From the NCBI GenBank assembly GCA_964527785.1, contig CAZGNO010000004.1, positions 14,364 to 78,363 on the forward strand: DNA of 64,000 bases, read 5' to 3'. Position numbers and translations under genes: made by a program. Origin of the DNA: an uncultured Chitinophagaceae bacterium. Its GTDB lineage: Bacteria > Bacteroidota > Ignavibacteria > Kapaibacteriales > UBA961. Under the pieces are notes generated by a model that searched no databases, was not told the DNA's origin, and saw nothing but the letters and a program-made list of their open reading frames with translations. This document shows positions 1 through 64,000 of the stretch, one piece after another. Numbering within the stretch: position 1 is the first letter of the stretch; each line of letters begins with the position of its first letter.

Positions 1-715
1 GCTTTACAGCGTGACTGACTGACCTTGCCAACACTTCAACGCCGTGCCATTCGCCGAATGTTCCGACGAACCCACAGAGGATTTTGTCATTCCATCGCGC
101 CTGAAGTTCAGCTGGAAGTGAACTGAAAAACGCTGGTGAATCAATCGAATCGGTAAATCTTGCGATATCCACACCGTTAGGGTTTACATGAATCTTTGCT
201 TCATCTAAATTAAATAGCCGAACGAGGTCCTGCTTGAGCACTTCGGAAACGACCATAATTGCATCGGCATCATGAAACTGACGTTCTTCACTTCTACGGA
301 GGATTTTATCAAAAAAGAGGTGTGCCCAATTTCGCTTCCACCACCATTCGCTATTATTTGCTTCCAGTATAAGGGGGAGTCCGGCTCGGCTCGCGATTTT
401 GGTAGTTGCGTGAATGAATTCGCTGTGACGCTGGTAAATAAAATCGGGTTTTTCTGCTTGAATAATTGCCGGAAGTTTGCGTTCAAGAATGCGATTGTAA
501 GCAATCGAAGGAATTTCAGGGAAATTGGTAAAAAGCGGGGAATAGGGGATATGATAAAACTTATATCTATCGGCAGCAAATGCCTGTGCCGATGAGGTAA
601 GTGCAACCGTATGTCCAAGCTCTTGTAAGCCATCAAGGAAACCGCCGATATGTGAGAAGGAACCGCCTGTATTGAGCGGTCCGAAAAAATCTGTACGAAG
701 AAAAAGAATGTTCAT
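1..715 (-). CDS. Glycosyltransferase family 4 (GT4), N-terminal part only. The gene starts at 715 and runs off the window start.
   Basis: The ORF track missed this frame. My translation from the ATG (complement of 713-715) gives MNILFLRTDFFGPLNTGGSFSHIGGFLDGLQELGHTV...EANNSEWWWKRNW...CGFVGTFGEWHGVEVLARS, a typical GT4 N-terminal Rossmann domain. The listed ORFs 205..636(-) and 272..595(+) are in the wrong frames. Confidence 0.6.
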   Translation of the reverse strand, partial: MNILFLRTDFFGPLNTGGSFSHIGGFLDGLQELGHTVALTSSAQAFAADRYKFYHIPYSPLFTNFPEIPSIAYNRILERKLPAIIQAEKPDFIYQRHSEFIHATTKIASRAGLPLILEANNSEWWWKRNWAHLFFDKILRRSEERQFHDADAIMVVSEVLKQDLVRLFNLDEAKIHVNPNGVDIARFTDSIDSPAFFSSLPAELQARWNDKILCGFVGTFGEWHGVEVLARSVSHAVK

Positions 716-1066
716 TTGCTATTTTATACTTGGGATGTTTGCGTAGTTCTCTTTGCGATGATTATACTCACATTCAGAAATAAAGGGAAAGCAGTTTTTG
801 AGATTAGTTTCAAGGATTCAAGATAACACCTAATTGACAATTAACAAAACAATAGGAAGGATAGCGAATGTTTTTTGTAAAATTTTAGAAAAACAATCTA
901 AAAATTGCAGTCTGCCCTATTTTCCGAGTAACGGTCACGACATTATCAATTCTTCCAGCATTTACAAGTACTTGTTTTACATTTCCAAAGTTTGATGCCA
1001 ATTCTTAGCTAAGTTTTTCGTATTTTTGCGTTTATGTTCAGTTTATTTTATTATTTCTAAGGATTT

Positions 1067-2908
1067 ATGAGTAGTCAAACTCGCCCCGATATTCGGAATA
1101 TCGCTATCATTGCCCACGTGGATCACGGCAAAACCACCCTTGTTGACCATCTTTTACGCCAATCAGGTACATTTCGTGAAAACCAAGTTGTTGCCGAACG
1201 CATTATGGATTCAAACGACCTTGAACGTGAAAAAGGCATTACAATCATGGCTAAAAATGCCTCCGTTCATTGGAAAGGCACAAAAATTAATATCGTTGAT
1301 ACTCCCGGTCACTCTGATTTTGGTGGTGAAGTTGAGCGTATTTTGAGTATGGTAAGCGGCGTGTTGCTGCTTGTGGATGCTGCCGAAGGACCACTTCCAC
1401 AAACCCGTTTCGTTCTCAAGAAAGCATTGGAATTACACCTCGTTCCAATCGTTGTTATCAATAAAATTGACCGTTCGGATGCCAGACCGGAAGAAGTATT
1501 GGATGAAATTCTTGATCTTTTTATCGCTTTAGGCGCAGACTACGACCAATTGCACTTTCCTGTGATTTATGCGATTTCAAAACAAGGGATTGCAAGACGT
1601 TCACTAGTTGATGATTCAATGACGCTTGCCCCTCTGTTTGAAACAATTATAGATACGATACCCGGTCCGAAATATGATATTGACAGTCCGTTCCAAATGA
1701 TCATTACTGCTCTCGGTTGGAGTGATTATGTTGGGCGTATTGCGATAGGTCGTATTCACTCAGGAAAAGTTCAAGTAGGTGATTCTGTTGCGCTCATTCA
1801 CCTCGACGGCTCGAAAGAGCAGCAAAAAATCACAAAGATGTATTCGTATGAAGGTGTAAATCAAATGCCAATCGAAAACGCGGAGTCAGGTGAGATTATC
1901 GCTCTTTCCGGTTTTGAGAATGTCTATATCAGCGAAACCATTTGCGATGCTACCAATCCCGTTGCACTTCCGTATGTAAATATCGAAGAGCCGACGATTG
2001 CAATGTATTTCTGCGTCAATACTTCGCCCTTCGCCGGACGTGAAGGCAAGCACGTAACTACACCGAAACTCCGTGACCGTCTCTACCGCGAACTTCGTAT
2101 GAACGTTGCCTTGCGTGTGGAAGATACAGACCAAGCCGATGTATTCAAAGTATCCGGTCGTGGTGAGTTGCAGCTAGCAATTCTTATCGAAACGATGCGC
2201 CGTGAGGGTTATGAATTTGCGGTGTCAAAACCGGAAGTTCTTATGAAACGTGACGAAAACGGTACGCTTGTAGAGCCAATCGAGCACGTACTTGTAGATG
2301 TTCCTGATAAGCACGTTGGGACTGTTATCGAAATACTTGGACGACGCAGAGGAGAAATGGTAAACATGACACCGCAAGGTGACATTATCCGTGCAGAGTT
2401 TTATGTTCCGGCTCGCGGATTAATCGGTTTCCGTACAGAGTTCCTAACTTCTACTCGCGGTGAAGGAATCATCCACCATACTTTCCATGATTTCTCACCG
2501 TATAAGGGTGTTATCAGCGGACGTACAAAGGGCTCGATGGTTTCGATGGAAAACGGAACGGCAACAGGATATTCACTCGAAAGCGTGCAAGAACGCGGCA
2601 TTCTATTCATTGATCCGGGTATGGAAATTTACGAAGGAATGGTTGTAGGTGAAAATGCCCGCGAAGAGGATATTCAGGTAAATCCATGTAGAGCAAAACA
2701 TCTTACAAATATGCGTGCTTCGGGTTCTGACGGTATTATTAAATTGGAAACACCGCGTAAAATGAGCTTGGAGCAATATATCGAATTTATCGAAGATGAC
2801 GAACTATTGGAAGTTTCTCCGGTTTCAATTCGAGTCCGCAAGAAAATCCTTGATACGAACCTTCGCCTTCGTGCTCAGAAGAAACAAAAAGCACTTGATG
2901 AAGTTTGA
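1067..2908 (+). CDS. typA: Translational GTPase TypA/BipA
   Basis: N-terminal G-domain AIIAHVDHGKTTLVD, DTPGHSDF and NKIDR motifs, about 610 aa, and the EF-G-like domain order characteristic of BipA. Confidence 0.95.
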   Translation: MSSQTRPDIRNIAIIAHVDHGKTTLVDHLLRQSGTFRENQVVAERIMDSNDLEREKGITIMAKNASVHWKGTKINIVDTPGHSDFGGEVERILSMVSGVLLLVDAAEGPLPQTRFVLKKALELHLVPIVVINKIDRSDARPEEVLDEILDLFIALGADYDQLHFPVIYAISKQGIARRSLVDDSMTLAPLFETIIDTIPGPKYDIDSPFQMIITALGWSDYVGRIAIGRIHSGKVQVGDSVALIHLDGSKEQQKITKMYSYEGVNQMPIENAESGEIIALSGFENVYISETICDATNPVALPYVNIEEPTIAMYFCVNTSPFAGREGKHVTTPKLRDRLYRELRMNVALRVEDTDQADVFKVSGRGELQLAILIETMRREGYEFAVSKPEVLMKRDENGTLVEPIEHVLVDVPDKHVGTVIEILGRRRGEMVNMTPQGDIIRAEFYVPARGLIGFRTEFLTSTRGEGIIHHTFHDFSPYKGVISGRTKGSMVSMENGTATGYSLESVQERGILFIDPGMEIYEGMVVGENAREEDIQVNPCRAKHLTNMRASGSDGIIKLETPRKMSLEQYIEFIEDDELLEVSPVSIRVRKKILDTNLRLRAQKKQKALDEV

Positions 2909-2937
2909 TGTGTTTTGAGTGTTTGTGAAATGAGAAT

Positions 2938-2974
2938 GGACGGTAACATTAGATTGTTGCCGTCCGTTTTTTTA
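2938..2974 (+). terminator. Rho-independent terminator of typA
   Basis: Hairpin ggacggtaaca-ttagat-tgttgccgtcc (one G-U pair) followed by gttttttta, directly after the typA stop codon. Confidence 0.75.
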
Positions 2975-3004
2975 TCTAATCTCCTCTGCATCTTTGAATT
3001 TATT

Positions 3005-3205
3005 TTTTAACGCAAAGTGCGCAAAGGTTCGCAAATGGAACGCAAAGGTTTTCAGCTCCGGTAGAAGCGGCATAGAAATAGTATAGGCACACAACCAAAA
3101 CGTCAAGCTCCCGTAGGAGCGGCATAGCAATAGAATATGTATCAACCCATAATTCAAACTCCATTGGAGCGATATATTCTTAATGTCGTTCCGATGGAGC
3201 TTAGT
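3005..3205. repeat. Degenerate tandem repeat array with a period of about 52 bp, preceded by a 4x cgcaaagg micro-repeat
   Basis: The units agctccggtagaagcggcatagaaatag... (3055-3106) and agctcccgtaggagcggcatagcaatag... (3107-3158) share about 25 of 28 positions at their 5' ends and then diverge. A third, decayed unit contains ctccattggag. Each unit carries a small gctccNNNNggagc-type palindrome. Confidence 0.55.
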
Positions 3206-3310
3206 TGTTTTCTGGTTTTTTATTTCTATTACTATCAGTCCACTATGGGGAAATTGAAAGAAATATTGTTTCTAAATCAAATTATGCTGAATATGCAGTA
3301 ATCCAATCTA

Positions 3311-3892
3311 TCATCTGGTATGCTTGCTATACCTATACATTATAGACATTTTAGAGACATATTCCCTTAAATATGCAATATTTGCAAGTTGCGAACCTTG
3401 GCTTTCGAACTGAAGAGTCAAGTAACAATCTACTGCTGCCGGCTTATCGCCAAACACTTGTTTCAGTCCTGCTTCAGTGCCTCCGTTATAGGTTTTACCG
3501 GCATTATACAAGGTTACCTGTGCTGAAGGAAAAAGTGCACTCCAGTTTACCTCTCCACTTACTTTAAGCGATGGTGGAGGATCCTTTGTAAGGAGAGCAA
3601 AAAAATCTACTTTTAAATGTTCTTTGGTGCAAATATTCGCTTGAGTTTGATATATAATGAACCTGATTGTATCTCCGTAATCTTGGTAAAAAACTGTATT
3701 TCCTGCAGGAAGGGGGTAGTTTGCCTTTTCAATCTCTATCCCACCATCTAACGTAATTTTATGTTCAACATATTCTGTTCCTGCATCACAAGCACCGTCA
3801 CTCAATTCATAATCATCCGGATTGTCACATGAGGCAAGCCCCATAATTACTGAACATATAATCAACAGACAGAATGTAGAAAATAACTTCAT
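3311..3892 (-). CDS. Hypothetical lipoprotein
   Basis: Signal peptide followed by a lipobox (..MGLASC|DNP). No recognisable catalytic motif. Confidence 0.55.
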   Translation of the reverse strand: MKLFSTFCLLIICSVIMGLASCDNPDDYELSDGACDAGTEYVEHKITLDGGIEIEKANYPLPAGNTVFYQDYGDTIRFIIYQTQANICTKEHLKVDFFALLTKDPPPSLKVSGEVNWSALFPSAQVTLYNAGKTYNGGTEAGLKQVFGDKPAAVDCYLTLQFESQGSQLANIAYLREYVSKMSIMYRYSKHTR

Positions 3893-4063
3893 CGAAAACC
3901 TCCGTTTTGTAAATGAATTGATAATTTAAGACTATCTTTATTTACGATTTAATCTAACCATACATATAGCATTGATATTATAAAAACAATATTACAATTT
4001 TTCTTGAAGCTTTCCAAGTTAATTACAACTACATAAGAAGTATATTTCATGGAACCTTACCTC

Positions 4064-4666
4064 TCATCCCACAAACCGCAACGCTTTCTTAATAAGCTGG
4101 TCAGCCGTTACAGATTCGGAGTTCAGTTCAGCCGCCGCACTGCGGATAGCTTTCTCAGCAATCAACTTATTATACCCTAGTGAAAGCAGGGCAGCAAGAG
4201 CGTCCTGCTGGACAAGTTTTTGTACACCTATAAACGAAATACCGACGTTTTCTTCAAGAGGGAGCTTACCTATTTTATCACGTAGTTCTACTATTATTCG
4301 CTCGGCGGTTTTTTTGCCAATGCCGGGCATTTTTTGGAGAGCTATAAGGTTATTGCGAAGGATATAATCGCGGAGTTCAAAGAGGGTAATGGATGATAGA
4401 ATGGCAAGTGCACTTTTTGCACCGATACCTGAAATGGAAGTAATCATCAGGAATGCCTCACGCTCGGCTACCGTGGAAAAACCATAGAGGTTTAATGCGT
4501 CTTCTCTGGGGATTAAAAGAGTATAGATACGGGCTTTGGTGTTGAGTTCGGGAAGTTGTTCGTGAGTAGCAAGTGAGATTGATACTTGATACCCCACGCC
4601 CCCACAATCAATAACGATTTCGGTAGGTCTTTTTTCGATGAGCGTTCCGCTTAGCTGTGCTATCAT
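4064..4666 (-). CDS. ruvA: Holliday junction branch-migration protein RuvA
   Basis: The N-terminus MIAQLSGTL..VIDCGGVGYQVSIS is classic RuvA domain I, the HhH motifs GIGKKTAERI are present, and the length is 200 aa. Confidence 0.9.
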   Translation of the reverse strand: MIAQLSGTLIEKRPTEIVIDCGGVGYQVSISLATHEQLPELNTKARIYTLLIPREDALNLYGFSTVAEREAFLMITSISGIGAKSALAILSSITLFELRDYILRNNLIALQKMPGIGKKTAERIIVELRDKIGKLPLEENVGISFIGVQKLVQQDALAALLSLGYNKLIAEKAIRSAAAELNSESVTADQLIKKALRFVG

Positions 4667-4680
4667 TTATGTTCTATTGT

Positions 4681-5513
4681 TTAAGTTTTTTTAATTGACG
4701 AATTTGCTGTAAGAGATTTCAGCTGCCGAATGGCTATGGTATTGAGTTTAAGCACCCGTTCACTTTGCGGTAAATTCATGCGTATAAATTCAGCATTCAT
4801 ACTTTCCAAATTCGCCAGTACCAACAGTTGCTCTATACTGCCGTAATCTCTGATATTCCCTTCTTTATCAGGGTTTTCTTTCCGCCATTGCGATGCCGTT
4901 TTTCCAAACAATGCCACATTCAGAACATCAGCTTCACTTGCATAGATATACTGTTCTTGCTCTTTTGTAATATGCTGAGGGATAATATTTTCTTTAATTG
5001 CGTCCGTATGTACTTTATAATTCAGCTTGGCTAATGTTCGATTCAAATTCCATTCCAACGATAATCTGTGGTTTTCATCCTCTTTGAGCCGTTGAAATTC
5101 TTTGATGAGATAGACCTTAAATTCGGCACTAATCCACATCCCGAATTCAAATGCAATATCCTTGTGCGCATACGTACCGCCATATCTGCCTGTAGTTGCC
5201 CGTAGTCCGATTGCATTTGTCTTCTCCACCCAATCTTTTACGCTTAGTTTGTAATTGTTCAATCCGGCAAGACTTTTAATTGTGTCAAATTCGCCATAAT
5301 TAAAAGCTGGATTGTGAACACTTTCCTAAATCCCAAGAAATTCAACAGTATTTCTATTCAGAAGCCAGTCAGAAATGAAAAAATCTCCGTCTTTTGCCTT
5401 CAACATATCAGTTAAAGATATAAAATCATCGTCCTTTTTACTAAGACCTTTTTACTAAGAATAGTAATGACAGTTCCCTGAACATTAATAGTTGACTTCT
5501 TCTCTTTTTGCAT
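4681..5513 (-). pseudogene. KilA-N domain protein gene disrupted by a 14-bp tandem duplication (frameshift) and an in-frame amber codon
   Basis: The ORF 4681..5262 encodes the C-terminal two-thirds of the widespread Bacteroidota KilA-N protein (..GRYGGTYAHKDIAFEFGMWISAEFKVYLIKEFQRL..). Upstream at ATG 5513 the frame reads MQKEKKSTINVQGTVITILSKK. An exact tandem copy of cctttttactaaga (5433-5446 and 5447-5460) then shifts the frame. The codon expected to encode the conserved Trp of ..EFLG(L/I)W.. is TAG (complement of 5326-5328). Confidence 0.7.
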
Positions 5514-5730
5514 AACAAATGTAATAAGTATTGAATATCAAGTTGGTGTAAATACTATAAGCATTATACTTAAAATCAAATATACTGAAATTTTCTTGCA
5601 AGAATGATAATTATAAATAGAGCGCGACAATCCAACTTTTTACACCATTCAATCGTCTTTATATAAATATCCTATTGCTGATGTTTGCTTACACTTTTCT
5701 TTGCCGGGTATCCTCCCTCACTTTTTCAGC

Positions 5731-8151
5731 ATGAAATATCTCTTTATTCTTTTCTTGTGGTGCTTTCCGGTGATTATCTTGGCGCAACAGAGCGGCAGCA
5801 GCACCATTATCCGGGGTCAAATTACCGACGCTGAAACAAATGAGCCGATACGTTTTGCAACCATTAGAGTAGAAGAAACACCAAAGGGTGCAATGAGCAG
5901 CATAGGTGGAAAATTTCTAGTGAAGATTCCACCCGGAATGCAAAGAGACAGCTTCTTGCTCAAGTTTTCGATGGTCGGATATCGCACCGAACGGCGCACT
6001 ATAAAGCGAACAAATGATACACTTCACATTAATTTAGCTCTCCGTCCTGCTCCATCACAAACAATGGAAGTGGTGGTTTCAGCAGAAGACCCGGGTATCA
6101 AACTGATGCGAAACGTTCTGAAACGTAAACAAGAACAGCGCGATTCACTAAGTACATACACATACAAACTCTACACAAAATTCCTTGCAAGTACTGACAC
6201 TATAACTGCTTCCCGTGCCGACAGTCGCGCCGATACTACTATCATTGCCATTTTTGAATCCTATTCCAACGGATATTTTGCGAAGCCCGATAAGTACTTC
6301 AACGAAATTACTCAACGCCGACAAACAGCGAATGTCCCCCCCGAAGCAAATTTTGTAGCATTCGGCACAAATATCAATGCGTATGATGATTATGTAGGGC
6401 TGCTGAGTGAGAAAATTGCTACCCCGTTTCACCCCGATGCACTTGATTATTACGATTTTGTTCTCGAACGGCAGATTGAGGGGGATTCGCTCACAATCAG
6501 CCGTGTACGTGTACATCCCAAAGGTGACCGCAAACTCTTTTCGGGTACTGTGGATATTGACGCTCGGAAGTTCATACCACTTTCAGTAGAATTAACTCCA
6601 AATCGTGCAGTACAATTACCATTTGATGCCCGTCTTAGGTTCGACCAAAAATTTGAAGAAATAGGACGTTTCGTACTCCCTACCGGCCTGCATATTTTCT
6701 CTACACTCGAAGCGGCATTTTTGTGGATACTCGCACCGCGTTTGGATATTACTATCGAGACCGTAGCGTATGATTATGAACTCAATATCCCCGTAAACGA
6801 TGATTTGTTTTCCAAACGCCGTGTGGAGGCAAGTTCGACTGCAGAAGTATTTGATTCGACTGTGTGGATTGATAATCCTGTACTGCCGCTACGAACACAG
6901 GAAGCAGATGCCTACCTTAGTATTCAACACAACAGGGACAATGCAGATTCAGCAATCGGCACGAATTTGATTGACCGAACTTTTGGTGTGTTCGCTCGGA
7001 CTGCAGTGCGCCTAGGGCAGCGTCCTTTTACCGGCTTTGAAGATATTTTCCGTTATAATCGGGTACAGGGGGCATATCTGGGAATTGGGCTTCGAGATGA
7101 CTTATCAACGTTCATTCATTGGACTGCAAAAGTGGGCTATAGTTTTGCAGATAAACGTCTGTCGGGTGAATTGATGCTTAGGAAAGGATTTGGCGATGCA
7201 CAGCTTTTTTCAGTGGAGGCAACACTGTTCAGGCGGCTGACGCGGCGGGACAATCCCTACATTGTTACTTCGAACGGCATTACTCCTACAGCACTTTTAT
7301 TCAAGACTGATTATGGTGACTATTACTATGCAAATGGAGTTGAGGCGGCTGTTGAAATCAGCTTCGGGCAATTGAAGTTTATCCGGCGGGATATTTTTGC
7401 GCGCCCCCGTGTATTTAGGGTCTTTGCACGCAGTGAGTACGAGCTGTCCGCGCCAAAGCAAACAGATTTTGCCGTATTCGGCGATACTTTTCGTGATAAC
7501 CCGCTTATAATGGACGGAATGATGCGTTCATTCGGCGCAGAAATCCGTTGGGACTACCATCCTCAACGGCGGATTAGTACATTCGGGTTTAATATCTATA
7601 CTGAGATTTCCAATCCACAGATTATGCCGAGTGATTTTTCTTTTGAGCACTATCACGGCTCGCTCCAGTTACGCACGCCTACGCTGCCTCTATGGTTGCT
7701 AGACCTACGGTTCTCCGGCGGGTATTCCAGAGGAAATGTACCGCCGCAGAGATTTTTCAGTCTGGAATCTTCTACAACGTATATAGCAGCCGAGAGTGTG
7801 TTTCGCGGAATGAGAGCAAAGGAATTTTACGGGGACAGTTATGCAGCAATTTCAATGGAGCATAATTTTGGCGAAGTGATACCCGGTGTATTACGAATAC
7901 CAAATATTGCATCATTCGGCATTGAGTTCATTGCAATTGTAGGTGTGGGATGGACGCAGTTTTCATCACAAACCCTCAAGTTTACAAATACAAAACTTCC
8001 ATCTACATCTGCTACGGCGGATGGCTGGTATTATGAGGCAGGGATAGGGTTTAATAAAATTGCATTGTTCCTGAGATGCGATATTTCTGCCCGGTTTTCA
8101 CAGCGGAATACTCCTGTGTTCGGGCTTACGATTTCGGGTGCTACGTATTGA
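5731..8151 (+). CDS. Outer-membrane protein with an N-terminal carboxypeptidase-regulatory-like (CarbopepD_reg) domain, DUF5686-like
   Basis: A signal peptide is followed by AQQSGSSTIIRGQITDAETNEPIRFATIRVEETP..GGKFLVKIPPG (Cna-B/CarbopepD_reg fold). The roughly 800-aa beta-rich remainder ends in an aromatic residue. The likely start is ATG 5731 (MKYLF), not the TTG at 5701. Confidence 0.6.
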   Translation: MKYLFILFLWCFPVIILAQQSGSSTIIRGQITDAETNEPIRFATIRVEETPKGAMSSIGGKFLVKIPPGMQRDSFLLKFSMVGYRTERRTIKRTNDTLHINLALRPAPSQTMEVVVSAEDPGIKLMRNVLKRKQEQRDSLSTYTYKLYTKFLASTDTITASRADSRADTTIIAIFESYSNGYFAKPDKYFNEITQRRQTANVPPEANFVAFGTNINAYDDYVGLLSEKIATPFHPDALDYYDFVLERQIEGDSLTISRVRVHPKGDRKLFSGTVDIDARKFIPLSVELTPNRAVQLPFDARLRFDQKFEEIGRFVLPTGLHIFSTLEAAFLWILAPRLDITIETVAYDYELNIPVNDDLFSKRRVEASSTAEVFDSTVWIDNPVLPLRTQEADAYLSIQHNRDNADSAIGTNLIDRTFGVFARTAVRLGQRPFTGFEDIFRYNRVQGAYLGIGLRDDLSTFIHWTAKVGYSFADKRLSGELMLRKGFGDAQLFSVEATLFRRLTRRDNPYIVTSNGITPTALLFKTDYGDYYYANGVEAAVEISFGQLKFIRRDIFARPRVFRVFARSEYELSAPKQTDFAVFGDTFRDNPLIMDGMMRSFGAEIRWDYHPQRRISTFGFNIYTEISNPQIMPSDFSFEHYHGSLQLRTPTLPLWLLDLRFSGGYSRGNVPPQRFFSLESSTTYIAAESVFRGMRAKEFYGDSYAAISMEHNFGEVIPGVLRIPNIASFGIEFIAIVGVGWTQFSSQTLKFTNTKLPSTSATADGWYYEAGIGFNKIALFLRCDISARFSQRNTPVFGLTISGATY

Positions 8152-8176
8152 TTATGTTTCAATTCTAACAGTATTC

Positions 8177-10030
8177 TCACCACGCCAGCGCAATTCTATA
8201 CACCAAAAAACTAAGTCCATACGCCAGTATAAACGTATATCCGAATGCAAAGCCCGCCCATTTCCATGATCCGGTTTCACGCTTCAATACAGCAAGTGTT
8301 GAAATGCATTGCAAGGCATAGACATAAAACGCCAAGACTGCAAGTGCAGTAGGCAAGCCGATTGCGTGAGAAAGAATTTCTCTAAGCGGTGCGTCTGATA
8401 CACTCACATCCGCACTGTAGAGCTGTCCCATGACGGAGATAAATACCTCTCGTGCAGCAAAACTGCCAATAACGCCAATTGTAAGTTTCCAGTCAAAACC
8501 AAGAGGTGCGAATATCGGTTGGATACCTTTTCCCAGTATGCCGGCAAATGAATTCTCAAGTTGCATTCGCGATGCCTCGATTTCTGTAGTTCCGGTCGGA
8601 ATATCAGTTCTCGGAAACTCAGTCAATGCCCACAATATCACCGACAGCACGAGTATAATTCCCCCGGCAGTCCGTAAGAATTCCCTAGAGCGATTCCATA
8701 CCGTCACAAACAAACTTTTGAGCGACGGCATTCTATAGGGTGGGAATTCTATCAGAAACGGCAGTTTAGACCCGCGAAACATTGTTCGCTTGAATACTCC
8801 TGCTATTAACAAACCTGATACAGCTGCCAAAACATACAACCCACCAAGTACCATTCCCTGTAATGAAAAAACACCACCGATAAGCTGGGCAGGAACAAAT
8901 GCACTGATAAGCAGTGCATACACCGGAAGCCGTGCAGAACAGGTCATAAGTGGTGCAACGAGCATCGTAGCCATGCGTTCTTTTTCCGAGGGAATTATCC
9001 TTGCCGACATAATCCCCGGTATCGCACAGGCAAACGAACCAAGAAGCGGAATAAACGACCGCCCCTGCAACCCAAATACCCCCATCACCCTATCAACCAA
9101 AAATGCTGCTCTGGATAAGTAGCCGCAGTCTTCCAAGATAACAATAAATAGATTCAACAAAAGGATTTGCGGCAGGAATATTAATACCGAACCGACCCCG
9201 CCAATCAAACCTTTTGTGATAAAACTGCGGAGGAGTCCTTCGGGCAAGCTATTGCCGATAATCTCTTGTAGAAATCCGAAACTTCCATCAATTCCATCCA
9301 TCAGGGGCTTTGCCCATGTAAAGATAGACTGAAAAAAAAGTGCCATTACCACTAAAAATACAACCGGACCAAGAATCGGATGGAGAAAAATCTTATCCAA
9401 AAGCTCGGACCGTCTGTCTTTATAGCTGATATTGATAACGCGGTGTGCAAGTTCGCGTGCTGCTGCATATCGTTCGTGGTGTGAATTTGGCGATTCACTC
9501 CATTTTTTGGGGATAGAAAATTCAGAAAGTCGCGTAAACTGATCAGTCAGTTCATCTACACCAATTCCTTTATGACCTACCACACTCAGAACTGGAACGC
9601 CAAGTTCACGTTCCAGAGTAATGTCATCAAGCGCGCCGCCTTGAGCTTTGATTGCGTCAATCATCGTAACGACTACGATGGTTGGCAACCCCAATTCTGC
9701 GAAGTGAGAAAAAAGGAAAAGCCCCTTTTCAATGTTTGTCCCGTCAATAATAAATACAACTGTATTAGGTTTGGGGAGAGTGTGGTCACGACCTTCCAGA
9801 ACTGCCAACGTGAGTTCTTCATCTCGTGATTTTGGAGATAAGCTGTATGTTCCGGGGAGATCTATCAGGCGGAAGTTCGAGCCGTTTATGGTGATATTAC
9901 CGATGCCTGCTTCTACGGTTACACCGGGGAAATTTCCGACCTTTTGGCGGAGCCCCGTGAGAACGTTAAAAAGCGTAGATTTGCCGCTATTTGGAGTGCC
10001 TACAAATGCAATGGTGACTGGGGTTGTCAT
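8177..10030 (-). CDS. feoB: Ferrous iron transporter FeoB
   Basis: N-terminal G-domain IAFVGTPNSGKSTLFNVLTG..GNFPGVTVE followed by a polytopic membrane domain, 617 aa. Confidence 0.95.
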   Translation of the reverse strand: MTTPVTIAFVGTPNSGKSTLFNVLTGLRQKVGNFPGVTVEAGIGNITINGSNFRLIDLPGTYSLSPKSRDEELTLAVLEGRDHTLPKPNTVVFIIDGTNIEKGLFLFSHFAELGLPTIVVVTMIDAIKAQGGALDDITLERELGVPVLSVVGHKGIGVDELTDQFTRLSEFSIPKKWSESPNSHHERYAAARELAHRVINISYKDRRSELLDKIFLHPILGPVVFLVVMALFFQSIFTWAKPLMDGIDGSFGFLQEIIGNSLPEGLLRSFITKGLIGGVGSVLIFLPQILLLNLFIVILEDCGYLSRAAFLVDRVMGVFGLQGRSFIPLLGSFACAIPGIMSARIIPSEKERMATMLVAPLMTCSARLPVYALLISAFVPAQLIGGVFSLQGMVLGGLYVLAAVSGLLIAGVFKRTMFRGSKLPFLIEFPPYRMPSLKSLFVTVWNRSREFLRTAGGIILVLSVILWALTEFPRTDIPTGTTEIEASRMQLENSFAGILGKGIQPIFAPLGFDWKLTIGVIGSFAAREVFISVMGQLYSADVSVSDAPLREILSHAIGLPTALAVLAFYVYALQCISTLAVLKRETGSWKWAGFAFGYTFILAYGLSFLVYRIALAW

Positions 10031-10049
10031 TCTTTTGGTTAGAGAACTC

Positions 10050-10283
10050 TTAGCCGATTTGCTTGACTAATATCGCTGCGCCTTCACTTGGGCGGACAGC
10101 CAATCGCGAAGAATGTCCGTAGGTTATTTCGAGTGGTCCTTTGAATGGAGCACGGCGAATAATTTTTAGTGTTGTTCCCGGTGTAAGTCCTAACTCTTGA
10201 AGCCGTTCTGTAAAATCATTTACTATCCCAAAACCAACAATAATAGCCAAAGCACCAATCGGAAGTTCTGCTATATTAATCAT
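10050..10283 (-). CDS. feoA: FeoA family iron-transport accessory protein
   Basis: A 77-aa SH3-like FeoA domain (L..LG..PGT.L.I...P..GPLEI) lies immediately upstream of feoB on the same strand. Confidence 0.8.
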   Translation of the reverse strand: MINIAELPIGALAIIVGFGIVNDFTERLQELGLTPGTTLKIIRRAPFKGPLEITYGHSSRLAVRPSEGAAILVKQIG

Positions 10284-10395
10284 TATAAAGGTAGAAAAGA
10301 GTGAGTATCACAGAAGAATAATCCCTTATTTATACCAAATCTACATAAAAACAAGGAAATGGCAAAGGAAAATCAATCCCGATAACGTTTACAGA

Positions 10396-10433
10396 TATAA
10401 AAAACCGCCGTACTTCTGGAAAGCGCGGCGGTT
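10396..10433 (-). terminator. Rho-independent terminator of purH
   Basis: On the minus strand: aaccgccgcgctttccagaagtacggcggtt followed by ttttttat. Confidence 0.7.
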
Positions 10434-10466
10434 GTATTTGCAATAAGCGTGAACTTTTTTGTAAGT

Positions 10467-12019
10467 TTAATGTCTGAAATGCCGCATTCCTGTCATCATC
10501 ATAGCAATATTATGTTCATCGGCAGCAGCAATTACTTCTGCATCCCGTACAGAGCCGCCGGGCTGAATAACAGTCGTTGCCCCTGCCTCTACTGCTTGCA
10601 ATAATCCGTCTGCAAATGGGAAAAAGGCGTCACTGGCAACAGCACAACCTTTCAAATCTATTCCTGCATCCTGTGCCTTTTTAACGGCAATTCTCGCGGA
10701 ATCCAACCGTGACATCTGTCCTGCTCCTATGGCAAGTGTTCTGTCGGCGGCGGCATAGACAATTGCATTTGATTTGACATGTTTTGCTACGCGCCAAGCG
10801 AACATGAGAGCATCCTTTTCGGTATCGGTCGGGATACGTTTCGTTACTGAACGTAGGGCGGCTTCATCAAGTAGTTCCGCGTCTTCGGTTTGAAGCAAAA
10901 GCCCGCCTGCTACGGATTTTATCTGCATCACAATATTCTTACGGAGAGTATCATAATCAGCGGTCATCAGACGTCTGTCCTTCTTCTTGCGGAGCAGTTC
11001 AAGAGCTTCATCGGTAATTTCAGGGGCAATCAATACTTCCGCGAACAGTCCGTGAACCGTCTCTGCAAACTCACGATCTATCGGTCGGTTTACAGCAATA
11101 ATTCCACCGAACGGTGATACAGTATCAGTTGCAAATGCCTTGGCGTATGCTTCACTTAGAGTTTTCCCTGAGCCAACGCCGCAAGGATTTGTATGTTTTA
11201 CAATTACCACCGTCGGTTCGGTAAACTCTAACGCCAGTTTCGCTGCAGCATCAATATCTACAATATTATTGTACGATAATTCCTTACCGTGCAACTGCTT
11301 GAAAATCGAACTGAAGTGACCGTAAAGCACCGCCGACTGATGAGGGTTCTCACCATAACGAAGTGATTGCTCTTTGCGCATCGGGAGTGATAATTCTTCG
11401 GGGAAAATCTCGCTTTTATTGCTGGAACGGAAATACCCTGCAATTAATGAATCATAATATCCTGTATGGGCAAATGCCTCGCCTGCAAGTTCACGTCTGA
11501 ACTGTTCAGGTATTGCGTTGTTATTTCCTTCAAGTTCAGTAAGGATTGTTGCATAGCGGTCAGGATTGACGACCACTGCTGTCCAACGGTAGTTTTTGGC
11601 AGCGGCACGAACCATTGCAGGTCCACCAATATCAATGTTTTCAATAATGTCTTCGGGTGTAGCAGATGGATTTGCGAGTGTCTTTTCAAAAGGATAGAGA
11701 TTCACAACAAGTAGGTCTATTGAATTTATACCATGCTCGGTCATATTTACTTGATGGTCGGGATTATCCAAGACAGCCAGTAATCCGCCATGTATTTTGG
11801 GTTGGAGAGTTTTTACGCGTCCGTCCATTATTTCGGGGAAACCGGTATAGTCGCTTACACTGACAACCGGGATTCCTGCATTTTTCAAGAGCGAAGATGT
11901 TCCGCCTGTCGAGAGAATTTCAATGCCTAAATTGTGGAGTTCCTTTGCAAATTCTACGATGCCGTTTTTATCGGAAACACTTATGAGGGCTCTTTTAATG
12001 GGGTAGGTTTCGGGAGTCA
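10467..12019 (-). CDS. purH: Bifunctional AICAR transformylase / IMP cyclohydrolase PurH
   Basis: MGS-like N-terminal domain ([27 protein letters not shown]) with an AICARFT C-terminal domain. The likely start is the ATG at 12019 (MTPETYP), not the upstream in-frame extension. Confidence 0.95.
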
Positions 12020-12300
12020 TGCTGTCCTTGTTTTGAGATGTATTGTTCGTTAAAATTGTACTGACTATCGAGAAGTATTCCAAAAGGTTGAAGATTCGTA
12101 TCAATCCTTTTTAACATCGTTTTATTATGTCTTTTGGAAAACAAATGTAAGAAATTTTGTTCGATAATATGATTATGATATCAGTTATAGTCAATTTTTA
12201 CCCGATGGATTGTGAGTCATTACGTACTTCTTACAATGATTTTAAGAGAAGACGGTGAAGTGAATATCACATTACAATCAAAATTCATTCTTACGTTGTT

Positions 12301-12621
12301 CTAGTGTAAAACGTTGTTTTTCTTGCTTTCAAGTTCTTGGTTCAATTTTGAAATTCTTTTTATATATAAATCCAAATCAGCTGTCGTGTCGGATAAGTTG
12401 TCTGATATTTGTTCTAGAATTGTGTGGGCAGTTTCAGCTAAATGCAGATTGTTTTTACAATCAGTATCATCCTCGCCAAACTCCTTGCAATAGTCCATTA
12501 CCTTCTGCAAAAAATCAATGCTTATGGTAATGTATGTCTGTTGGAGAACGTCACCCGAAATATCGCACAGACCGCATTGTATTGCTGCAGCCATGTTTTT
12601 ATCCATTGTATATCTACTCAT
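12301..12621 (-). CDS. Hypothetical small acidic protein
   Basis: The ORF has a strong RBS (aggaggg) 7 nt before ATG 12621 (MSRYTMDKN..). It contains CGLC and DC motifs and has no recognisable family. It is transcribed divergently from the LexA-like repressor gene. Confidence 0.45.
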   Translation of the reverse strand: MSRYTMDKNMAAAIQCGLCDISGDVLQQTYITISIDFLQKVMDYCKEFGEDDTDCKNNLHLAETAHTILEQISDNLSDTTADLDLYIKRISKLNQELESKKNNVLH

Positions 12622-12872
12622 ATACCCTCCTGATACTATAATATTTTTACAAAAAAGTGACCGGTTGTGGTCGTGATGCCGGTATGTGTTTGCTGTTTGA
12701 ATCATCTGTTTGAGATTGCTTTTTTTACCTTTTCCTGAAGCTTTTTGGGTTGATTTACGAACATTTTGTAGAAAATAGTTGAAAATTTCACTTTATTCTT
12801 TGCTATTGCCCTGTAGTTTATTATGTTTGTAGAATAAGCAGGTGGTTTATTGTCATAATTTCTAGTGCAAAA

Positions 12873-12892
12873 TTAATTAAAAATTTAATTAA
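12873..12892. promoter_or_regulatory. Perfect palindromic operator candidate TTAATTAAA-aa-TTTAATTAA
   Basis: 9-bp inverted repeat with a 2-bp spacer, 27 bp upstream of the S24-repressor start codon in the divergent intergenic region. Confidence 0.45.
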
Positions 12893-12918
12893 CTCAAAGA
12901 CATTTCTTTACTTTTTTA

Positions 12919-13560
12919 ATGAATTCTTTAATGCTAAATTCGGTTTCTGCCCGTCTAATTGAATTCGCCCAAACGAAGGGCGGACTTCGAGCTTTGAGTC
13001 GTCTTATCGGAAAAAGTAACAATTTTCTAGCTCCGTATGCATACGGAAAATCAGAGCCGGGTCATAAAGTACAGGCACTGCTGCGCGAGGTTGGTTGTGA
13101 TATAGAATGGTTAATGACCGGTAGGGAAAGCAGCCGTCGTGCATGGAGGGGAATACCAATATTCGGAACGAATGACCCGCCGGCAAATACCCACGCCAAA
13201 CTCATGTTATCGCCTGCACATTGCGGAGACCCGTCGGAGGTTGATGAGAGTATTGCCGCCTATATTGATGTATCAAAGTATCATAATAAAGATACGTTCT
13301 ACGTGCAGGCGCGGGGAGAATCTATGACCGGTGCAGATATTAATGAAGGGGATATGCTTCTCGTGGATACTGCTAAAGAACCCAAAAATGGCAATATTGT
13401 TTTGGTACGAATCGGTGACAGGGTATCGGTAAAGCGGCTGCGTAAAAATGGTGAAGAAGTATTACTGGCACCGGAAAATCCTGAATTTGAACCTATTCCC
13501 GTTACCAATGATACTCAAATATTGGCAGTAGTCTTGCGTGCGGATAAATGGTTGGTCTGA
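12919..13560 (+). CDS. LexA-like / phage-repressor-like transcriptional regulator (XRE-type HTH plus S24 self-cleaving peptidase domain)
   Basis: The C-terminal domain carries a Ser nucleophile (GESMTG) and a Lys (VKRL) in an S24 arrangement (GDMLLVD..NGNIVLVRIGD). The N-terminal region reads LSRLIGKS.NFL..YAYGKSEPG, a helix-turn-helix. Confidence 0.8.
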   Translation: MNSLMLNSVSARLIEFAQTKGGLRALSRLIGKSNNFLAPYAYGKSEPGHKVQALLREVGCDIEWLMTGRESSRRAWRGIPIFGTNDPPANTHAKLMLSPAHCGDPSEVDESIAAYIDVSKYHNKDTFYVQARGESMTGADINEGDMLLVDTAKEPKNGNIVLVRIGDRVSVKRLRKNGEEVLLAPENPEFEPIPVTNDTQILAVVLRADKWLV

Positions 13561-13587
13561 ACTTTGTGTATATTTAAAAATTTAATA

Positions 13588-13624
13588 CAATAACCTGATA
13601 CACAATGCAATAACCTGATACACA
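13588..13624. repeat. Direct repeat caataacctgatacaca x2 (period 20 bp)
   Basis: Exact 17-bp copies at 13588-13604 and 13608-13624 in the convergent spacer between the repressor gene and lpdA. Confidence 0.6.
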
Positions 13625-13674
13625 TCAAAACTATACCCGACACCAGTTGCTACAAAACAATTTGAATGTATTAC

Positions 13675-13716
13675 AAAAAAATCCGTAGAATCGGTTTTGT
13701 AAGCCCGATTCTACGG
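13675..13716 (-). terminator. Rho-independent terminator of lpdA (perfect 12-bp stem)
   Basis: ccgtagaatcgg-ttttgtaagc-ccgattctacgg preceded on the + strand by caaaaaaa, which is a U-tract on the - strand. A related hairpin recurs at 15850-15880. Confidence 0.7.
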
Positions 13717-13739
13717 CTGGGAATCGAAAAAATGCTGAC

Positions 13740-15143
13740 CTACAAATGTACACATTCACCAAACGCTACAGCGGCAGCTTCCATCACTGCCTCAGAAAGC
13801 GTTGGGTGAGCATGGATTGTTTTGAATATTGTCGGACCGGTTGCTTCGAGTGATTTTGCAAGTCCCATTTCGGCAATAAGTTCTGTTACATCAGCACCAA
13901 TCATGTGTGCGCCTAAAAATTCACCGTACTTAGCATCAAAGATTAATTTTACAAAGCCGGCTGTTTTACCTATTCCGTGTGCTTTGCCGCTTGCGGTAAA
14001 TGGAAACTTACCTACTTTGATTTCATAGCCGGCTGCTTTAGCTTTTGCTTCGGTTAAACCCAAACTTGCAATTTGCGGCTGGCAATAGGTACATCCCGGA
14101 ATATTATTATAATCCACACCGTTTGTATGATGTCCGGCAAGAAATTCAGCTGCAACATGTCCCTCTGCCGTTGCTTTATGAGCAAGCCATGGCGGTCCTG
14201 CAACATCGCCGATTGCATAAATACCTTCCACATTCGTGCGCATATATTTATCTACTTTAATCCAACCGCGTTCAAGCGTCACACCGAGAGCTTCCAAGCC
14301 AACATTCTCGATATTCCCTTGCACTCCGATTGCCGATAATGCTATATCAGCGGTAAGCGTCTCCTGTGTACCGTCTTTTTTCTGGATAACCACCTCTGCC
14401 CCGTCACCTTTTGCTTTGGCAGAAATCACTTTTGTTTCAGTAAGAAGAGTCATTCCCGATTTCTTGAAATTACGCTCTAATTCTTTGGAAACATCTTCAT
14501 CTTCTACGGGAACGATATTTTTCATCATTTCGATAATCGTAACTTTTGCCCCGTAAGCATTGTAGAAATATGCAAATTCCACTCCGATTGCACCAGAGCC
14601 CATAATAATCATGGATTTTGGCATTTCTTGCTGGAGCATTGCTTCTGTGCTGGTTAGGATTTTCTTTCTGTCCACATCTATTCCGGGTATCATCCGTGAA
14701 CGTGCTCCGGTTGCAACAATCACATTTTTACATTCGATAACATCTGTTACTGCACCGCTTTCGTCGCGAACTTCCACTCGATTGCGTGATTGTACAAATC
14801 CATTACCCTTCACACCCTGAACTTTATATTTCTTGAATAAGAACGAAATACCGTTGGACATTTTGTCTGCTACACCCCGGCTGCGCTGGATTACTTTCGG
14901 AAAATCAAAACCGATACCGGAAAGATTAAACCCATAATCATCGGCATGATTGAGGAAGTTCATATACTCAGCATTTTTAAGCAATGCTTTGCTGGGAATA
15001 CATCCCCAATTAAGACATACACCACCCAAACGGTCACGTTCCACACATATCGTTTTTAAGCCAAGTTGAGAAGCGCGAATAGCAGCCACATAGCCGCCCG
15101 GTCCGCTACCAACCACTACCACGTCGCACTGATGAGTATTCAT
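13740..15143 (-). CDS. lpdA: Dihydrolipoyl dehydrogenase
   Basis: FAD motif VVVVGSGPGGYVAAIRA and redox-active disulfide GGVCLNWGCIPSK, 467 aa. Confidence 0.95.
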   Translation of the reverse strand: MNTHQCDVVVVGSGPGGYVAAIRASQLGLKTICVERDRLGGVCLNWGCIPSKALLKNAEYMNFLNHADDYGFNLSGIGFDFPKVIQRSRGVADKMSNGISFLFKKYKVQGVKGNGFVQSRNRVEVRDESGAVTDVIECKNVIVATGARSRMIPGIDVDRKKILTSTEAMLQQEMPKSMIIMGSGAIGVEFAYFYNAYGAKVTIIEMMKNIVPVEDEDVSKELERNFKKSGMTLLTETKVISAKAKGDGAEVVIQKKDGTQETLTADIALSAIGVQGNIENVGLEALGVTLERGWIKVDKYMRTNVEGIYAIGDVAGPPWLAHKATAEGHVAAEFLAGHHTNGVDYNNIPGCTYCQPQIASLGLTEAKAKAAGYEIKVGKFPFTASGKAHGIGKTAGFVKLIFDAKYGEFLGAHMIGADVTELIAEMGLAKSLEATGPTIFKTIHAHPTLSEAVMEAAAVAFGECVHL

Positions 15144-15244
15144 CTGTAATCCTCTGAATAATTTGAGAAAATGGTCTGTATCATATTCTTTTTATATACA
15201 AATATACGGACTTTTCGTCTGAAAGTCGGCTGATTGCCCGCTGA

Positions 15245-15829
15245 TCAGCTATGGAGTTTCTTGAGCAAATTTGCCACATCCGCACCCAATTTTTCGACTG
15301 CGTCATGCTGCTTACCGTCACTTAATCGTCCTTCCGATGAAAATGCTGCGGATGCTTTCGGTACAGCTATTTGCTCAGGCAGCACCATTGTCCCGCAACT
15401 CTCCAAAACGAGCCGGAGATGGCTCAAGCCACGAATTCCCCCAAAGTATCCTGTGGAAGTGGTCATAAGGGCAGCCACTTTACCTCGAAAAGCCAGTTGA
15501 GGACTTTCGCCGGAAGCTGCTCGCGATGCCCAATCAATTGCATTTTTCAAAACGGCAGTCATTGACATATTATATTCAGGCGAGGCAATCAAAAAACCGT
15601 GATGTTCCATCATCAATTGCCTAAATTCACCTGCACCTTTCGGAAAGCCCTCAAATGCCTGTAAATCGCCGTCATAGAATGGCATCGGGAAATCTCTAAG
15701 TTCAATAATTGTAACTTCTACACCTATTTTCCGTGCACCTTCACTCGCTATCTCAACCAATTGTTTATTATACGAATCACGGCGTAAACTGCCTGAGAAT
15801 GCGAGGATTTTAATCGGGAAATTTCCCAT
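15245..15829 (-). CDS. NAD(P)H-dependent FMN reductase family oxidoreductase
   Basis: Flavodoxin-like fold signature KILAFSGSLRRDSYN...SPEYN.S, 194 aa. Confidence 0.8.
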   Translation of the reverse strand: MGNFPIKILAFSGSLRRDSYNKQLVEIASEGARKIGVEVTIIELRDFPMPFYDGDLQAFEGFPKGAGEFRQLMMEHHGFLIASPEYNMSMTAVLKNAIDWASRAASGESPQLAFRGKVAALMTTSTGYFGGIRGLSHLRLVLESCGTMVLPEQIAVPKASAAFSSEGRLSDGKQHDAVEKLGADVANLLKKLHS

Positions 15830-15849
15830 AATTTATTTTTAATCATGAA

Positions 15850-15880
15850 AGAATCGGATTTGCAAACCCGATTCTACGGA
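15850..15880. repeat. Second copy of the gaatcgg..ccgattctacgg hairpin element
   Basis: agaatcgg-atttgcaaac-ccgattctacgg shares about 26 of 30 positions with 13683-13716 and lies just downstream of the GT4 gene on the - strand. Confidence 0.5.
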
Positions 15881-15904
15881 TACATACGAAAGGACTTATC
15901 ATTT

Positions 15905-17056
15905 TCACACCCCAAGTATCTCTTCAAATACATTTGTAATTCCGTTAAAGCCGCTTTTTGCAACACGCTCACTGATGTTTTCCGGAAAATTAACTGTTTC
16001 GCGAAGTTTATAAAATCGAACCACTCCCTCTGCAATTTGCTCAGGCGATTCCGGTTCTACCAAAATTCCGGTCATCCCGTCAGTAACCAATTCCACCAAC
16101 CCCCCTACACGAGTTACCACTGCAGGAATACCAAAACTATAGGCAACATTTAGTATTCCGCTATTGGTAGCACTCCGGTAGGGCTGCACCATTACATCCG
16201 CTGCTGCAAAATATTTTCCTACTTCTTCATTCGGAACATATTGATTGACGAATTTCACATTCTCTAAAGTGCCGTTCTCACGTACAATATCTGTATAAAT
16301 TTCCGGTTTGTCGTAAAATTCACCCACGACCAAGAGTTTAGCGTTTGGAATTTGCTTTAAAATAAGCGGGAAAGCCCGCAGCAAAATATCCAGTCCTTTA
16401 TACTTTCTGACATACCCGAAGAACATCAACACCTTGTCATCAGGGGTATAGCCAAGTGCTGCCCGCTCATTGTTTGTGTCGAATTGTGCATTCATCGAAT
16501 AGTCAAACATAGGAAGTTCAGATCGGAAAATAGGTCTTCCGCCCGCAAGTGACTGCAAATCATTCTCCACAGGTTTTGAAAGGGCGAGAAATTTATCTGC
16601 AAATTGAAGTCCTAATTTCGTGAGAAATGAATCTATAAAACGAGCTTCATGTGAGACAAAATTTTCGGTAATGAATAGGATTCTCCCCTTGTATTTTTTC
16701 TTAAGGAGCAACGACATCACCCAATGGCACATACCAAAAAAAGGATTCCACCAATCAAATACAACAAGATCGGCATTTTCACTTTTAATACGTGAAGCAG
16801 TTTTAAACCATGAAATGGGATTGATTGAATTAACAAGCCGTTCGTTCGGGAAACCTTGTATTACTTGTTCACTTTGGTCGTATTGCGTTGTTCCGGGAAA
16901 TAAGAATGAGGGGTAAAGCAGAGAATAATTGATAAGTTTTATTTCAAACTTTTCAGAGAGGGCATTGCATAAATATTGAATAAACATTGCATTCCCCCCA
17001 CGGTACGGGTGTGCAGGTCCGATAATTACAACTTTTTTCTTGGGGTAAACAGCCAT
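15905..17056 (-). CDS. Glycosyltransferase family 4
   Basis: GT4 two-domain architecture. The C-terminal half carries the EX7E-like region (..GEFYDKPEIYTD..VMVQPYRSATNSGILNVAYSFGIPAVVTRVGG..). Confidence 0.8.
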   Translation of the reverse strand: MAVYPKKKVVIIGPAHPYRGGNAMFIQYLCNALSEKFEIKLINYSLLYPSFLFPGTTQYDQSEQVIQGFPNERLVNSINPISWFKTASRIKSENADLVVFDWWNPFFGMCHWVMSLLLKKKYKGRILFITENFVSHEARFIDSFLTKLGLQFADKFLALSKPVENDLQSLAGGRPIFRSELPMFDYSMNAQFDTNNERAALGYTPDDKVLMFFGYVRKYKGLDILLRAFPLILKQIPNAKLLVVGEFYDKPEIYTDIVRENGTLENVKFVNQYVPNEEVGKYFAAADVMVQPYRSATNSGILNVAYSFGIPAVVTRVGGLVELVTDGMTGILVEPESPEQIAEGVVRFYKLRETVNFPENISERVAKSGFNGITNVFEEILGV

Positions 17057-17284
17057 TATAGTCCGGTAAATGCATTACAATATGAAGAAAAACACTAGTA
17101 TTTCATACGCAAATTACAGAAAATACTCGATTTTGTATGCTTTAGAGACTTGTTTATGCTTTTCACCAGATATGAATAAACTTTAATACGAACGTTATTG
17201 ACTGCTTCATTTTCTCAACGTATTTTCGCACTGAATTTAATGGACAGTATTTTTTTAAGAATTTTAATTTATGGAGACAATCCA

Positions 17285-17581
17285 ATGCGTAAATTTGCAG
17301 CATTACTTGCAATAATCTTTGCAGTAACAATTTCAGTAAATGCTTTCGCGTCAGACAAGCCGAAACACGATGCCAAAGAAACTAAGCACGATGCTAAAGA
17401 AGCTAAGCACGACGCTAAAGAAGCTAAAGCAGATATGAAGGAAGCTAAAAAAACTAACTCTAAAGCAGATGCAAAAGAAGCCAAAGCAGATATGAAGGAA
17501 GCTAAAAAGGATATGAAGGAAGCTAAAAAGGATATGAAGGAAGCTAAGCACGACAAAAAAGATGCGAAAATGCCGAAGTAA
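17285..17581 (+). CDS. Small secreted lysine-rich repeat protein (KHDAKEAK / KKDMKEAK octad repeats)
   Basis: A signal peptide (MRKFAALLAIIFAVTISVNAFA) is followed by about 75 residues that are almost entirely K/E/A/D octad repeats. The DNA shows matching 24-bp tandem repeats. ATG 17285 has the RBS ggagacaa. The 17198 start and the antisense ORFs 17269..17622 and 17351..17626 are rejected. Confidence 0.7.
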   Translation: MRKFAALLAIIFAVTISVNAFASDKPKHDAKETKHDAKEAKHDAKEAKADMKEAKKTNSKADAKEAKADMKEAKKDMKEAKKDMKEAKHDKKDAKMPK

Positions 17582-17605
17582 TTCTTCTGCCAAATGTAAC
17601 ACAAA

Positions 17606-17638
17606 AAAGCGTGATTGTTCATTCAATCACGCTTTTTT
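17606..17638 (+). terminator. Rho-independent terminator
   Basis: aaagcgtgattg-ttcatt-caatcacgcttt followed by tttt. Confidence 0.8.
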
Positions 17639-17787
17639 GCTTACCACTACCTATCTACCGCGAACTCTTCCCGTTGATTTTCTTTTTCTAAAACCAAATT
17701 CTGTGCTATTTTGTGAAAAATTAACACAGCAGACAACATGAATGATTAGAAGATCAGCACGTTTATTCATAATTTTACAAATACAGA

Positions 17788-18822
17788 ATGGCTATTTTCA
17801 GTACATCAAAACTCGTAACTATTGAGCGTCATTTTTCGGAGGAAGAAGATCTTCATCCGGAAGCAACCGGTGAATTTTCTCGTCTGCTGCGCGATTTAAC
17901 CCTTGCAATTCGTGTTATTGCCCGTGATGTACGCAGAGCAGGTCTAGGAGATATTCTCGGCTTAACTGACAACCATAATGTGCATGGCGAACAGGTGAAA
18001 AAACTGGATGATTATGCCAACGATATTATCTTTCGTGCAATGGACCACGGCGGACATCTCTGCGTAATGGCTTCTGAGGAATCCCAAGGACTTATTAAAA
18101 TTCCTGACAATTATCACAAAGGAAAATACGTACTTGTATTCGACCCTTTGGACGGCTCGTCGAATATTGATGTGAATGTTACCATCGGTACTATCTTTTC
18201 AATCTACCAACGACTGGACCCGACTGCAACAACCGACGGAACACACGCAGATGTTTTGCAACCGGGATACAAACAGGTTGCAGCAGGATATGCAAGTTAT
18301 GGGAGTTGTACCAATCTTGTCTATACCAGTGGTCATGGTGTAGATGTATTTACCTTCGATCAAACAATTGGGGAGTTTTTACTCACTAACGAAAAAATTA
18401 AAATTCCTAAGCGCGGGAAATATTACAGTATCAACGAGGGTAATACCAACCGATGGACCCCGCGCCTTCGAGAATATATTAATTATCTCAAAGAAGATGT
18501 ACCCGATAAAAGTCGTCCTTATTCGTCTAGATATATCGGGACTGCTGTTGCAGATGTTCATCGTACTTTGTATTATGGCGGTATTTTCATATATCCGTCA
18601 GATACATCTTCCCCGAAGGGAAAACTACGCTTGATGTATGAAGTAAACCCCCTCTCGATGCTTATTGAGCAAGCCGGAGGTAGGGCTACCGATGGTTATC
18701 GCCGTATACTCGACATTGAGCCGAGCGATATCCACGAGCGCGTTCCGGTGTATTTAGGGAGTGAAGAAGATGTACTCGAAGCAGAAATGTTTTTGCAAGG
18801 TAAGCACCCATCGCAGATGTAA
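17788..18822 (+). CDS. fbp: Fructose-1,6-bisphosphatase class I
   Basis: Metal-binding motif DPLDGSSNID, GT.FSIY, and the YGGIF.YP C-terminal region, 344 aa. Confidence 0.9.
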   Translation: MAIFSTSKLVTIERHFSEEEDLHPEATGEFSRLLRDLTLAIRVIARDVRRAGLGDILGLTDNHNVHGEQVKKLDDYANDIIFRAMDHGGHLCVMASEESQGLIKIPDNYHKGKYVLVFDPLDGSSNIDVNVTIGTIFSIYQRLDPTATTDGTHADVLQPGYKQVAAGYASYGSCTNLVYTSGHGVDVFTFDQTIGEFLLTNEKIKIPKRGKYYSINEGNTNRWTPRLREYINYLKEDVPDKSRPYSSRYIGTAVADVHRTLYYGGIFIYPSDTSSPKGKLRLMYEVNPLSMLIEQAGGRATDGYRRILDIEPSDIHERVPVYLGSEEDVLEAEMFLQGKHPSQM

Positions 18823-18887
18823 CCTTTGACTACTATCCTTGCTATAGCATTACAGACCAAAAACAAACCAAAATTGAAGTAGCAATT

Positions 18888-20303
18888 ATGAAAAAATCAC
18901 TTCTTGCAATCTGTATGCTTGTAACCCTATCGGTAGGGATTCCCGGTTCTGCGCTGTCTCAATCACGCTCACAGCAGCGCATGGACAGAAGTACGTATTT
19001 TGAATACAACGAAACTTTTTTCTGCGAGGCACACGCCCTGCCCTCACAATCGAAGGATTCCTTCACGGTTTCGATTTTGTTTAGAATTATGTATGATGTT
19101 CTGGAATTCCGTCAGATGCCTGTTTCAGCAGTTGTAGAGCGGGGAGCATATGTAGCAACCCCATTCGTACTCATAGAGCTTCGAGATGATATTGGAATAA
19201 TTCGTTATCGCAATCAATGGAAAGACAGTGTTTTCACAAGGGCATTCGAGCAAACGAATTCCAAAACTGATTTTGAACATGGTTCAATGAATATTACGTT
19301 GCCGACAGGTACCTATTCGCTAACGGCTATTCTCAGCGAAAAAGAAAACTCACAACTTAAGAAAATCCAAATTCCTTTATTAAAAGCTCCAACTCCCGAT
19401 TCCGGAGGAATTTCCAAGCCGATTTTCGTAGAATATGCCGATACAAATTCCCGCGTTGCCATTCCATTATTAGCTGGTGGAAATGCACTTTTTTCTCAGA
19501 ATAATATTCAGGCACTACTTACAGTCTCAGGGATTAAGGAAGGTGATATATATTCCTATACATGCTCTCCGGTTGTTAATCCCAATAGTGATTTTCACTC
19601 AGAATGGGGCAATCTTCCCGAAGTTGGCGGTCAGGTAAAGCCGATACAGGGAATGATTCTCATCCCGACAGATCGAAGCCAGAAACAATTTCATGCTAAG
19701 CCGACGTATTCTCTCGTTTCAGTAGCCGCCGACTCAAAATTTGCTTCATTCGGAATATTGGATATTACACTTCCTTCTTCTACAATTGCACCGGGTAAAT
19801 ACAAACTTAAAGTAGTAAAAGTAGGTACAAAAGATACCGTTGTACACCCCTTCGAGGTAATATGGGAAAATATGCCCTTATCATTTCGAAATTTACGCTA
19901 TGTAGTTGAATCGCTGTACTATATCCTCAGTGACGATGACTATGATGCGATTAATAGCGGCTCAGATGCAGAAAAACGTAGAAAAGTTGTAGACTATTGG
20001 CAAAAAAACCACCCTTCGGGCGGTTCGATTTATAATCACACGATGGCAGAATATTATCGTCGTGTGGATTATGCATATTTTAATTTTCAAGTAATCGGCG
20101 AACAGGACGGATCCAGAACAGAACGAGGGAAAATTTATATTCTCTATGGCTCTCCCACGTCTATCGAAAAAAGTACACCGTCCGGCGGTCAGACCCAAGA
20201 AATATGGCGCTATTCCAATAAAGTAAAAAAAGAATTTATCTTTGAACTTAATAATTCCAATATATACAAACTCAAAGAAGTTATTGATTTGACGGCTAAG
20301 TGA
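18888..20303 (+). CDS. GWxTD domain-containing secreted protein
   Basis: A signal peptide and then the C-terminal segment ..YWQKNHP....YY.RVDYAYFNF......GSRTERGKIYILYGSPTSIEK.....QEIWRY, which matches the GWxTD family signature. Confidence 0.7.
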   Translation: MKKSLLAICMLVTLSVGIPGSALSQSRSQQRMDRSTYFEYNETFFCEAHALPSQSKDSFTVSILFRIMYDVLEFRQMPVSAVVERGAYVATPFVLIELRDDIGIIRYRNQWKDSVFTRAFEQTNSKTDFEHGSMNITLPTGTYSLTAILSEKENSQLKKIQIPLLKAPTPDSGGISKPIFVEYADTNSRVAIPLLAGGNALFSQNNIQALLTVSGIKEGDIYSYTCSPVVNPNSDFHSEWGNLPEVGGQVKPIQGMILIPTDRSQKQFHAKPTYSLVSVAADSKFASFGILDITLPSSTIAPGKYKLKVVKVGTKDTVVHPFEVIWENMPLSFRNLRYVVESLYYILSDDDYDAINSGSDAEKRRKVVDYWQKNHPSGGSIYNHTMAEYYRRVDYAYFNFQVIGEQDGSRTERGKIYILYGSPTSIEKSTPSGGQTQEIWRYSNKVKKEFIFELNNSNIYKLKEVIDLTAK

Positions 20304-20342
20304 GTTTTAATTCGACAACAACTCAAATTAATTGTATTCAGT

Positions 20343-21020
20343 ATGCCCACACTTATTCTTTCCGGTTCAACCGGAAACCTTGGTTCGGTTGTTACTCAGT
20401 TATTTCTTGATAAAGGATGGAATGTTCATGCAGCGTGCATCAGTTCCACAGAAGCATCTCGGCTTCCTGACCATCCCAAATGCAGTCACAGCATCGGTAA
20501 TCTTTCCGATGAAAATGACGTTGAAAAATTATTTCAAGATGCGGGAGGAGTAAATGCCGTTGTTCATTTGGTGGGCGGCATCAAAGCCGATGAACCGCTT
20601 GCCACAACTACTGTAGATACATTCGACGGCATGATAACGCTCAATACACGAACTACATTTCTTGTACTACGTCAGGCAATGCGCGCACTACAGGCAAGCG
20701 GCGGCGCAATTGTAACCATCGGCGCAAAAGCCGCTCTCCATCCCGAAACCAATAAATCCGCTTATGCTGCAGCCAAAGCTGCCGCTATTAATCTAACTCT
20801 TACTGCTGCGGAGGAAGGCAAACCATACGGAATACGGGCTAATTGCATTGTACCGGGCATCATACTCACTGCTGCAAATCTTGAATGGGCTACAGGTGGT
20901 GAGGAAAAGAACTGGACTCCACCCCTCGATATCGCCGATGCAATTTTTTCACTCTGTTCTGATTCGGGAAAAGGTATCAGCGGTGCAGTACTACCAATGT
21001 ATGGAAAAATACCGTCATAA
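20343..21020 (+). CDS. SDR-family oxidoreductase (atypical or short)
   Basis: The Rossmann motif reads LILSGSTGNLGS (TGxxGxxG-like), the active-site region is YAAAKAA and the length is 225 aa. Confidence 0.7.
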   Translation: MPTLILSGSTGNLGSVVTQLFLDKGWNVHAACISSTEASRLPDHPKCSHSIGNLSDENDVEKLFQDAGGVNAVVHLVGGIKADEPLATTTVDTFDGMITLNTRTTFLVLRQAMRALQASGGAIVTIGAKAALHPETNKSAYAAAKAAAINLTLTAAEEGKPYGIRANCIVPGIILTAANLEWATGGEEKNWTPPLDIADAIFSLCSDSGKGISGAVLPMYGKIPS

Positions 21021-21026
21021 ATCCCT

Positions 21027-22244
21027 ATGAAATTTTTTTTTGATTTTGAAGCATCTGTTCCGGCTCTGCGGCGTGATATTGAAATTATTGTGTTCACAGG
21101 GAAAGAAGGTGACAATCAGCTTTATATGAATTGTCCACATGGATATGCCGATGCACTCACTTTGCCTGCAACGTTTTCGCCCCTCCTCGAATTAATTAAC
21201 GGCTCTAACAGCATTTTTTCAATTACGGCACAATTGAGTCAAACAACTACTCTTCGCGTTCAACCCGCCGATTTGTCTGTTTTTCTGAGAGACTTGGACG
21301 AGCTTGGCTTTCTTCAAACCTCAACATTCTATAGACGCAAGGAGGAAATCCAAAGATTCCGCGCTTCGCAGATTCGTCCTGCTATTTGTGCAGGAGGTGC
21401 ATACCCAAGCACTGTTCGTGAACTTACGGAGTATTTAGATGAAATTATGCGCACATCACCTGTACGCGAAAATCCAGCACGCGGGATAATTGCTCCTCAT
21501 ATTGACCTTCGAGTGGGCGGTACGGCATATTCTCCTGCATATAATGCTATCAGTCAAAGCGAAGCGGATTTATTTGTAATCTTTGCAACGTCACATTATG
21601 CTAATTACGATTTATTTATTCCAACATTCAAGGACTTTGAAACGCCGCTCGGAATTGTGGAGACTGACCGCGAACTTCTAGAAGCAATCAGAGGATCGTT
21701 TCCTTTTGATTTAACAACAAATGATATTGCCCATAAACCCGAACATTCGATTGAATTGGAATTGATTTTTCTACAGCATTGTTTCTCACGCAGAAATTTC
21801 ACAATTCTACCTATCCTTGTAACGTCTTTCCATTCATTTATACAACAAGGAATTTTACCGGAACAGCATCCTCCTGTCAAGGAATTTGCAGCGGCAGTTC
21901 GCACTGTAGTAGAGCAATCGGGCAGAAATGCCATCTATATTTCGAGCGGTGATTTGGCACATATCGGACGGAAATTTGGTGATACTTTTGATGCAGAGCC
22001 AATCCTCCCTGCTTTACATACAGAAGATAATTCTTTACTTCGTTCCTTGGAACTGTGCGACCACAACGGGTTCTTTACTCATGTGGCAAAAACAAACGAC
22101 AAGTGGAAAATTTGCGGACTCTCGCCAAATTATATGATGCTGGAAACCATGCGCCCTGAACGTGGAGAAATTCTCTATTACGAGCAATGGAATGAGCGGG
22201 AGCAAAAATCGGCAGTTAGTTATGCTTCGCTTGCTTTTTATTAA
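21027..22244 (+). CDS. MEMO1-family (AmmeMemoRadiSam system protein B-like) protein with an approximately 115-aa N-terminal extension of unknown function
   Basis: ..AGGAYP....L..........GIIAPHIDLRVGG..YS.AY and SGDLAHIG resemble the MEMO1 His/Asp-rich site. The first ~115 residues have no recognisable family. The start lies 6 bp after the SDR stop codon. Confidence 0.55.
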   Translation: MKFFFDFEASVPALRRDIEIIVFTGKEGDNQLYMNCPHGYADALTLPATFSPLLELINGSNSIFSITAQLSQTTTLRVQPADLSVFLRDLDELGFLQTSTFYRRKEEIQRFRASQIRPAICAGGAYPSTVRELTEYLDEIMRTSPVRENPARGIIAPHIDLRVGGTAYSPAYNAISQSEADLFVIFATSHYANYDLFIPTFKDFETPLGIVETDRELLEAIRGSFPFDLTTNDIAHKPEHSIELELIFLQHCFSRRNFTILPILVTSFHSFIQQGILPEQHPPVKEFAAAVRTVVEQSGRNAIYISSGDLAHIGRKFGDTFDAEPILPALHTEDNSLLRSLELCDHNGFFTHVAKTNDKWKICGLSPNYMMLETMRPERGEILYYEQWNEREQKSAVSYASLAFY

Positions 22245-22323
22245 ATTTGCATTATAAAATCGCTTTAACGCTTCGTTCATTACTGAAGAAGCTGCACTTT
22301 TATTCAATTTTAGGAGTATTTCA

Positions 22324-22764
22324 ATGAAAAATTTGCGCATGATCCCGATGATATTCGGATGTATGATTTTATGTTTTACCGTTCTAGGCATGAGCGTAGC
22401 AAAGGGTCAGGACAAAGCTGCTCTTATGAAACGCGGCGGTGAAGTTTATAAAGCATATTGCCAAACTTGCCATCAACCTACCGGATTGGGATTACCAAAT
22501 GTGTATCCGCCACTTGCGGGCTCGGATTATATCAAAAAAAGTCCCAAAGCTACAATTATTGACAATGTTGCAAATGGTCTCAAAGGACCGATTACAGTTA
22601 ATGGTAAGAAGTTCAATAATGTAATGGTACCGCTTCCTGCTAATTATACCAATGATGACGCAGCAGCTGCAGTTACGTATATACTGAACAGTTGGGGAAA
22701 TAACGGCGGATTGGTAACTGCTGCCGAGGTGAAGAAAGCCCGTAAGCTTGCTGCTAAGAAATAA
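22324..22764 (+). CDS. Class I monohaem cytochrome c
   Basis: Signal peptide, single CQTCH haem-binding motif and a distal Met-containing region (NVMVPLP), 146 aa. Confidence 0.8.
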   Translation: MKNLRMIPMIFGCMILCFTVLGMSVAKGQDKAALMKRGGEVYKAYCQTCHQPTGLGLPNVYPPLAGSDYIKKSPKATIIDNVANGLKGPITVNGKKFNNVMVPLPANYTNDDAAAAVTYILNSWGNNGGLVTAAEVKKARKLAAKK

Positions 22765-22788
22765 TAAGCGATTTATAGTATAGACATA

Positions 22789-22823
22789 CCCCGCTCCATA
22801 TAATAATGGAGCGGGGTTTTTTG
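22789..22823 (+). terminator. Rho-independent terminator
   Basis: ccccgctccat-ataataat-ggagcgggg followed by ttttttg. Confidence 0.8.
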
Positions 22824-23172
22824 TGATGTTTATTACAAAACAGTAAATAAAAAGATTGTAATTTGTCAATTAGCTATGAAGAATACTTGTAGCCGTAATA
22901 ATTATGAAAGAGTAATTGACCTCACAAAACAATACATTCCAATTCAAGTACAATTATTTCCTCCTACAGTCATTTTTATGTAATTTGCATACTCTTATGC
23001 TGCAATGCCGATACTCTTTCGAAATAATGATCTATGACTTGCCTCATAGTTTCTAAGTACTGTATTTATTCAGATACTGTTAAGAACTGGTGGGGTTTTA
23101 ATTTTTGTGTAAATTTTTTGTGCATTACTTGTCGTACTCACGGTACAAATACTGAAACCTGAAAGTGAAAAC

Positions 23173-24549
23173 ATGATTCGATATTTGATCCTCTTGTTGT
23201 ACATTACTCTAAATTCTTCATTTGCATTTTCGCAAGAAACAAGTGATTCAACTACTTTACAAGGTGCATTGAAACAAGGGACGATTTCAGGACATATTCG
23301 CAATGTCACAATGGCTACCGATAATGCAGCCGGGCTGACTGATTCGTATGCCAACGGTTTGGGATTGGGGATTGGGTATGAATCCGCACCGTTTCATAAT
23401 TTCCAAGTCGGAATCAGCGGTTTTTTTATGTATAATTTATTTTCGTCGGATCTTGGTGTAATAGATTCAATGACAGGTGCGCCAAACCGATACGAAATTG
23501 CGTTATTTGATGTTCAAGATGCTCATAATACTCAGTTAAACCGCCTACAAAACCTTTACCTCAAATATTCTCTCGATAATTTTTCTATCAAGATTGGAAA
23601 ACAGTTGATACGAACCCCGTTTATTAATCAACAAGACGGACGGTTAGCCCCGACAATGGTGGAGGGAGCATTGTTTGAATGGAAAAACAGCAGTTCAAAA
23701 GTGGAAGGCGGGTGGATTAATAAAATTTCTCCGCGAGGTACATTACGGTGGTTTCCCGTCGCTTCTTCCATTGGAATTTACCCGCGTGGTTTTACTACAA
23801 ACGGTAGTCGGTCGGGATATGTAGGTAATCTTACAAGTGCAGGCATTTTTTATGCGGGACTAACTCACAGTATCACCCCTCAGAATACTCTCCAAGCATG
23901 GGATTTTTATGTAGAGAATATCTATAATTCATTACTGCTTCAATTTAACAGCGAAAAAACATCCGGTGCAAACGGAGCAAAAATCCTGATGGGTTTGCAA
24001 TTAATTATGCAAACCGCAATTAATTACGGAGGGAATCCCGAACCACAAAAGGCATATCTTCCCCAAGGGGGTGCTGCCTATTCTCTCGGCGCACAGTTTG
24101 GGTATGTATTTCCAAGTTCAACGTGGAAATTCATGGTGAATTACAACCATATTACCAATGACGGACGATATTTGATGCCGCGTGAATGGGGACGTGATCC
24201 ATTTTTTACATTTATTCCCCGCGAAAAGAACGACGGTTTTGGTGGAGTTGATGCTATCAATGCAGTAATTAGCCATGATTTTGGGAGTGGTTTTACTTCT
24301 GAAATTATGTACGGACATTATTATTTACCTGATGTTAAAAACGTTCTGCTCAATAAGTACGGTCTTCCTTCCTATAATCACTGTAATATAAACACAAAGT
24401 ACAACTTTTCGGGACATCTAAAAGGTCTGGATATGCAATTTCTTTTTGTGTATAAAGGGTTGCTGGGTAATTCGTATGGTGATGCCACTTACATATATAA
24501 TAAAGTGACAATGGCGCACTATGAACTTATAGCAAACTATAACTTTTAA
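23173..24549 (+). CDS. Putative outer-membrane beta-barrel (porin-like) protein
   Basis: Signal peptide, alternating amphipathic beta-strand pattern rich in G, Y and N, and a C-terminal ..NYNF. Confidence 0.5.
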   Translation: MIRYLILLLYITLNSSFAFSQETSDSTTLQGALKQGTISGHIRNVTMATDNAAGLTDSYANGLGLGIGYESAPFHNFQVGISGFFMYNLFSSDLGVIDSMTGAPNRYEIALFDVQDAHNTQLNRLQNLYLKYSLDNFSIKIGKQLIRTPFINQQDGRLAPTMVEGALFEWKNSSSKVEGGWINKISPRGTLRWFPVASSIGIYPRGFTTNGSRSGYVGNLTSAGIFYAGLTHSITPQNTLQAWDFYVENIYNSLLLQFNSEKTSGANGAKILMGLQLIMQTAINYGGNPEPQKAYLPQGGAAYSLGAQFGYVFPSSTWKFMVNYNHITNDGRYLMPREWGRDPFFTFIPREKNDGFGGVDAINAVISHDFGSGFTSEIMYGHYYLPDVKNVLLNKYGLPSYNHCNINTKYNFSGHLKGLDMQFLFVYKGLLGNSYGDATYIYNKVTMAHYELIANYNF

Positions 24550-24558
24550 TTGGTACTA

Positions 24559-25506
24559 ATGAATAAACAGCCACTCAAAACCGAATTTTTCAAGAAAATC
24601 ATTTACATTGCTGCTGCCATAAGTTGTTTTACTCCGTATATCTCCCCCCCAATCGCACTACTGATGGGTGTACTCCTTTCTCAAATTCTCATTAATCCCT
24701 TTCGTAAATACACCTCTAAAACAACAAAGATATTACTACAATCCTCTGTTGTCGGATTAGGTTTCGGAATGAATATTTTCGAGGCGGCAAAAGCGGGACA
24801 GGATGCAATTATGTTTACAATTGCAACTATCGGTCTCACCATTCTGCTAGGTATTATCGCCGGAAAGTGGCTTGCCGTAAATAGGAAAGCTGCAATGCTT
24901 ATATCGGTCGGCACTGCAATATGCGGCGGAAGTGCAATTGCGGCTGTTTCACCAATTATCGAGGCAAATGAGAATGAAATATCAGTTTCGCTCGGTATTG
25001 TTTTTCTGCTGAATACACTCGCTCTGTTTATTTTCCCTCTTATCGGTCATGTAATTAATATTAGTCAGGCGCAATTTGGTTGGTGGGCTGCTATTGCCAT
25101 CCATGATACAAGCTCTGTTGTAGGAGCAGCACATTCCTATGGTGAGGCAGCACTGCAGATTGCAACAACTATAAAGCTGGAGAGAGCATTATGGATTATT
25201 CCGGTTTCACTTGTTACAGCGTTTATGTTCAAGACTTCAAGCCGTAAAATTGCCATCCCCTATTTTATCTTCCTTTTTATTGCTGCAATGGCGGCTAATA
25301 CTTTTATACCCCAGATTCAACCCTTTGGTGAAATCATTGTGTTTCTTTCTAAGAAGGGTTTGACACTTACCCTGTTTCTCATTGGAACAGGAATAACCAG
25401 ATCAGCAATAAAAGCTGTAGGACTACGACCTTTTTTATTAGGGATACTTCTTTGGACGGCGATTTCAATAAGCTCACTCCTCGTCATCCTTCAAACAATA
25501 CCGTAA
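24559..25506 (+). CDS. YeiH/UPF0324-family membrane protein (annotated as putative sulfate exporter)
   Basis: About 10 transmembrane segments and family-typical segments (ISPPIALLMGVLLSQ.., ..SVGTAICGGSAIAAVSP..AIAIHDTSSVVGAA). The likely start is ATG 24559, directly after the OMP stop codon. Confidence 0.7.
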   Translation: MNKQPLKTEFFKKIIYIAAAISCFTPYISPPIALLMGVLLSQILINPFRKYTSKTTKILLQSSVVGLGFGMNIFEAAKAGQDAIMFTIATIGLTILLGIIAGKWLAVNRKAAMLISVGTAICGGSAIAAVSPIIEANENEISVSLGIVFLLNTLALFIFPLIGHVINISQAQFGWWAAIAIHDTSSVVGAAHSYGEAALQIATTIKLERALWIIPVSLVTAFMFKTSSRKIAIPYFIFLFIAAMAANTFIPQIQPFGEIIVFLSKKGLTLTLFLIGTGITRSAIKAVGLRPFLLGILLWTAISISSLLVILQTIP

Positions 25507-25603
25507 GGTAAGCGGCTGATTACAAGTCTTTCCAATGTAATTTTCAGTAACAACACCTATTCACCCAGTAGTGAAAAGTTACTTTACAAAGGGAAGTCAC
25601 ATT

Positions 25604-26596
25604 ATGAAGCAAATTTCGGTATTCTGTTTATATCTCTGTATTGTGTGCATTTTTACTATTGGATGCACCCAAACCGACAGAAAAGAATTGTCTCACTACA
25701 CCATACACAGCCCTTCTGATTCATCACAAAAAATTTCTTATGACACTGCATCTATCCCGCCGGGACCTGAACGTGAATTTATTATTTACGGACGGGAATT
25801 ATTTATTAATACACATCTTTACCTCGGTCCAAAAGGGACAGTTAAGCAAATTACCGGCAATGAAATGGACTGCAAGAACTGCCACATGGAAAACGGCACA
25901 AAGCCATTCGGACAGCCGCTTATTACTGTATCGGGACGGTATCCTCAATACAGAGCGAGGGAAGCAACAATTCTTACTATTCAAGACCGTGTGAATAATT
26001 GCCTCGAACGCCCGCTACTCGGTAAGCATCTTGAATTCGACAGTAAGGAAATGAAAGCGTTCGTAATGTATCTCAAATGGATTTGGGATAAGAACAATAA
26101 TGTTATCAAAGCAACAGGTGACCTGCCAAATACAATACCATGGCTAGATAGGAAAGCTGACTGGAACAAAGGGAAGGTTGATTATGAGCAATTTTGCGCA
26201 CGATGTCACGGAATTGACGGGCAAGGTATTAAAGCACCGGGAGGATATGGCTACACCTATCCACCCGTTTGGGGAAAATACTCATATGCAATTGGTTCAA
26301 GTATGCATAGAGTTGGGAAATTAGCTGCTTTTATTCGTAATAATATGCCGTTTGATATGGATACCACCCATATACGTGTTACCAATGAACAGGCATACGA
26401 TATTGCTGCATATATAAATAACGAGACTGTTAACCCACGCCCCAATTTCAATGAGGGGGAGATGCTGTACCCTCATATTGAAGATAAATCCACCGATTAC
26501 CCTATCGGTCCGTATACAGACACATTCTCTCAAGACCAACACAAATATGGTCCGTTCAAACCAATAGAAGCATATTGGAAAGAGCGTAAAAAATAG
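25604..26596 (+). CDS. Dihaem c-type cytochrome lipoprotein, TsdA-like (thiosulfate dehydrogenase family), paralog 1
   Basis: Lipobox FTIGC|TQ. Two CxxCH motifs (CKNCH and CARCH) are spaced about 110 residues apart, as in TsdA. A Cys follows about 39 residues after the first haem His (NNC), where TsdA has its Cys haem ligand. The protein is 75-80% identical to the next gene. Confidence 0.55.
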   Translation: MKQISVFCLYLCIVCIFTIGCTQTDRKELSHYTIHSPSDSSQKISYDTASIPPGPEREFIIYGRELFINTHLYLGPKGTVKQITGNEMDCKNCHMENGTKPFGQPLITVSGRYPQYRAREATILTIQDRVNNCLERPLLGKHLEFDSKEMKAFVMYLKWIWDKNNNVIKATGDLPNTIPWLDRKADWNKGKVDYEQFCARCHGIDGQGIKAPGGYGYTYPPVWGKYSYAIGSSMHRVGKLAAFIRNNMPFDMDTTHIRVTNEQAYDIAAYINNETVNPRPNFNEGEMLYPHIEDKSTDYPIGPYTDTFSQDQHKYGPFKPIEAYWKERKK

Positions 26597-26705
26597 TTTT
26601 AATGATTTGTGAACTATAAGGATGCAGAATATTCACTTGTATCCTTACAGTCATATCTTGATTTCTCAAACTAAAAAGGAGTCCATAATGAGAAAGGAGT
26701 ACATA

Positions 26706-27710
26706 ATGAAAAAAGCCATTTCGCTTATTACTGTATCTATCGGGATTTTATCCATCGGTTTTGTTTGTTTGAGTATTACCGGATGCAACAGAAACGATTC
26801 CGGTGAAACACAATCAATCCCCCAAAATGCAACTGATTCAATATCGGTAGTTTATGATACAGCTTCAATTCCGCAGGGACCTGAACGAGAGTTTATACTT
26901 TTGGGGCGAGAACTGTTTATGAATACACATACTCTGATAGGTCCCAAAGGAACAATTGCACAAATTACCGGCAATGAAATGGATTGCCAGAATTGTCATT
27001 TTGAAGGTGGGACACGACCGTTTGGACAACCACTTGTTACAGTATCGGGTCGGTATCCTCAATACAGAGGAAGAGAAGGTACAATCCTTACAGTGGAAGA
27101 CAGGATAAATAATTGTTTGGATAGACCGCTTCTCGGCAAACATTTACCGTTCGACAGCAGAGAGATGCACGCTTTTACAATGTATTTCAAATGGATTTGG
27201 GATATGAACAAGAATGTATTGAAGGTAAATGGTGATCTTCCCAATACATTACCATGGCTCAACAGAAAAGCCGATTGGAAACAGGGTAAGATTGACTATG
27301 ATCAATACTGCGCTCGCTGTCATGGAATAGATGGCGAAGGAATTAAAACTCCAAGCGGCTATGGATATACTTATCCTCCGGTGTGGGGTTCACATTCCTA
27401 TGCTATCGGCTCAAGTATGCACCGTGTAGGAAAATTAGCTGCCTTTATCCGTAATAATATGCCCAATGATATGAACATCACCCATATTCGTGTAACTAAT
27501 GAACAGGCGTATGATATCGCTGCATATATCAATAACGAAACAGTAAATTCCCGACCTGATTTTCACGAAGAAGGTGTGCTCTTTCCTCGAACCGCAGATA
27601 AACCCGTTGATTACCCCTTTCCACCGTATGCGGATACATTCTCACAAGACCAGCATAAATTCGGTCCGTTCAAACCAATTGAGGATTATTGGAAGAATCG
27701 CAAGAAATAA
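26706..27710 (+). CDS. Dihaem c-type cytochrome lipoprotein, TsdA-like, paralog 2
   Basis: Lipobox SITGC|NR. The CQNCH and CARCH motifs and the long conserved blocks (GRYPQYR, YPPVWG, HRVGKLAAFIRNNMP) are shared with paralog 1. Confidence 0.55.
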   Translation: MKKAISLITVSIGILSIGFVCLSITGCNRNDSGETQSIPQNATDSISVVYDTASIPQGPEREFILLGRELFMNTHTLIGPKGTIAQITGNEMDCQNCHFEGGTRPFGQPLVTVSGRYPQYRGREGTILTVEDRINNCLDRPLLGKHLPFDSREMHAFTMYFKWIWDMNKNVLKVNGDLPNTLPWLNRKADWKQGKIDYDQYCARCHGIDGEGIKTPSGYGYTYPPVWGSHSYAIGSSMHRVGKLAAFIRNNMPNDMNITHIRVTNEQAYDIAAYINNETVNSRPDFHEEGVLFPRTADKPVDYPFPPYADTFSQDQHKFGPFKPIEDYWKNRKK

Positions 27711-27938
27711 TACACTTATTGCCAAATTTTCAGGAGATATACCATAGAACGATAGATACATTTGGAAATACTTACAATTTAGAATTGCTCTGTGATAAAA
27801 TATTAATTAGAGAAAAATGACTTTCGAAGGGAAATAACCTTTAGTACTCTTCGTCAAGTCAGACACAATATTGCATTCACTGCAAATAATGGTGATTAAC
27901 CGCCGTAGCTTTTGTCAGTAATTTTGCCCTCAAAATTC

Positions 27939-30900
27939 ATGAGTATTTCTTCCTTAAGTATTGATCGTCCTGTTCTCACCATTGTTTCATCAATTGTTAT
28001 CGTACTTTTTGGAGCAATTGGCTATACATATCTTGGAATCCGTGAATTTCCTGCTGTTGACCCTCCGGTTATCACGGTGAGCATGAACTATGTGGGTGCG
28101 AACGCCGATGTTATCGAATCAAAGATTACCGAACCGCTCGAAGAATCGCTCAATGGAATAGCCGGTGTACGATCCCTCACATCAATCAGTAAAGATGGTA
28201 CAAGTACAATTACTGTTGAATTTGAACTTGGAATCGAACTTGAAACCGCAGCAAATGATGTACGCGACAGGGTTTCTCGTACCCTTCGATTGCTCCCGCC
28301 TGATGCCGACCCGCCGGTAGTTACCAAAGCTGATGCCAATTCAGATGCAATCCTAGTGGTTACCGTCCAAAGTAAAACGCGTGATTTGCTCGAAGTGTGC
28401 GACATTGCAACCAATGTTATCAAAGAACGCTTGCAAACTATCCCCGGTGTGAGTGAAATCAGAATTTGGGGGGAGAAAAAATACGCAATGCGGCTTTGGC
28501 TTGACCCTATGAAACTCGCCGCGTATCGGCTTACTGCGTTAGATGTAAAAGCTGCCCTCGACCGTGAGAATGTGGAGCTTCCATCAGGAAGTGTGGAAGG
28601 CACGAATACAGAACTAACGGTACGGACAATGGGACGACTTGTAACTACTGACGATTTTAACAATCTCATTATCAAACAAGATGGGAATAATACCGTTAGG
28701 TATGAGGATATAGGCCGTGCAGAAATCAGCGCAGAAAATATGAAAACCATCCTTAAAACCAATGGCGTACCCATGTTTGGCGTAGCAATTACTCCACAGC
28801 CGGGTGCAAATCATATTGCTATCGCCAAAGATTTTTACAAGAGGGTAGAAGAAATCAGAACAGACCTCCCACCCGATATACAGCTCGGAATTTTACTTGA
28901 TACCACCAAAAGCATTAAAGATTCGATTGTTGAAGTAGTAGAGACAATGATTATTGCTTTTTTACTTGTTGTGTTAATTATATTTATTTTTCTCAGAAAT
29001 TGGAGAACAACGCTGATTCCGGTTGTGGCTATCCCTATTTCACTTATAGGTGCGTTCTTTGTTATGTACTCGATGGATTTTTCTATCAATGTACTCACAC
29101 TTTTAGGTATTGTGCTTGCAACAGGGCTTGTGGTGGATGATGCTATTGTTGTATTAGAAAATATTTATACCAAAGTAGAGGACGGCATGGATCCTCTCGA
29201 AGCATCACACAGTGGTTCGAAGGAGATTGTATTTGCGATTTTATCTACTACCATTACCCTTGCTGCTGTATTCCTACCAATTGTATTCCTGCAAGGACTA
29301 ACAGGAAGATTATTTAGGGAATTTGGGGTGGTGGTGGCAAGCTCGGTGTTAATCTCAGCTTTCGTTTCGCTGACTCTGACTCCGATGATGAGTTCGCGGC
29401 TAATCAAAGGGCATTCTACCCATGGGAAACTCTATGAATGGTCAGAACGTCTGCTTCGCCGATTGGTTGACGGTTACACGTCATCTCTTAACAGTTTCAT
29501 GTACCGCAGATGGCTTGCTTTTGTTATAATGGCTATTTCGTTTGCAACAATTTTTGGATTCGGTGGCACACTCGGAACAGAACTTGCACCTATTCAAGAT
29601 AAAAGCCGTATGCGAATTACAGCCACCGGACCAGAAGGTGCATCGTTCGAGTTTATGGATAATTATATTGTCAAGCTCAATAATCTTATGAATGACTCGG
29701 TTCCCGAACAGCGTTCCTCGCTCACGGTTACTTCACCGGGTTTTAGCGGTTCAAGTTCGGTTAATCAAGGTTTTATGCGTCTCATGCTTACTGAACCGAA
29801 TGAACGCAGCCGCTCACAGCAAGAGGTTGCCGAACAAGTTACCAGACTTCTCAAGCAAATCCCGGATGCAAAAGGAATAGTAATACAAGAGCAAACAATT
29901 GGTTCAGGTGGAGGCGGTGGTGGTCTCCCCGTTCAATTTGTATTACAAACTTCTACTCTCGATAAGCTAAAGGCAGTTTTACCGCGATTTTTAGAGGAAG
30001 CGTCAAAAAACCCTGCATTTAGTGTGGTTGATGTCAATCTGAAATTCACCAAACCGGAATTGCTACTGGAAATAGACCGTGAAAAAGCACATACCCTTAA
30101 TATTTCCGTTTTGGATATAGCCCAAACGCTCCAAGCGGCTTTTAGCGGTCAGCGGTTCGGATATGTAATTTTGGACGGGAAACAGTATCAGGTAATCGGG
30201 CAGGCAGAGCGTACAGGGCGTAACGACCCGCTTGATTTACGTTCGTTGTATGTTCGTAATTCAGCCGGATTATTGATACAACTTGATAATGTTGTCCGGC
30301 TCACAGAAAAAAGTACTCCTCCACAATTATTCCACTACAACCGCTCCGTGTCAGCAACTATTTCTGCCGGACTTGCCAAAGGAAAAACAATAGGAGACGG
30401 AATAGAGGCAATGAAGGATATTTCCACACGAGTTCTGGACGAATCGTTCAGCACAGCCCTTACCGGTCCATCGAAGGATTTTGCCGAGAGCTCATCCAGC
30501 TTGCTCTTTGCGTTTGTGCTGGCACTTGTACTGATCTATTTGGTTCTGGCAGCGCAGTTTGAAAGTTTTATTGACCCGTTTATTATTCTCCTTACTGTTC
30601 CGCTCGCTCTTGCCGGAGCGATACTTTCGCTTTGGTATTTCGGGCAAACCCTTAATATATTTAGTGAGATAGGAATTATTATGCTTATCGGGCTAGTGAC
30701 TAAAAATGCAATTTTGATTGTTGAATTTGCCAATCAACGCAAAGAACAAGGATTATCTGTTCTCGAAGCCGTAAAAGATGCAGCAGTTTCACGTTTCCGT
30801 CCTATTCTGATGACGACACTTGCTACAGTACTCGGTGCACTGCCGATTGCACTTGCTTTAGGAGCTGGCTCAAAAAGCCGTATTTCGATGGGTATATCAG

Positions 30901-31055
30901 TGATTGGCGGGTTGCTTCTCTCGCTTGTGCTTACTCTGTATGCGATTCCTGCTCTCTATAGCTATTTCTCTAAAGAGAAGGGGCGCAAAAGTAATTTAGA
31001 AAACAATGAATTATCATTTACAAGTACGGAAAAACCATTGGAACAAACGATATGA
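27939..31055 (+). CDS. RND-family efflux transporter permease (AcrB/HAE-type)
   Basis: About 1040 aa with 12 transmembrane segments, two large periplasmic loops and the motif VDDAIVVLENI. The likely start is ATG 27939. Confidence 0.9.
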   Translation: MSISSLSIDRPVLTIVSSIVIVLFGAIGYTYLGIREFPAVDPPVITVSMNYVGANADVIESKITEPLEESLNGIAGVRSLTSISKDGTSTITVEFELGIELETAANDVRDRVSRTLRLLPPDADPPVVTKADANSDAILVVTVQSKTRDLLEVCDIATNVIKERLQTIPGVSEIRIWGEKKYAMRLWLDPMKLAAYRLTALDVKAALDRENVELPSGSVEGTNTELTVRTMGRLVTTDDFNNLIIKQDGNNTVRYEDIGRAEISAENMKTILKTNGVPMFGVAITPQPGANHIAIAKDFYKRVEEIRTDLPPDIQLGILLDTTKSIKDSIVEVVETMIIAFLLVVLIIFIFLRNWRTTLIPVVAIPISLIGAFFVMYSMDFSINVLTLLGIVLATGLVVDDAIVVLENIYTKVEDGMDPLEASHSGSKEIVFAILSTTITLAAVFLPIVFLQGLTGRLFREFGVVVASSVLISAFVSLTLTPMMSSRLIKGHSTHGKLYEWSERLLRRLVDGYTSSLNSFMYRRWLAFVIMAISFATIFGFGGTLGTELAPIQDKSRMRITATGPEGASFEFMDNYIVKLNNLMNDSVPEQRSSLTVTSPGFSGSSSVNQGFMRLMLTEPNERSRSQQEVAEQVTRLLKQIPDAKGIVIQEQTIGSGGGGGGLPVQFVLQTSTLDKLKAVLPRFLEEASKNPAFSVVDVNLKFTKPELLLEIDREKAHTLNISVLDIAQTLQAAFSGQRFGYVILDGKQYQVIGQAERTGRNDPLDLRSLYVRNSAGLLIQLDNVVRLTEKSTPPQLFHYNRSVSATISAGLAKGKTIGDGIEAMKDISTRVLDESFSTALTGPSKDFAESSSSLLFAFVLALVLIYLVLAAQFESFIDPFIILLTVPLALAGAILSLWYFGQTLNIFSEIGIIMLIGLVTKNAILIVEFANQRKEQGLSVLEAVKDAAVSRFRPILMTTLATVLGALPIALALGAGSKSRISMGISVIGGLLLSLVLTLYAIPALYSYFSKEKGRKSNLENNELSFTSTEKPLEQTI

Positions 31056-32368
31056 CGCTACGGGAAATGATGATGTCGGTTATAATACTTGCTTTTATTG
31101 CGGGTCCTTTCGCATATGCACAGGAATCTCTCTCGCTCAATGAAGCGATTCGTATCGGCTTGGAAAACAACTACTCCATTCGCATATCCAAAAACGATAC
31201 GAAAATAGCCGAAAACAATGTGAGCATCGGTAACGCCGGAATGCTCCCCCGTCTTGATGCAACAGCAGCTACAGGTAGAACAGTTGCTAATGTAGATCAA
31301 GAACTTGCAAGCGGACAAACCAACAAAAGAACGGGTGCAACCTCAGCTACATTGAATGCAGGGATAGCACTCACATGGACACTCTTCGACGGCTTCAAGA
31401 TGTTCACCTCGTATGACAGACTTACGGAGATTCAGCGCATCGGTGAAATAGCTTTCAGAAGAACAATCGAGACAACTTTATCGCAGATTATTGCACAATA
31501 TTATGATGTAATAGCTCAGCGCAGCACACTTGATGCACTTCGAGAAAGCGTGAATGTTTCTCAAAAACGATTGGATGTTTCAAAAAACAGAACAGAACTC
31601 GGTGCGGATTCCAAACAAAAACTCCTTCAAGCCACCATTGATTTTAATGAAGACAGAGCAGCTTTCCTGCGGCAGAAAATTACATTAGAACAAAGCAAGA
31701 TTGCACTTAATCAATTGCTGGCAAGGAAAGTAAGTACGGAGTTTGAGCCATCGGATTCGATTGCACTCAAACCAACGTTTGTTCTTGATGATCTTTATCA
31801 AAAATCGTTTGCAAACAATACATTGCTCCTCATTGCAATGGCAAATAAGTCACTGGCTGAATTTGATCTCAAGCTCTTAGATTCAGAATGGTATCCGTCC
31901 CTTACATTTACATCGGGTTTGAATTATTCAAAAATAAACTCTCAATTCGGTGCTGTGAGTTCGTCTACATCATTAGGTGTTAATTACGGACTCAGTGCCT
32001 CGATAAATTTATTTGAGGGCGGAAATCTACGAAGAGAGTCCGAAAATGCACGGTTGCTTATACTTTCTAATGAAGAAAATATTGCCCTTGTGAAACAACA
32101 AGTCGAATCTGATGTATCCCGTGCATACCGCCACTATGCTGCAACAATTAACCTATTGCAGTTTGAAACCGAAAACGTAGCTCTAACAAAGCAAAATGTG
32201 GAAATATCCTTGCAACGATATACACTCGGAAACATAACCGAATTTGAATTCCGACAAGCCCAGAAGTCCATGACAGATGCCGAAAACCGTACAATTAAAT
32301 CGCTCTATGATGCTAAAATCGCTGAAACGGAATTATTGAGGTTGAGTGGTGGATTGGTGAACCCGTAG
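31052..32368 (+). CDS. TolC-family outer-membrane efflux protein
   Basis: A signal peptide and two coiled-coil/beta-barrel repeats are typical of outer-membrane factors (OMF family). The start overlaps the RND stop codon (ATGA). Confidence 0.85.
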   Translation: MTLREMMMSVIILAFIAGPFAYAQESLSLNEAIRIGLENNYSIRISKNDTKIAENNVSIGNAGMLPRLDATAATGRTVANVDQELASGQTNKRTGATSATLNAGIALTWTLFDGFKMFTSYDRLTEIQRIGEIAFRRTIETTLSQIIAQYYDVIAQRSTLDALRESVNVSQKRLDVSKNRTELGADSKQKLLQATIDFNEDRAAFLRQKITLEQSKIALNQLLARKVSTEFEPSDSIALKPTFVLDDLYQKSFANNTLLLIAMANKSLAEFDLKLLDSEWYPSLTFTSGLNYSKINSQFGAVSSSTSLGVNYGLSASINLFEGGNLRRESENARLLILSNEENIALVKQQVESDVSRAYRHYAATINLLQFETENVALTKQNVEISLQRYTLGNITEFEFRQAQKSMTDAENRTIKSLYDAKIAETELLRLSGGLVNP

Positions 32369-32491
32369 TTATAAGATTAAGTGTTGTTATTTAAGTATAG
32401 CTCCATAGTTACCATATAGAAATTGGCACGTATCAAATGCTTCGACTCCGATCAGAATGAACAAGTTTATTTCCAAGATTATCCCCCATCA

Positions 32492-33421
32492 CTAGAAATC
32501 AATACTATAACTAAGTCCTAATGTTGCTGTTATTTGCAAACGGTCAGAAGCGAGATCTTCTAGCGGTGAATAGATAAACGCAGGAATAAATGAAGTTGAA
32601 ACTCCCCATACCAGCGGATATTTGAGTGAAGCTGATGCCATAATTGAGCTTAGTGAAAATGCCCTTTTAGTAACGGTTTGTACTGTGTTTTTCTTGATTT
32701 TTGTCCGCTTCGTATCAATTTCATACGATACTGCTGAAACGCTTACCATAGGTGTTATCCTCAGATCATCATACTTCAACAACATTAGCCCAGCCAGCGA
32801 AAAATATGTTTGTTTGTCGGATGTTCCCAGATAACGGTCTAGAGAAACATCAATAATTAATTTTTTGTAGTAGAAATCGGCAGTTAGTGAAATGCTCCCT
32901 GTTTGTGCTGCAAGCGCATTGACTGTATCGGACGAATATTTATAACGGGTAAAATCTGCTGACAAATCCATCCATTCTGCAATTGGATATGTATAATTCA
33001 AACCATACGATAAGTCCTGAAATTTCGCACCGTTTTCAAGTCGGTGAGTAGAATTGAATGCCAGCCCAAATCCTATTTCATGACCAATATCCAACGAACT
33101 TCCGATAACAGGTTTGCCTCCGCTTAAATCCACCCCGTTTTTTTGTTGTTGATTCTTAAAGTTCGCTCCGGTTACGACCGACCATTTTGGTTCTATTGTG
33201 TCTGCTTCCTCAGTTGAATCTGTCAAATTCAGCAGAACAGTGTTCTCAGTTGACAGCGAGACATCTTCTGTTGAATCACGTATGGCAGTAGAATCAACGC
33301 CGAAGCCGGCTTTTCCATACGAATATGACAAAAAGAGTATTATACCAACAAAAACAAAGCGTCTCGAAATAGTTCCGAGACGCTTTACTGTTATATAAGA
33401 ACTATTGATGAGAAAACTCAT
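32492..33421 (-). CDS. Hypothetical outer-membrane beta-barrel protein
   Basis: The signal peptide from ATG 33421 reads MSFLINSSYITVKRLGTISRRFVFVGIILFLSYSYG. The protein is beta-rich and ends ..LSYSIDF. The listed longer ORF (to 33484) runs through a palindrome and is rejected. Confidence 0.5.
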   Translation of the reverse strand: MSFLINSSYITVKRLGTISRRFVFVGIILFLSYSYGKAGFGVDSTAIRDSTEDVSLSTENTVLLNLTDSTEEADTIEPKWSVVTGANFKNQQQKNGVDLSGGKPVIGSSLDIGHEIGFGLAFNSTHRLENGAKFQDLSYGLNYTYPIAEWMDLSADFTRYKYSSDTVNALAAQTGSISLTADFYYKKLIIDVSLDRYLGTSDKQTYFSLAGLMLLKYDDLRITPMVSVSAVSYEIDTKRTKIKKNTVQTVTKRAFSLSSIMASASLKYPLVWGVSTSFIPAFIYSPLEDLASDRLQITATLGLSYSIDF

Positions 33422-33484
33422 GCACTTTTTACTATTACAGCTTTGATGGAAATTATGTAAAGAAGTATCACATTGATTTTTCAT

Positions 33485-33518
33485 CCATAGAGCAGGGTTT
33501 GCAAACCTTGCTCTATGG
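33485..33518. repeat. 34-bp palindromic (REP-like) element
   Basis: ccatagagcaggg-tttgcaaa-ccttgctctatgg is a 13-bp stem with one G-T pair and has no adjacent U-tract. Confidence 0.5.
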
Positions 33519-33540
33519 AAATTCTAAAAGTATTTCTCTA

Positions 33541-33861
33541 TTACTTAGTTTTTTTTGCTGCGCGGATTTCTTTTTTAGCTTCACGAATCTGAACTTTACC
33601 GGAATGAATTGCTTGCTTGCCTTCTTTGGCTTGTGTGCGGTCTGCTTTGAGTTGGCTCTTTGCTTCTTCTTTAGTTTTTGTACCGGCTTTCACTTCTTCT
33701 TTAACAGCTTTTGCATCTTGACGAGCTGCTTTTACTTGAGTAGCTCCTTGTTTTACTTCTGCCTTTCCTTCTTTGATTTGAGCTTTTGGATCTTGGGCAA
33801 AAGAATTAACACTTACAGTTAGAACGAAAGCAACGACTGTTGCAAAAAATGCTGAACGCAT
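33541..33861 (-). CDS. Small secreted K/A/E-rich protein with an 11-residue periodicity (LEA- or apolipoprotein-like amphipathic repeats)
   Basis: A signal peptide (MRSAFFATVVAFVLTVSVNSFA) is followed by blocks such as AQIKEGKAEVK, QGATQVKAARQ, DAKAVKEEVKA and GTKTKEEAKSQ. Confidence 0.6.
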   Translation of the reverse strand: MRSAFFATVVAFVLTVSVNSFAQDPKAQIKEGKAEVKQGATQVKAARQDAKAVKEEVKAGTKTKEEAKSQLKADRTQAKEGKQAIHSGKVQIREAKKEIRAAKKTK

Positions 33862-34045
33862 GATATACCTCTTGAAATAAATATTTGGAAATTGTTGGTG
33901 ATAATACAACAAGTATCTCACCGCCTTTTACTTTGGAGAATTTTCATTCTCTGCTGTTCTGTGGCTTGGAGGCATACGAAGTAAAGAATGGTTTAATAAA
34001 ACTTTTGTATGACAATATTCTCATTATAGAGTTCTTTTGTGTTCA

Positions 34046-36871
34046 TTATTGATGGATGTGTTTGTTATTCAACGCTTTTTCCAAGGCAAACAGCAACGAG
34101 CGATAGTGCTGCCCTGTTACTGAACTCATTCCCATTTCACAGGTTATATTGCTCGAATAATAACCGTCAAACTGTGTTTGCTTCACTTCCGCAGCTTCTT
34201 TTTGAGTGGCAGATGCAGTTAGTTCGGGATAGAGCAATCCCTTATCCCCGGCAAATCCGCAGCAGTTCAGATCATCGGGAATTGTAACGGTAGCAGCACA
34301 TCTTCGGGCGATTGCTTCCATCTTTTCAGCAAGTCCCATCTTGATTAACGAGCAATTCGGGTGTAATACAATTGATTCATTGCTTTGCGTAATCGAAAGT
34401 TTTTCCAGCAGAATATCATGTATAAATTCAATGCTGTCCATGATTTTTATTTGTTTCCACCGTTCAAGTGTTTGAGCAGTAAGTCCTGTAGGTTGGGTCC
34501 TGAGAAAAAGGGTACATGAACTTGCATCAATAACTACCGGCAGTTTCCCATGCTCTGACCATTTCCAAAAATTATCAATTAACTGCTCCCACATTGCAAT
34601 CCCGCTTTCAGCAAAACCCTTCGACGCAAAGGCAAGTCCACAACATCCATTACTTTCGTTCGGGATATAGACGCGTACATTTGCTGCTTCCGCAATTTTC
34701 ACAAGAGTCATTGGAAGATTATCTGATTCTGACTGCCCGAAGAGCCGTGTTGTACAAGCAGGAAAATACACTGCTGCCGCATCATTGGGCGAAGTATGCG
34801 GAAGTTTTGGCGGTTGACCTAAAAACGGTTCCCACGAAATTTTTTGTTGGACAATCGAACTGATAATTTGAGAAATACGCTTCGTACTGCGATTGCCCAG
34901 GATTTTTTGACTAAGCCGGGCAGATCGTAACCCAATTTGTGCAAGTCTAAGCACCAGTGGGAAGTGATTCACAAATCGCTTGGCAGTTCGCTTCTCCGAT
35001 TGCGAAATCATTTTATGTTTGGTAAACTTAACGAGATCACCGGTATTAATCCCAACCGGACAGACGGTTGCGCACATACCGTCTGCGGCACATGTTTCTA
35101 TCCCGGAATAGAGAAAATCTTCTTGTAATTCTTTAAGTGCAATTGGATGATGTTCTGTCGGCAGCCGTATCATTTCTCGCCATAGAATTATACGTTGGCG
35201 CGGTGTGAGCGTAAGATTTTTACTTGGACACTTCGATTCACAGAAACCGCACTCAATACATTTATCCACTAGGGGATGGACAATTGGTAGCGACTTGAGG
35301 TGGTTTGTGTGATTATTTGCATTTGAACTGATAATTACATCAGGATTCAGAATTGCATCCTTATCAACCAGAGTTTTGAGTTGCTTCATTATCGAGTATG
35401 CGGTTTCGCCCCATTCTTGCTCGACAAAAGGGGTAATATGCCGACCAGTGCCGTGCTCCGCTTTCAAAGAGCCGTTGTATTTTCCAATGACAAGGGCAGC
35501 CAAATCCTCAATGAACGAACCGAAATGATGTTTATCGGCAGGTGTATCGAACGAATGGGCAGCTACAAAATGAAGATTCCCGTCCTTTGCATGACCAAAA
35601 ACAAAAGAATCGTTGAAACCATGCTCCTTAAAAAGGATATGAAGGTCTTCAACCGCATCTGCAAGCCGTTCAATCGGGAAGGCAACATCTTCGTTCAGCA
35701 AGGCAGTTCCGGCGGCTCGCATTGCACCGGCTGTAGGAAACATTCCTTTACGAATATTCCACATAGCGGCTTGTTCTTTGGGATTTTCGGTAAATTCTGG
35801 TTCAAAAAGCAATTCTATTTTTTTAATTGCACTAAAGGCACTTTCCATTTTCTCTGCCAATTCTTCTTGAGTAGTTGCCTGAAACTCCGCCAAAAGCGCA
35901 GCAGTACCATCAGGCAGCGTTCTGAGAATTGCAGGGCTTATCGGAAGATGTTCTACTGAGCGCAAGGCGGGTCTGTCCATCAATTCCAGTGCTTCTGCTC
36001 CGGCATCCCGCAACGGCACAATAGCTCTACAAGCTGCATGAACGCTTTGAAAATAGAGCATTGCTGTAGATTTGTACGGATTATCGGGTATGGTTCGGAA
36101 TATTGCTTCTGCGATAAAGCCAAGAGTCCCCTCGCTCCCAATCATCAACCGTCCTAGAATATCAGCGGGCTTTTCTTCATCTAAAAATGCGTTTATTGAG
36201 TAGCCGACCGTGTTCTTAATTTTATATTTCGAGCGGATTTTTGCGGTAAGTTCCGGGTCATCAAGAATAAATTGCCGCAGGGCTATTATCCCGTCGTAAA
36301 TTTCGGGACAGTGCTTCTCTAATTCTTCGTTTGCATTTGGCTCTGCGGTATTAACGAGTGTACCGTTTGGCAGGACATAGGTGATTGATTCGATGGTATG
36401 GTAGGAATTATTTGCCACTCCGCAACACATCCCACTTGAATTATTGGCAATAATGCCGCCTGTCATACAGGCATTCATACTTGCGGGGTCAGGACCGAGC
36501 TTTGCACCATATTTCCTGAGAACTTGATTTACCTTGCTTCCGATTATCCCCGGCTGTACACGTACCTTCTTACCATCATCCAGAACTTCCACCGCATCCC
36601 AATTCCGGGAAATATCCACGATAATCCCGTTAGTAATCGCCTGACCGGATAAAGAAGTTCCGGCAGCACGGAAGCAGAGCGGAATATTATGTATTGCACT
36701 CCATTTGAATAACGACTGTATTTCCTGCACTGAAACCGGTCGAACGACCGCTTCGGGGATAATACGGTAACAGCTTGCATCGCTTGCGTAGGCGAGACGG
36801 TCTATCCATCGCATCAGGACACGCTCAGGGGCGAGGATTTTTTCTAGGGAGGATTGGATGGGCGACTTCAC
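34046..36871 (-). CDS. FAD-linked oxidase fused to an Fe-S (CCG-domain) oxidoreductase, YdiJ/GlcD-GlcF-like
   Basis: The 941-aa protein has an N-terminal FAD_binding_4 domain (..AAGTSLSGQAI..). The C-terminal part has two Cys clusters (CxxCxxCxxxCP) and CCG-type cysteine repeats. Confidence 0.8.
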   Translation of the reverse strand: MKSPIQSSLEKILAPERVLMRWIDRLAYASDASCYRIIPEAVVRPVSVQEIQSLFKWSAIHNIPLCFRAAGTSLSGQAITNGIIVDISRNWDAVEVLDDGKKVRVQPGIIGSKVNQVLRKYGAKLGPDPASMNACMTGGIIANNSSGMCCGVANNSYHTIESITYVLPNGTLVNTAEPNANEELEKHCPEIYDGIIALRQFILDDPELTAKIRSKYKIKNTVGYSINAFLDEEKPADILGRLMIGSEGTLGFIAEAIFRTIPDNPYKSTAMLYFQSVHAACRAIVPLRDAGAEALELMDRPALRSVEHLPISPAILRTLPDGTAALLAEFQATTQEELAEKMESAFSAIKKIELLFEPEFTENPKEQAAMWNIRKGMFPTAGAMRAAGTALLNEDVAFPIERLADAVEDLHILFKEHGFNDSFVFGHAKDGNLHFVAAHSFDTPADKHHFGSFIEDLAALVIGKYNGSLKAEHGTGRHITPFVEQEWGETAYSIMKQLKTLVDKDAILNPDVIISSNANNHTNHLKSLPIVHPLVDKCIECGFCESKCPSKNLTLTPRQRIILWREMIRLPTEHHPIALKELQEDFLYSGIETCAADGMCATVCPVGINTGDLVKFTKHKMISQSEKRTAKRFVNHFPLVLRLAQIGLRSARLSQKILGNRSTKRISQIISSIVQQKISWEPFLGQPPKLPHTSPNDAAAVYFPACTTRLFGQSESDNLPMTLVKIAEAANVRVYIPNESNGCCGLAFASKGFAESGIAMWEQLIDNFWKWSEHGKLPVVIDASSCTLFLRTQPTGLTAQTLERWKQIKIMDSIEFIHDILLEKLSITQSNESIVLHPNCSLIKMGLAEKMEAIARRCAATVTIPDDLNCCGFAGDKGLLYPELTASATQKEAAEVKQTQFDGYYSSNITCEMGMSSVTGQHYRSLLFALEKALNNKHIHQ

Positions 36872-36892
36872 TTTTGTTATTAAAAGTTCATA

Positions 36893-37678
36893 GACCTTGA
36901 AGGTTTTCGAAAACCTTCAAGGTCTTAAATTCTCACATACAACTATCTATTCAGATTATTCAAAAATACCATTCATTTGAAAATTCTCTTATATCAATTG
37001 GCTGTTGATGAAATTCTCTAAATAACCGTTCACCTCCAAACCATGTCAGTACTTTATTACGTTCTATTTTAGTATCTTTTGTTGAACATAAAGTCTGATA
37101 TGAAGAGAACCTCCAATCATTTATATTATCAACGAACCCGTGATGAACAGGATTAGAGTGAATGTAATGTATCAATTTAGTAAAATAGTTAATATTGTTT
37201 ACTGGTTTACGTTTAATATTGGTGCGAAATACTGCTCCTTTTCGAGCAAACATTTTATTATACGCTTTAGCGTATGCATTTAAAAAGTTACTGAACTGCT
37301 GATTTACCCTTTTATTTACGATATCACTTACTGTATAGAGGTTCTCAAAATCAAGAGAATTTTTTGTGTTATTCTTGAAAAACTCAATAAGTTCACCCTC
37401 TGATTTAATATAAACCAAGAAATGAAAATGATTAGGCATTAAACAATAAGAATATGTATCTAAAATAGGAGAAAGGTATTGTGAATACTTATGAAGGAAG
37501 TATAAATAATTATCTTCTGTCCTAAAAAGATTTTCATCACCGTTTGCATGGTTATATAGGTGATAGTATGTGTCCGGTAAGAAAGGAGTTTTGGCTTCCA
37601 TATCAAAACGTATAATGTCATAAATTATATTTTAAAACAATCCTAAACCTTGAAGGTTTTCGAAAACCTTCAAGGTTT
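36893..37678. mobile_element. REPtron-like unit: a HUH/Y1 (IS200-like) transposase gene flanked by two copies of a perfect palindrome
   Basis: The left palindrome gaccttgaaggttttcgaaaaccttcaaggtc lies at 36893-36924 and the right palindrome aaaccttgaaggttttcgaaaaccttcaaggttt at 37645-37678. They share an identical 30-bp core. Confidence 0.65.
36960..37601 (-). CDS. IS200-like / REP-associated tyrosine (Y1, HUH) transposase
   Basis: HUH motif YCLMPNHFHFLV, the N-terminal motif YHLYNHANGDENLF and the catalytic Tyr region IHYIHSNPVHHGFV, 213 aa. Confidence 0.75.
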   Translation of the reverse strand: MEAKTPFLPDTYYHLYNHANGDENLFRTEDNYLYFLHKYSQYLSPILDTYSYCLMPNHFHFLVYIKSEGELIEFFKNNTKNSLDFENLYTVSDIVNKRVNQQFSNFLNAYAKAYNKMFARKGAVFRTNIKRKPVNNINYFTKLIHYIHSNPVHHGFVDNINDWRFSSYQTLCSTKDTKIERNKVLTWFGGERLFREFHQQPIDIREFSNEWYF

Positions 37679-37702
37679 GAGGAATTTCTAAAAAATAAAG
37701 AA

Positions 37703-38233
37703 CTACTTCAGCCCAGCCGCCTTCAATTCAGTCATAGTACACAAAGCTCGCATCTCAATCCCTGCCACCGCAAGTGCTTCCCTGCCGCCTTGCTCACGGT
37801 CTATCACACACACACAGCAAAGAATATTAGCCCCTGCATCACGCAAATCCTTTGCACTCAGTACCACTTGCCCGCCGCTGGTGATTACATCCTCAACGAT
37901 TACAATCGGTACACCGCTGATTTCCGCACCCTCGGAAACCTTGTTTGTTCCATAGCCCTTGGCTTGTTTGCGCACAAATGCCGCAGGAAGCCCGGTTGCA
38001 AGTGAGAGTGCAGTTGCAATTGGTATTCCACCCATTTCTAGTCCAGCAAGAACTTCAACATTTTCTGGAAGGAGTGCTTTCAAATGTTCTGCAATAGCAG
38101 CAAGCAATTTGGGGCGACTTTCAAACAGGTATTTATCAAAATATTCATTACTTACTTTGCCCGAACGAAGTGTGAATGTTCCGGTTAGATGTGATACTTC
38201 AAATATTGATTTGGCTAGTTCTTGATGTGTCAT
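37703..38233 (-). CDS. pyrE: Orotate phosphoribosyltransferase (short type)
   Basis: PRPP-binding motif VIVEDVITSGGQV and type-I PRTase fold, 176 aa. Confidence 0.8.
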   Translation of the reverse strand: MTHQELAKSIFEVSHLTGTFTLRSGKVSNEYFDKYLFESRPKLLAAIAEHLKALLPENVEVLAGLEMGGIPIATALSLATGLPAAFVRKQAKGYGTNKVSEGAEISGVPIVIVEDVITSGGQVVLSAKDLRDAGANILCCVCVIDREQGGREALAVAGIEMRALCTMTELKAAGLK

Positions 38234-38285
38234 ATACTCTCATAGCATTAAATTGAAAAACTGAATTGGGTATTATTGTAATATA

Positions 38286-38945
38286 CTACATTTTTTCGTC
38301 AGAAGAAGCCGCCTCGCCTACTATTTTACCAAGAATTTCCTTGATAATATCCCACGAAAAGCCCTGGCGTTGCAAGTAGCCGATGAGTGCGGTTTTCTGT
38401 TTCTCGAGCGGTTTATGCTGCACGGAACGAAGTTTCTTTTCGGCGGCTTTGAGGGCAAGTTCGGTCGTATCGTCTTTGGGGAAAAATTGGTGGATTGCTT
38501 CTTGAGCTTGAAGTTCAGGTATGCCACGTTTGCGGAGCTCCATTTTTACCCGGCTAGCCGACGACGGCTTTCTTAGCAAAAAGTCCTTAACGAACATTCT
38601 GGCATATTCAGTATCATTCAGATAATCGAATTCTTTGAGATATTGAATTGCGGTATCTTGCTCATAGATTGATGCTCCGAATTCCTGCAATTTACGTCGA
38701 ACCTGAAATTCCGTTCGGGGTTTGTAGCTTGCAAATGCTACTGCACGCTGCTTTACATCAATGATATGTTGACGGGCAAGTATAGTTTTTTTCAGTTCGT
38801 CCGTGAGAAGTACTCCCTTTCCCAATTTGAATTCCAATACCAAATCCATCGAGCATTCGAGGGCAATGTCATCACCCGCAAAAACTATGCACAGCGGCTT
38901 TCGCCGACGTTTTAGGATTCGGGTAATTAGTAGTGGCTCAGGCAT
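38286..38945 (-). CDS. recX: Regulatory protein RecX
   Basis: Three-repeat helical RecX architecture (..ALKAAEKKLRS.., ..ALIGYLQRQGFSWDIIKEIL) immediately downstream of recA on the same strand. Confidence 0.7.
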   Translation of the reverse strand: MPEPLLITRILKRRRKPLCIVFAGDDIALECSMDLVLEFKLGKGVLLTDELKKTILARQHIIDVKQRAVAFASYKPRTEFQVRRKLQEFGASIYEQDTAIQYLKEFDYLNDTEYARMFVKDFLLRKPSSASRVKMELRKRGIPELQAQEAIHQFFPKDDTTELALKAAEKKLRSVQHKPLEKQKTALIGYLQRQGFSWDIIKEILGKIVGEAASSDEKM

Positions 38946-39007
38946 AATCGTGTTAATAAAAATTGCATATGACAATTTTTTGTATGTGTGGTTTTAATCC
39001 CCTCGTT

Positions 39008-39235
39008 CCCCTTTATCAAGCAGGGTTGTTTTTCTACATCTCAAAAAAATTTTTCTCTAATTCCCCTCTTGAGAGAGGCAGGCGTGTGAATCAAACACTA
39101 TGCCTTGATTAAAGAAAACGGTACATATACCCCGCTTGACCACACACCCCTACCCCTCTCGAAGAGGGGAATTAGGACTTATATTCTGTTTTTTTCAATT
39201 GAACCAGAACTTAACAGCCCTGCTTTATCAAGGGG
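39008..39235. repeat. Nested imperfect inverted-repeat element of about 230 bp (MITE-like or long structured spacer) between recA and recX
   Basis: Outer arms cccctttatcaagcagggttgtt (39008-39030) and aacagccctgctttatcaagggg (39213-35). Inner arms ctaattcccctcttgagagagg (39055-78) and cccctctcgaagaggggaattag (39149-73). A palindromic centre (gcgtgtgaatcaa ... ttgaccacacacc) lies between them. Confidence 0.6.
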
Positions 39236-39257
39236 ATGACGTACACATTTGCTGCTA

Positions 39258-39291
39258 TAAAAAAATCTCACGACTTTGTTGCCGTGAGATT
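39258..39291 (-). terminator. Rho-independent terminator of recA
   Basis: aatctcacg-actttgttgc-cgtgagatt with aaaaaaa immediately upstream on the + strand, which is a U-tract on the - strand. It lies 12 nt downstream of the recA stop codon. Confidence 0.75.
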
Positions 39292-39302
39292 ATTGAATCA
39301 GC

Positions 39303-40367
39303 TTATTTTTTAGATGGTTTTTCTGCCGACGGTTCGGGAGTGGTAGTAATATTCAGTACTTTCTTCACATCGTTTTCGAGTGCTGTGAACATTGCCGGAG
39401 AATCAATGAGTTGCCTGCGCAGACCATCACGACCTTGAACTCTGTCTTCTTTGTATGTCAGCCACGAACCGCTTTTTTGGACGATTCCATGCTCAATCGC
39501 CACATCAAGCATATCACCTACTTTAGAAATACCTTCATTGTACATAATATCAAATTCGGTTTCTCTGAACGGCGGGGCTACTTTATTCTTTACTATTTTC
39601 ACTTTCACTCTGTTACCTACAATATCCGCACCTTCTTTAATAGCATCTTTTCGGCGAATATCAATCCGCACCGAGGCGTAATATTTCAGAGCATTACCAC
39701 CTGTGGTCGTTTCAGGATTACCATACACGACACCAATTTTGCTCCGAAGTTGATTTGTAAAAATAACGCACGTATTCGAGCGTCCGATTGCCGCATTGAG
39801 CTTACGCATACCCTGTGACATAAGCCGCGCCTGCGAACCCATCTGAGCGTCGCCCATATCACCCTCGATTTCTGCACGCGGAGTAAGTGCAGCTACCGAG
39901 TCAATAACAACCACATCAATCGCATTGCTTCGTACAAGTGTTTCCACTATTTCAAGTGCTTGCTCGCCGAATTCCGGCTGAGAAAGAAGCAAATTATTCA
40001 AATCAACACCTAAACGCTGTGCATATTGAACGTCAAGCGCATGCTCTGTATCCACGAAAGCAGCCAATCCGCCATTTTTTTGTGCATTTGCAATAATATG
40101 TAAGCAGACTGTCGTTTTACCGGATGATTCCGGTCCGTATATTTCAATAATCCTGCCTTTTGGCACACCGCCGATACCTAAAATCGCATCAAAAGAAAGA
40201 GAGCCCGTCGAAATTGAATCTATCGCAATCACATTTTGGTCGGAAAGGCGCATAATCGAGCCCTTGCCATATTGCTTTTCGATTTGCTCCATAGCATTTT
40301 CAGCAGCTTTCATTTTAGCATCACTGACTTTCATCGAATTGGTTTTTACGTCGTTAGACATACTCAT
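39303..40367 (-). CDS. recA: Recombinase RecA
   Basis: Walker A motif GPESSGKTT and the motif [14 protein letters not shown]. The protein is near-full-length (354 aa) and canonical. Confidence 0.97.
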
Positions 40368-40524
40368 TGTTCCCTAAAGATTTGAAAAATAAAAGAATAA
40401 CTTTATGTAACTGTTCTAATTTACTATTTTATCAGCGCAGACCAATCAAAAATTCCGTTTCTTAATTTCTACTCGTTCGTCATTCAAAAAAATCTCGTAT
40501 ATTTGCCGTATCAGATAATTGTAT

Positions 40525-40697
40525 GGTGCTTTTGCCCGTGTCCAAACGGCAAAAGAGAATAGGGAATCCTGTGAAAATCGGGAACGGTTGCGCCGCTGTA
40601 ACGGATGACGCGCTCTTTTACCCCAAAAGCCACTGCCAAAAGGCGGGAAGGCACAAAATAAAAGAGCAAGGATGATTCCGAAGTCAGAAGACCTGCC
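40525..40697 (+). ncRNA. Cobalamin (B12) riboswitch
   Basis: + strand: GGTGC..AAGAGAATAGGGAATCCTGTGAAAATCGGGAACGGTTGCGCCGCTGTAACGG...GCCACTG..GGGAAGGC...AAGTCAGAAGACCTGCC. This matches the conserved AAnAGGGAA, GGTGAAAnTCC, CCGC.CTGTAA, GCCACTG, GGGAAGG and B12-box AGYCAGGAGACCTGCC blocks in the correct order. The listed ORFs 40446..40751(-) and 40511..40702(-) are rejected. Confidence 0.8.
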
Positions 40698-40940
40698 TGC
40701 AATTCTCATCGTTCTATCGCCTGTGTTCAATAGTGAATACAGTATAGACATCCGCGCAAACGGATGTGTGATGAGGAAATGTGTTTTTTATCGCACCCAA
40801 AGTGTGACTTCCTTTCTGCATTTCCCCATCGTTGCGTCTTAACTCTCGGCGCATTTGCTTTATCATATTACAAAAATACAAGCAATGACTGACAACAGTA
40901 TGTCAGTTACTTTTTTTATTTTCTTTTAAGGGAAATGTTT

Positions 40941-42302
40941 ATGAATTATTTTTCTTTGTTGCGGAAATTTACCGCTCTCACTTTCTTCATCGCAGGGCTA
41001 GCTTCCAACCTTTCAGCCCAATCAATTATTACTGTTGGCACACAGCCGCTTTCCATTATTCCCGCAGGGAACACCGTTCATATATTTTGCAACGGCGACG
41101 ACAAGAATTACAATTCTATTTATGAGCCGGACAGCGGAGAAGTTGCGGCTTCATGGTGGATTCTTGATGCACAAACTCAAACAGTTCTCAAACACCGTGA
41201 ATTTACCGATAGATACCTCCCTTTTCCTCTACGAGTGGGAATTGGGTATGATACACTCTATATGGGCACAGGCAACCGCGTCAGTACCTTCAATGTCAAT
41301 ACCCAAGAAATGATACAGGATAAATATATTGTTCTTCCTGATTCTCTTGGCTTTATTCATGCAATTACGGCAGAAGAATTGGATGATGCTCATCAAGTTG
41401 GTGTAGCTATTTCTTGTATAAAAGATTATACAAATCCGGGATATTTAGCAGCATCAATAAATGGAGAAATTCTACTGGTTCTGAATACCCTCATCTCTCC
41501 TCAACAGGCAATTACCTACATTAGCCCTATTGATAGCAACGGAGCTGTGGCTGTTCTCTGCGAAGGAACGTATGGCGTAGGAAACTCTTACCTTCAACTC
41601 TTTGTTAAACAAGACAGTGCAGCAGTTAATATTTCAGTAGGAGATGGTGGCAATCATATTTTCTATGAAGGCACAGGGCATGATTCAATGTATGTTACGT
41701 CTAACGGCACACACAAGGTTTTGATTGTGGATTTGAAAAAATTAAGTGCCGTTAAATCCATCTCAGTAGGTACTACAGGTTTTAATGGTCCCCGTGAATC
41801 AGCCCTCATTGGAAACAAACTTTTTGTTACAACATACGATAGTGATGTAAGAGAATTTAATATCGAAACGGGTGAGTTGGTTGCAACTCTGGACTCCAAA
41901 GGGAAACCCGAAGGGCTAACCGTAATAAACGGTAAATTGTGGGTAGCAAATGCTTATAAAAGTAAAAGCTATGAAGCAGGAAATACTATTGCTGTTTTCG
42001 ATTCCCCTCTTGCAGTAGAAGAATATTTTACTGAGAATAAAAATATAGTATTCCCAAATCCAGCGCAATCTTCTACAACAATCTCCACTACATTCAGCGG
42101 GCAAGCAAATATACCCGTTCAAGTAGAAGTGTATTCATTGACCGGTACGAAATTACTTTCAGTGAATACTGTAACCGGAAATAATGGTGAAGTAAATTAC
42201 ACACTTCCGATTCAAGAGTATAATCTGACTTCCGGTACGTATTTTATCCGCCTTTCGGCAGGACATAAAGTGCAGACTTCGCGGCTGACAGTTGTGGAAT
42301 AA
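40941..42302 (+). CDS. Secreted YVTN/YncE-type beta-propeller protein with a T9SS (Por) C-terminal sorting domain
   Basis: Signal peptide (..LSAQ|S) and repeated ..VG..P..I......(K)(L)(Y/F)V(T/A)N.. beta-propeller blades. The last ~80 aa (..FPNPAQSSTTISTT......VYSLTGTKLLSVN........SGTYFIRLSAGHKVQTSRLTVVE) match a T9SS C-terminal domain. The gene lies downstream of the B12 riboswitch on the same strand. Confidence 0.65.
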   Translation: MNYFSLLRKFTALTFFIAGLASNLSAQSIITVGTQPLSIIPAGNTVHIFCNGDDKNYNSIYEPDSGEVAASWWILDAQTQTVLKHREFTDRYLPFPLRVGIGYDTLYMGTGNRVSTFNVNTQEMIQDKYIVLPDSLGFIHAITAEELDDAHQVGVAISCIKDYTNPGYLAASINGEILLVLNTLISPQQAITYISPIDSNGAVAVLCEGTYGVGNSYLQLFVKQDSAAVNISVGDGGNHIFYEGTGHDSMYVTSNGTHKVLIVDLKKLSAVKSISVGTTGFNGPRESALIGNKLFVTTYDSDVREFNIETGELVATLDSKGKPEGLTVINGKLWVANAYKSKSYEAGNTIAVFDSPLAVEEYFTENKNIVFPNPAQSSTTISTTFSGQANIPVQVEVYSLTGTKLLSVNTVTGNNGEVNYTLPIQEYNLTSGTYFIRLSAGHKVQTSRLTVVE

Positions 42303-42599
42303 TGACTATTAGAACATTTGCAAGTACAATAAAACCTCTGTCGAAGTATAATTCTTCAACAGGAATTGTTGCTTTATATAATTATATAATAATAAACACG
42401 TTATTACCCAACACAAACGAAATTTAGATTCGATAAATATGACTTTACAGTAGTGTAATATTTATGTACTTTTGTGAAATCATATTCAAAATTGGTAAAT
42501 GAACCGAATCTTGAAAAAGTAAGTTATTGCAATTTTACTTTGCCAAATATTCTGAAATAAAGAGGCAGTAAGTTTATCATAATAATAACACGCAAATCT

Positions 42600-42821
42600 A
42601 TGAGAACCTACCAAGTTGAATTACTTGAACCGAAAGCTGAAAAACTTTTGGATGAATTGGCAAACTTGAAACTAATCAGGGTTCAAGAAGTGATTGCCCC
42701 CAAGCAAGAGTTTAAGGAACTGTTAGCAAAAATACGCGAGAAAAAAACTAAAAAACCAACTTTAGATGAAATTGCAGATGAAGTTGAGTTAGTTAGAATG
42801 GAACGCTATGCGAAAAGCTAG
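42600..42821 (+). CDS. Putative antitoxin partner of the PIN toxin
   Basis: A 73-aa highly charged helical protein overlaps the PIN gene by 14 bp. Its family was not recognised. Confidence 0.4.
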   Translation: MRTYQVELLEPKAEKLLDELANLKLIRVQEVIAPKQEFKELLAKIREKKTKKPTLDEIADEVELVRMERYAKS

Positions 42822-43233
42822 AAAATTCAGAATAATTCTTGATACTAACCTATGGATAAGTTTTTTAATCTCCAAAAGACTGAAAAAGATAGATACTTTG
42901 TTCCATCAGGATAATATTATACTCATCTTCAGTGAAGAACTTTTAGAAGAATTTATTACGGTAGCCCAAAGACCAAAATTCAATAAATATTTTTCAGATA
43001 AAGATCTGGAGAACATACTTAACTTGTTTGATGTTTTTGGTGAACTGATAAAAGTGACCTCTGTTGTCGAAGTTTGTAGAGACGAAAAAGACAACTTTTT
43101 ACTAGCGTTAGCCAAAGACGGTAATGTAGATTTCTTGATAACCGGTGACGATGATTTGCTTTCTATCAATATCTTTGAAAATACCACTATTTTGAATTAC
43201 AAAAAATTTGAACTAGAAGTGCAAACAGAGTAG
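42808..43233 (+). CDS. PIN-domain toxin (PIN_3 / TIGR00305-type) of a type II toxin-antitoxin system
   Basis: FRIILDTNLWISFL (first acidic PIN residue), ..FSEELLEEF..V..RPKF, and ..DEKDNFLLALAKDGNVDFLITGDDDLL. Confidence 0.8.
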   Translation: MRKARKFRIILDTNLWISFLISKRLKKIDTLFHQDNIILIFSEELLEEFITVAQRPKFNKYFSDKDLENILNLFDVFGELIKVTSVVEVCRDEKDNFLLALAKDGNVDFLITGDDDLLSINIFENTTILNYKKFELEVQTE

Positions 43234-43338
43234 TTACGAATCATTTATAATATGATATTTCTGAGATTGATGTAAATCTTTTGAAAACTCAACTATTAAT
43301 AAATTACTAGAATTACAAAAAACTCGTTAGCAAAAACT

Positions 43339-43386
43339 AAAAAAAAAAGCCCTGCCGGATTTTCCAATCCGGCAGGGCTTTTTTTA
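43339..43386. terminator. Bidirectional Rho-independent terminator
   Basis: A-run, then gccctgccggat-tttcca-atccggcagggc (perfect 12-bp stem), then T-run. It lies between the convergent PIN gene (+) and the OmpA/TSP3 gene (-). Confidence 0.85.
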
Positions 43387-43402
43387 ACTCTCTAAAGTCA
43401 AC

Positions 43403-45610
43403 TCAATCACATCCGTGCATAATTGCAACGGTAATTCTGCGGTTCTTTGTTCGGATAGATTCCAAGTCGGCTGCAGGCATTCTCTTGAGTGCCTTGCCTG
43501 TTGGTTCTTTTATGTTTGGTCGGTTAGAAGAATATCCTACCGTACCGGCAATCGCACTTGGATCCACACCTTGTTTAATTAACCATGTACGAACGGCATC
43601 AGCACGATGTTGTGACAGCGGAACATTTATTTTATCTCCGCCTTCTTTCGAAGTATGTCCTTCAATCATCACTTTGAGTTTTTCACATTGCTTTACATAA
43701 GCAAGCAATTTTGCAAGTGCAGGTGCTGTTCCCGGTTCTTTAAAGTTAAATTCGGCAGTTCCCACTATGAATAATATTTCTGGGAAATCTGTTTTTGTAC
43801 CGACTTTAGGAGGTTCAGGGCATCCGTTCTTATTAGGTTCGGCACTGTTTGCTTTGCCGGCTATAAGCGGACAGAAGTCCACATCATCACGAACGCTGTC
43901 GTCGTCAGTATCGGCTTTCAAAGGATTGGTTGGTTCCATACTGACACCGTCTCTCTTGCTTTTACGGTTTACTTCATCTCCATCGGATAATGAATCACCG
44001 TCGGTATCTGCTTTGAGAGCATTAGTTCTATATTTATTCACTTCGTCACCGTCAGTCAAACCGTCTGCATCCGTATCGGGTTTTAGAGCATCGGTTCTAT
44101 ATTTATTCAGCTCTTCACCGTCTTTCAGACCGTCTGCATCCGTATCGGCTTTAAATGGATCTGTTTTATGTTTATTGACCTCATCGCCGTCCTTGAGTTC
44201 GTCTGTATCTGTATCATCCGAAAGTGGATTCGTTTTATATTTATGAACCTCTTCACCATCTTGTAAGATGTCGCCGTCTGTATCTACAATTGCAGGATTG
44301 GTATTGTATTGCTTTACTTCATCACCGTCATTCAAAGCATCGCCATCACTGTCAAGTTTTGTAGGGTTGGTCTTATATTGCTTCACTTCGTCCCCATCGC
44401 GCAAGCCGTCAGTATCTGTATCGGCAATTGCAGGATTGGTATTCGTATCATTAATCTCATTTCCGTCATTCAGTCCGTCGGTGTCGGTATCGGCAAGAGC
44501 CGGATTGGTATTGTATTTCGTGACCTCGTCGCCGTCATTCAAACTGTCTTCGTCGCTGTCTGCTTTGAGAGGATCAGTTTTGTATTTGTTAACTTCATCT
44601 CCGTCAAGAAGAGTATCACGGTCTGTATCCGCCAGCACCGGATTAGTTTTCCGAACGATTTCTTCGCCGTCTTTGAGTCCGTCAGTATCACTGTCGGGAA
44701 GTGTTGGATTTGTATTGTATTTGAATACTTCCTCGTAATCATTTAGATTATCGGCATCAGTATCCGGTTTGAGAGGATTAGAATAATATGTAAATACCTC
44801 TTGACCATCTGTAAGACCGTCGCCATCGGTATCGGGGTTATTCTCATCTGTGCCGATTTCGCGTTCTCTGGAATTAGTTACGCCATCATTATCATAGTCG
44901 GCATTGCCGAATACATAATAGGTAAACCCACCTCCAAACGTCATAAACATATCATTGCCGTCGGATGCCTTACCGTCAATGGTCGGGTCATAACCGTCCA
45001 ACCACGGAGTTCCGGTCATACGGATGGTAGCTCTGCCGTTAAAAACAAAATCATCGGTCAAATACATTTCAAAACCGGCTCCGAACGGGAACATGATTGC
45101 TCTTTTTTCATACGTATTACCATCGTTGAGAGGTAATGCTTTTCCGTCTTCATACGTAGGATTCCAGTCGGTGATTCCTACCCCGCCAAAAATAAACGGT
45201 ACAAACTTTTCACTGGGAATAATATTCCATGAAAGAAATGTTTCATAGGTACTAACCCTAGCGAAACTCTTTTCGTGCGGAGCATCAAATCCATTTTTAC
45301 CGAATCTTCCATAAAATTCGGGGTATTTTTGCTGCATTACATCCGTGTTTTTATACCGCAGTTGCGCCCATCCCATGCTTGCTTGGAGCGATATTTGATT
45401 AATAATATTCCAGCGAGCAAACAAATCTCCGCCAAACCATATTTGGTTGTCCGTAAAAGTTCCCCAATACTTCATACCGCCACCGGTAAAACCAAAACCT
45501 ACACGACCACCTTCGCTTTGAGCGAGAAGCGTATTGTTACCTGCAATCCCCATTGTCATAACTATCATTATTGCAAGTAATCTGTTTCGAAAAGCCATTA
45601 TAGCTTTCAT
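43403..45610 (-). CDS. OmpA-family outer-membrane protein with thrombospondin type 3 (calcium-binding) repeats, paralog A
   Basis: Signal peptide, an N-terminal OmpA-like beta-barrel, about 14 tandem D.D.DG..D..E TSP3 repeats (e.g. DTDGDGLTDGQE) and a C-terminal OmpA peptidoglycan-binding domain (..TVGYSSNRPN..GKALKRM..RITVAIMHGCD). Confidence 0.85.
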   Translation of the reverse strand: MKAIMAFRNRLLAIMIVMTMGIAGNNTLLAQSEGGRVGFGFTGGGMKYWGTFTDNQIWFGGDLFARWNIINQISLQASMGWAQLRYKNTDVMQQKYPEFYGRFGKNGFDAPHEKSFARVSTYETFLSWNIIPSEKFVPFIFGGVGITDWNPTYEDGKALPLNDGNTYEKRAIMFPFGAGFEMYLTDDFVFNGRATIRMTGTPWLDGYDPTIDGKASDGNDMFMTFGGGFTYYVFGNADYDNDGVTNSREREIGTDENNPDTDGDGLTDGQEVFTYYSNPLKPDTDADNLNDYEEVFKYNTNPTLPDSDTDGLKDGEEIVRKTNPVLADTDRDTLLDGDEVNKYKTDPLKADSDEDSLNDGDEVTKYNTNPALADTDTDGLNDGNEINDTNTNPAIADTDTDGLRDGDEVKQYKTNPTKLDSDGDALNDGDEVKQYNTNPAIVDTDGDILQDGEEVHKYKTNPLSDDTDTDELKDGDEVNKHKTDPFKADTDADGLKDGEELNKYRTDALKPDTDADGLTDGDEVNKYRTNALKADTDGDSLSDGDEVNRKSKRDGVSMEPTNPLKADTDDDSVRDDVDFCPLIAGKANSAEPNKNGCPEPPKVGTKTDFPEILFIVGTAEFNFKEPGTAPALAKLLAYVKQCEKLKVMIEGHTSKEGGDKINVPLSQHRADAVRTWLIKQGVDPSAIAGTVGYSSNRPNIKEPTGKALKRMPAADLESIRTKNRRITVAIMHGCD

Positions 45611-45992
45611 AGAGCCTCCAATACTATAATTATACAAAAACTATATCCGTTTTATGTAGAAAAGGATATTTTAATTTTTTTAAGAATTAATGTTTTTTGT
45701 TTGATTTATATGTATTTCTTTGCTTTGCCCGATGCTTTTCTCTTTCTTTGCAGATTGTCGTAGTTTATAGTTCCATTATATTGTTACATATATTATTGAA
45801 AAACGGATTGATGAAGATTACTGGGTATATATTTGAATTTATTATTGAAAAATTTAGTTTGTTTAAAATATAGTACGAATTATTGTCAGGTATGTTTCAA
45901 TTAAAAAGTTCTCTCTAGAATCTTTGTAAAGTCTATGGTAAAATTAATAATTAGAAAGAGCAATAGAAACAAAATAATTGCTCAAAACAAAT

Positions 45993-46037
45993 GAGACCCG
46001 TCAGAACTATTACATTCTGACAGGTCTCTTATTTTTT
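45993..46037. terminator. Hairpin terminator downstream of OmpA/TSP3 paralog B
   Basis: gagacccgtcagaa-ctattacat-tctgacaggtctc followed by ttatttttt. Confidence 0.55.
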
Positions 46038-46056
46038 AATGATTCAAAACCTTTGT

Positions 46057-48270
46057 TTAATCACATCCATGCTGTACAGAGACGGTTATCCGTCTGTTCT
46101 TCGAGCGGATTTCATCAATCTGTTTTTTGGTCATTTTCTTTAATGCTTTGCCGGTAGGTTCTTTTACTGTAGGGCGTGTTGCTGCATAGCCGATAGACCC
46201 TGCTATCTTCTCCGATTTCACTCCCTGCTTAACGAGCCAGTCTTTCACTGCGTCGGCACGCATTTGCGAAAGCTCTTGGTTCTTCTTCGGATTGCCTTCT
46301 GATGATGTATGCCCTTCGAGCATTACCTGAAGTTTTTCACATTGTTGTACATAAGCAAGTAGTTTTGCAAGTGCTCCTGCTGTTCCGGGTTCATCAAAAT
46401 TGAAGTTATTTGTTCCCACTTTGAATAATATTTCAGGGAAGTCAGTCTTCGTACCAATTTTGGGCGGCTCAGGACAACCGTTTTTCGTTTTGTCATCATT
46501 TTGCTTTCCGGCGATGAGCGGGCAGTAATCCACATCGTCACGCACACTGTCGCTATCCGAGTCGGGGCTAAGCGGATTAGTTGGTTCAGGGCTGACACCA
46601 TCCTTTTTGCTCTTACGGTTTACTTCGTCACCGTCGCTTAAAGTATCACCGTCAGTATCAGATTTAAGTGGGTCAGTTTTGTACTGAGACAGTTCATCCC
46701 CGTCTTTGAGTCCGTCAGCGTCTGTATCCGGTTTAAGCAGGTCGGTTTTATATTGTGTTACTTCGTCACCGTCTTTGAGTCCGTCTGCGTCTGTATCTGC
46801 TTTGAGAGGATCAGATTTATATTGATTTATTTCGTCGCCGTCCTTTAGTCTGTCTTGGTCAGAATCATCCGAAAGTGCATTTGTTTTATATTTCCGCAGC
46901 TCATCACCATCGCTTATGCTATCGCCGTCACTATCCTGTTTAAGAGGGTCGGTTGAGTACTGTTTTACTTCATCACCGTCATTTATACCGTCTCCATCGG
47001 TATCAGGTTTCATCGGGTCGGTTTTGTACTGTTTCAGCTCGTCACCGTCACGCAAGCCGTCGCCGTCCGTATCGGTAAGCGTAGGGTTCGTTTTGGTAGT
47101 ATTGACTTCTTCACCGTCGGAAATTCCATCATTATCAGTATCGGCAGTTACAGGGTTAGTATTATATTTCTTTCCTTCATCGCCGTCATTCAAGCCGTCA
47201 CCATCTGAATCCGGTTTCATCGGGTCGGTTTTGTATTTGCTCACTTCCTCTCCGTCGAGCAAGCCGTCGCCGTCTGTATCGGGGTTTAACGGATTTGTTT
47301 TGCGAACTAATTCTTCCCCGTCGTTAAGACCGTCACTGTCGGTGTCAGCACGAGTCGCTTGTGTTTTATGCTTAAATATTTCATCGTAATCGGTAAGATT
47401 ATCGCCGTCGGTATCAGCTTTAAGAGGATTTGTAAAGTAGGTAAACACTTCCTGCCCGTCCGTAAGACCGTCACCGTCTGAATCAGGGTTATTTTGATCT
47501 GTGCCTAGTTCACGTTCACGTGAATTAGTCACACCATCATTGTCGTAATCGGCATTGCCGAAGACGTAATAGGTAAAACCCGCTCCGAATGTCATGAAAA
47601 TATCATCACCGTCTGCTGCTTTTTTATCATGAACAGGATCATAGCCGTCCAGCCATGATGTTCCGGTCATCCGAACAGTTCCCCGTCCGTTGAAAACAAA
47701 ATCATCCGTCAGATACATTTCAAATCCTGCACCAAACGGAAACATGACTTTCTGTTTCTCGTATGTAGTACCGTTATTGAGCGGTAATGCTTTGCCGTCG
47801 TCGTATGTAGGATTCCAGTTTGTAATCCCTACACCGCCAAAAACATACGGGACAAATTTCTCTTTCGGAAGAATATTCCATGATAAGAATGCCTCATACG
47901 TACTGATTCTTGAAAAACTCTTTTCGTGAGGTTTGTCAAATCCATTTTGTCCAAAAAGCCCGTAAAACTCAGGATGTTGTGCTTGAATTTCCGGAGTATT
48001 TTTGTATCGGAGTTGCGCCCAGCCCGCTCCTGCCTGAAGTGATATTTGATTAATAATGTTCCATCGAACAAACAAATCTCCGCCAAACCATAATTGATTA
48101 TCTGTAAATGTTCCCCAATATTTCACGCCACCGCCGTTGAAACCAAATCCGATACGCCCGCCTTCGCTTTGAGCGACTGCGTTCGAGCTGACGGCAAATC
48201 CCATTGCGAGCACAATTATTATTGCAAGAAATCTGTTACGAAGCATCTCTACCGTAGTACATACCTTCAT
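46057..48270 (-). CDS. OmpA-family outer-membrane protein with thrombospondin type 3 repeats, paralog B
   Basis: Same architecture as 43403..45610 with long identical stretches (QSEGGR.GFGF.GGG.KYWGTFTDNQ.WFGGDLF.RWNIINQISLQA). The start could be 48270 or 48246. Confidence 0.85.
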   Translation of the reverse strand: MKVCTTVEMLRNRFLAIIIVLAMGFAVSSNAVAQSEGGRIGFGFNGGGVKYWGTFTDNQLWFGGDLFVRWNIINQISLQAGAGWAQLRYKNTPEIQAQHPEFYGLFGQNGFDKPHEKSFSRISTYEAFLSWNILPKEKFVPYVFGGVGITNWNPTYDDGKALPLNNGTTYEKQKVMFPFGAGFEMYLTDDFVFNGRGTVRMTGTSWLDGYDPVHDKKAADGDDIFMTFGAGFTYYVFGNADYDNDGVTNSRERELGTDQNNPDSDGDGLTDGQEVFTYFTNPLKADTDGDNLTDYDEIFKHKTQATRADTDSDGLNDGEELVRKTNPLNPDTDGDGLLDGEEVSKYKTDPMKPDSDGDGLNDGDEGKKYNTNPVTADTDNDGISDGEEVNTTKTNPTLTDTDGDGLRDGDELKQYKTDPMKPDTDGDGINDGDEVKQYSTDPLKQDSDGDSISDGDELRKYKTNALSDDSDQDRLKDGDEINQYKSDPLKADTDADGLKDGDEVTQYKTDLLKPDTDADGLKDGDELSQYKTDPLKSDTDGDTLSDGDEVNRKSKKDGVSPEPTNPLSPDSDSDSVRDDVDYCPLIAGKQNDDKTKNGCPEPPKIGTKTDFPEILFKVGTNNFNFDEPGTAGALAKLLAYVQQCEKLQVMLEGHTSSEGNPKKNQELSQMRADAVKDWLVKQGVKSEKIAGSIGYAATRPTVKEPTGKALKKMTKKQIDEIRSKNRRITVSVQHGCD

Positions 48271-48370
48271 AGAATCTCCTCACTATAAGTACAAAAAATA
48301 TTAAGCAAACCTTTATATTTCAATATCAAGATAGTATATTCATTACAAGAAATCAACACTCAAATTTATA

Positions 48371-49135
48371 CTATTGATTTTTCATAAATTCGGCAATTCG
48401 CCCCGGAAAGTTTGTGGCAATTGCTTTTGCTCTGCGACTTCGGGCAAATTTGAAATCTTCTTCGGTATTCACAGTATAAACTCCAAGATAAATATTACTT
48501 CTCACAGCATCCTCAGATCGTTTGTGGGTAAGTTCTCGCAAAGAGCATATAAATCCCTCGCACCCAATTTCGGAAGCAATTTCAGAAGGTAAACGTTTAT
48601 CGTTCGGGGTATTGATTGCCGCTGTGTGAAGCTCAGGATGCAGGCGTTTAAGACAAGCCAGCGATTCATGATGGAACGAACCAAAGAGAGTAAATTGCTC
48701 CATGCCCGTTGTAAAAATACATTCTAGAATTTTCTCAAGGCGAATGTGATAATCTTCTCCTTGTTGCGGAGGTTTTATTTCAATATTTAGATATGCCTTT
48801 CCTCTAATTAGCTCAATTGCCTGAAGAAGAGACGGTACGGTTTCGCCGCTAAATTCTTTTGAAAACCATGATCCGGCATCCAAAGACTGCATCGAACGTA
48901 GCGATGTGGCTTGAACTCTTCCCTTCCCTTGTGTGGTACGTCCCAAAACAGCATCATGAAATACAACAATTTCATGGTCCGCAGTGAGTTGCACGTCAAG
49001 TTCAATCATATCCACTCCGGCAGCAAGTGCCTGTCGTACAGACGCAAGAGTATTTTCGGGAGCAGTTCCGGATGCGCCCCTATGACCAACAATAAACTGC
49101 TCTACCGAAGGGACAAATTGACGTAAAGAAAGCAT
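48371..49135 (-). CDS. Glycerophosphodiester phosphodiesterase
   Basis: GDPD catalytic motifs HRGASGTAPENTL and IELDVQLTADHEIVVFHD. Confidence 0.85.
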   Translation of the reverse strand: MLSLRQFVPSVEQFIVGHRGASGTAPENTLASVRQALAAGVDMIELDVQLTADHEIVVFHDAVLGRTTQGKGRVQATSLRSMQSLDAGSWFSKEFSGETVPSLLQAIELIRGKAYLNIEIKPPQQGEDYHIRLEKILECIFTTGMEQFTLFGSFHHESLACLKRLHPELHTAAINTPNDKRLPSEIASEIGCEGFICSLRELTHKRSEDAVRSNIYLGVYTVNTEEDFKFARSRRAKAIATNFPGRIAEFMKNQ

Positions 49136-49159
49136 ACGTAGTCAATCAACAAGTATAAC

Positions 49160-49810
49160 TTAAAACCTGAAAAGAAAATTGGTATATAATCCAAAAGCGT
49201 TATAATCCCCATCACCGGTAATGACACTATACCGTAACTCAGCACCCCAAAATATGTCTTGGCTTAGCGGAAACTGTACAAACATTCCGGGGCTAATTAC
49301 TATACGTGAAGTGGTTTCATCCGATTTTTTATTTATTAACCCTCTAATATCGGTTATACTTCTGAATGTAATAAACCCAACTGCTACAGAAGGACGAAGA
49401 ATCGCTTTTTTCTCTATGAGTACATCATACCCCAATTCGCCTGCAATAGAGTATGAAAATTTTTCTAAAGATAATGAAGTGGAGTCAAATGTTTGTGAAA
49501 GGGATCGTCCGAAATTATAGTTGAAAATTCCACCGATATACCATCTGCTTTCCGACGAAATTCCGGCGCGAACATTTATACCAAAATCATAGCTTTCCTT
49601 GAAACCATACCCAAAACCAAGCCCTACATTTACCCCCGAATAGAGAGTTGCCTCAACCGGTTGTACTGAAGCTCGGCGATTAGAATCAACCGATACTGTC
49701 GAAGTGCCCGGTGTTCCGATAATTTGTGCTGAAAGATTGCAAAACATGAAAACACAAAGCAGACTTACGAGTATAGTAATTTTCACAAATATTTCCTTCA
49801 AAAAAAGCAA
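49160..49810 (-). CDS. Hypothetical small outer-membrane beta-barrel protein
   Basis: Signal peptide, alternating beta-strand pattern and C-terminal ..NFLFRF. Confidence 0.5.
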   Translation of the reverse strand: MLFLKEIFVKITILVSLLCVFMFCNLSAQIIGTPGTSTVSVDSNRRASVQPVEATLYSGVNVGLGFGYGFKESYDFGINVRAGISSESRWYIGGIFNYNFGRSLSQTFDSTSLSLEKFSYSIAGELGYDVLIEKKAILRPSVAVGFITFRSITDIRGLINKKSDETTSRIVISPGMFVQFPLSQDIFWGAELRYSVITGDGDYNAFGLYTNFLFRF

Positions 49811-50116
49811 TTAGAGTATTTAACAGTTATTTCGGAGTAAGTGTCTGTTGCAACTTACCAAAATACACCGATATTCACAAACGAAAAACAGGTTTTGTTT
49901 TTGTAATACAACGATTTTCTTAGTCAATTTTAGTTGTCAGTAGTAGTCTCTATGTTCTGTAGAAATAGAAAAACATACATTCATAATTTCATCGAGTTAA
50001 TTATAAAATATTATTTTTACTTAGCATAGTTTTTTATATTATGCTTAAAGAACGCCCGTTTATTTCGTATTTTTGTACTGAAACAGCCCTTAGAATTCCA
50101 CCTTTTTTGGAGAAAT

Positions 50117-51283
50117 ATGCGAGTTCCCCTTCTTGATTTACAACTGCAATATCAAACTATTCAATCCGAAATTGAACCTGTACTGCTACGTATAGCACAG
50201 TCTCAATCCCTTATTCTCGGTAAGGAGACAGCAGACCTTGAGCAAACGCTTGCTAATTATTGCGGAGCAAAATTCGCTCTTGGTGTATCAAGCGGTACGG
50301 ATGCTCTGCTTATGGCATTGATGGCATTAGACCTAGCACCTGATGATGAAGTAATTATGCCTACATATTCATTCTTTGCAACAGCAGGGGTAGCTGCCCG
50401 ACTTCGTGCAAAACCTGTGTTTGTAGATTCAGAACCGGTGACTTTGAATATCAGCCCTGATGCAATTCAAGCGGCGATTACTTCACGTACAAAAGCAATT
50501 ATTCCGGTGCACCTCTACGGGCAAAGTGCAGCAATGGATGAGATATTGGCTATCGGAACAGAATTTGGAATTCCTATTATCGAAGATGCTGCCCAAGCAA
50601 TTGGTACACATTACCGAAACGGCACGCCTGTCGGTTCGATGGGACTGATGGGATGCTTTTCGTTCTATCCGACAAAGAATCTCGGCGCATTCGGTGATGC
50701 TGGATTGCTCACAACCAACGACGAAACTCTCTATAAAAAACTACGGCAAATGCGTGATCACGGAATGGAGCCGCGCTACTATCATAAATTTGTGGGCGGG
50801 AATTTCCGCATGGATGCAATCCAGGCAGGGGTACTCAACGTAAAGTTCCGCCATTTGGAGTCATGGCACGAAGCACGTCGAAACAATGCACGGCTTTACG
50901 AAACCCTGTTCTGCGAGCGCGGGCTAGCCCATGAAACCGGAAAAACAGCTTTTGACGACGCGAACAAAGTTCTCCTTCCTGCTGCAATTTATCAGTCATC
51001 AGGTGTGAAAAATTACCATATCTACAACCAGTTTATTATTAGAGTGGAGCGGCGAGATGAATTGCGTGAATTTCTGAAATCGAATGATATTGGGGCTGAG
51101 ATTTACTATCCTGTTCCATTCCACCGCCAGGAGTGCTTTCAGTATTTGAATCCGGTTGATGCCGATTTCCCTGTAGCGAACTTTGCTGCGACTACTTCGC
51201 TTGCACTTCCTATTTTCCCTGAGCTTCGCACGGAGCAGATTCATTTTGTGGTGGAGAAGATAGCTGAGTTTATTCGCGGGTAG
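50117..51283 (+). CDS. DegT/DnrJ/EryC1/StrS-family PLP-dependent sugar aminotransferase
   Basis: The protein has the N-terminal motif DLQLQY..I..E, the PLP-lysine region (..SFYPTKNLGAFGDAG..), and is 388 aa long. Confidence 0.85.
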   Translation: MRVPLLDLQLQYQTIQSEIEPVLLRIAQSQSLILGKETADLEQTLANYCGAKFALGVSSGTDALLMALMALDLAPDDEVIMPTYSFFATAGVAARLRAKPVFVDSEPVTLNISPDAIQAAITSRTKAIIPVHLYGQSAAMDEILAIGTEFGIPIIEDAAQAIGTHYRNGTPVGSMGLMGCFSFYPTKNLGAFGDAGLLTTNDETLYKKLRQMRDHGMEPRYYHKFVGGNFRMDAIQAGVLNVKFRHLESWHEARRNNARLYETLFCERGLAHETGKTAFDDANKVLLPAAIYQSSGVKNYHIYNQFIIRVERRDELREFLKSNDIGAEIYYPVPFHRQECFQYLNPVDADFPVANFAATTSLALPIFPELRTEQIHFVVEKIAEFIRG

Positions 51284-51310
51284 GATAATATATAGAATGC
51301 TTAAAACAAC

Positions 51311-51335
51311 AAAAGGGCTTTTTCAAGCCCTTTTG
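51311..51335 (+). terminator. Rho-independent terminator
   Basis: aaagggctt-tttc-aagcccttt followed by tg. Confidence 0.7.
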
Positions 51336-51369
51336 TCATTAATATTTATCGTTTGAATCTATCGAATCA

Positions 51370-51596
51370 TTATAGTTTTTCAATAAATTCTTCGATTTTA
51401 ATATCTGCTTGCTTTAAAATACTGCTTAGAGTACCAACAGCAACTGTTTCATGTAAAGGTACTGTGCAACCTCTTTTCCCATTTGCAGTTTCTTTTATCA
51501 ATGTAACATGACTTCCTCTCTGACGAACTCAGAAAATCCAAGTCTTTCCAATGCACGAATTATTTCTTTACCCGAGATTCTTGGAAGTTTAGGCAT
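51370..51596 (-). pseudogene. hicA: HicA (YcfA-type) toxin gene with a -1 frameshift
   Basis: From ATG 51596 the frame reads MPKLPRISGKEIIRALERLGFSE. The rest of the family consensus (VRQRGSHVTLIKETANGKRGCTVPLHETVAVGTLSSILKQADIKIEEFIEKL) continues in the -1 frame. The two-residue linker between GF and VRQ.GSH holds 5 nt instead of 6. Confidence 0.6.
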
Positions 51597-51798
51597 ATTC
51601 CAACTCAAACGTTGTAAGAAATATTGCAGAAGTTGAACCAATCGGAAATTCTTCAATATGGAGTTCCGTAGCTTCTTTCAAATTAGCAACGGCTTCTTCA
51701 ATTGATTTGCCTTGGCTCACAGTGCCTATTTCCGGACAGTTTGCTACATATATATCATCTTCAAGATGAACTACAGCAGAAAAATTATGGGTTTTCAT
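51589..51798 (-). CDS. hicB: HicB-family antitoxin
   Basis: 69 aa, MKTHNFSAVVHLEDDIYVANCPEIGTVSQGKSIEEAVANLKEA, the UPF0150/HicB RNase-H-like fold signature. It overlaps the hicA start by 8 bp. Confidence 0.7.
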   Translation of the reverse strand: MKTHNFSAVVHLEDDIYVANCPEIGTVSQGKSIEEAVANLKEATELHIEEFPIGSTSAIFLTTFELEYA

Positions 51799-51919
51799 AA
51801 AAAATACATAATAATAATTGTGAGTAAATTTGGTTTTAGAAGGTATCTTTACATCTCATAAATTCAGGTATTATCTATTAAATTGCATATGACTGTATTT
51901 TACGTCTGTAACTATTCCC

Positions 51920-52525
51920 TTACTCATCATCATCCGGCGAATAATCATACCGCTTCCCCGAAGCATCCACCACCGCGTATTTCGGAGAAATATCACCGCG
52001 AATAATTCTTTTGAGTTTTTTCTGTGAGAGAGTACGACGGAGCGAGGTGAGCCGCTCGAAGAAGTAAATTCCATTCAAGTGGTCAATTTCATGCTGGGCT
52101 ACGCGCGCAAAGAGTCCGTCCACCTCCATCGTATGCTCTTTCATATCAATATCCATAAATCGAATCTGCACAGCGTCAGGGCGCATTACCTTTTCACGGA
52201 AATGGGGGAGGGACAAGCATCCCTCTTCGAAATCAATTTCCTCGTCAGAAAAGTATTCTATAACAGGGTTGATAAGAGCCATAGGTTCGATAATCGGCTC
52301 GTCGTCCTCATCATCCTCGTCATCAGCAGCACGGGAAACGTCAATTACCGTAAGGGCTATGGAGGCACCCACCTGATTGGCAGCTAGTCCAATACCATCG
52401 GCAGCATACATTGTGTCGAACATATCTTTGATAAACGAGCGGAGTTCGCCCGTCATTTCGGTGATTGGTTCCGTCTTTTTCTTTAAGACAGGATGGTTAT
52501 ATAAATACACAGGGAGAACAGACAT
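51920..52525 (-). CDS. def: Peptide deformylase
   Basis: The three Def motifs are present (GIGLAANQVG, EGCLS.P, HEIDHL). An acidic insertion (DDEDDEDDE) is present. Confidence 0.9.
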   Translation of the reverse strand: MSVLPVYLYNHPVLKKKTEPITEMTGELRSFIKDMFDTMYAADGIGLAANQVGASIALTVIDVSRAADDEDDEDDEPIIEPMALINPVIEYFSDEEIDFEEGCLSLPHFREKVMRPDAVQIRFMDIDMKEHTMEVDGLFARVAQHEIDHLNGIYFFERLTSLRRTLSQKKLKRIIRGDISPKYAVVDASGKRYDYSPDDDE

Positions 52526-52605
52526 AGATTGAATACCTAATTTTACAAGTTATAACATACTACTCATCGCTTACAATTTAATCCCTATCCCTTACACCAT
52601 GCCGT

Positions 52606-53445
52606 TTATGTAAGTATATCTTTCCGACTGAATACAACTGCCGCAGCAGTAAAAAACACAATGCAATATGCCACGAGTATCCCGCCTGAATTTATTATTT
52701 TATCAATAGCAACCGGTTGCTCGAAAAAGAATTTCCATCCTGTCAGATGAGAAGTAATCAAGAATGGCTTTACAGCAGCTATAAACGGTGCATTCAATGT
52801 TGAAACGATTGTAAAAACTATAATTATCGCCATTGTTGAAGCTATCGGACCAATTGCATTCTCTACCAAAGCCGAAAAAAGAAATGCCAATGATGCAACT
52901 GCGGTCATGCTAAGAGCAGCATACGCATACGAATAAAGAAACCGCCAAAGAATATCGTCGGCAGCTAAAATAGTAATTTTTTCGCCCACAATCAGCAATT
53001 CTCCCTTTCCAAATACCAAAAAACTCAAACCCAAGCTAAGTATTGCAAGCCAAAGAATCAGCAAATTGGTATATACTAATCCCGCTATAAACTTGGAAGT
53101 AACCACCTGCAACCGAGAAATGGGTCTTACCAGTAAGAGGCGATATGTTCCCGCTGTTGCTTCACCCGCGAGCAAGTCCCCCGTAACTAAAGAAATCAAA
53201 AGGGGTATATGTACATATAAACTTTGCAAAGTAATGAAAGCAATGAGAAAACCGTTGGTCATGTGTCCCGAAAAGTCAAATTGCTGCTGCAAGGTTTGAG
53301 TAAATAAATTAAAATACTCGTCGCCTTCCGAATACATCGCCACTTGAATAATGGGGACCAACACGGTAACTGCAATGAAACCGATAAACGAACGCCACTT
53401 GCTGAATATTTTTGAAAGCTCTATTCGGATAAGCGTGAATATCAT
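52606..53445 (-). CDS. ABC-2 type transporter permease
   Basis: Six transmembrane segments, 279 aa, and a 4-bp overlap with the upstream ATPase gene. Confidence 0.7.
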   Translation of the reverse strand: MIFTLIRIELSKIFSKWRSFIGFIAVTVLVPIIQVAMYSEGDEYFNLFTQTLQQQFDFSGHMTNGFLIAFITLQSLYVHIPLLISLVTGDLLAGEATAGTYRLLLVRPISRLQVVTSKFIAGLVYTNLLILWLAILSLGLSFLVFGKGELLIVGEKITILAADDILWRFLYSYAYAALSMTAVASLAFLFSALVENAIGPIASTMAIIIVFTIVSTLNAPFIAAVKPFLITSHLTGWKFFFEQPVAIDKIINSGGILVAYCIVFFTAAAVVFSRKDILT

Positions 53446-54362
53446 GAGCGGACATCCTGAGTAATATTCAAAAAATAATCTTCGAGAGAACGGGTGGATT
53501 TAATTGAATGAACTGCTATATCATTACAAACAAGCAATTGATTCACACGAGCAATATCGTCTTGCACAAGCGACAGCAGAAGCTCACTTTCTGATTGCTC
53601 CACACACTCTTTCCATTCCGAGTTTTCCAACAGTATCTGCGATTTTTGCAGTTTATCAACCCCTATTCTCACTATAAAGCTACCTGAATTAAGGAGCTTT
53701 TGCACTTCACCTTCTACTACTGTTCGCCCTTTGTTGATAATCGCCATCCGGCTTGCCACAACTTCTACTTCGGGTAAAATGTGGGACGAAAGAAAAATCG
53801 TTTTCTTCTCTTCACGGCTAAGATGAAGAATAAGGTCGCGCACTTCTTTCACTCCCATCGGGTCAAGTCCGTTGGTGGGTTCGTCGAGGATAATCAGTTC
53901 AGGATTGTGGATAAGTGCTTGCGCAATACCGAGACGCTGCTTCATTCCATACGAGTATGTTTTTACTTTGCTGTGGGCTCGTTCATGGAGGTTTACTATT
54001 TCCAGTACTTCCATAATACGTTTGCGAGAAATATCAACACCGGAAATTCTCCCCAAAATTTCAAGATTCTTATATGCTGTAAGATAGAGGTAGAAATCAG
54101 GTTTTTCTACTATTGCCCCTATATTGCGGAGTATCTCTTTACGATGGGATGCGAGCGGCTTGCCGAAAATACTGATAGTTCCGTCAGTGGGTTCAATCAA
54201 TGAAAGCATCATACGGATTGTAGTACTTTTACCGGCACCGTTCGGACCCAAGAATCCGTAAATATCACCCCGACAGACATTCATACTGAGATTATCTACC
54301 GCAGTAAAATTGTTAAATTTTTTTGTCAGGTTTTTTATTTCGATAATTATATCGGTGGGCAT
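53442..54362 (-). CDS. ABC transporter ATP-binding protein
   Basis: Walker A motif GPNGAGKST, signature SYGMKQRL and Walker B motif LIILDEPT. Confidence 0.9.
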   Translation of the reverse strand: MPTDIIIEIKNLTKKFNNFTAVDNLSMNVCRGDIYGFLGPNGAGKSTTIRMMLSLIEPTDGTISIFGKPLASHRKEILRNIGAIVEKPDFYLYLTAYKNLEILGRISGVDISRKRIMEVLEIVNLHERAHSKVKTYSYGMKQRLGIAQALIHNPELIILDEPTNGLDPMGVKEVRDLILHLSREEKKTIFLSSHILPEVEVVASRMAIINKGRTVVEGEVQKLLNSGSFIVRIGVDKLQKSQILLENSEWKECVEQSESELLLSLVQDDIARVNQLLVCNDIAVHSIKSTRSLEDYFLNITQDVRS

Positions 54363-54403
54363 CGGGGCTTGATTAAAACGGAAGAACAGCGTATTATTTC
54401 AAT

Positions 54404-54883
54404 CTATTCCCCGTATTTATGAGCAAGCATCTCTGCTACTTTCGGGGAAACAAATTCACTTACATTTTGGCGGTAACGTGCTAATTCGCGAATGATTGTA
54501 GAATTTAGGTAGGTATATTTTTCGTGGGGCATTAGGAAAATAGTAGAAATTGACGGCTCAAGTTTGCGATTCATCAGAGCCATTTGAAATTCATATTCAA
54601 AATCAGAAATAGCACGTAAACCGCGAATAATGGCAATAGCCGAATATGTACGGGCACAGTCAATCATAAGTCCTTCGTGAAGGACCACCTCGGCATTAGA
54701 CAGATGGGCTAGGGCATCGCGGACAAGTTCCACTCGCTCTTCTTTGGTAAATAGTGGTGATTTCTTACTATTGACAGCAATAACAACAACCACACGGTCG
54801 AACATTGCAGCAGCACGTTCAATTATATCGAGATGCCCGTTGGTAATAGGATCGAATGTACCCGGGTAGATTGCTGTGCGCAT
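54404..54883 (-). CDS. coaD: Phosphopantetheine adenylyltransferase
   Basis: MRTAIYPGTFDPITNGHLDII (HxGH nucleotidyltransferase motif), about 160 aa. Confidence 0.9.
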   Translation of the reverse strand: MRTAIYPGTFDPITNGHLDIIERAAAMFDRVVVVIAVNSKKSPLFTKEERVELVRDALAHLSNAEVVLHEGLMIDCARTYSAIAIIRGLRAISDFEYEFQMALMNRKLEPSISTIFLMPHEKYTYLNSTIIRELARYRQNVSEFVSPKVAEMLAHKYGE

Positions 54884-55662
54884 TATTTCCCCTTCCATAC
54901 AGGTTTACGTTTTTCGACGAAGGCAGCCATTCCTTCTTTTTGATCTTCGCTTGCAAAAAGCATATAGAAATTTTTACGTTCAAATTCCAGCCCCCCTTCA
55001 AGAGTTGTACTGAATGCTTTCAACACTGCTTCTTTGGCAAGCCGGCTGGAAATCGGTGCTTTGGAGGCAACCTCAGCAGCAAGAGCAAATGCCTCATTCA
55101 AATACCCTTCCACAGGAACTACCCGATTGACCAATCCTGCTCTCAGTGCTTCCTGTGCACCCATCATTCTTCCGGTGAGCACCATTTCCATAGCGAGTGC
55201 TTTGCCTATTGCACGGGTAAGACGCTGAGTTCCGCCAGCGCCGGGCATTGCACCAAGATTTATTTCCGGCTGTCCGAATTGTGCTGTTTCGCTCGCAACA
55301 ATCATATCACAATGCATTGTCAGTTCGCACCCTCCGCCAAGTGCGAAGCCGGAAACTGCAGCGATAAGAGGCGTTTTGCAAAGGCGGATTCGTTCCCAAC
55401 GGGCAAATTGGTCTCGTTCGAGCATCTCTATTGTTCCTGCATCTGCCATTTCCTTAATGTCTGCTCCTGCGGCAAATGCCTTTACACTTCCATGGACAAC
55501 AATGCAACGGATATCGGGGTTTTTATCATATGCTTCCACTGCTTGCACTAGTTCAACCATCAATTGCAAACTCAACGCGTTGAGTGCTTCAGGGCGATGG
55601 AGCTCAATTGCCCCTACAAACGGCTTGGGCTGGTATATTTTTATACAGGTAAATTCAGACAT
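54883..55662 (-). CDS. Enoyl-CoA hydratase/isomerase (crotonase) family protein
   Basis: The oxyanion-hole regions (..AFAAGADI.. and ..GFALGGGCELTMHCD..) are present and the protein is about 260 aa long. Confidence 0.85.
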   Translation of the reverse strand: MSEFTCIKIYQPKPFVGAIELHRPEALNALSLQLMVELVQAVEAYDKNPDIRCIVVHGSVKAFAAGADIKEMADAGTIEMLERDQFARWERIRLCKTPLIAAVSGFALGGGCELTMHCDMIVASETAQFGQPEINLGAMPGAGGTQRLTRAIGKALAMEMVLTGRMMGAQEALRAGLVNRVVPVEGYLNEAFALAAEVASKAPISSRLAKEAVLKAFSTTLEGGLEFERKNFYMLFASEDQKEGMAAFVEKRKPVWKGK

Positions 55663-55800
55663 AAATTCTTTCAATATTTATCAATATCATCTGTAATAGC
55701 TCATCCTCTATGAAACAGAATGGTGAACCAAGTGTAAAAACTGCTCAAAAATAAAAAAAGGCGGTGAAACCACCGCCTTCAATATTATTTTCCATACTAT

Positions 55801-56136
55801 TTACTTAACAATTGAAATTCCACCAATTAGTGGAAGAGGAGCCATTTTACCACTAGCTGCATTCATAAGCCCAAGCACCATAAGAACAAACAATCCCACT
55901 TGAATTGCCCAGAATATAAAGTGTATCATTCCAAAATTCATTATATTAGAACCAACACCGACAAGCAACCACATTATCAGCAAAACTAAACCTTGATTAG
56001 CGTGATAACGTGCAAATTGCGAATCTTTGGCGGCAAGCAGCGGGATAAGACACAGGCATCCGAGATAGGCAATTATTGCCATTATCTTGTTTTTCTCAAC
56101 ATCTACCGGATCGGGGATCATAGTATCATCATTCAT
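55801..56136 (-). CDS. DUF4870-like small membrane protein
   Basis: Three transmembrane segments and the motif ..ARYHANQGL.., 111 aa. Confidence 0.5.
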   Translation of the reverse strand: MNDDTMIPDPVDVEKNKIMAIIAYLGCLCLIPLLAAKDSQFARYHANQGLVLLIMWLLVGVGSNIMNFGMIHFIFWAIQVGLFVLMVLGLMNAASGKMAPLPLIGGISIVK

Positions 56137-56388
56137 TCTAACACCTCATAATAGAAAATATAAAATAAATAAACTCTGTCCCACACTAGGGCGTACCGAG
56201 GAAACAACACAGTTGTTCTGCTAACTTAAATTCAATGTCACAATTCTTAATTTCCCATACAATTGTATGATATTCTTTTGTTCCCACCCTCAAAACAACT
56301 TATTTTTCTAAACTATCGGTATCGGCCTAATAGGAGAATTAACAATAGTAATACCTCATCTATAGCTCTTGTTTATGCTGAAGACCTT

Positions 56389-56793
56389 TTAGTTTTTAAC
56401 CAATGCATTTCCTTGTGCATCTTTATAGCTTCCCGTGACAATCTGAATAATGTCAATCAAAGTCCATATTCCGCATCCCCCAAGTGTTAATAATTGGACT
56501 ACGCCAATTCCTGTATGACCCGTATAGAATCTATGAACTCCAAAATAGCCGACAAACAAAGCCAAAAGCAGTGTTGTAAGCCAATCTTTTGATTCCCCGG
56601 CTACTGCTCCCGGTCTTGCGCCTGTTATTTCACCTCTCAAACCAACACCACACTTCATACAGACAACGGTACTCGGCGATGTATCTGCTTTGCAGTTGGA
56701 GCAGTATTTATTGCCTGAATTTGGAGGAGTACCGCAAGCTACGCACATGATTGCTTTTTCGGAAACTTCATTTCCACAATTTCTACAATACAT
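56389..56793 (-). CDS. Zinc-ribbon plus TM2-domain protein
   Basis: Two N-terminal CxxC pairs (CRNCGN, CVACG, CSNC, CMKCG) and then the TM2 signature (..[41 protein letters not shown]). Confidence 0.7.
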
Positions 56794-56944
56794 AGTTATA
56801 ATTTGATGATTATCAACTGGCTTTTGTAGCCCCGTTTTTTTGAGTGGTTTCTGAACTCCACTTTATAATTAAAAACTACATTTTTCAAAGAATCAATTGT
56901 TTTACATTCATTACAAGTGATTTACTATACATAAATTGGAATAT

Positions 56945-57320
56945 TAATCCTGTCATTCAGAGTTCATGGTAGCCGCCCAAATCCAGATGCAAAATAATGT
57001 AATGACATAATAAAATAAACAGTTGCCTTCTGTCATTCTGATGGAGTCCGCGACTGAAGAATCTCAGTTTAATTGAATCTTGAGTATTATGTATTTCTTT
57101 ATCATCTGAACTGAACTGAACTTTTCTTTTTAAGGACTGCTTTTAATTCCCGGAGAATCCCCTAAACTGAGATTCTTCGGTCAAAGAAGCCCTCTGAATG
57201 ACGAGTAAATGTAAGAGATGCAATTTACAGCACATTGAAGAATCTATTAGTGCATCCGTTCGGCAGATTCTAACTTTCTAATAGATTCTTCAGTCGAAGA
57301 CCCCTTCAGAATGGCACTAT
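56945..57320. repeat. Repeat-rich intergenic region with four copies of an approximately 36-bp element in a forward-forward-reverse-reverse arrangement
   Basis: The forward copies are tgtcattcagagttcatgg (56951) and tgtcattctgatggagtccgcgactgaagaatctcag (57031-67). The reverse copies are ctgagattcttcggtcaaagaagccctctgaatgac (57167-203) and tagattcttcagtcgaagaccccttcagaatggc (57282-314). A (ctgaa)3 microsatellite sits at the centre of symmetry near 57106-22, and an extra gaagaatctattag / ctaatagattcttc pair lies at 57237/57276. Confidence 0.6.
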
Positions 57321-57356
57321 TTTATTTGTGCGCTTTATTTTGCCCATCACTTACTG

Positions 57357-58004
57357 TTATTTAGCTGCAAGTTCACTTAACTTCATTGACTTAGCAATTG
57401 ATTTCGCCATGTCGTTATTTGGCTGGGTTGATGCTTTCACCGTAAGGATAAACCGACCGCCTACTGCTGTTGTTATTTCACTGTTTTTATTTTGCTTGTC
57501 ATAATGTTCCCAGCCGGCTACGTCCTTCATTCCCAAATCAAAGGAACGAGAGTATCCGTTTTGGTCTTCCATCGAGAAGTTTGTTCCCCATAGAGCAGTC
57601 ATTCCTGTGTAAAGGTCGCTTGATGCGTTATAATCAATAATAGTCACCTCGACAGATTCCTCTGCGCCTTCAGCACCGGATTTTGTATATCGGCGTGCAG
57701 CTGTCGAATACGACATTCCCGTCATATTCATTGTCGAGCCGCTTGGCTCTTGAGGGGTATAGCCCGATACAGACTCAGGAAGATATTTTTGTAAATCCTG
57801 ATATGGCATTGCAAGAGTATCCCCGCGTTTCCGACGCTCTTCACGACGAGCTTCGTTTACTTGGTTTGCCTTCTCGACATTTTCGCTTACCTTGCCTAAT
57901 TCTTTTACATTCTCTGCTGCCTGACGCATTTCATCCATTTTCCCGCCACAGCCAGACACTCCAATCAGGGTTGCTACCGATAAACACATTATCCAATATT
58001 TCAT
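57357..58004 (-). CDS. Hypothetical lipoprotein
   Basis: Lipobox LIGVSGC|GGK. Family not recognised. Confidence 0.5.
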   Translation of the reverse strand: MKYWIMCLSVATLIGVSGCGGKMDEMRQAAENVKELGKVSENVEKANQVNEARREERRKRGDTLAMPYQDLQKYLPESVSGYTPQEPSGSTMNMTGMSYSTAARRYTKSGAEGAEESVEVTIIDYNASSDLYTGMTALWGTNFSMEDQNGYSRSFDLGMKDVAGWEHYDKQNKNSEITTAVGGRFILTVKASTQPNNDMAKSIAKSMKLSELAAK

Positions 58005-58270
58005 CCGATTTACTCCTTAAAAAATGATAAAATCAAATAAACTGACAGGGCATCAAAATACTTTATCGAAACTAAGCTAATTTCATCACTTCTCCAACAT
58101 CAAAAATCAGAAAAATGACGAGTAACCGTCTTTTTATCTAAAATTATGAAAATAAGAAACTATAACAGGTTCTATACCACATTATTTTCTGCTTTTCTAC
58201 GATGCATAAAAGCAGTAATTTTGAAGAACAATTAACAAGTACATCGGTTCATCTCTAGCATACGTAAACC

Positions 58271-58777
58271 ATGAAAACCATTCTTAACAACCCAATTCTA
58301 GCCCTTGCGGTTCGTTTGCTGCTTGGAGGTATTTTCATTTTTGCAGCATTGGATAAAATTGCCGAACCGGATGCCTTTGCCAAATCTATCGGCAACTATC
58401 ATATTATTCCAAATGCTGCATTGAATCTTATGGCACTTACAATGCCGTGGATTGAGCTCCTCGCCGGAATATTTTTGGTAATCGGTGTTCGTATCCGCGC
58501 ATCATCGGCACTTATTTCGGGAATGCTGATAGTATTTATTATTGCAATTATCTCGGCAATTCTAAGGGGTTATAATATCAATTGCGGCTGTTTTGCACAA
58601 ACATCACAGGGTGCTGCCACGAAAGCATCACAAGTTGGATGGATGAAAGTTCTTGAAGATACTGCTATGCTAGCCGGTGCACTGTATCTCTATTTTTTTC
58701 CAAACAAGCAATATACATTCGATTCGCTTGCAGCTAATGACGAAGTTTCTTCTCAAAATGCAAGCATTGCACACTAA
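58271..58777 (+). CDS. DoxX/MauE-family membrane protein
   Basis: Four transmembrane segments, ..LRLLLGGIFIFAALDK.. and the conserved NCGCF motif. Confidence 0.7.
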   Translation: MKTILNNPILALAVRLLLGGIFIFAALDKIAEPDAFAKSIGNYHIIPNAALNLMALTMPWIELLAGIFLVIGVRIRASSALISGMLIVFIIAIISAILRGYNINCGCFAQTSQGAATKASQVGWMKVLEDTAMLAGALYLYFFPNKQYTFDSLAANDEVSSQNASIAH

Positions 58778-58805
58778 ATTCTTATTTCTGAACTATACTT
58801 TGTCC

Positions 58806-60629
58806 ATGACCAAACTCCCTTTTAATGAACGTCTCGGAAAATCCCCGCTTGTAACTGACGGCTCTATTGCCATCGAACTCCAAAAACGCGGCTGCAATGA
58901 ACTCCCGACAGATCTTTATAATCTCAAAAATCCCGTTGTTCTCGAAAATATTTACCGCGAATTTCTCAACGCCGGGGCTGAACTCCTCAAAACAAATACC
59001 CAACACGCAAACCGCCTCGCGCTAGAAAAATTCGGACTCTCCGATAAAGTATATGAGATAAACCGAAAAGGAGTATGGATTGCTCGAACGGTATCCCTTC
59101 ACAAAGGATATGTAGCAGGAGTTGTAGGACCCACAGGGCGATTCTTCAAGCCAATAGGCACACTCACCGACAGTGAAGCAAAAGAGGTCTTTATCGAGCA
59201 AATAATCGCATTGCTCGATGGCGGGGCAGAAGTCTTGATGCTCAAGTCGTTTGTAGATATACATGAACTTGAAATTGCAATCGAAGCGGCTCAATTTGTT
59301 ACGAGCGACATTCCTATTATTGCGCTAAAGGCATTTCCAGAAGACGGAAGTGTACTCGCCACCTCGTTTCCAGCCGATATTGCCCGAGCCCTTGAAAGCC
59401 ATAACCTTGCGGCATTTGGTGCAAGCTCTACCGTCGGACCGAACAGGATGCTTGATATTATCAAATCCATAAACGGTACAAATGTTCCGCTCTGTTCACT
59501 TCCCGATATTGCAATCCCAACACTTGTGGACGGCAGAGCCAATTACAATGCCGAGCCGGATTACGTAGCAAGAGTAGCTCTCAAACTTGTTCAGGCAGGA
59601 GTATCAATTATCGGTGCTGATGGCGGAGCAAGCGTCGAACACATCAAAGAAATTGCCTCAATTGTCAAGAACGTAATAATCAGTGAAGCAAAAATTCCAC
59701 CCAAAGCGCCTAAGATTGTCCCTTCGTTCGAGAATCAACCTGATGAGCGCTCTGAATTTGAGCGGAACATCGGCTCTAAATTCATGGCAACGGTCGAGGT
59801 GGAAATACCGCGCGGATTGGATATGCAACCCGTTATAACGACAGCCCAATTCCTAAAAGATAATGGAATAGATGCTGTAAATGTTTTCGATGGTGCGCGG
59901 GCAAGAGTGAGGATTTCACCTATTGCAATTTCGCATCTGATTCAGTCGCAAGTGGGAATTGAATGTATCACTCATTTGGCTTGTCGCGACAGGAATATGG
60001 TTGGGCTTCAATCGGATTTAATCGGCGGCTATGCCCTCGGTTTGCGCAATATTCTCGCCATTACGGGAGACCCGACAAGTATCGGCGATTATCCGAATGC
60101 TACAAGTGTATATGACGTTGATTCGATTGGTCTGGTGCGAACCATTAACCGAATGAACAGCGGTAATGACTTGATGGGTAATACGTTAGGCAAGCCCACA
60201 CAATTCTCGATAAGCTGCGCTTGTAATCCTGGTACAGATGATTTGGAACGCGAAGTTCGCCGTCTTGAATTAAAAGCTGAAGAAGGTGCAAAAATTGTAT
60301 TCTCGCAACCGATTTTTGAACTAAAGACACTCGAAACCTTTCTTAATAAGACACAGCATCTCAAATTGCACTTTATGCTGGGTATTATTCCTCTGCGAAC
60401 TGCGCGTCATGCCGAGTTTCTTCATTATGAAGTGCCGGGTATGGTAGTCCCGGCATGGGTACGCGCCCGTATGAATGCTTCATCCGGAAATGTAGAAAAA
60501 TCAATGCACGAAGGTATGACAATTGCAGTAGAATTTCTGCGCGAAGCTAAACACTTGGTGAGCGGTGTCTATATCATGCCACCGGCAAAAAAATATCAAA
60601 TGGCTATCGAAATGCTTGGGTTACTATAA
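58806..60629 (+). CDS. YitJ-like fusion of a homocysteine S-methyltransferase-like domain and methylenetetrahydrofolate reductase (MetF). The homocysteine domain appears degenerate.
   Basis: The N-terminal ~300 aa align to the Pfam S-methyl_trans (MetH/BHMT homocysteine-binding) fold. The positions of all three zinc-ligand cysteines are substituted: ..FGASSTVGP where MetH has ..GLNCALGP, and ..IIGADGGASVEHI where MetH has ..IVGGCCGTTPQHI. The C-terminal ~300 aa form a canonical MTHFR TIM barrel. Confidence 0.75.
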   Translation: MTKLPFNERLGKSPLVTDGSIAIELQKRGCNELPTDLYNLKNPVVLENIYREFLNAGAELLKTNTQHANRLALEKFGLSDKVYEINRKGVWIARTVSLHKGYVAGVVGPTGRFFKPIGTLTDSEAKEVFIEQIIALLDGGAEVLMLKSFVDIHELEIAIEAAQFVTSDIPIIALKAFPEDGSVLATSFPADIARALESHNLAAFGASSTVGPNRMLDIIKSINGTNVPLCSLPDIAIPTLVDGRANYNAEPDYVARVALKLVQAGVSIIGADGGASVEHIKEIASIVKNVIISEAKIPPKAPKIVPSFENQPDERSEFERNIGSKFMATVEVEIPRGLDMQPVITTAQFLKDNGIDAVNVFDGARARVRISPIAISHLIQSQVGIECITHLACRDRNMVGLQSDLIGGYALGLRNILAITGDPTSIGDYPNATSVYDVDSIGLVRTINRMNSGNDLMGNTLGKPTQFSISCACNPGTDDLEREVRRLELKAEEGAKIVFSQPIFELKTLETFLNKTQHLKLHFMLGIIPLRTARHAEFLHYEVPGMVVPAWVRARMNASSGNVEKSMHEGMTIAVEFLREAKHLVSGVYIMPPAKKYQMAIEMLGLL

Positions 60630-60699
60630 GTAATGGTATGGTCATTGTACGATGACCAACACTCGGTTCTTTTTCTGTCGTTCTTTTTCTGCCGTTTCC

Positions 60700-61632
60700 A
60701 TGCTTAAATCCTTCAAAGCTGAACTTTTATTAGTATTTATCACCCTTATATGGGGTGCGACGTTTGTTATCATCAAGAACGCATTAGTAGATGTGCCTCC
60801 TTTCCTCTATTCGGGTTTGAGGTTCGCCTTGGCAAGCATTATTGCTCTTGCTCTGTGGTGGAAATATATTCGCGGTATTACAAAAACCGAGTTTTGGCAG
60901 GGAATACTTTTGGGTGTTTTTTTCAGCGTAGGATTTCTGCTACAAACGTGGGGATTGAATTACACCACTGTATCCAAGTCGGCGTTTATAACCGGTGCAA
61001 TGGTGATTTTTGCACCAATTACCTATTGGATTGTAGAACGCAGAGCAATCTCACTTTTCCAAAAAATCGGAGTTGTGGTTGTAATAACAGGATTATGGAT
61101 ATTTGCCAAACCTGATTTTGCAAATCTAAACATGGGTGATATTGCCACTCTTGCCTGTTCGGCTTGTTGGGGAATTTATATTACCTATACTGATGTTTTT
61201 ACAAGAAATTCCACTACCATTGGCATTTTATCGGTACGGCTTGCTATTGTACAGTTTGTTATGACCACTTTTGTAGCAATGGGTGCATATTTTTGCTTTG
61301 AAGGAAGTCCGTCACGTTTTGTGGGTGATGTTGCCCGTGCATTGCCATCTACGCCGTTCATTATTGCCGTTCTCTATACTGCAATACTCGGTTCAGTAGT
61401 GGCTACATATATTCAAACCCGCTTTCAACGTGAGACGACACCTGTCAAGACTGCACTTATTTTTTCGATAGAGCCGATTCTTGCATCGGCAATGGCAGTA
61501 GTGTTTCTTCATGAGTCATTTAGATTTTCTGAGGTATGTGGCGGGGCGTTGGTTATTGGAGGGGTTCTTGTAGCCGAAATAGGCGATGCAATATGGAAAA
61601 AAGGACCATCCTCACAGAATAACCATTTCTAA
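60700..61632 (+). CDS. DMT-superfamily (EamA-like) transporter
   Basis: Ten transmembrane segments in two EamA repeats. The likely start is ATG 60700 (MLKSFKAELL). Confidence 0.75.
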   Translation: MLKSFKAELLLVFITLIWGATFVIIKNALVDVPPFLYSGLRFALASIIALALWWKYIRGITKTEFWQGILLGVFFSVGFLLQTWGLNYTTVSKSAFITGAMVIFAPITYWIVERRAISLFQKIGVVVVITGLWIFAKPDFANLNMGDIATLACSACWGIYITYTDVFTRNSTTIGILSVRLAIVQFVMTTFVAMGAYFCFEGSPSRFVGDVARALPSTPFIIAVLYTAILGSVVATYIQTRFQRETTPVKTALIFSIEPILASAMAVVFLHESFRFSEVCGGALVIGGVLVAEIGDAIWKKGPSSQNNHF

Positions 61633-61671
61633 ACAACCTCTACTAAACAATATCTATTCAACCCTATTCAT

Positions 61672-62562
61672 ATGAATACAAAAGGAATCATACTAGCCGG
61701 CGGAAGCGGTTCACGACTATACCCTACAACTGCAGTTTTCAGCAAACAGCTTCAACCAATCTACGACAAACCGCTCATCTATTACCCCCTTGCAACGCTT
61801 ATGCTTGCCGGAATCCGAGAAGTCTTGATAATTTCAACACCTCAAGACACCCCCCATTTCAAGCAACTGCTTGGTGATGGCTCGCAGTGGGGAATTCATT
61901 TGGAATACAAAGTTCAAACTGCTCCTAAGGGTATTGCAGAGGCGTTTATATATGGACAGGAATTTATCGGGAATGACCAAGTGTGTTTGATTCTCGGCGA
62001 TAATGTCTTCTATGGAAAGTTGGACTTCGTTCGTGAGGCAATTGATACCAATCAAGGAGGTACAATCTTTGGTTATCGTGTTCAGGATCCGGAACGGTAT
62101 GGTGTTGTTGAGTTTGGTGAAGGAGGCAGAGTTGCCGGTATTGAAGAAAAGCCCCTGAAGCCAAAATCCAATTATGCAATTCCGGGGCTGTATATTTTTA
62201 CAAGCGACGTTTGTGATATTGCAAAAGATGTGAAGCCGAGCTTACGTGGCGAAGTGGAGATTACCGAAATACATTTGGAATATTTACGCCAACATCGCCT
62301 GAGAGTACAATTGATGGGACGCGGCATTGCATGGCTTGATACGGGAACTCCCGAAAGTATGCTTGAAGCAAGTACATTTATTCATGCAATCGAGAAAAGG
62401 CAAGGAAGGAAAATTGCCTGTTTGGAAGAAATCGCTTTACAGATGAAGTTCGTTGACTATGAAACATTCCTCAAAACCGTTCATTCTCTCCCTAAATGTT
62501 CCTATCGCGACTATTGTGCAATGATTGCCGATGAAATGAAACATGGAATTGAAATGCAATGA
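61672..62562 (+). CDS. rfbA: Glucose-1-phosphate thymidylyltransferase
   Basis: MNTKGIILAGGSGSRLYP.T...KQL.PIYDKP.IYYPL..LMLAGIREVLIISTP is the canonical RmlA N-terminus, 296 aa. Confidence 0.92.
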   Translation: MNTKGIILAGGSGSRLYPTTAVFSKQLQPIYDKPLIYYPLATLMLAGIREVLIISTPQDTPHFKQLLGDGSQWGIHLEYKVQTAPKGIAEAFIYGQEFIGNDQVCLILGDNVFYGKLDFVREAIDTNQGGTIFGYRVQDPERYGVVEFGEGGRVAGIEEKPLKPKSNYAIPGLYIFTSDVCDIAKDVKPSLRGEVEITEIHLEYLRQHRLRVQLMGRGIAWLDTGTPESMLEASTFIHAIEKRQGRKIACLEEIALQMKFVDYETFLKTVHSLPKCSYRDYCAMIADEMKHGIEMQ

Positions 62563-62620
62563 TATTTCCTACAGAGTGAGTGAAACGCAATCCGTATGCA
62601 ATATCAAAAATATGCACCAG

Positions 62621-63292
62621 TCACCACAACAACACAACTTCGCCCTGAAAGTTAAACGTGGTGAAGCTCTTACTTGCAGAAGGGACAGTCGCTTGAACTG
62701 CCATTGTAAGTTTTGAATTTTTACCGTCATTTATTTTCTCTATCGTCGAGAACGAGACCAGTACCTTCCCAAAATATGTTTTTTGCGGTTCGATTGCTCC
62801 AAGTGTAATAATAAGAGACCCTGTGCCTACATTCGGAGCAAACAGAAGCGGATATGTCCCTTTAGTCGGCATTGTGTTCAGCCGAATGCGCATAGAGGTT
62901 ACAACTTCCTGGCGCGGACGTTGGCGAGTCGGATTCTTCGGATCGCTTTCCAGCGCAATATCCAACCAGAGCGTATCCGTAGATGCAGAGGTATCAATTA
63001 TTGCCGTGATAGAGCCGGGTAAATATAGCCATTCATCGTTATAAGAGTCAATTTTATTTGGATTTGTTGCATCTTGAATCAGCCCTACTTCATAAAATTT
63101 ATACGTAGCATTAACCACAAAAGGTTCAGCTTTTTTCACAGAATCTATTGTTGTTACTTTTCTAACCGTATCAATATCAATTGCAGAAGTACACCCTGCG
63201 CTTACTATCAGCACTAAACAGACAATAACAGTTATACCTGACTGTATGTATTTCTTAAGGGAATATTTCTTAAAAATGGAATGATATTCCAT
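62621..63292 (-). CDS. Hypothetical lipoprotein
   Basis: Lipobox IVSAGC|TSA. Beta-rich. It overlaps the upstream gene by 23 bp, so the two are probably co-transcribed. Confidence 0.45.
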   Translation of the reverse strand: MEYHSIFKKYSLKKYIQSGITVIVCLVLIVSAGCTSAIDIDTVRKVTTIDSVKKAEPFVVNATYKFYEVGLIQDATNPNKIDSYNDEWLYLPGSITAIIDTSASTDTLWLDIALESDPKNPTRQRPRQEVVTSMRIRLNTMPTKGTYPLLFAPNVGTGSLIITLGAIEPQKTYFGKVLVSFSTIEKINDGKNSKLTMAVQATVPSASKSFTTFNFQGEVVLLW

Positions 63293-64000
63293 AGCTTAAC
63301 CCATATTTCGAAGTAGTGTATGAAGTGTTTTGATATGAGTACCGCATCATATTTGCCTCTCCGCTGATCAAAAAGCTGAGGAATGTTTCAGGAAAATACT
63401 GAACCCCGACAAGCCCTCGTCCGAATGCTCCTACCTCAGTTCCACCTATCCCTGCTTGAAAAACCGGTTGGAATTTACCCCATTGAAAGGGTGTATACCT
63501 GAGGGTAATTGCAGCTGACGGCAAAGTAGGGTTTTGCTCATAAAGCAAAGTCCGTCCGGCTTTATCTTTACCGGTAAAACGCTGTAACGATTGTTCGGCT
63601 GCAACTTCAACCCCTGCCGAAAATTCTGAATTAATAGAATACAATGCAGTTACAGCCAAATTATTCAATATCGGTGTTGGGCTTATAAACGTTGGATTTA
63701 CAGATGAACGTGTATCAATCCTTCGAAGTTCAAATGTCCAGCGAGGGAAGTTGCTTGAAGGTGTCATATCTATCGGTGCCGGTAATTGATCTGCATCATA
63801 ATCAACATGTTTCCAGTCGGAATTTTTACTAGGTATGTTCTGCGACATCGCAAGTGTTCTATAATCTGTAGTCATAATCGGCTGTGCTGCTGCACTTGTT
63901 GTTTCAGCTAAACTTTCAGATTCACTCATAGGAATTTCCGTAGGAATTGCTGCAGTAGATGGTGCTTCCACAGGAACATTTATATAGACATATTTAATGA
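63270..64000 (-). CDS. Hypothetical protein with a Ser/Thr/Pro-rich N-terminal region and a beta-barrel-like C-terminus. The frame is open to the window end, so the gene is 5'-partial.
   Basis: The reading frame continues upstream of the listed GTG with no stop before position 64000. The C-terminal ~120 aa are rich in G, Y and F and end ..YGISFHF. Confidence 0.45.
   Translation of the reverse strand, partial: IKYVYINVPVEAPSTAAIPTEIPMSESESLAETTSAAAQPIMTTDYRTLAMSQNIPSKNSDWKHVDYDADQLPAPIDMTPSSNFPRWTFELRRIDTRSSVNPTFISPTPILNNLAVTALYSINSEFSAGVEVAAEQSLQRFTGKDKAGRTLLYEQNPTLPSAAITLRYTPFQWGKFQPVFQAGIGGTEVGAFGRGLVGVQYFPETFLSFLISGEANMMRYSYQNTSYTTSKYGLSYGISFHF

Follow-up and report, generated by a model that had tools for sequence, protein, structure and literature searches.

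Do the ten kilobases of same-strand genes in this Ignavibacteria genome encode one continuous sulfur-metabolizing system, or does only part of the stretch belong together, and what would that part do? The question arises from two tandem cytochromes resembling the thiosulfate dehydrogenase TsdA, which catalyses a periplasmic and intrinsically reversible reaction (2 thiosulfate <-> tetrathionate + 2 e-). Purple sulfur bacteria and Campylobacter have supplied most knowledge of TsdA; substrate access is little known, and so is the role of the enzyme among the heterotrophs of the FCB group that abound in sludge, soil and sediment. The original prediction saw in the locus a single thiosulfate or tetrathionate module, with a small cytochrome c as electron acceptor and an RND/TolC pair as product exporter. 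All seven of its ORFs are present on the plus strand of the window, i.e. the whole stretch of 64,000 nucleotides that was analysed (Table 1). They include a monohaem cytochrome c, predicted as periplasmic (a single CQTCH, PF00034), an outer-membrane beta-barrel protein of 458 aa that reaches the OprD Pfam cut-off, a YeiH-family membrane protein, two dihaem cytochromes and, downstream of these, RND and TolC genes (PF00873, PF02321). The continuous unit did not survive: a strong terminator interrupts it after the cytochrome c gene and is followed by a spacer of ~350 bp. Our comparison of about 95 related loci revealed instead a conserved core of an OprD/Occ-type porin, YeiH and one to three TsdA copies. 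We consider it likely, from sequence and gene order, that porin, YeiH and the two TsdA genes form a four-gene operon with separate flanks, which would handle sulfur oxyanions in the cell envelope as set out below.

Table 1. Features of the locus, with positions in the window.
Feature	Position	Strand	Description
Cytochrome c	22324..22764	+	Monohaem, c552-like, 146 aa, single CQTCH, PF00034; neighbour, probably outside the module
Intrinsic terminator	22788..22817	+	12-pair stem, 8 G-C, then TTTTTTG; closes the SDR-Memo-cytochrome c unit
Promoter-like element TCATTTTTATGTAATTTGCA	22970..22989	+	Precedes the porin gene; includes TAATTTG, a Bacteroidota-like -7 box
Porin	23173..24549	+	OprD/Occ-family, 18-strand outer-membrane protein, 458 aa
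YeiH	24559..25506	+	PF03601 inner-membrane transporter
Second, weaker promoter-like copy AGTCTTTCCAATGTAATTTTCA	25525..25546	+	YeiH-TsdA1 spacer
TsdA1	25604..26596	+	Predicted lipoprotein dihaem thiosulfate dehydrogenase/tetrathionate reductase, 330 aa
TsdA1 haem 1	25871-25885	+	CKNCH; Cys133 (26000-26002) is the predicted ligand
TsdA1 haem 2	26195-26209	+	CARCH; Asn247-Met248
TsdA2	26706..27710	+	Paralogous predicted lipoprotein TsdA, 334 aa
TsdA2 haem 1	26985-26999	+	CQNCH; Cys137 (27114-27116) is the predicted ligand
TsdA2 haem 2	27309-27323	+	CARCH; Asn-Met
RND permease	27939..31055	+	PF00873; neighbour, probably a separate unit with TolC
TolC-like channel	31052..32368	+	OEP, PF02321; 4-nt overlap with RND

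The starts listed for YeiH, TsdA1, TsdA2 and RND are internal ATGs, which are probably the true ones; they are consistent with the publicly available gene calls for the identical contig and with conserved starts.

Both dihaem cytochromes are predicted members of the TsdA family of thiosulfate dehydrogenases/tetrathionate reductases. They score 40.6 and 39.7 bits with PF21342 (cut-off 27), also match PF00034, and find TsdA of Allochromatium vinosum (E about 1e-33; about 30% identity) and TsdBA (1e-29) in a phmmer search against the PDB. Family membership is defined by a single chain of about 25 kDa with two haem c sites, and each protein carries two CxxCH motifs in a chain composed of a SoxA/TsdA N-domain and a class I C-domain. 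The motifs are 108 residues apart, and a Cys follows 39 residues after the first haem His, in line with the roughly 110 and 40 residues on which the TsdA resemblance had been proposed. This residue (Cys133 in TsdA1, Cys137 in TsdA2) aligns with A. vinosum Cys96, the known sixth ligand of haem 1 (Cys138 in C. jejuni). A Met available as ligand of haem 2 (Met209 in A. vinosum, Met255 in C. jejuni) lies in an NNMP motif, in which Asn precedes the Met, as in C. jejuni, where A. vinosum has Lys; Asn-Met is found in both window copies and in 97 of 108 homologues. Both CxxCH motifs and the equivalents of Cys96 and Met209 are invariant in all 108 homologues, and both window copies have equivalents of Arg82, Arg92 and Arg99. 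In 98 of the 108, a conserved C-terminal extension of ~45 aa is found that A. vinosum TsdA lacks. The AF2 model of TsdA1 (pLDDT 88.4) superposes on 4wq7 with TMt 0.87 and rmsd 2.3 A; each of its nine best PDB matches is a TsdA or a TsdBA (TMt 0.87-0.88, rmsd 2.0-2.3 A). Grouping with cytochrome c peroxidase or MauG, which had been named as a possible outcome, was rejected: neither appeared among the Pfam, NCBIfam and PDB matches or the fold matches of the TsdA1 model. SoxA was rejected as well, at 45 and 42 bits with TIGR04484 (cut-off 110) and TM < 0.3 against the TsdA1 model.

The lipoprotein nature of the two cytochromes is borne out by lipobox-like N-termini in both (...FTIGC|TQ and ...SITGC|NR). 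This form is less unusual than had been thought, since 45 of 108 homologues of the TsdA clade have a lipobox-like Cys. The identity of the two copies is lower than the 75-80% first given, at 69% by BLASTP and 72% over trimmed columns. Duplication of the catalytic cytochrome is indeed uncommon, with multiple tandem copies in only two of 87 loci. Recent tandem amplification can be ruled out because both copies fall in paralogue clades common to other genomes (NJ bootstrap 92-99). According to the tree, three paralogue clades have been retained since before species splits, and that of TsdA2 predates the split from the organism of loci L001 and L094.

Which of the neighbouring genes are partners of TsdA can be read from the recurrence of the core in three unrelated genomic neighbourhoods, with a conserved promoter-like element of its own. 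L087 carries porin-YeiH-TsdA alone, L093 has porin-YeiH-TsdA-TsdA in a different neighbourhood and L095 has the order TsdA-porin-YeiH-TsdA. Because this block recurs in different genomic surroundings, porin and YeiH are real partners of TsdA, as their placement in one module with the cytochromes had implied. Immediately upstream of TsdA, YeiH is found in the window and in L001, L002, L003, L004, L087, L093, L094 and L095; in L079, one small ORF lies between it and a downstream TsdA. Most TsdA homologues lack an adjoining porin or YeiH: porin homologues adjoin TsdA in 10 of 87 TsdA loci, and a permease of any of three types is nearby in only 12 of the 43 loci with both flanks of at least 2.5 kb. 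Close YeiH homologues (57-65% identity) are often found without TsdA, e.g. in L096. Among distant porin homologues (47-49% identity), all three sampled are encoded within two genes of a TsdA gene. In Chitinophagaceae-type loci, the porin-TsdA pair resides within clusters of TauE, persulfide dioxygenase-rhodanese, rhodanese, DsrE and YeeE/YedE genes. In those mapped, YeeE/YedE halves lie directly upstream of TsdA, the position of YeiH in the window; in L089 and L090 they lie directly downstream. The window itself has no SQR, persulfide dioxygenase, rhodanese or regulator gene among the ORFs scanned. One protein fuses TauE to TsdA, a single assembled sequence that could be a gene-call artefact. 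TsdA-like genes also adjoin arylsulfotransferases in SusC/SusD loci, and SoxB-like hydrolases.

Both partners are predicted transport proteins. YeiH matches PF03601 at 183 bits (cut-off 24.5, E 7e-54); it scores 102 bits with TIGR00698 against a cut-off of 232.6, and is thus a family member outside the curated subfamily score. The link of YeiH to sulfite resistance is recent: the protein is required for it in Salmonella (PMC12880088), and H. denitrificans YeiH is a proposed sulfite exporter induced by thiosulfate (PMC11582611); more generally, the family is tied to sulfite stress or thiosulfate-induced expression (PMC12880088, PMC11582611, bioRxiv 10.64898/2026.04.22.720190). By analogy with these organisms and from its operon position, the window YeiH probably transports sulfite and/or thiosulfate. 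The porin has a marginal OprD match (PF03573, 28.7 bits; cut-off 25), and its profile finds VanP in the PDB (E 1.5e-5). Its AF2 model (pLDDT 83) forms 18 strands and is closest in Foldseek to OccK9, OccK8, OpdK and OccAB (E 1e-25, TMt about 0.8). Several Arg and Lys residues are invariant in the family alignment. We propose the porin as a channel for thiosulfate/tetrathionate.

The core also appears to carry its own transcription signals. When the upstream regions of five loci are compared, no block but TCATTTTTATGTAATTTGCA is conserved; the five include L093 and L087, whose upstream neighbours differ, and we infer that this element acts as a promoter. Downstream, the gap between the porin stop codon and the start of YeiH is 9 nt. 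In the YeiH-TsdA1 spacer, AGTCTTTCCAATGTAATTTTCA forms direct repeat D6 with 22968-22989 and is partly conserved in L094, L093 and L002; it may be a weak candidate for an internal promoter. Together with its promoter-like element, the cassette would span about 22970-27710. A scan for sigma-70 promoters is uninformative for this host because the number of matches equals the shuffle expectation, and no Rfam match for a riboswitch or other known RNA was obtained at E up to 1 across 22200-28000, which includes the long 5' leader and the spacers. As a possible marker of a mobile unit, a 29-nt inverted repeat (22957-22985/27805-27833; 23/29 matches) was considered and rejected as not beyond chance, since the same score was reached in 7 of 30 dinucleotide shuffles.

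In the four-gene operon that we favour, the porin, putatively adapted to anions, would let sulfur oxyanions pass the outer membrane, and YeiH would carry them across the inner one; the YeiH substrate would probably be sulfite and/or thiosulfate from cytoplasmic organosulfur or persulfide metabolism. The lipid-anchored TsdA would then oxidize thiosulfate to tetrathionate at the His/Cys-ligated haem 1. The His/Met-ligated haem 2 would relay the electrons to a soluble cytochrome c of general function, from which a terminal oxidase would receive them, and tetrathionate would leave through the porin.

The original prediction went further and treated the ten kilobases as one system, with the small cytochrome c as dedicated acceptor and RND/TolC as exporters of the product, which we now regard as very improbable. 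All genes do lie on one strand, and the window, L002 and L094 share the order cytochrome c-module-RND-TolC; L001 keeps module and RND on a contig that ends on both sides. No convincing terminator was detected between TsdA2 and RND, so that read-through from TsdA2 into the pump gene is possible. However, the loci keeping the full order also share GT, FBPase, GWxTD, SDR and Memo synteny, and conservation of the flanks therefore reflects relatedness: the core has these flanking parts only in close relatives, whose broader gene order is also the same. The RND/TolC pair adjoins TsdA in the window, L001, L002 and L094 only, and neither this pair nor the cytochrome c gene accompanies the module in L087, L093, L095, L003 or L004. 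The pump does not follow the cytochromes "immediately", as TsdA2 and the RND start are 228 bp apart; a conserved block of its own, AAGGGTAATAACCTT, lies upstream of RND, and the RND ATG start is also conserved. The permease (PF00873, 974 bits) scores best with multidrug-type models. Of a tripartite RND pump, permease and OMF were found, whereas no family match for the adaptor (MFP) was obtained, either in the roughly 40 ORFs scanned across the window or in the genes called for L091 and L094. A role as product exporter is thus not upheld, and RND/TolC were rejected as part of the module on comparative grounds. The cytochrome c is closest in the PDB to the cytochrome domain of Cu-nitrite reductases (2e-24) and to Thermus c552 (1e-12). 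It was rejected as a TsdB, the dihaem, cytochrome c4-like electron acceptor of TsdA: it has one haem motif, matches the TsdB part of 5lo9 only with E 1e-3 over 25 residues, and is separated from the module by the terminator. Rather than a dedicated acceptor it is probably a neighbour outside the module, which could act as a general electron carrier. Most likely, the RND/TolC pair and the upstream cytochrome c represent separate transcription units, flanking the module in one sub-lineage.

A more serious alternative retains all parts of the four-gene operon and reverses its direction: tetrathionate would enter via the porin, TsdA would reduce it with electrons taken from the quinol pool via cytochrome c, and thiosulfate would leave by the porin or enter the cell by YeiH. 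Since the enzyme is reversible and has a haem-2 pocket of the kind found in C. jejuni, these components could also work as a tetrathionate reductase when oxygen is absent. Ignavibacteria include facultative anaerobes, and the window enzyme itself carries a lipobox. C. jejuni TsdA, with Asn-Met at haem 2 (PMC6879331) as in both window copies and most homologues, works as a tetrathionate reductase, and membrane association via the lipoprotein TsdC reportedly enhances reductase activity in Wolinella, according to a study cited in PMC6879331. Such a tetrathionate respiration module is conceivable; we nevertheless think it unlikely, as in other Bacteroidota the same porin-TsdA pair is found together with persulfide dioxygenase, rhodaneses and TauE, an oxidative, detoxifying setting that makes thiosulfate and sulfite, and the window ORFs scanned include neither a quinol dehydrogenase nor a regulator typical of respiratory reductases. 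It is also imaginable that the TsdA fold serves another substrate, e.g. a protein- or carrier-bound thiol as for SoxA, or sulfite plus a sulfane donor, and that the paralogues diverged in specificity. The age of the three paralogue clades and the widespread C-terminal extension would fit such a divergence, and the arylsulfotransferase and SoxB-like neighbours of other TsdA-like genes hint at wider chemistry. But every residue of known importance in TsdA is the same in the two copies and throughout the clade, no SoxX-, SoxY- or SoxZ-like gene was found among the window ORFs scanned, and the SoxA model falls far short of its cut-off, which makes a different substrate improbable.

Beyond the thiosulfate-oxidizing operon that we prefer, a tentative and rather doubtful extension would view porin-YeiH-TsdA as a hitherto overlooked, self-contained envelope system with which Ignavibacteria and Bacteroidota dispose of sulfite and thiosulfate from the cytoplasm. 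The anion would leave the cytoplasm via YeiH, and the lipid-anchored TsdA paralogues would turn thiosulfate into tetrathionate, which would also use up sulfite chemically by sulfitolysis. The product would exit through the dedicated Occ-type porin, which would be the first with a specificity for inorganic sulfur oxyanions, and the paralogues that have been kept would be distinguished by their partner or substrate. If true, YeiH would gain a defined physiological partner, and sulfite tolerance would be explained without a molybdenum sulfite dehydrogenase. Already at the level of the operon, linking TsdA to a dedicated porin and YeiH provides a testable hypothesis for both orphan partners and suggests that such bacteria make or consume tetrathionate. 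Our analysis also corrects the over-extended assignment of a drug-type efflux pump to sulfur metabolism. While the enzyme is known, the operon architecture with a dedicated channel and YeiH is new; no description of a YeiH-TsdA or porin-TsdA operon was found in the literature searched.

Among known systems, A. vinosum TsdA (4WQ7) and the TsdBA fusion of Marichromatium purpuratum (5LO9) share with the window copies the dihaem architecture with a predicted His/Cys haem 1, the Met available at haem 2 and the aligned active-site arginines. Unlike the A. vinosum enzyme, the window copies have Asn in place of Lys208, the residue that switches ligation, a lipobox rather than a soluble signal peptide and the ~45-aa C-terminal tail; they lack a TsdB partner and belong to a core with one to three copies next to porin and YeiH. 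The haem-2 pocket is instead that of C. jejuni TsdA (PMC6879331). The TsdA/TsdC system of Wolinella succinogenes is membrane-associated, as is predicted for the window enzyme, which would have its own lipid anchor rather than TsdC. C. jejuni reportedly also has a second TsdA paralogue; as distinct from the C. jejuni and Wolinella systems, both window paralogues retain the Cys ligand and the organism belongs to the FCB group. Within the YeiH/SuyZ family of putative sulfate-sulfite exporters (PF03601, TC 2.A.98), the window protein is a clear PF03601 member. Enterobacterial YeiH is encoded adjacent to the LysR regulator YeiE, whereas the window YeiH has no such neighbour and is operon-linked to TsdA and the porin. 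With the Occ (OprD) porins of Pseudomonas and Acinetobacter, the window porin shares the 18-strand barrel at only 11-16% identity; it comes from Ignavibacteria/Bacteroidota and its genomic link is to inorganic sulfur genes instead of amino-acid or carboxylate catabolism. Finally, the sulfide-detoxification clusters of heterotrophs surround homologues of the same porin and TsdA in Chitinophagaceae-type loci; in contrast to these, the window has the envelope part only (porin, permease and TsdA) without the cytoplasmic enzymes, and YeiH replaces YeeE/TauE.

The porin, YeiH and two dihaem cytochrome genes form a physically linked unit that recurs in other genomes, and their products belong to recognisable families, the cytochromes with conserved catalytic residues. 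All seven plus-strand ORFs of the original prediction were found in the window. The shorter ATG starts used here agree with the gene calls of a public 91-kb metagenomic contig which is identical to the window.

Features of the sulfur/redox region and other window genes (alternative starts separated by a slash)
Feature	Position	Strand	Source
SDR, Memo-like protein and cytochrome c, tight same-strand group	20343-22764		
Monohaem class I cytochrome c	22324-22764	+	family scan
Strong intrinsic terminator	22788-22817		
29-nt inverted repeat	22957-22985 / 27805-27833		
Promoter-like 20-nt element TCATTTTTATGTAATTTGCA, ~180 bp upstream of porin gene	22970-22989		upstream-region alignment
Leader, promoter-like element to porin start	22990-23172		
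Outer-membrane protein (porin), 458 aa, barely above OprD model (28.7 vs 25 bits)	23173-24549	+	family scan
YeiH, clear PF03601 protein, E 7e-54	24550/24559-25506	+	family scan
Dihaem cytochrome TsdA1, above SoxA/TsdA domain cut-off (40.6 vs 27 bits)	25571/25604-26596	+	family scan
Dihaem cytochrome TsdA2, above SoxA/TsdA domain cut-off (39.7 vs 27 bits)	26622/26706-27710	+	family scan
RND permease	27912/27939-31055	+	family scan
TolC-like protein	31052-32368	+	family scan
FAD-linked oxidase fusion, 941 aa	34046-36871	-	
Tandem paralogous OmpA-family proteins	43403-45637, 46057-48270	-	

By sequence, and for TsdA1 also by predicted fold, the two cytochromes are TsdA-family enzymes (thiosulfate dehydrogenase/tetrathionate reductase). 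In a phmmer search of all PDB sequences the best matches were TsdA of Allochromatium vinosum (E ~1e-33) and, at 1e-29, the TsdBA fusion of M. purpuratum; no other sequence matched better than 4e-3. Alignment to the numbered A. vinosum chain revealed identical counterparts of the experimentally established ligands His53, Cys96, His164 and Met209 (PMC6879331), and likewise of Arg82, Arg92 and Arg99. Both CxxCH motifs, the ligand Cys and the Met are invariant across 108 homologues, 97 of which carry Asn at the Lys208 position, which is the C. jejuni arrangement (PMC6879331). Moreover, the only strong PDB matches of the TsdA1 AlphaFold model (pLDDT 88.4) were TsdA and TsdBA (TMt 0.87–0.88, rmsd 2.0–2.3 Å); SoxA gave TM <0.3, and neither peroxidases nor MauG appeared among the structural matches. 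The proposed kinship with TsdA therefore stood, with a counterpart of the Cys ligand present and no grouping with another dihaem family. The predicted spacing of about 110 residues between haems and of about 40 from the first haem His to the Cys came out at 108 and 39, and the identity of the two proteins was 69% rather than the claimed 75–80%. A lipobox-like Cys closes the N-terminus of both (FTIGC and ITGC). This lipoprotein form, which had been thought unusual, is common in the clade (45/108 homologues), as is a C-terminal tail (98/108), so that neither is special to this locus.

The porin model (18 strands, pLDDT 83) was most similar in structure to Pseudomonas OccK9/OccK8/OpdK and Acinetobacter OccAB (E 1e-25), and Occ porins were also found by sequence with the porin family profile. 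Its clade is large (2107 database hits) and uncharacterised. Recent studies link YeiH-family proteins to sulfur oxyanions. In Salmonella, sulfite resistance depends mainly on yeiH (PMC12880088), and a strong response to thiosulfate was reported for H. denitrificans yeiH, whose product is proposed to extrude sulfite into the periplasm as SuyZ does (PMC11582611).

Our comparison covered 96 loci gathered from a genome scan, a metagenome scan and exact-protein look-ups. In Ignavibacteria-like genomes the porin-YeiH-TsdA block recurs with one (L002, L087), two (the window, L093) or three (L001, L094) TsdA copies. YeiH also lies directly upstream of TsdA without a porin in L003 and L004, the latter with an additional dihaem cytochrome c upstream, and in L079 a small ORF of 112 aa intervenes between YeiH and TsdA. 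The original prediction of one coherent 10-kb locus holds for the recurring porin, YeiH and TsdA linkage and is not supported for the flanks, as two further unrelated neighbourhoods (L087/L095 and L093) hold the block without the cytochrome c or RND/TolC genes. L002 and L094 keep these flanks, but they also share the housekeeping gene order of the wider region, so this conservation reflects relatedness and not function.

The boundaries of the four-gene unit are marked by a terminator directly after the cytochrome c gene and by TCATTTTTATGTAATTTGCA, the sole conserved block in the aligned upstream regions of five loci, two of which have unrelated upstream genes. This putative promoter element resembles a Bacteroidota-type -7 box, and a weaker copy lies in the YeiH-TsdA1 spacer. 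Porin and YeiH genes are 9 nt apart, and no terminator was predicted in the YeiH-TsdA1 (97 nt) or TsdA1-TsdA2 (109 nt) spacers. The RND gene had been described as following immediately; its conserved start lies 228 nt from TsdA2, and the spacer between them carries a separate conserved block and possible operator, AAGGGTAATAACCTT. Compared with L002, L093 and L087, the leader is extended by about 150 nt; it matches no Rfam family. The inverted repeat (23/29 complementary) brackets the cassette and overlaps conserved elements on both sides; it was equalled or bettered in 7 of 30 dinucleotide shuffles and is thus not beyond chance.

The upstream cytochrome c (146 aa) is closest to a copper nitrite reductase cytochrome domain (2e-24), followed by Thermus c552 (1e-12), and barely matches TsdB. 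It is therefore probably a general carrier, and TsdA may or may not be among the enzymes it serves. The Memo-like protein of its gene group (405 aa) matches AmmeMemoRadiSam system protein B and has a long N-terminal extension; the scanned ORFs include no radical SAM partner. Downstream, the RND protein scored best against multidrug-type permease models and its gene overlaps the TolC-like gene by 4 nt. A periplasmic adaptor (MFP) gene was found neither beside them nor among the approximately 40 scanned ORFs of the 64-kb window, and likewise not in L002 and L094. The same ORFs include no further sulfur genes, the remainder being housekeeping. The TolC gene region is closely followed by a glycolate/D-lactate dehydrogenase-like fusion of FAD-linked oxidase, 4Fe-4S dicluster and CCG domains, and the two large OmpA-family proteins carry bacterial thrombospondin type 3 repeats.

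The duplicated cytochrome is indeed unusual, with tandem copies in just 2 of 87 TsdA loci (the first 86 collected plus the window). The copies fall into three paralogue clades common to different genomes (bootstrap 92–99), and the duplications are therefore old, with copies retained; active-site residues do not differ between paralogues. In the related Ignavibacteria-like contig L095 (3589-8024) the second copy precedes the porin (TsdA-porin-YeiH-TsdA) and is not in tandem, so that extra copies arose or changed position on more than one occasion.

When all ORFs flanking TsdA in the 87 loci were clustered without supervision, three context types emerged. The first (32 loci) places a TsdA-like gene after an arylsulfotransferase within SusC/SusD loci. 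The arylsulfotransferase (PF05935) directly precedes the TsdA-like gene in Chitinophaga-like contigs (L014, L016, L021, L023, L030-L034, L086 and others), and these SusC/SusD loci also hold a GH123 glycosidase, an unexpected setting for a thiosulfate enzyme. The second (14 loci) combines TsdA with YeeE/YedE-type half-permeases; subsets add persulfide dioxygenase-rhodanese, TauE, DsrE, rhodanese or thioredoxin genes, and eight also have a homologue of the window's porin (30–45% identity). In the third, that of the window, YeiH takes the place of these permeases. Furthermore, all three sampled porin homologues (47–49% identity) had a TsdA gene within two genes. A 543-aa protein from a Logan assembly (P0105) carries a TauE/SafE sulfite-exporter domain (residues 9–245) fused N-terminally to TsdA; unless a gene-call artefact, it would physically couple a sulfur-anion permease to a TsdA enzyme.

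Sulfur oxyanions would pass the two membranes through YeiH and the porin, and the lipid-anchored TsdA would interconvert thiosulfate and tetrathionate in the periplasm, with soluble cytochromes c as its partners in electron exchange. We favour an oxidative, detoxifying direction, given the persulfide dioxygenase contexts seen in other Bacteroidota. Tetrathionate respiration, the opposite direction, is a serious rival, since TsdA has a membrane anchor and a haem-2 pocket like that of C. jejuni. The TsdA enzymes themselves belong to a known family; we found no description in the searchable literature of an operon that consistently joins an Occ-type porin and YeiH to one to three TsdA paralogues. 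Roles that can be tested follow from it for both YeiH and the porin clade. In Flavihumibacter and Chitinophagaceae loci, a SoxB-like metallophosphoesterase adjoins porin and TsdA (L088, 10675-12486; L089, 9516-11210), scoring 247–264 bits against TIGR04486, below the cut-off of 550. This arrangement recalls the route to zero-valent sulfur by TsdA plus SoxB reported for Erythrobacter flavus (PMC7608252).

Follow-up and report, generated by a model that had tools for sequence, protein, structure and literature searches.

Does an HUH/Y1 nuclease gene that is bracketed by two nearly identical palindromes represent a single copy of an IS200-like insertion sequence, or a resident RAYT gene accompanied by its own REP hairpins (a REPtron)? 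The question is raised by a locus between pyrE and a gene for an FAD oxidase in the window, i.e., the whole stretch of 64 kb that was analysed, for which the preliminary description had favoured a REP-associated tyrosine transposase. The RAYT/REP puzzle is long-standing; the benefit of the enzyme to the cell and the spread of REPs are unsettled. To our knowledge, nearly all work on RAYTs and REPs has been done on Proteobacteria.

The gene (36960 to 37601, minus strand; assigned from its open reading frame, profile, and fold match to the RAYT (TnpA_REP) branch of HUH/Y1 nucleases) encodes, as had been described, a 213-aa protein with the motifs NHFHF (residues 57-61) and IHYIHSNPV (residues 144-152). 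On the minus strand, the HUH codons H58-F59-H60 within NHFHF are located at 37422 to 37430, the catalytic Tyr helix (Y146-I-H-S-N150-P-V-H-H154) is encoded at 37140 to 37166, and a variable linker between the HUH and Tyr motifs (residues about 80-90, KNSLDFENLYT), delimited by the alignment of homologues, at 37332 to 37364. H58, H60, Y146, N150, and H154 were invariant among the 33 homologues aligned; they correspond to H59, H61, Y115, N119, and H123 of E. coli TnpA_REP (4ER8), which are the metal ligands and the nucleophile of that enzyme (PMC3479197), and the spacing within the Tyr helix is that of Y115/N119/H123. When a profile of the 33 members was compared with all PDB sequences, 4ER8 was the sole match (E=7.6e-7), spanning the Tyr helix and the DW..SS segment after it. 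The AlphaFold model of the protein had a pLDDT of 92, with the lowest block at the linker, and a Foldseek search with this model gave 4ER8 as the best match (E=1.2e-7, TM 0.65), followed by IS200 2F4F (3.1e-4); the matches to the IS200, IS608, and ISDra2 folds (E about 1e-3 to 1e-4) were about 1000 times weaker than that to 4ER8. In addition, the Tyr motif is Y-x3-N-P-x2-H and not the IS200 form, Y-x3-Q. The earlier preference for RAYT over IS200 was thus upheld by profile, fold, and motif. Note that in the class 2 W[EQ] region (W94 of E. coli), where the HMM alignment to 4ER8 is unreliable, the family has an invariant F125 and a nearly invariant L124.

The match of the protein to NF047646 (REP_Tyr_transpos) was below the 80-bit cut-off (48.2 bits, E=9.9e-13), with no other NCBIfam match, and that to Pfam PF01797 (Y1_Tnp) was below the 23-bit cut-off (14.1 bits, E=0.052). 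On the basis of the 4ER8 match, the five invariant residues, and both missed cut-offs, the protein is, judged by its sequence, a RAYT-type HUH/Y1 enzyme that retains its active-site residues and is distant from the curated families. About 1300 related proteins, mostly from Bacteroidota, were found by database search; nearly all were without a precomputed Pfam domain (a precomputed PF01797 hit was present in one of the 120 best homologues), and in their sources they were labelled as hypothetical protein, transposase, or 'REP element-mobilizing transposase RayT'. Each protein of the family was seen on few contigs, and a protein identical to the 213 aa of the window was found on a 91-kb metagenomic contig.

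Within the window, the RAYT-like gene is present in one copy, and no partner ORF of the TnpB/IS605 type (40 aa or longer) was found beside it. The gene is co-directional on the minus strand with pyrE and with a gene for a 941-aa FAD/4Fe-4S/CCG oxidase. Both neighbours had been named in the preliminary description: pyrE was confirmed above the TIGR00336 cut-off (124.8 versus 106.8 bits), and the oxidase can be called 'YdiJ-like' only, with YdiJ as its top NCBIfam match but far under the cut-off.

The two palindromes share an exact 30-nt sequence, ACCTTGAAGGTTTTCGAAAACCTTCAAGGT, at 36894-36923 and 37647-37676, and these are its sole two copies in the 64 kb window. Further matches with up to three mismatches were absent from the window (the expectation from shuffles was 0), the 18-nt core did not occur in the window outside the two sites, and a search across the window for degenerate or half-site copies gave nothing besides the two known. 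The near-identical perfect palindromes reported on both sides of the gene are therefore real and can be extended to 34 nt, where they were listed as REP-like hairpins from single-stranded DNA folding, without strand. The downstream (3'-side) hairpin, AGACCTTGAAGGTTTTCGAAAACCTTCAAGGTCT, at 36892 to 36925 (AGACC...GGTCT), lies between the RAYT-like gene and the FAD oxidase gene and starts 34 nt past the stop codon of the former. The upstream (5'-side) hairpin, AAACCTTGAAGGTTTTCGAAAACCTTCAAGGTTT, at 37645 to 37678 (AAACC...GGTTT), lies between pyrE and the RAYT-like gene, 24 nt past the stop codon of pyrE and 43 nt ahead of the ATG of the RAYT-like gene. The two perfect 34-nt palindromes are unlike at the second and second-last bases (G..C downstream, A..T upstream). 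As for the spacers between the ORF and the 30-mers, the reported 36 nt on the 3' side was correct, and the reported 44 nt on the 5' side was measured as 45 nt. The predicted folding energy as single-stranded DNA was -15.3 kcal/mol (z -7.2) for the downstream hairpin and -17.2 kcal/mol (z -7.3) for the upstream one, and in both cases none of 200 shuffled sequences was equally stable. The upstream hairpin also scored as terminator-like for pyrE. The remaining strong hairpins of the window were terminator-like stems unrelated in sequence to the palindromes, and no Rfam family reached its gathering score over the region of the palindromes and the gene.

The hairpin consists of two 15-nt arms, which start with A and end with T and are joined by 1-4 nt, so that the whole unit is 33-34 nt. 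Outside CCTTG...CAAGG, exactly three extra base pairs were present in 66 of 119 copies; the paired feet are AAA, AGA, or AAT. The characteristic REP tetranucleotide that had been anticipated 5' of each hairpin was not found: neither a GTAG nor a CGTC tag was present in 238 flanks, where the eight positions outside the stem had only an AT-rich background. Each arm is itself near-palindromic (ACCTT-G-AAGGT), and over 40 palindrome types the self-pairing of the arm was 5.15 versus 3.52 +/- 0.12 for shuffles. Read in this way, the hairpin amounts to a 15-nt palindromic unit present twice in inverted orientation, as in a REPIN or 'double-foot' REP reduced to its minimum. Given its full symmetry, the same substrate would be available on either strand.

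Whether the gene is a resident of its site or a mobile passenger was addressed with the genome CALMMI01 (uncultured Ignavibacteria, species representative), in which an orthologue with 84% identity was found (locus L049). The order in CALMMI01 matches that in the window (FAD oxidase, hairpin(s), gene, hairpin, pyrE). Between the window and CALMMI01, dS was 1.01 and dN/dS 0.085 for the RAYT-like gene, 1.04 and 0.026 for pyrE, and 1.62 and 0.075 for the FAD oxidase. These values indicate that the RAYT-like gene already occupied this position when the two species separated and that purifying selection acts on it. The locus, which is syntenic in two species at dS about 1.0 with dN/dS 0.085, is thus not a recent IS insertion, in agreement with the earlier view; a single copy at a fixed site is the behaviour expected of a RAYT and not of an IS. 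Although synonymous sites are close to saturation (pS 0.56), the two genomes are identical over the upstream 34-nt palindrome and about 15 nt on its 5' side. On the downstream side, CALMMI01 has an imperfect copy aligned with that of the window and, 68 nt further on, an extra perfect copy in AT-rich, poorly alignable DNA. Among the 112 genome loci listed, only L049 was orthologous to the window; with this sole orthologous locus, no boundaries of a mobile unit and its target could be derived by comparison of empty and filled sites.

The palindrome is not confined to this site. A scan of one genome per species with the pattern CCTTGAAGGTT N2-10 AACCTTCAAGG gave at least 112 stretches, and the arm sequence was present in at least 84 species-level assemblies (counted by accession prefix) from several phyla. 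The carriers among the matches listed were mostly Bacteroidota and Ignavibacteriota, and the others listed were Beggiatoa-like Gammaproteobacteria, Chloroflexi, and one deltaproteobacterium; the single matches in Omnitrophota and Neisseria may be hairpins that have no relation to the palindrome. CALMMI01 has at least 10 palindrome copies on 9 contigs, 8 of which are isolated, intergenic, and away from the gene. These isolated copies are 33-34-nt palindromes between ORFs with the feet AGA...TCT and AAA...TTT, as in the window. An occurrence at the two flanking sites only, named in the preliminary description as a result that would speak against a REPtron, is thus true of the 64 kb window and false for the lineage. 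Among the matches listed, other genomes had 3-6 stretches each, and no genome had more than 9, where a high REP copy number would be more than 100 per genome. Palindrome copies at orthologous sites are kept between Maribellus species and likewise between Mariniphaga species, and many copies elsewhere are bordered by A- and T-runs. A run of palindromes in Halobeggiatoa with 61-nt spacing was considered as a CRISPR array and rejected; the sequences between the palindromes are conserved, which identifies the run as a tandem repeat.

The relationship between gene and hairpin was further analysed with 80 metagenome loci picked by protein homology alone, of which 69 had enough flanking sequence. A perfect palindrome (stem of at least 11 bp) was present within 120 nt of the gene in 34 of the 69 loci, and on both sides in 17. 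The palindrome types vary by locus (ACCTGACAGGT, ACTTTGACAAAGT, CCCTCCAAGGG, AGTCATACTATGACT, and others), and the identity of the arms was 0.79 within loci versus 0.41 between loci. Over about 90 homologous loci, the palindromes were unlike between loci and alike within a locus, in the flanks and often also in frame in the gene. Rapidithrix thailandica has two paralogues, each with its own set of upstream, internal, and downstream palindromes. Such locus-specific sets are the signature of putative cognate enzyme-site pairs. Dissimilar left and right ends of the IS200 type, a further possibility considered at the outset, were not seen: the window has the same hairpin at both ends, and the homologues elsewhere have their own matching hairpins on both sides.

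Palindromes within the coding sequence, in frame and located between the HUH and Tyr motifs, were present in 19 of the 80 loci and also in the loci L002, L022, and L087. The peptide encoded by them, NLxGF[EQ]NLxG, lies in a linker at the protein surface, where the confidence of the model is lowest. The corresponding linker of the window gene (NSLDFENLYT) has no hairpin (z +0.59). A decayed internal REP was searched for in the window gene and rejected at the DNA level: the best match, at aa 80-81, had 18 of 33 positions versus 17.4 for shuffles, with no fold. The FENL peptide trace might be a relic of such a decayed copy, which can be suggested only weakly since the linker is without a hairpin and the DNA similarity is not above chance.

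The system was compared with those already described. The E. coli TnpA_REP (RayT/YafM) REPtron, of subclass 2.2 in the classification of Quentin et al. 2018, has the same HUH/Y1 fold and an identical active-site set (H, H, Y, N at Y+4, and H at Y+8), and its DW..SS segment after the Tyr helix aligns with the window protein. As here, its gene is single-copy, has cognate flanking hairpins, and is passed on vertically without moving as one unit with them (PMC6006769). The differences are that the fold alignment has about 13% identity, that the protein here has 213 aa versus 165 with an extra C-terminal helical region, and that the REP of E. coli, which occurs hundreds of times per genome, forms an imperfect hairpin and requires a 5' GTAG, whereas the hairpin here is a perfect, untagged, symmetric 33-34-mer with at least 10 copies in the sister genome. 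Quentin et al. [quoted passage not shown] TnpA_Y1 subclass 2.4 (group 4 RAYTs of Bertels; Cyanobacteria, Bacteroidetes, and other phyla) is similar in its symmetric palindromic REPs, its patchy distribution over phyla, and its NH[IFV]H motif, which NHFH fits. However, its REPs start with GT[AG]G, end with C[TC]AC, and have G-C-rich stems of about 28 nt (Table S1), whereas those here are AT-rich (A[AG]ACC...GGT[CT]T), and the window hairpins do not have the GT[AG]G...C[TC]AC double foot; moreover, subclass 2.4 is without the C-terminal SS extension that is present in the family of the window gene. TnpA_Y1 subclass 2.6 (Bertels group 5; mostly Bacteroidetes; 'atypical secondary structures') shares the centre in Bacteroidetes, untagged flanking hairpins recurring in the genome, a YIH[QN]NP-like Y motif, and a conserved SS after the core (PMC6006769). 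It differs in its short G-C-rich hairpins, described as weak (e.g., GCTAGCGCGAGCGTCCCGCTCGTG), and in its HuH motif, NH[LIV]H and not NHFH. The comparison with the Quentin subclasses was made by motifs alone and is ambiguous among 2.4, 2.6, and the FQ/NH[YF]H part of 2.1.

REPINs (REP doublets; Bertels and Rainey 2011) are also similar, in that two inverted short palindromic REPs fold as one long hairpin and the RAYT is single-copy and vertically inherited; in classical REPINs, a spacer of tens of nt separates the two REPs and the copies number in the hundreds, whereas the arms here are 1-4 nt apart in a unit of 33-34 nt with at least 10 copies (sister genome). The TnpA of IS200/IS605 (IS608, ISDra2) shares the HUH/Y1 fold and the recognition of hairpins on single-stranded DNA, and differs in that its elements occur in several copies and move as a unit, that their left and right ends are dissimilar, and that the Tyr motif is Y-x3-Q. 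None of AAGGTTT, AAACCTT, CCTTGAAGG, and CCTTCAAGG occurs in Table S1 of Quentin et al. 2018, and a literature search on the palindrome sequence gave no relevant paper. Thus, each unusual feature has a precedent, since Quentin et al. 2018 had already reported intragenic REPs as well as REPtrons whose REPs are atypical or symmetric; what seems not to have been described before is the REP type found here and the branch of the family that escapes Pfam.

The most likely explanation, by analogy with known systems, is that a domesticated single-stranded-DNA 'transposase' recognises and spreads its flanking hairpin. In a model drawn from E. coli TnpA_REP and IS608 (PMC3479197, PMC6006769), each palindrome would fold into a hairpin of about 15 bp when the DNA becomes single-stranded at the replication fork or during transcription, and the RAYT protein would bind this hairpin, with a metal ion held by the HUH histidines, N150, and H154. 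Tyr146 would then cut near the hairpin, form a 5'-phosphotyrosine link, and the strand would be rejoined. By such a cycle the hairpin copies could be copied, moved, or homogenised, while the gene would remain in its place. A further role in RNA is probable, with the hairpins terminating transcripts or stabilising them between the co-directional pyrE, RAYT, and FAD oxidase genes, since an intrinsic terminator for pyrE is predicted at the upstream copy.

We regard it as probable that the locus is a REPtron, in which a RAYT-type HUH/Y1 gene that is single-copy and passed on vertically lies between its cognate REP hairpins; the earlier interpretation is supported in this respect, the tetranucleotide tag apart. 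The view that hairpin, gene, and hairpin form an autonomous IS of the IS200/IS605 type, present in a single copy with unusually identical ends, could draw on the Y1/HUH fold common to IS200 and IS608, on the subterminal hairpins on both sides, and on the presence of the family in many phyla and unrelated contexts, including cas operons, which implies movement over long time scales. It is difficult to reconcile with the same chromosomal site in two species at dS about 1 and dN/dS 0.085, with the one copy in the window and the few contigs per family protein, with the lone hairpins in intergenic DNA, and with a hairpin number at the locus that varies between species while the gene stays. The Y-x3-N-P motif in place of Y-x3-Q, the far better match to 4ER8 than to IS608 or ISDra2, and the absence of an adjoining TnpB/IS605 partner ORF of 40 aa or longer also stand against it, and the several near-identical copies and dissimilar LE/RE hairpins expected of an IS were not observed. 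We therefore consider an autonomous IS to be largely refuted and very improbable. That two ordinary terminator hairpins came to resemble each other by chance is compatible with their position in intergenic spacers after co-directional genes; this accident is refuted by the two exact 30-mers where 0 are expected, by the lack of sequence relationship to the other strong hairpins of the window, and by the recurrence of the same layout in dozens of homologous loci, and its probability is negligible.

It may be a host function, and not the action of the RAYT, that keeps the palindromes conserved. Stated in full, the palindromes would be mainly host regulatory sequences (bidirectional terminators, mRNA stabilisers, or operators of a dimeric protein), to which the HUH protein merely binds, e.g., in autoregulation, and the locus would be a fossil REPtron without mobilisation today. 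The terminator score of the upstream copy for pyrE, the three co-directional genes, by which both hairpins would be transcribed, and the A- and T-runs bordering many copies elsewhere favour this view, as do the four alternating half-sites (ACCTT/AAGGT twice), which resemble a protein operator, and the seemingly low copy number, with none extra in the 64 kb. However, a terminator role leaves unexplained both the co-variation of palindrome and gene, together with the in-frame copies, and the invariance of the catalytic residues under a dN/dS of 0.085. We consider a mainly regulatory role unlikely; note that it and the REPtron reading are not mutually exclusive.

A separate observation concerns the surroundings of the homologues, which were found repeatedly inside type I-B-like cas operons, in two fixed positions and in at least 10 homologue loci. 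In one position, the order is cas6, RAYT, second cas6-like gene - p194 - cas3 (L002, L200, L148, L137, and L159); in L167, cas6 is also upstream, but about 1.5 kb from the RAYT gene. In the other position, the order is cas7-like, RAYT, cas4 - cas1 (L199, L130, L120, and L052). Three loci with hairpins only (L048, L056, and L057) also have these cas genes, and REP hairpins are located at cas intergenic junctions. A cas link was present in 6-7 of the 80 loci picked by homology alone and in 3 of 8 proteins whose contigs were looked up, where, roughly estimated, far less than 1% would be expected for a random gene. The cas-linked genes were spread over at least three parts of a rough neighbour-joining tree, and the nearest relatives of the window gene were among them. 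The idea that the CRISPR repeat is the REP was rejected, as the array repeat of L056, CTACCAATTGCACCTTTTGGAATTGAAAC, is unlike the palindromes, and a tblastn search found no homologues of these cas genes in the window. Mobile genes tend to accumulate in defence islands, and the cas placement is therefore taken by default as hitch-hiking. It is doubtful that the RAYT clade to which the closest relatives of the window gene belong is functionally tied to type I-B-like CRISPR-Cas, with the window copy as a chromosomal offshoot of that lineage. If such a link were true, the HUH nuclease or the hairpins could serve the expression or processing of the cas operon, or the handling of single-stranded DNA for adaptation, and would not be passengers.

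For the RAYT/REP problem, the family represented by the window gene (about 1300 proteins found, mostly in Bacteroidota) is of interest as one that is missed by Pfam Y1_Tnp and often named 'hypothetical' at NCBI. Its REP is short, perfectly symmetric, untagged, and easily recognised, has the same sequence in many phyla, and is often found in frame in the gene of the enzyme itself. The family thus offers a clean system for asking how a RAYT recognises a hairpin without the GTAG guide and whether the enzyme underlies the conservation of the REP. For annotation, such 'hypothetical proteins' with flanking hairpins would be assigned to REPtrons and not to IS200 copies. The traits seen at the level of the family, namely, the untagged symmetric REP across phyla, the REP within the gene, and the embedding in cas operons, merit the attention of specialists.

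The palindrome sequence was compared with the relatedness of the adjoining genes, using the loci found by the palindrome-pattern scan in one genome per species (L006-L117). Among the matches listed, the arm ACCTT[G/C]AAGGTTT adjoined RAYT-like genes whose products share just 38-45% identity with the window protein and which were polyphyletic in a rough tree. P0004, a relative 60% identical to the window protein, had a different palindrome, ACCCGCAAGGTTT. Thus, the REP sequence does not simply track the protein phylogeny. Around a distant homologue (36% identity), the flanking palindromes (L172 2324-2400, 3120-3196 and 3208-3262) were much longer, at 55-77 nt; their stems measured 25-38 bp, and they were centred on AAACCT...AGGTTT. 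The member of the window gene's family in Emticicia sp. SJ17W-69 lacked an adjoining perfect palindrome; 6 kb from it was another gene (L203 1-234), which Pfam assigned to Y1_Tnp (PF01797).

The 15-nt arms of the palindrome were each near-palindromic by themselves (ACCTT-G-AAGGT; for example, window 36892-36925); therefore, the whole element consists of four alternating half-sites and could adopt alternative foldings. Across 40 different palindrome types, the self-complementarity of the arms was 5.15 self-pairs, versus 3.52 in shuffles.

Tandem palindrome arrays were present on either side of a RAYT homologue (38% identity) of Candidatus Halobeggiatoa sp. HSG11 (L054 30-1392 and 6793-7971), where the palindrome repeated was the same ACCTTGAAGGTTT one, the period was 61-62 nt, and 10 pattern matches were counted within the locus. 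A CRISPR array was also considered for these repeats and was ruled out, because the spacers between the palindromes were conserved; the arrays are thus a BIME-like tandem repeat.

Type I-B-like cas operons enclosed homologues of the window gene at two recurrent positions, namely cas6 / RAYT / cas6-like - p194 - cas3 and cas7-like / RAYT / cas4 - cas1 (L002 2021-6618, L200 5197-12557 and L199 360-3669; also L130, L120, L137, L148, L159, L167 and L052). The cas intergenic junctions of the cas-linked loci carried REP hairpins, and three further loci with the cas association had the hairpin only (L048, L056 and L057). Among 80 loci chosen on homology alone, the embedding was seen in 6-7. A tblastn search of the window gave no match to the cas proteins of these loci.

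Three other strong perfect hairpins of the window (17602-17639, 43342-43385 and 51309-51336) had stems of 12-20 bp, were preceded by A-runs and followed by T-runs, and were unrelated in sequence to the REP; they look like ordinary bidirectional intrinsic terminators.

As for the number of copies, the spacer separating the RAYT-like gene from the FAD oxidase gene held two hairpins in the sister genome (L049 6360-6610), one imperfect and one perfect, 68 nt apart, versus one at the matching interval of the window (36880-36960); thus, a REP was gained or lost after the split of the two species. Single hairpin copies with matching flanks were found at orthologous sites in L010 (6845-6871) and L110 (7898-7924), in L041 and L111, and in L007 and L074, the hosts being different species-level genomes of Maribellus, of Mariniphaga, and two Bacteroidia MAGs. 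Since they are kept at orthologous sites across species-level genomes, individual hairpin copies are long-lived.

Follow-up and report, generated by a model that had tools for sequence, protein, structure and literature searches.

A MITE-like unit with a REPIN-like core forms the long hairpin just after the recA terminator in a recA-recX spacer

The window, which is the whole 64,000-nucleotide stretch of DNA analyzed here, carries recA and recX side by side on its minus strand, the strand from which both genes are read. Table 1 presents the features of the locus. The spacer between the two genes measures 357 nt, based on the recX ATG start used by public gene calls and by homologues, where the MPE... 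start is common to homologues at 77-92% identity. Moving from recA toward recX, the spacer holds the intrinsic terminator of recA and then, approximately 27 nt away, the outer arm of a separate and longer hairpin. Upstream of recA, a cobalamin riboswitch (40506-40714, plus strand; Rfam RF00174, 90.5 bits) precedes a gene at 40935-42302 that is divergent from recA and encodes a protein of 455 aa bearing a type IX secretion sorting tail; this arrangement is also present in the relative L138 (2193-2404).

Table 1 Features of the recA-recX locus in the window. TIRs, terminal inverted repeats; U, small palindrome described in the text.
Feature	Position	Strand	Description	Basis
recX	38286..38945	-	CDS, 219 aa	three RecX Pfam domains
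recX-side half of U and tail	38991..39020	-	CTTGATAAAG-GGGA-ACGAG-GGGATTAAAAC	repeat search, L145 comparison
Duplication, copy 1	39011..39020		within recX-side half of U	repeat search
MITE-like non-coding element, 202 nt	39021..39222	.		TIRs, duplication, empty site
TIRs of the element	39021..39030 and 39213..39222		CAGGGTTGTT / AACAGCCCTG	
Inner core hairpin	39057..39175	.	inverted arms 39057-39088 and 39143-39175	repeat search, motif comparison, arm profile
Small apical palindrome	39119..39130	.	GGTACATATACC; part of the core's variable loop	sequence and fold
Duplication, copy 2	39223..39232		within recA-side half of U	repeat search
recA-side half of U and conserved upstream flank	39223..39243	-	TACGTCA-TCCC-CTTGATAAAG	direct repeat 100% identical
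recA intrinsic terminator	39257..39291	-	11-bp stem (39264-39291) and T-run	terminator scan
recA	39303..40367	-	CDS, 354 aa	ORF list; exact protein on record with RecA Pfam domains

Both a repeat search and folding confirm that a nested long inverted repeat occupies the spacer, as a sequence-only reading of this DNA had described with arm coordinates correct to 1-2 nt. The outer arms (39007-39030 and 39213-39236) are 24 nt long and 88% complementary. The inner arms (39057-39070 and 39162-39175) are complementary at all 14 nt, and extend to approximately 39057-39088 and 39143-39175 when mismatches are allowed. The palindromic center placed between them by that reading corresponds to the apical palindrome GGTACATATACC. 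Folding on both strands, proposed at the same time for 39000-39300, was carried out on 38976-39302 and returns structures far more stable than shuffles in each case. The minus-strand RNA folds at -132.4 kcal/mol versus -76.5 +/- 5.0 kcal/mol for shuffled sequences (z = -11.3), where 0 of 100 shuffles matched its energy, and the plus-strand RNA folds at -106 kcal/mol (z = -8.8). Searches of the hairpin region against Rfam returned only sub-threshold matches to microRNA precursors, as would any generic hairpin, and Rfam 15 gave nothing at gathering score in the window and 15 loci of the repeat family described below except tRNAs and cobalamin riboswitches.

The better fold of the sense strand, together with the position of the hairpin between two co-oriented genes whose ratio matters, would speak for a regulatory RNA in the recA-recX transcript, i.e. 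an attenuator, processing site or stabilizer setting recX dosage. The hairpin at 39007-39236 also contains 11 G-U pairs on the recA/recX sense strand, each of which is an A-C mismatch on the other strand, versus two in the plus strand's own best fold. Such an excess could arise from selection on RNA structure or from a transcription-linked C-to-T bias on the non-template strand.

RecA and RecX assign the window, part of ENA contig k119_183824, to Kapaibacteria-like bacteria in the Ignavibacteria/Bacteroidota group. Comparison with recX loci from relatives at 77-92% RecX identity bears directly on a regulatory role. The spacer is 56 nt long in L139, L143 and L140, where L140 is the closest relative (92% RecX), 126 nt in L132, 134 nt in L136, approximately 230 nt in L145 and 392 nt in L138. 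Among the seven related lineages with recA still adjacent to recX, five have spacers of 56-134 nt, and the window spacer is indeed far longer than usual, as had been claimed for it. Inspection of the 56-nt spacers reveals the recA terminator and nothing more. The terminator hairpin (AATCTCACGG...CCGTGAGATTTTTTT) is present in L132, L136, L138, L139, L143 and L145 and in variant form in L140, and is kept in every related lineage with sequence reaching recA. The long hairpin, on the other hand, is absent from L140, L139, L143, L132 and L136 and rearranged in L138. Because the terminator is kept everywhere and the 56-nt spacers are otherwise empty, the long hairpin is no conserved part of the recA-recX unit; of the structures in these spacers, only the terminator hairpin is conserved. 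In one further relative (L141, RecX 77%), uvrD rather than recA precedes recX, and the 1.4 kb after uvrD hold no convincing gene (2537-4000), which indicates that the recA-recX linkage is broken there. Long recA-recX spacers from distant phyla (L006, L040 and L069) were considered as well and are unrelated in sequence to that of the window.

The sequence-only reading had offered two interpretations of the hairpin, an elaborated attenuator or a MITE inserted in the spacer, and the first of these is not supported. No U-tract follows the long hairpin, it is absent from L140 and most other relatives, and the terminator upstream of it is conserved. The same observations make a regulatory RNA of any kind unlikely, despite its better sense-strand fold, given that the borders of the hairpin bear insertion scars, a duplication and terminal repeats and that its G-U excess can also be explained by C-to-T change. 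The second interpretation is supported by terminal inverted repeats (TIRs), a perfect 10-nt duplication, an empty site, and presence or absence of the element among close relatives.

This evidence centers on a small palindrome, U (TCCCCTT-TATC-AAGGGGA), that lies upstream of recX in the clade and reads TCCCCTTGATAAAGGGGA followed by N5-GGGGATT on the minus strand. In the window, U is split by a 202-nt element that has no coding capacity, with no stop-free run beyond approximately 50 aa in any frame. The element is bounded by TIRs that are complementary at 9 of 10 positions but are only 10 nt long. Abutting the TIRs is a target-site duplication, CTTTATCAAG, the two copies of which are identical at 10/10 positions. 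The minus strand of the window thus reads TACGTCA-TCCC-(CTTGATAAAG) CAGGGCTGTT ... AACAACCCTG (CTTGATAAAG)-GGGA-ACGAG-GGGATTAAAAC, where the 10-mers in parentheses constitute the direct repeat. Three relatives (L145, L144 and L146, RecX ~85%) provide the empty site, ...TTACGTCATCCCCTTGTTAAAGGGGACTGAGGGGATTTAAC..., with the palindrome intact and the same flanks on both sides (TTACGTCA-TCCCCTTGTTAAAGGGGA-CTGAG-GGGATTTAAC). The recA-side flank of the window (TACGTCATCCCCTTG) agrees with the L145 empty site, and the segment at 38991-39020 is conserved in both L138 and L145. In silico excision of 39021-39232 generates ...GTACGTCATCCCCTTGATAAAGGGGAACGAGGGGATTAAAAC..., which aligns with L145 across the junction.

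Terminal repeats, target-site duplication and empty site together form the classical signature of a transposed element. As read from these sequences, the 202-nt unit was inserted into the loop and 3' stem of U, duplicating 10 nt of its target. Insertion into U also accounts for the outer arms, which consist of the two U halves, the duplication and the TIRs of the element. The inner arms form a palindromic core within the element. The long hairpin is probably what remains of non-coding repeat DNA inserted, in nested fashion, immediately 3' of the recA terminator.

The history of the element was examined against the RecX tree, ((window, L140), (L138, (L144, L145))). L138 displays the same recX-side junction as the window (AATAGCCCTG / CTTGTTAAAAGGGA) along with a homologous core arm and loop start, while the element has lost its recA-side end and the spacer has gained three solo hairpins in tandem. 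Together, the tree and the L138 junction place the element in two non-sister lineages and show it to be absent from their sisters. Either one insertion followed by precise loss or two insertions at the same site would produce this pattern, and both imply mobility or instability rather than conserved function. The site just 3' of the recA terminator collects insertions in the clade of the window. In L138, a 32-nt unit (AGTAATTCCTCTCTTCGAGAGAGATATTTGAA) is repeated three times in tandem at 3780-3890, every repeat being a solo hairpin akin to the core arm, and a spurious 93-aa gene has been called across its recA-recX spacer.

Palindromic joins can arise in short-read assemblers, such that the hairpin might be suspected to be an assembly artifact. 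This explanation is exceedingly improbable given that the hairpin lies in the interior of a 91-kb contig found in two samples and that a diverged, homologous version is present in an independent NCBI MAG, L138. In a separate observation, the independent short-read contigs L144 and L146 both begin at the same base inside an inverted doublet of U-type palindromes, which suggests that inverted repeats upstream of recX may break assemblies.

Other copies of the inserted unit were sought at several levels. The search for further genomic copies, which the sequence-only reading had put forward as a check on a MITE, covered 81.5 kb of the source contig and revealed no second copy of the 202-nt element, its linkers or palindrome U. 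Approximately 1.2 Mb of related and family loci likewise contained no copy of the three, and a blastn search of a plasmid collection gave no match.

The ends of the element point to a candidate means of movement. We propose that the 202-nt element is non-autonomous and would have been moved in trans by a DDE transposase making a staggered cut of approximately 10 bp. The candidate parent enzyme would belong to the ISAs1 family, whose signature in ISfinder comprises CAGGG ends and an 8-10 bp duplication; the CAGGG ends and 10-nt duplication of the window element match these features. The yhhI/H-repeat element of E. coli K-12 (1291 bp) begins CAGGGAAAGAT... and ends ...ATCTTGCCCTG, i.e. CAGGG... 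and ...CCCTG. Duplications made by IS4-type elements are of similar length (9-12 bp), and an IS4-type enzyme is the alternative parent. A tblastn search with YhhI, covering the window and the related and family loci, detected no ISAs1 transposase; the final 17.5 kb of the source contig (L149, L150) were covered by the search for element DNA. Nor was any other DDE transposase, or a transposase gene sharing the ends of the element, found in the window and these loci.

The inner core extends beyond this locus. Each core arm is built from a local palindrome, AATT-CCCCTC-loop-GAGGGG, followed by GGGGTGTG. The pattern AATTCCCCTCTT-N76-106-AAGAGGGGAATT occurs in 50 metagenome stretches versus approximately 0.2 expected by our own estimate, where this breadth is limited by the query because the family was fished from metagenome contigs with the window's own 12-mers. 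Approximately 30 of the 50 stretches share the interior GAGGGG...GGGGTG...CACCCC...CCCCTC beyond the 12-mers. Arms of the family follow the order CCCCTC-loop-GAGGGG and then GGGGTG(G/T), and the interior closes with the mirror image. An arm profile built without the window matches both window arms (E = 5e-6 and 2e-4), which share 93-94% identity over 31-33 nt with a copy of Mucilaginibacter type (L129). Profile searches with the family arms also reveal extra full, half and tandem copies per contig, with eight arms in L100, seven in L130 and five in L093; several copies or half-copies per contig are also found in L113. Hosts include Mucilaginibacter, Parcubacteria/Patescibacteria and Brocadiaceae, as named by proteins at least 90% identical to those encoded on the contigs. 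Flanks vary by locus, with neighboring genes that range over unrelated housekeeping and sensor functions. Sequence comparison places the inner core in a dispersed family of palindromic repeats found in several phyla. A distinct 122-nt palindromic element with identical 12-nt tips, AATTCCCCTCTT...AAGAGGGGAATT, is present in L086, L089, L090 and approximately 20 other human-gut contigs; its interior (CACAGCAGG...) is unrelated to the core, and it is near-identical across contigs and present in both orientations.

Copies of the core in other genomes lack CAGGG repeats and show no consistent duplication, so the core and the 202-nt unit may move by different routes. The core family may spread by a route of its own, possibly one akin to that of REPINs. 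Under a rival reading, the whole structure would be a REPIN, i.e. two inverted REP palindromes copied through single-stranded DNA by a RAYT (an HUH tyrosine transposase) encoded 1.4 kb away. In favor of this reading, a small palindrome (CCCCTC-loop-GAGGGG) makes up each core arm, with one arm inverted relative to the other; moreover, the family occurs as doublets, solo units and clusters, like BIMEs, and its lack of a consistent target duplication in other genomes fits as well. A RAYT-like gene does lie 1.4 kb from the hairpin at 36960-37601 on the minus strand. Its match to NCBIfam NF047646 (E = 1e-12) scores 48 bits, below the curated cut-off of 80, and it also matches TnpA-REP in PDB 4er8 (E = 0.002). 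This gene is, however, flanked on both sides by a different, 34-nt perfect palindrome, ACCTTGAAGGTTTTCGAAAACCTTCAAGGT (36892-36925 and 37643-37680), and no RAYT-like gene is found in 31 family loci. With a palindrome of its own and no co-occurrence with the family in those loci, the RAYT-like gene was rejected as the mobilizer. The arms also begin with AATT, in contrast to the GTAG or CGTC tags found at the foot of the unit in described REP superfamilies (PMC3733652, PMC6006769), and the 202-nt unit of the window bears a 10-nt duplication; HUH transposition leaves no such duplication. A REPIN copied by this RAYT is consequently a rather doubtful account of the structure. The RAYT-like gene and its palindromes make up a unit (36892-37680) that none of the relatives examined carries at this position and that looks like a separate recent insertion.

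The basal stem of the family, approximately 20 bp long, hardly varies (AATTCCCCTCTTGAGGGGTG / CACCCCTCAAGAGGGGAATT). In the best-sampled subtype (L095, L101, L094, L120, L130, L084, L114 and L102, with Parcubacteria-like contigs among the hosts), this stem is invariant and the fold is a four-way junction with a conserved apical stem, GGGGTGGA...TCCACCCC. Its two side hairpins keep their pairing as sequences change, where three of the four pairs in one stem have changed on both sides. A four-way junction with such maintained pairing would fit a free-standing structured non-coding RNA gene that lies in the spacer by chance. Against this stand the lack of an Rfam family, the fragmented, tandem and nested state of the copies, and the decayed window copy, in which the side hairpins are missing. 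Orientation relative to neighboring genes is mixed, at 9 sense versus 5 antisense; as a bias these counts are not informative about an RNA role, while the mixture argues for a DNA-level element over an RNA gene. We consider a free-standing RNA gene at this locus very unlikely.

Searches of the literature, both for sequence strings and by subject, turned up no account of the core family, and its type-A pattern had no match in viral contigs. We tentatively raise the possibility that the core represents an undescribed cross-phylum family of 100-130 nt, being either a new non-autonomous element moved as single-stranded DNA or a structured RNA. Such a family may span Kapaibacteria, Mucilaginibacter, Brocadiaceae and Parcubacteria, and its conserved ends would, if this is true, point to one recognition protein shared across phyla.

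For recA-recX expression, the 202-nt element is most likely a passenger, because the conserved upstream terminator already limits read-through and the duplication left promoter-like sequence intact. The latter is a putative TTGATA-17 nt-TAAAAC in 38991-39020, next to recX, that is conserved in L138; a looser promoter-like TTGNNN-N18-TAAATT is present in L132 and L136. A sigma-70 scan of the spacer, which does not cover promoters of the Bacteroidota type, accepted none. A secondary effect of the element on read-through transcripts is possible. Such transcripts would carry a hairpin of approximately -100 kcal/mol, which could be cut by RNase III or could stabilize the RNA, as do other co-transcribed palindromic repeats. 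The recA terminator serves as the conserved control point of recA-recX. The long hairpin is baggage particular to the lineage and does not merit annotation as a regulator. As a mobile element rather than a conserved regulatory structure, it is an ordinary finding for recA-recX biology.

Taken together, the hairpin is a MITE-like unit with a REPIN-like core that was inserted into the small palindrome U, immediately 3' of the recA terminator. Its clean insertion scar, with terminal repeats, duplication and empty site, was recovered from metagenome-assembled genomes. Wider interest lies only in the cross-phylum core family, which may matter more than the hairpin itself given its near-identical ends in distant phyla and its absence from Rfam. 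The family could be traced to a mobilizing enzyme, and it gives rise to spurious calls of small genes and to breaks in assemblies.

Several known systems share some of these features. The Correia/NEMIS elements of Neisseria are bacterial MITEs that occur in hundreds of copies and duplicate TA. The window element resembles such MITEs in its size class of 100-200 bp, its lack of an open reading frame, its TIRs and target duplication, and its long hairpin, and also in being intergenic, co-transcribed with its neighbors and variably present between close strains. In contrast to them, it has a 10-nt duplication, CAGGG ends and no second copy in 81.5 kb. Its likeness to the ISAs1 family, represented by the E. 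coli H-repeat/yhhI, lies in ends that begin CAGGG and in a 10-nt duplication that fits the 8-10 bp of the family; end similarity stops at CAGGG, however, and neither a transposase gene nor a full-length copy was found.

REP, BIME and REPIN elements with their RAYT transposases (PMC3116915, PMC3733652, PMC6006769) are the comparison systems for the core. Like these, it forms larger hairpins from inverted doublets of short palindromes, occurs as solo units and clusters, and lies between genes, 3' of terminators; for REP-type elements, repeat dimers are also reported to have been inserted within other palindromes (PMC3733652). Unlike REPs and REPINs, the core carries no GTAG or CGTC tag, no cognate RAYT was found in the family loci, and the window unit has a duplication.

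The recA-recX terminator of E. coli offers a final comparison, with its true counterpart here being the conserved hairpin at 39264-39291 with its T-run. In E. coli, recX is co-transcribed with recA by read-through, and the terminator between the two genes limits how much read-through reaches recX. The 230-nt hairpin of the window differs from that terminator in being a separate, non-conserved insertion that lies downstream of the terminator.

Follow-up and report, generated by a model that had tools for sequence, protein, structure and literature searches.

A cobalamin riboswitch upstream of a circularly permuted BtuG homologue with a T9SS sorting domain: a probable corrinoid-capture protein

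What does a cobalamin riboswitch control where no gene for B12 transport or biosynthesis lies beside it? B12 is a keystone micronutrient and most microbes need to scavenge it. The locus studied here lies in a window of 64 kb, which is the whole stretch of DNA that was analyzed (Table 1). Its riboswitch precedes the gene of a putatively secreted beta-propeller protein. The original prediction described neighbors with no evident link to B12, namely recA on the opposite strand and a toxin–antitoxin islet, and this description stands: recA is on the minus strand and the PIN toxin gene is preceded by an ORF of 73 aa. It had also reported the lack of B12 transport and biosynthesis genes at the locus. 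Among window ORFs of at least 150 aa, we likewise found no TonB-dependent receptor, BtuFCD-type transporter, cobalamin biosynthesis gene or B12-dependent enzyme. A profile made from BtuB-like receptors matched none of the window ORFs of 80 aa or more, and the 64 kb window encodes no canonical BtuG. We considered a homocysteine S-methyltransferase/MTHFR fusion (58677–60629) as a sign of B12 use, and rejected it because no B12-binding domain occurs in the fusion or in the ORFs that follow. Our reading is that the propeller gene probably encodes a B12-repressed, T9SS-exported corrinoid-capture protein of a permuted BtuG family, which would feed a BtuB whose gene lies in another part of the genome.

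Across the 64 kb window, cmscan gave a single Rfam match, the riboswitch. It scores 90.5 bits against RF00174 (gathering score 31.5; E 4e-21) and covers the model in full, from position 1 to 189. A plus-strand cobalamin riboswitch had been predicted at this position and upstream of this gene, correctly in both respects; its predicted start at 40525 falls 19 nt inside the match, and the distance from the aptamer end to the ATG at 40941 is 226 nt rather than 240 nt. Three ORFs over the aptamer (40446–40751 on the minus strand; 40523–40675 and 40672–40842 on the plus strand) were taken as spurious because conserved RNA structure lies beneath them. The motif TAnnTTTG is the Bacteroides-type −7 box. 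A match to it, TATATTTG, ends on the first base of the RF00174 match. The same motif is found within −60 to +9 of the aptamer start at 23 of 35 family loci, whereas the background is 3.8% when 70-nt windows are drawn at random from these loci.

Table 1. Features of the riboswitch locus and correspondence of the encoded protein with BtuG. Positions are window coordinates, or residues of the window protein where an amino acid or residue range is given.
Feature	Position	Strand	Basis or remark
recX	38286–38975	−	window ORF
recA	39303–40367	−	window ORF
Putative −7 promoter box TATATTTG, fits Bacteroidota consensus TAnnTTTG	40499–40506	+	read from sequence
Cobalamin riboswitch aptamer (RF00174)	40506–40714	+	cmscan, 90.5 bits
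Loop L5 (UUGCG)	40588–40592	+	position from RF00174 alignment
B12 box GCCACTG	40629–40635	+	position from RF00174 alignment
P13-like hairpin CAUCCG-CGCAAA-CGGAUG	40749–40766	+	kept in 8 related leaders
Long conserved stem, GAUGAGGAAAUG (40770–40781) with CAUUUCCCCAUC (40819–40830)	40770–40830	+	RNAalifold
Terminator-like hairpin and U-tract	40886–40919	+	terminator scan
Purine-rich RBS-like motif GGGAAAUG	40930–40937	+	just upstream of conserved ATG 40941
CDS, permuted BtuG-like protein, 453 aa (455 aa from alternative ATG 40935)	40941–42302	+	ORF list
Sec signal peptide, signal-peptidase-I type site LSA/QS	40941–41018	+	read from translation
Seven-bladed beta-propeller, permuted relative to BtuG	41019–42014	+	AlphaFold2 model, PDB profile matches
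Type-A T9SS C-terminal sorting domain	42048–42299	+	PF18962, TIGR04183
PIN toxin, 73-aa ORF ahead of PIN gene	42808–43233	+	window ORF
Equivalent of BtuG C-terminal half	residues ~29–198		numbering from ATG 40935
Equivalent of BtuG N-terminal half	residues ~199–355		numbering from ATG 40935
Equivalent of BtuG2 Q219	Q37		
Equivalent of BtuG1 R244	N53		not conserved
Equivalent of BtuG1 E249	D66		
Equivalent of BtuG2 W272	F97		
Equivalent of BtuG1 Y290	Y109		
Equivalent of BtuG2 Y316	H142		not conserved
Equivalent of BtuG2 E55	E210		
Equivalent of BtuG2 G56	G211		
Equivalent of BtuG2 F58	Y213		
Equivalent of BtuG2 Q93	N240		
Equivalent of BtuG2 N107	N257		
Equivalent of BtuG2 R133 (BtuG1 R141)	R287		

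Downstream of the riboswitch, the ORF list gives one ORF at 40935–42302 (+). Its ATG at 40941 aligns across relatives and yields a protein of 453 aa, and an identical 453-aa protein (P0001) is held in public assemblies. As read from the sequence, the signal peptide MNYFSLLRKFTALTFFIAGLASNLSA is followed by QS and has no lipobox Cys, nor is there any Cys at the N-terminus. The AlphaFold2 model (mean pLDDT 82.7) has 28 strands in residues 24–356, forming seven four-stranded blades, and a C-terminal beta-sandwich after the propeller. Two models of the sorting domain match above their cut-offs, Por_Secre_tail PF18962 (39.5 bits, cut-off 27, residues 372–452 of 455) and, at the C-terminus, TIGR04183 (44.5 bits, cut-off 23, residues ~370–452 of 455). 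A PDB sequence search also matched it to two T9SS sorting domains of solved structure, 8GLJ_D and 8GLK_D. The top structural and sequence neighbors of the protein are propellers of the YVTN and YncE types. The architecture that had been proposed, a signal peptide, YVTN/YncE-type blades and a T9SS domain, is thus recovered in full, and it points to export by the T9SS. When the protein and 15 relatives were scanned against Pfam and NCBIfam, the T9SS sorting domain was all that matched apart from sub-threshold hits to DUF5074 and other propeller families. Other sorting-domain proteins are encoded on related contigs.

Judged by sequence comparison, the propeller is a circularly permuted homolog of BtuG1, BtuG2 and BtuG3. 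A family profile searched against the PDB matched BtuG1 (8BLW_B, 8PTD, 8PTF; E 3e-21 to 1e-20), BtuG2 (8BMX, 8BMY, 8BN0, 3DSM; E about 6e-9) and BtuG3 (8OKV, 8P97; E about 6e-5 to 7e-5); these entries were identified as BtuG proteins from published work (PMC10404256; preprint 10.1101/2024.02.16.580637). The original prediction had suggested an analog of BtuG, which these matches exceed. All three BtuG proteins match as two halves in swapped order. Native BtuG1 aligns with the family profile in two swapped pieces (63 and 14 bits), whereas after a rotation of 170 residues it aligns from end to end as one match (positions 2–322 of the profile, 90.8 bits). Because this rotation yields a single end-to-end alignment, we conclude that the propeller is a circular permutation. 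In the reciprocal test, a profile in canonical order matches the window protein in swapped order. In family members with a double propeller, the canonical-order profile also runs across the junction; in P0031, residues 190–516 form one full-length match (116.9 bits). Internal blade repeats could in principle produce swapped halves as an artefact. We rejected this explanation because the match coordinates follow the rotation exactly, the alignment has a single end-to-end register and the reciprocal profile behaves as a mirror image.

The permutation places the protein outside the collinear BtuG domain order of DUF5074, the Pfam family with BtuG. The protein falls below the DUF5074 gathering score, and the matches seen in 3 of 15 family members are all sub-threshold; the cut-off is 27.2, which BtuG1 itself passes with a score of 49.6. 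Fold searches place generic propellers (YncE, WD40) above BtuG.

Most of the published BtuG contacts with corrinoid align with identical or similar conserved residues of the permuted family, and two or three are not conserved. We scored conservation at these positions over 148 family domains. The contact-equivalent positions are concentrated in the most conserved columns, six of the 14 falling within the top 10% (P = 0.001), and they differ from the other columns by a Mann–Whitney test (P = 2e-4). This pattern suggests that the permuted propeller binds corrinoids.

The genomic context of the family was compared across 39 non-identical loci. In 37 of them RF00174 directly precedes the gene on its own strand, and the pairing of riboswitch and gene persists where protein identity falls to about 26% and where the neighbors differ. 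At 17 of the 39 loci the next gene encodes a BtuB-like TonB-dependent receptor, for which the best NCBIfam model was TIGR01779 (TonB-B12) in all four that were scanned. The association with B12 riboswitches and btuB, which the original prediction had proposed as a check, is therefore borne out. Two weak family members beside a receptor (L041 and L042) have no riboswitch. About half of the loci, that of the window included, have the gene stand-alone. Its original description as such fits the window and its clade but not the family as a whole. Clustered at 50% identity, the family comprises at least 200 clusters of proteins (E < 1e-30), and among the matches listed about a quarter are tandem double propellers. 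Databases label its members just ‘T9SS sorting domain-containing protein’. We consider them probable extracellular B12 binders of environmental Bacteroidota.

A secreted YncE/YVTN-type enzyme or adhesin that is needed only when B12 is scarce, for instance to liberate or process a B12 precursor or some other nutrient, would also fit a B12 riboswitch, with the link to B12 being regulatory and the propeller binding no corrinoid. We regard this as very improbable: the whole propeller is homologous to three proteins whose B12 binding is proven by experiment, its conserved positions match the residues that hydrogen-bond B12, and the adjoining receptors, where scanned, best fit a B12-receptor model.

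How the riboswitch may act on the gene can be read from the leader between aptamer and start codon, which we aligned for eight sequences. The P13-like hairpin has one stem pair changed on both sides (U-A in five sequences, C-G in three), and covariation among the eight leaders is limited to this pair. Loop L5 is invariant in the same eight leaders. Since the hairpin loop CGCAAA (40755–40760) is complementary to L5, the hairpin is a candidate partner in an L5–L13 kissing loop. The long stem that follows has 12 pairs, is kept in 8 of 8 sequences with changes only from G-C to G-U (RNAalifold), and is contained in the minimum-free-energy fold (z = −5.8). Its 3' strand CAUUUCCCCAUC is also complementary to GGGAAAUG beside the start codon, and GAUGAG to CUCAUC (40706–40711) at the aptamer's 3' edge. 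These alternative pairings may be parts of the switch. The P13-like hairpin and the long stem, both additional to the original prediction, probably belong to it.

The last element before the gene is terminator-like, with a stem-loop at 40886–40909 and a T-run at 40911–40917, which leaves about 20 nt to the start codon. The stem-loop is almost invariant in the eight leaders, whose proteins are 46–69% identical, and no covariation was seen in it among these aligned sequences. The hairpin and U-tract of the original prediction thus exist and are conserved in sequence; the proposed role as expression platform, which covariation does not back, is one that the element could play. The motif GGGAAAUG would serve as ribosome-binding site, and seven of the eight leaders have a purine-rich GGGGAA/GGGAAA run at the RBS-like position.

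A strong, invariant terminator-like element between aptamer and RBS could instead terminate constitutively and release a small RNA, leaving the propeller gene to a promoter of its own, such as the sigma-70-like match at 40839–40866. We find this extremely unlikely. Aptamer and gene occur together on the same strand in nearly all family loci, among different neighbors, and the gap from U-tract to ATG is just about 20 nt. Eight sigma-70-like matches were found where 6.9 are expected from shuffled sequence, and Bacteroidota are not known to use the sigma-70 consensus.

Control by the riboswitch, the preferred reading, leads to the following proposal. At low intracellular B12 the leader would permit expression. 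The protein would then be exported by Sec and, through its C-terminal sorting domain, by the T9SS across the outer membrane without lipidation, and would either stay on the cell surface or be released. Corrinoid would bind in a pocket at the center of one propeller face, held by the BtuG-equivalent residue set, and would be handed to the TonB-dependent receptor BtuB, the next gene in many relatives. When B12 is replete, the aptamer would bind its ligand and the gene would be turned off: the kissing-loop hairpin would redirect the conserved stem, favoring the terminator-like hairpin, occlusion of the RBS or both. Corrinoid binding, export, transfer to BtuB and the exact working of the switch are all inferred here.

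For the window organism, the partner BtuB would have to lie outside the 64 kb window. The protein database, searched with a profile of eight receptors linked to family loci for matches on the same long contigs, yielded no partner for this organism or for the stand-alone clade. Two candidate receptors, P0233 and P0215, were rejected, being located in other contexts or organisms; P0215 belongs to a BtuB-X-DUF5074 module without a riboswitch.

Whether the protein would act at the receptor or away from it bears on its relation to BtuG. Six loci also encode a canonical BtuG lipoprotein with a lipobox Cys. Because several operons encode both proteins, the permuted protein is an additional paralog and not merely BtuG with a new anchor, and the presence of canonical BtuG in the same operon means that its role is at least partly different from that of the BtuG lid. 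A soluble corrinophore would be one such role. Its sorting domain would be cleaved, and it would catch corrinoids at a distance and return them to BtuB or BtuG or withhold them from competitors. The many stand-alone genes, the window's among them, agree with this, and the six loci with a coexisting lid suggest an outer, non-lid role. The permuted protein also has neither the N-terminal lipid anchor nor the linker that form the hinge of BtuG on BtuB, and double propellers would offer two binding sites per molecule. We nevertheless hold release to be unlikely. In Porphyromonas, cargo with type-A sorting domains is often anchored again on the cell surface via anionic LPS. At 11 or more loci, within the available sequence, no propeller other than the permuted protein is encoded beside BtuB, an arrangement that would suit a lid-like partner just as well. 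A broader version is similarly doubtful: Kapaibacteria and Ignavibacteria would release through the T9SS a free, high-affinity corrinophore, a permuted and sometimes duplicated BtuG, for BtuB or BtuG-BtuB as a public or competitive good in the manner of haemophores or siderophores, and the permutation would have arisen from the extant tandem double propeller.

A corrinoid-capture protein serving BtuB, at the surface or beyond it, would be a second architecture of BtuG binder, with another blade order, another export route and a gene often unlinked from btuB. The literature that we searched contained no description of a permuted, T9SS-exported form of BtuG. If binding is confirmed, many environmental genomes could have their B12 uptake genes annotated, and the secretion of dedicated B12 carriers by bacteria would become directly testable. 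The family would also provide a natural circular permutation of a propeller with its duplicated intermediate still extant.

Among known propellers, E. coli YncE and archaeal YVTN proteins (3VGZ, 1L0Q) have no B12 link, and YncE is far weaker than BtuG1 in the same profile search (E 0.96 versus 3e-21). Haemophores such as HasA are secreted high-affinity binders that serve a TonB-dependent receptor. They would be a functional analogy only, if the permuted protein is released, as sequence and fold are unrelated. BtuH and other DUF4465 proteins, BtuJ and BtuK are riboswitch-controlled extracellular B12 binders that relay corrinoids to BtuG-BtuB (PMC13616437, PMC8941943). The same role of extracellular relay is proposed here for the permuted protein, to which we saw no homology in any of them. 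Their folds are unrelated, and they are lipoproteins or vesicle cargo, unlike the T9SS cargo proposed here.

The closest known system is BtuG itself, described as a lipoprotein lid restricted to Bacteroidetes and mostly studied in gut Bacteroides; the N-terminus of this surface protein bears a lipobox Cys and, after it, a lipoprotein export signal (PMC6143338). Unlike BtuG, the permuted protein has no lipobox Cys or lipoprotein export signal, and carries a signal of the signal-peptidase-I type and a T9SS type-A domain. Its blade order is shifted by about half a propeller, its gene is often stand-alone, tandem double forms exist and the DUF5074 gathering score is missed. Binding of corrinoids at femtomolar to picomolar strength and a complex with BtuB are further marks of the BtuG family. 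With BtuG1 (BT1490), BtuG2 (BT1954) and BtuG3 (BT2095) of B. thetaiotaomicron it shares a seven-bladed propeller with homology over all blades, an upstream B12 riboswitch as the probable control element and, in many relatives, a place beside btuB. Both occur in Bacteroidota in the broad sense, the phylum in which Kapaibacterium is placed.

The gene behind the window's cobalamin riboswitch probably encodes a BtuG-family protein that is repressed by B12, exported by the T9SS and captures corrinoids for a BtuB encoded at another place in the genome. The aptamer is the sole Rfam match in the whole window at the gathering threshold. The next plus-strand gene encodes a propeller with a Sec signal peptide and a sorting domain that exceeds both curated cut-offs. 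The start codon that aligns among relatives is the ATG at 40941, in agreement with an identical 453-aa protein (P0001) in public assemblies. Its neighbours on the opposite strand include recA and recX; the locus also has a PIN toxin gene preceded by a small ORF, and genes for two large TSP3-repeat/OmpA proteins. A Pfam scan of window ORFs of at least 150 aa, excluding those inside annotated opposite-strand genes, found neither a TonB-dependent receptor nor a transporter of the BtuFCD type, and no gene for cobalamin biosynthesis or for a B12-dependent enzyme; a BtuB-like receptor profile run against all window ORFs of at least 80 aa also found no receptor. Since the aptamer and the propeller/T9SS gene are confirmed and these scans found no B12 genes, the original prediction of a plus-strand B12 riboswitch before a signal-peptide propeller with a T9SS tail, at a locus with no transporter gene, was correct. 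Its coordinates need small shifts.

Features of the riboswitch-preceded gene, and positions equivalent to published BtuG contacts (nucleotides within the window; residues counted from the ATG at 40935; counts over 148 family domains)
Feature	Position	Details
Cobalamin aptamer (RF00174)	40506-40714 (+)	full length; 90.5 bits, E 4e-21
Hairpin	40749-40766 (+)	one compensatory pair; loop CGCAAA complementary to invariant L5 loop UUGCG; eight leaders
12-pair stem	40770-40781 with 40819-40830 (+)	conserved in eight leaders
Terminator-like hairpin and U-tract	40886-40919 (+)	conserved in eight leaders
Propeller/T9SS ORF	40935-42302 (+)
Sec signal peptide	N-terminus	cleavage between LSA and QS, no cysteine; read from sequence
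Propeller	residues 24-356	28 beta-strands, seven four-stranded blades; AlphaFold2 model, mean pLDDT 82.7
T9SS type-A sorting domain	C-terminal beta-sandwich	PF18962 39.5 bits (cut-off 27); TIGR04183 44.5 bits (cut-off 23)
BtuG2 E55, G56, F58	E210, G211, Y213	E 112/148, G 138/148, F or Y 125/148
BtuG2 Q93	N240	N 129/148
BtuG2 N107	N257	N 128/148
BtuG2 R133 / BtuG1 R141	R287	R 141/148
BtuG2 Q219	Q37	Q 94/148
BtuG2 W272	F97	F or Y 92/148
BtuG1 E249	D66	D or E 133/148
BtuG1 Y290	Y109	Y or F 121/148

The last base of the motif TATATTTG is the first of the aptamer. The Bacteroidota -7 consensus, TAnnTTTG, occurs at the aptamer 5' end in 23 of 35 loci (3.8% background), and this placement argues for a predicted transcription start upstream of the aptamer. 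Three elements between aptamer and start codon are common to eight related leaders: a hairpin, a 12-pair stem, and a terminator-like hairpin that bears out the hairpin and U-tract predicted before the start codon. The L5-L13 kissing loop is established for cobalamin riboswitches, and the loop of the first hairpin together with L5 is a candidate for it. Each strand of the stem has a potential alternative partner: CUCAUC at the aptamer 3' edge for the 5' strand, and GGGAAAUG at the ribosome-binding site for the 3' strand. The leader folds far better than shuffled sequence (z = -5.8). These elements fit an OFF switch that would act on termination and/or translation initiation; the mechanism stays a model because its support is conservation, with covariation at one pair only. 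An opposite-strand ORF covers the riboswitch (40446-40751, minus strand), and its counterpart in L047 (506-769, minus strand) is called as an 87-aa gene in a public assembly; both are almost certainly spurious calls over structured RNA.

Loci of relatives came from exact-protein look-ups and, for 32 of them, from scanning GTDB species representatives. Record labels are mostly Candidatus Kapaibacterium (placed in Bacteroidota by NCBI), Ignavibacteria or Bacteroidota, and some look mislabelled. Of 39 non-identical loci, 37 have RF00174 immediately before the gene and on its strand; the two exceptions, without a match even at E 0.01, are the weakest family matches. With this arrangement, it is very unlikely that the propeller gene escapes control by the riboswitch. 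In these two loci, L041 (4722-8167) and L042 (4353-7696), the gene of a distant family member is followed at once by that of a BtuB-like receptor; the two members may form a sub-family with another ligand or other regulation.

Pfam, NCBIfam and fold searches described the window protein merely as a propeller plus T9SS tail, with YncE and YVTN-type propellers as the closest structures by fold. A profile of 15 relatives (A1), searched against the sequences of solved structures, instead matched BtuG1 best (8BLW chain B, 8PTD and 8PTF; E 3e-21 to 1e-20). BtuG2 and its B. uniformis homologue followed (8BMX, 8BMY, 8BN0 and 3DSM; E ~6e-9), with the archaeal YVTN protein 1L0Q (E 5e-9) ranking alongside, and then BtuG3 (8OKV, 8P97 and 8PUJ; E ~7e-5). 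The BtuG identity of these PDB entries follows PMC10404256 and preprint 10.1101/2024.02.16.580637.

The A1 matches are not collinear: family residues 199-355 match the N-terminal half of BtuG and 19-198 the C-terminal half. Three comparisons tested for genuine circular permutation, and all agree with it. In the first, the start point of BtuG1 was moved round the sequence 10 residues at a time, and every version was matched to a propeller-only profile (A2). In native order the match fell into two segments in exchanged order (63 and 14 bits), and rotation by 170 residues gave one end-to-end alignment (profile positions 2-322, 90.8 bits); match coordinates shifted exactly with the rotation. A reciprocal canonical-order profile, built from BtuG1 and six canonical BtuG lipoproteins of related loci, matches the window protein with its halves swapped.

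Some relatives of 740-830 aa are double propellers, with two permuted units in tandem and then a sorting domain (P0011, P0016, P0018-P0020, P0031 and others; loci L005/L023, L019, L022, L029 and L039). The canonical-order profile gives a single full-length match across their junction (P0031 residues 190-516, 116.9 bits), as would be expected of the duplicated stage if permutation arose by duplication and truncation, and judged from their sequences the double propellers look like such intermediates. Each would have two predicted binding sites.

A word-indexed search found only 15 clusters of the family. Exhaustive HMMER searching with the propeller profile against 1.84 billion cluster representatives found 200 at E <1e-30, 917 at E <1e-10 and 5964 at E <1e-3. 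The best 150 are all collinear with the window protein and thus in the permuted form. Among 146 new proteins from these, about two-thirds (96) have a recognisable T9SS sorting domain and about a quarter (40) are two-propeller proteins of 740-830 aa. Four propellers of ~360 aa (P0056, P0058, P0060 and P0066) carry a lipobox Cys but lack the sorting domain, so the permuted topology also occurs in predicted lipoproteins, and permutation and export route appear separable.

Residues contacting cobalamin in BtuG2 and BtuG1 are listed in PMC10404256 and preprint 10.1101/2024.02.16.580637. We placed them on the family profile by aligning to it rotated BtuG1 and those stretches of BtuG2 that were available (residues 47-146 and 208-354; contacts W149, W194 and S195 fall outside). 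The contacts land on conserved family positions (table): 6 of 14 fall in the top 10% of conserved columns (hypergeometric p = 0.001; Mann-Whitney test on conservation, p = 2e-4). Two or three are unconserved (BtuG2 Y316 aligns with H142, BtuG1 R244 with N53). A very conserved family-specific loop, C52 to W74 (nt ~41088-41156; C52, G54, D56, N58, Y59, N60, D66, G68, E69 and W74), takes the place of a shorter and different loop of BtuG1 and BtuG2, one that in BtuG1 is in contact with B12; the family loop could alter corrinoid specificity or bind metal. Because of the unconserved contacts and this loop, the pocket is probably similar but not identical to that of BtuG. Corrinoid binding by the window protein is strongly suggested, and a non-corrinoid function of the propeller is unlikely.

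In 17 of the 39 loci the propeller gene is immediately followed by one for a TonB-dependent receptor, and the stop codon of the first often overlaps the start codon of the second. TIGR01779 (TonB-dependent B12 receptor) was the best NCBIfam model for all four receptors scanned, with scores below its equivalog cut-off. The gene stands alone in 19 loci, including the window, and 3 are cut by contig ends; all close relatives (46-69% identity) stand alone and share recA-recX synteny. A protein-database profile search with eight locus-linked receptors did not find the window organism's own partner receptor.

Six gene clusters (L007, L024, L026, L032, L038 and L039) also encode a canonical BtuG, with a lipobox cysteine and a (C/N)EG(L/I/V)W motif directly at its start, collinear with BtuG1 (E 1e-16 to 1e-33). 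This co-occurrence suggests that the permuted T9SS protein is a paralogue in its own right, able to work beside BtuG; in other loci it is the sole propeller next to BtuB. Between BtuB-like receptor and canonical BtuG in Kapaibacteria/Ignavibacteria loci lies a conserved gene for a ~285-295-aa protein without a Pfam match (L007 8271-9128; L046 12066-12953), which may be a further uptake-system component; L026, L032 and L038 have similar gaps. In L046 (10001-14092; GCA_046595995.1) this receptor, unknown protein and DUF5074 (canonical BtuG-like) module sits beside a nos (nitrous-oxide reductase) cluster, with neither permuted gene nor riboswitch.

Elsewhere in the window, at 42600-43233 (plus strand), a 73-aa ORF overlaps the start of the PIN_3 toxin gene. 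The syntenic loci L001 and L003 lack this typical toxin-antitoxin pair and have ppk after the propeller gene. Two paralogues of ~740 aa (43403-45637 and 46057-48270, minus strand) carry many bacterial thrombospondin type-3 repeats together with a Binary_toxB-type calcium-binding domain and, at the C-terminus, an OmpA domain; in one of them an outer-membrane beta-barrel is added at the N-terminus. A homocysteine S-methyltransferase domain is fused to methylenetetrahydrofolate reductase at 58677-60629 (plus strand), with no B12-binding domain in the fusion or the ORFs after it. At 25571-27710 (plus strand), two paralogous genes for SoxA/TsdA-type dihaem cytochromes c, similar to thiosulfate dehydrogenase, lie side by side.

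BtuG proteins were described as surface lipoproteins exclusive to Bacteroidetes (Wexler et al., PMC6143338), and neither T9SS nor DUF5074 comes up in a 2026 review on the relay in Bacteroides (PMC13616437). A full-text search covering part of the journals found no paper tying BtuG to type IX secretion, circular permutation, Kapaibacteria or Ignavibacteria, or a cobalamin riboswitch to T9SS cargo; the papers that matched on T9SS use the terms in unrelated contexts. The fold family, ligand site and regulation are known; the topology, export route and gene organisation are new. They offer a clean natural propeller permutation and a clear, testable extension of B12-uptake biology rather than a new principle.

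Canonical BtuG acts as a "pedal-bin" lid on BtuB, hinged by its N-terminal lipid anchor and linker (PMC10404256). The window protein, in contrast, lacks this anchor, and its chain termini sit roughly half a propeller from that position. Once the sorting domain is cleaved, the C-terminus would have to provide any attachment to the surface; the mature protein may be cell-bound or, at low probability, released as a "corrinophore". Given the absent anchor, the displaced termini and the co-occurrence with canonical BtuG, we favour an outer capture or shuttle role. Where no other propeller is encoded, the permuted protein could possibly serve as a lid on BtuB with a different hinge.
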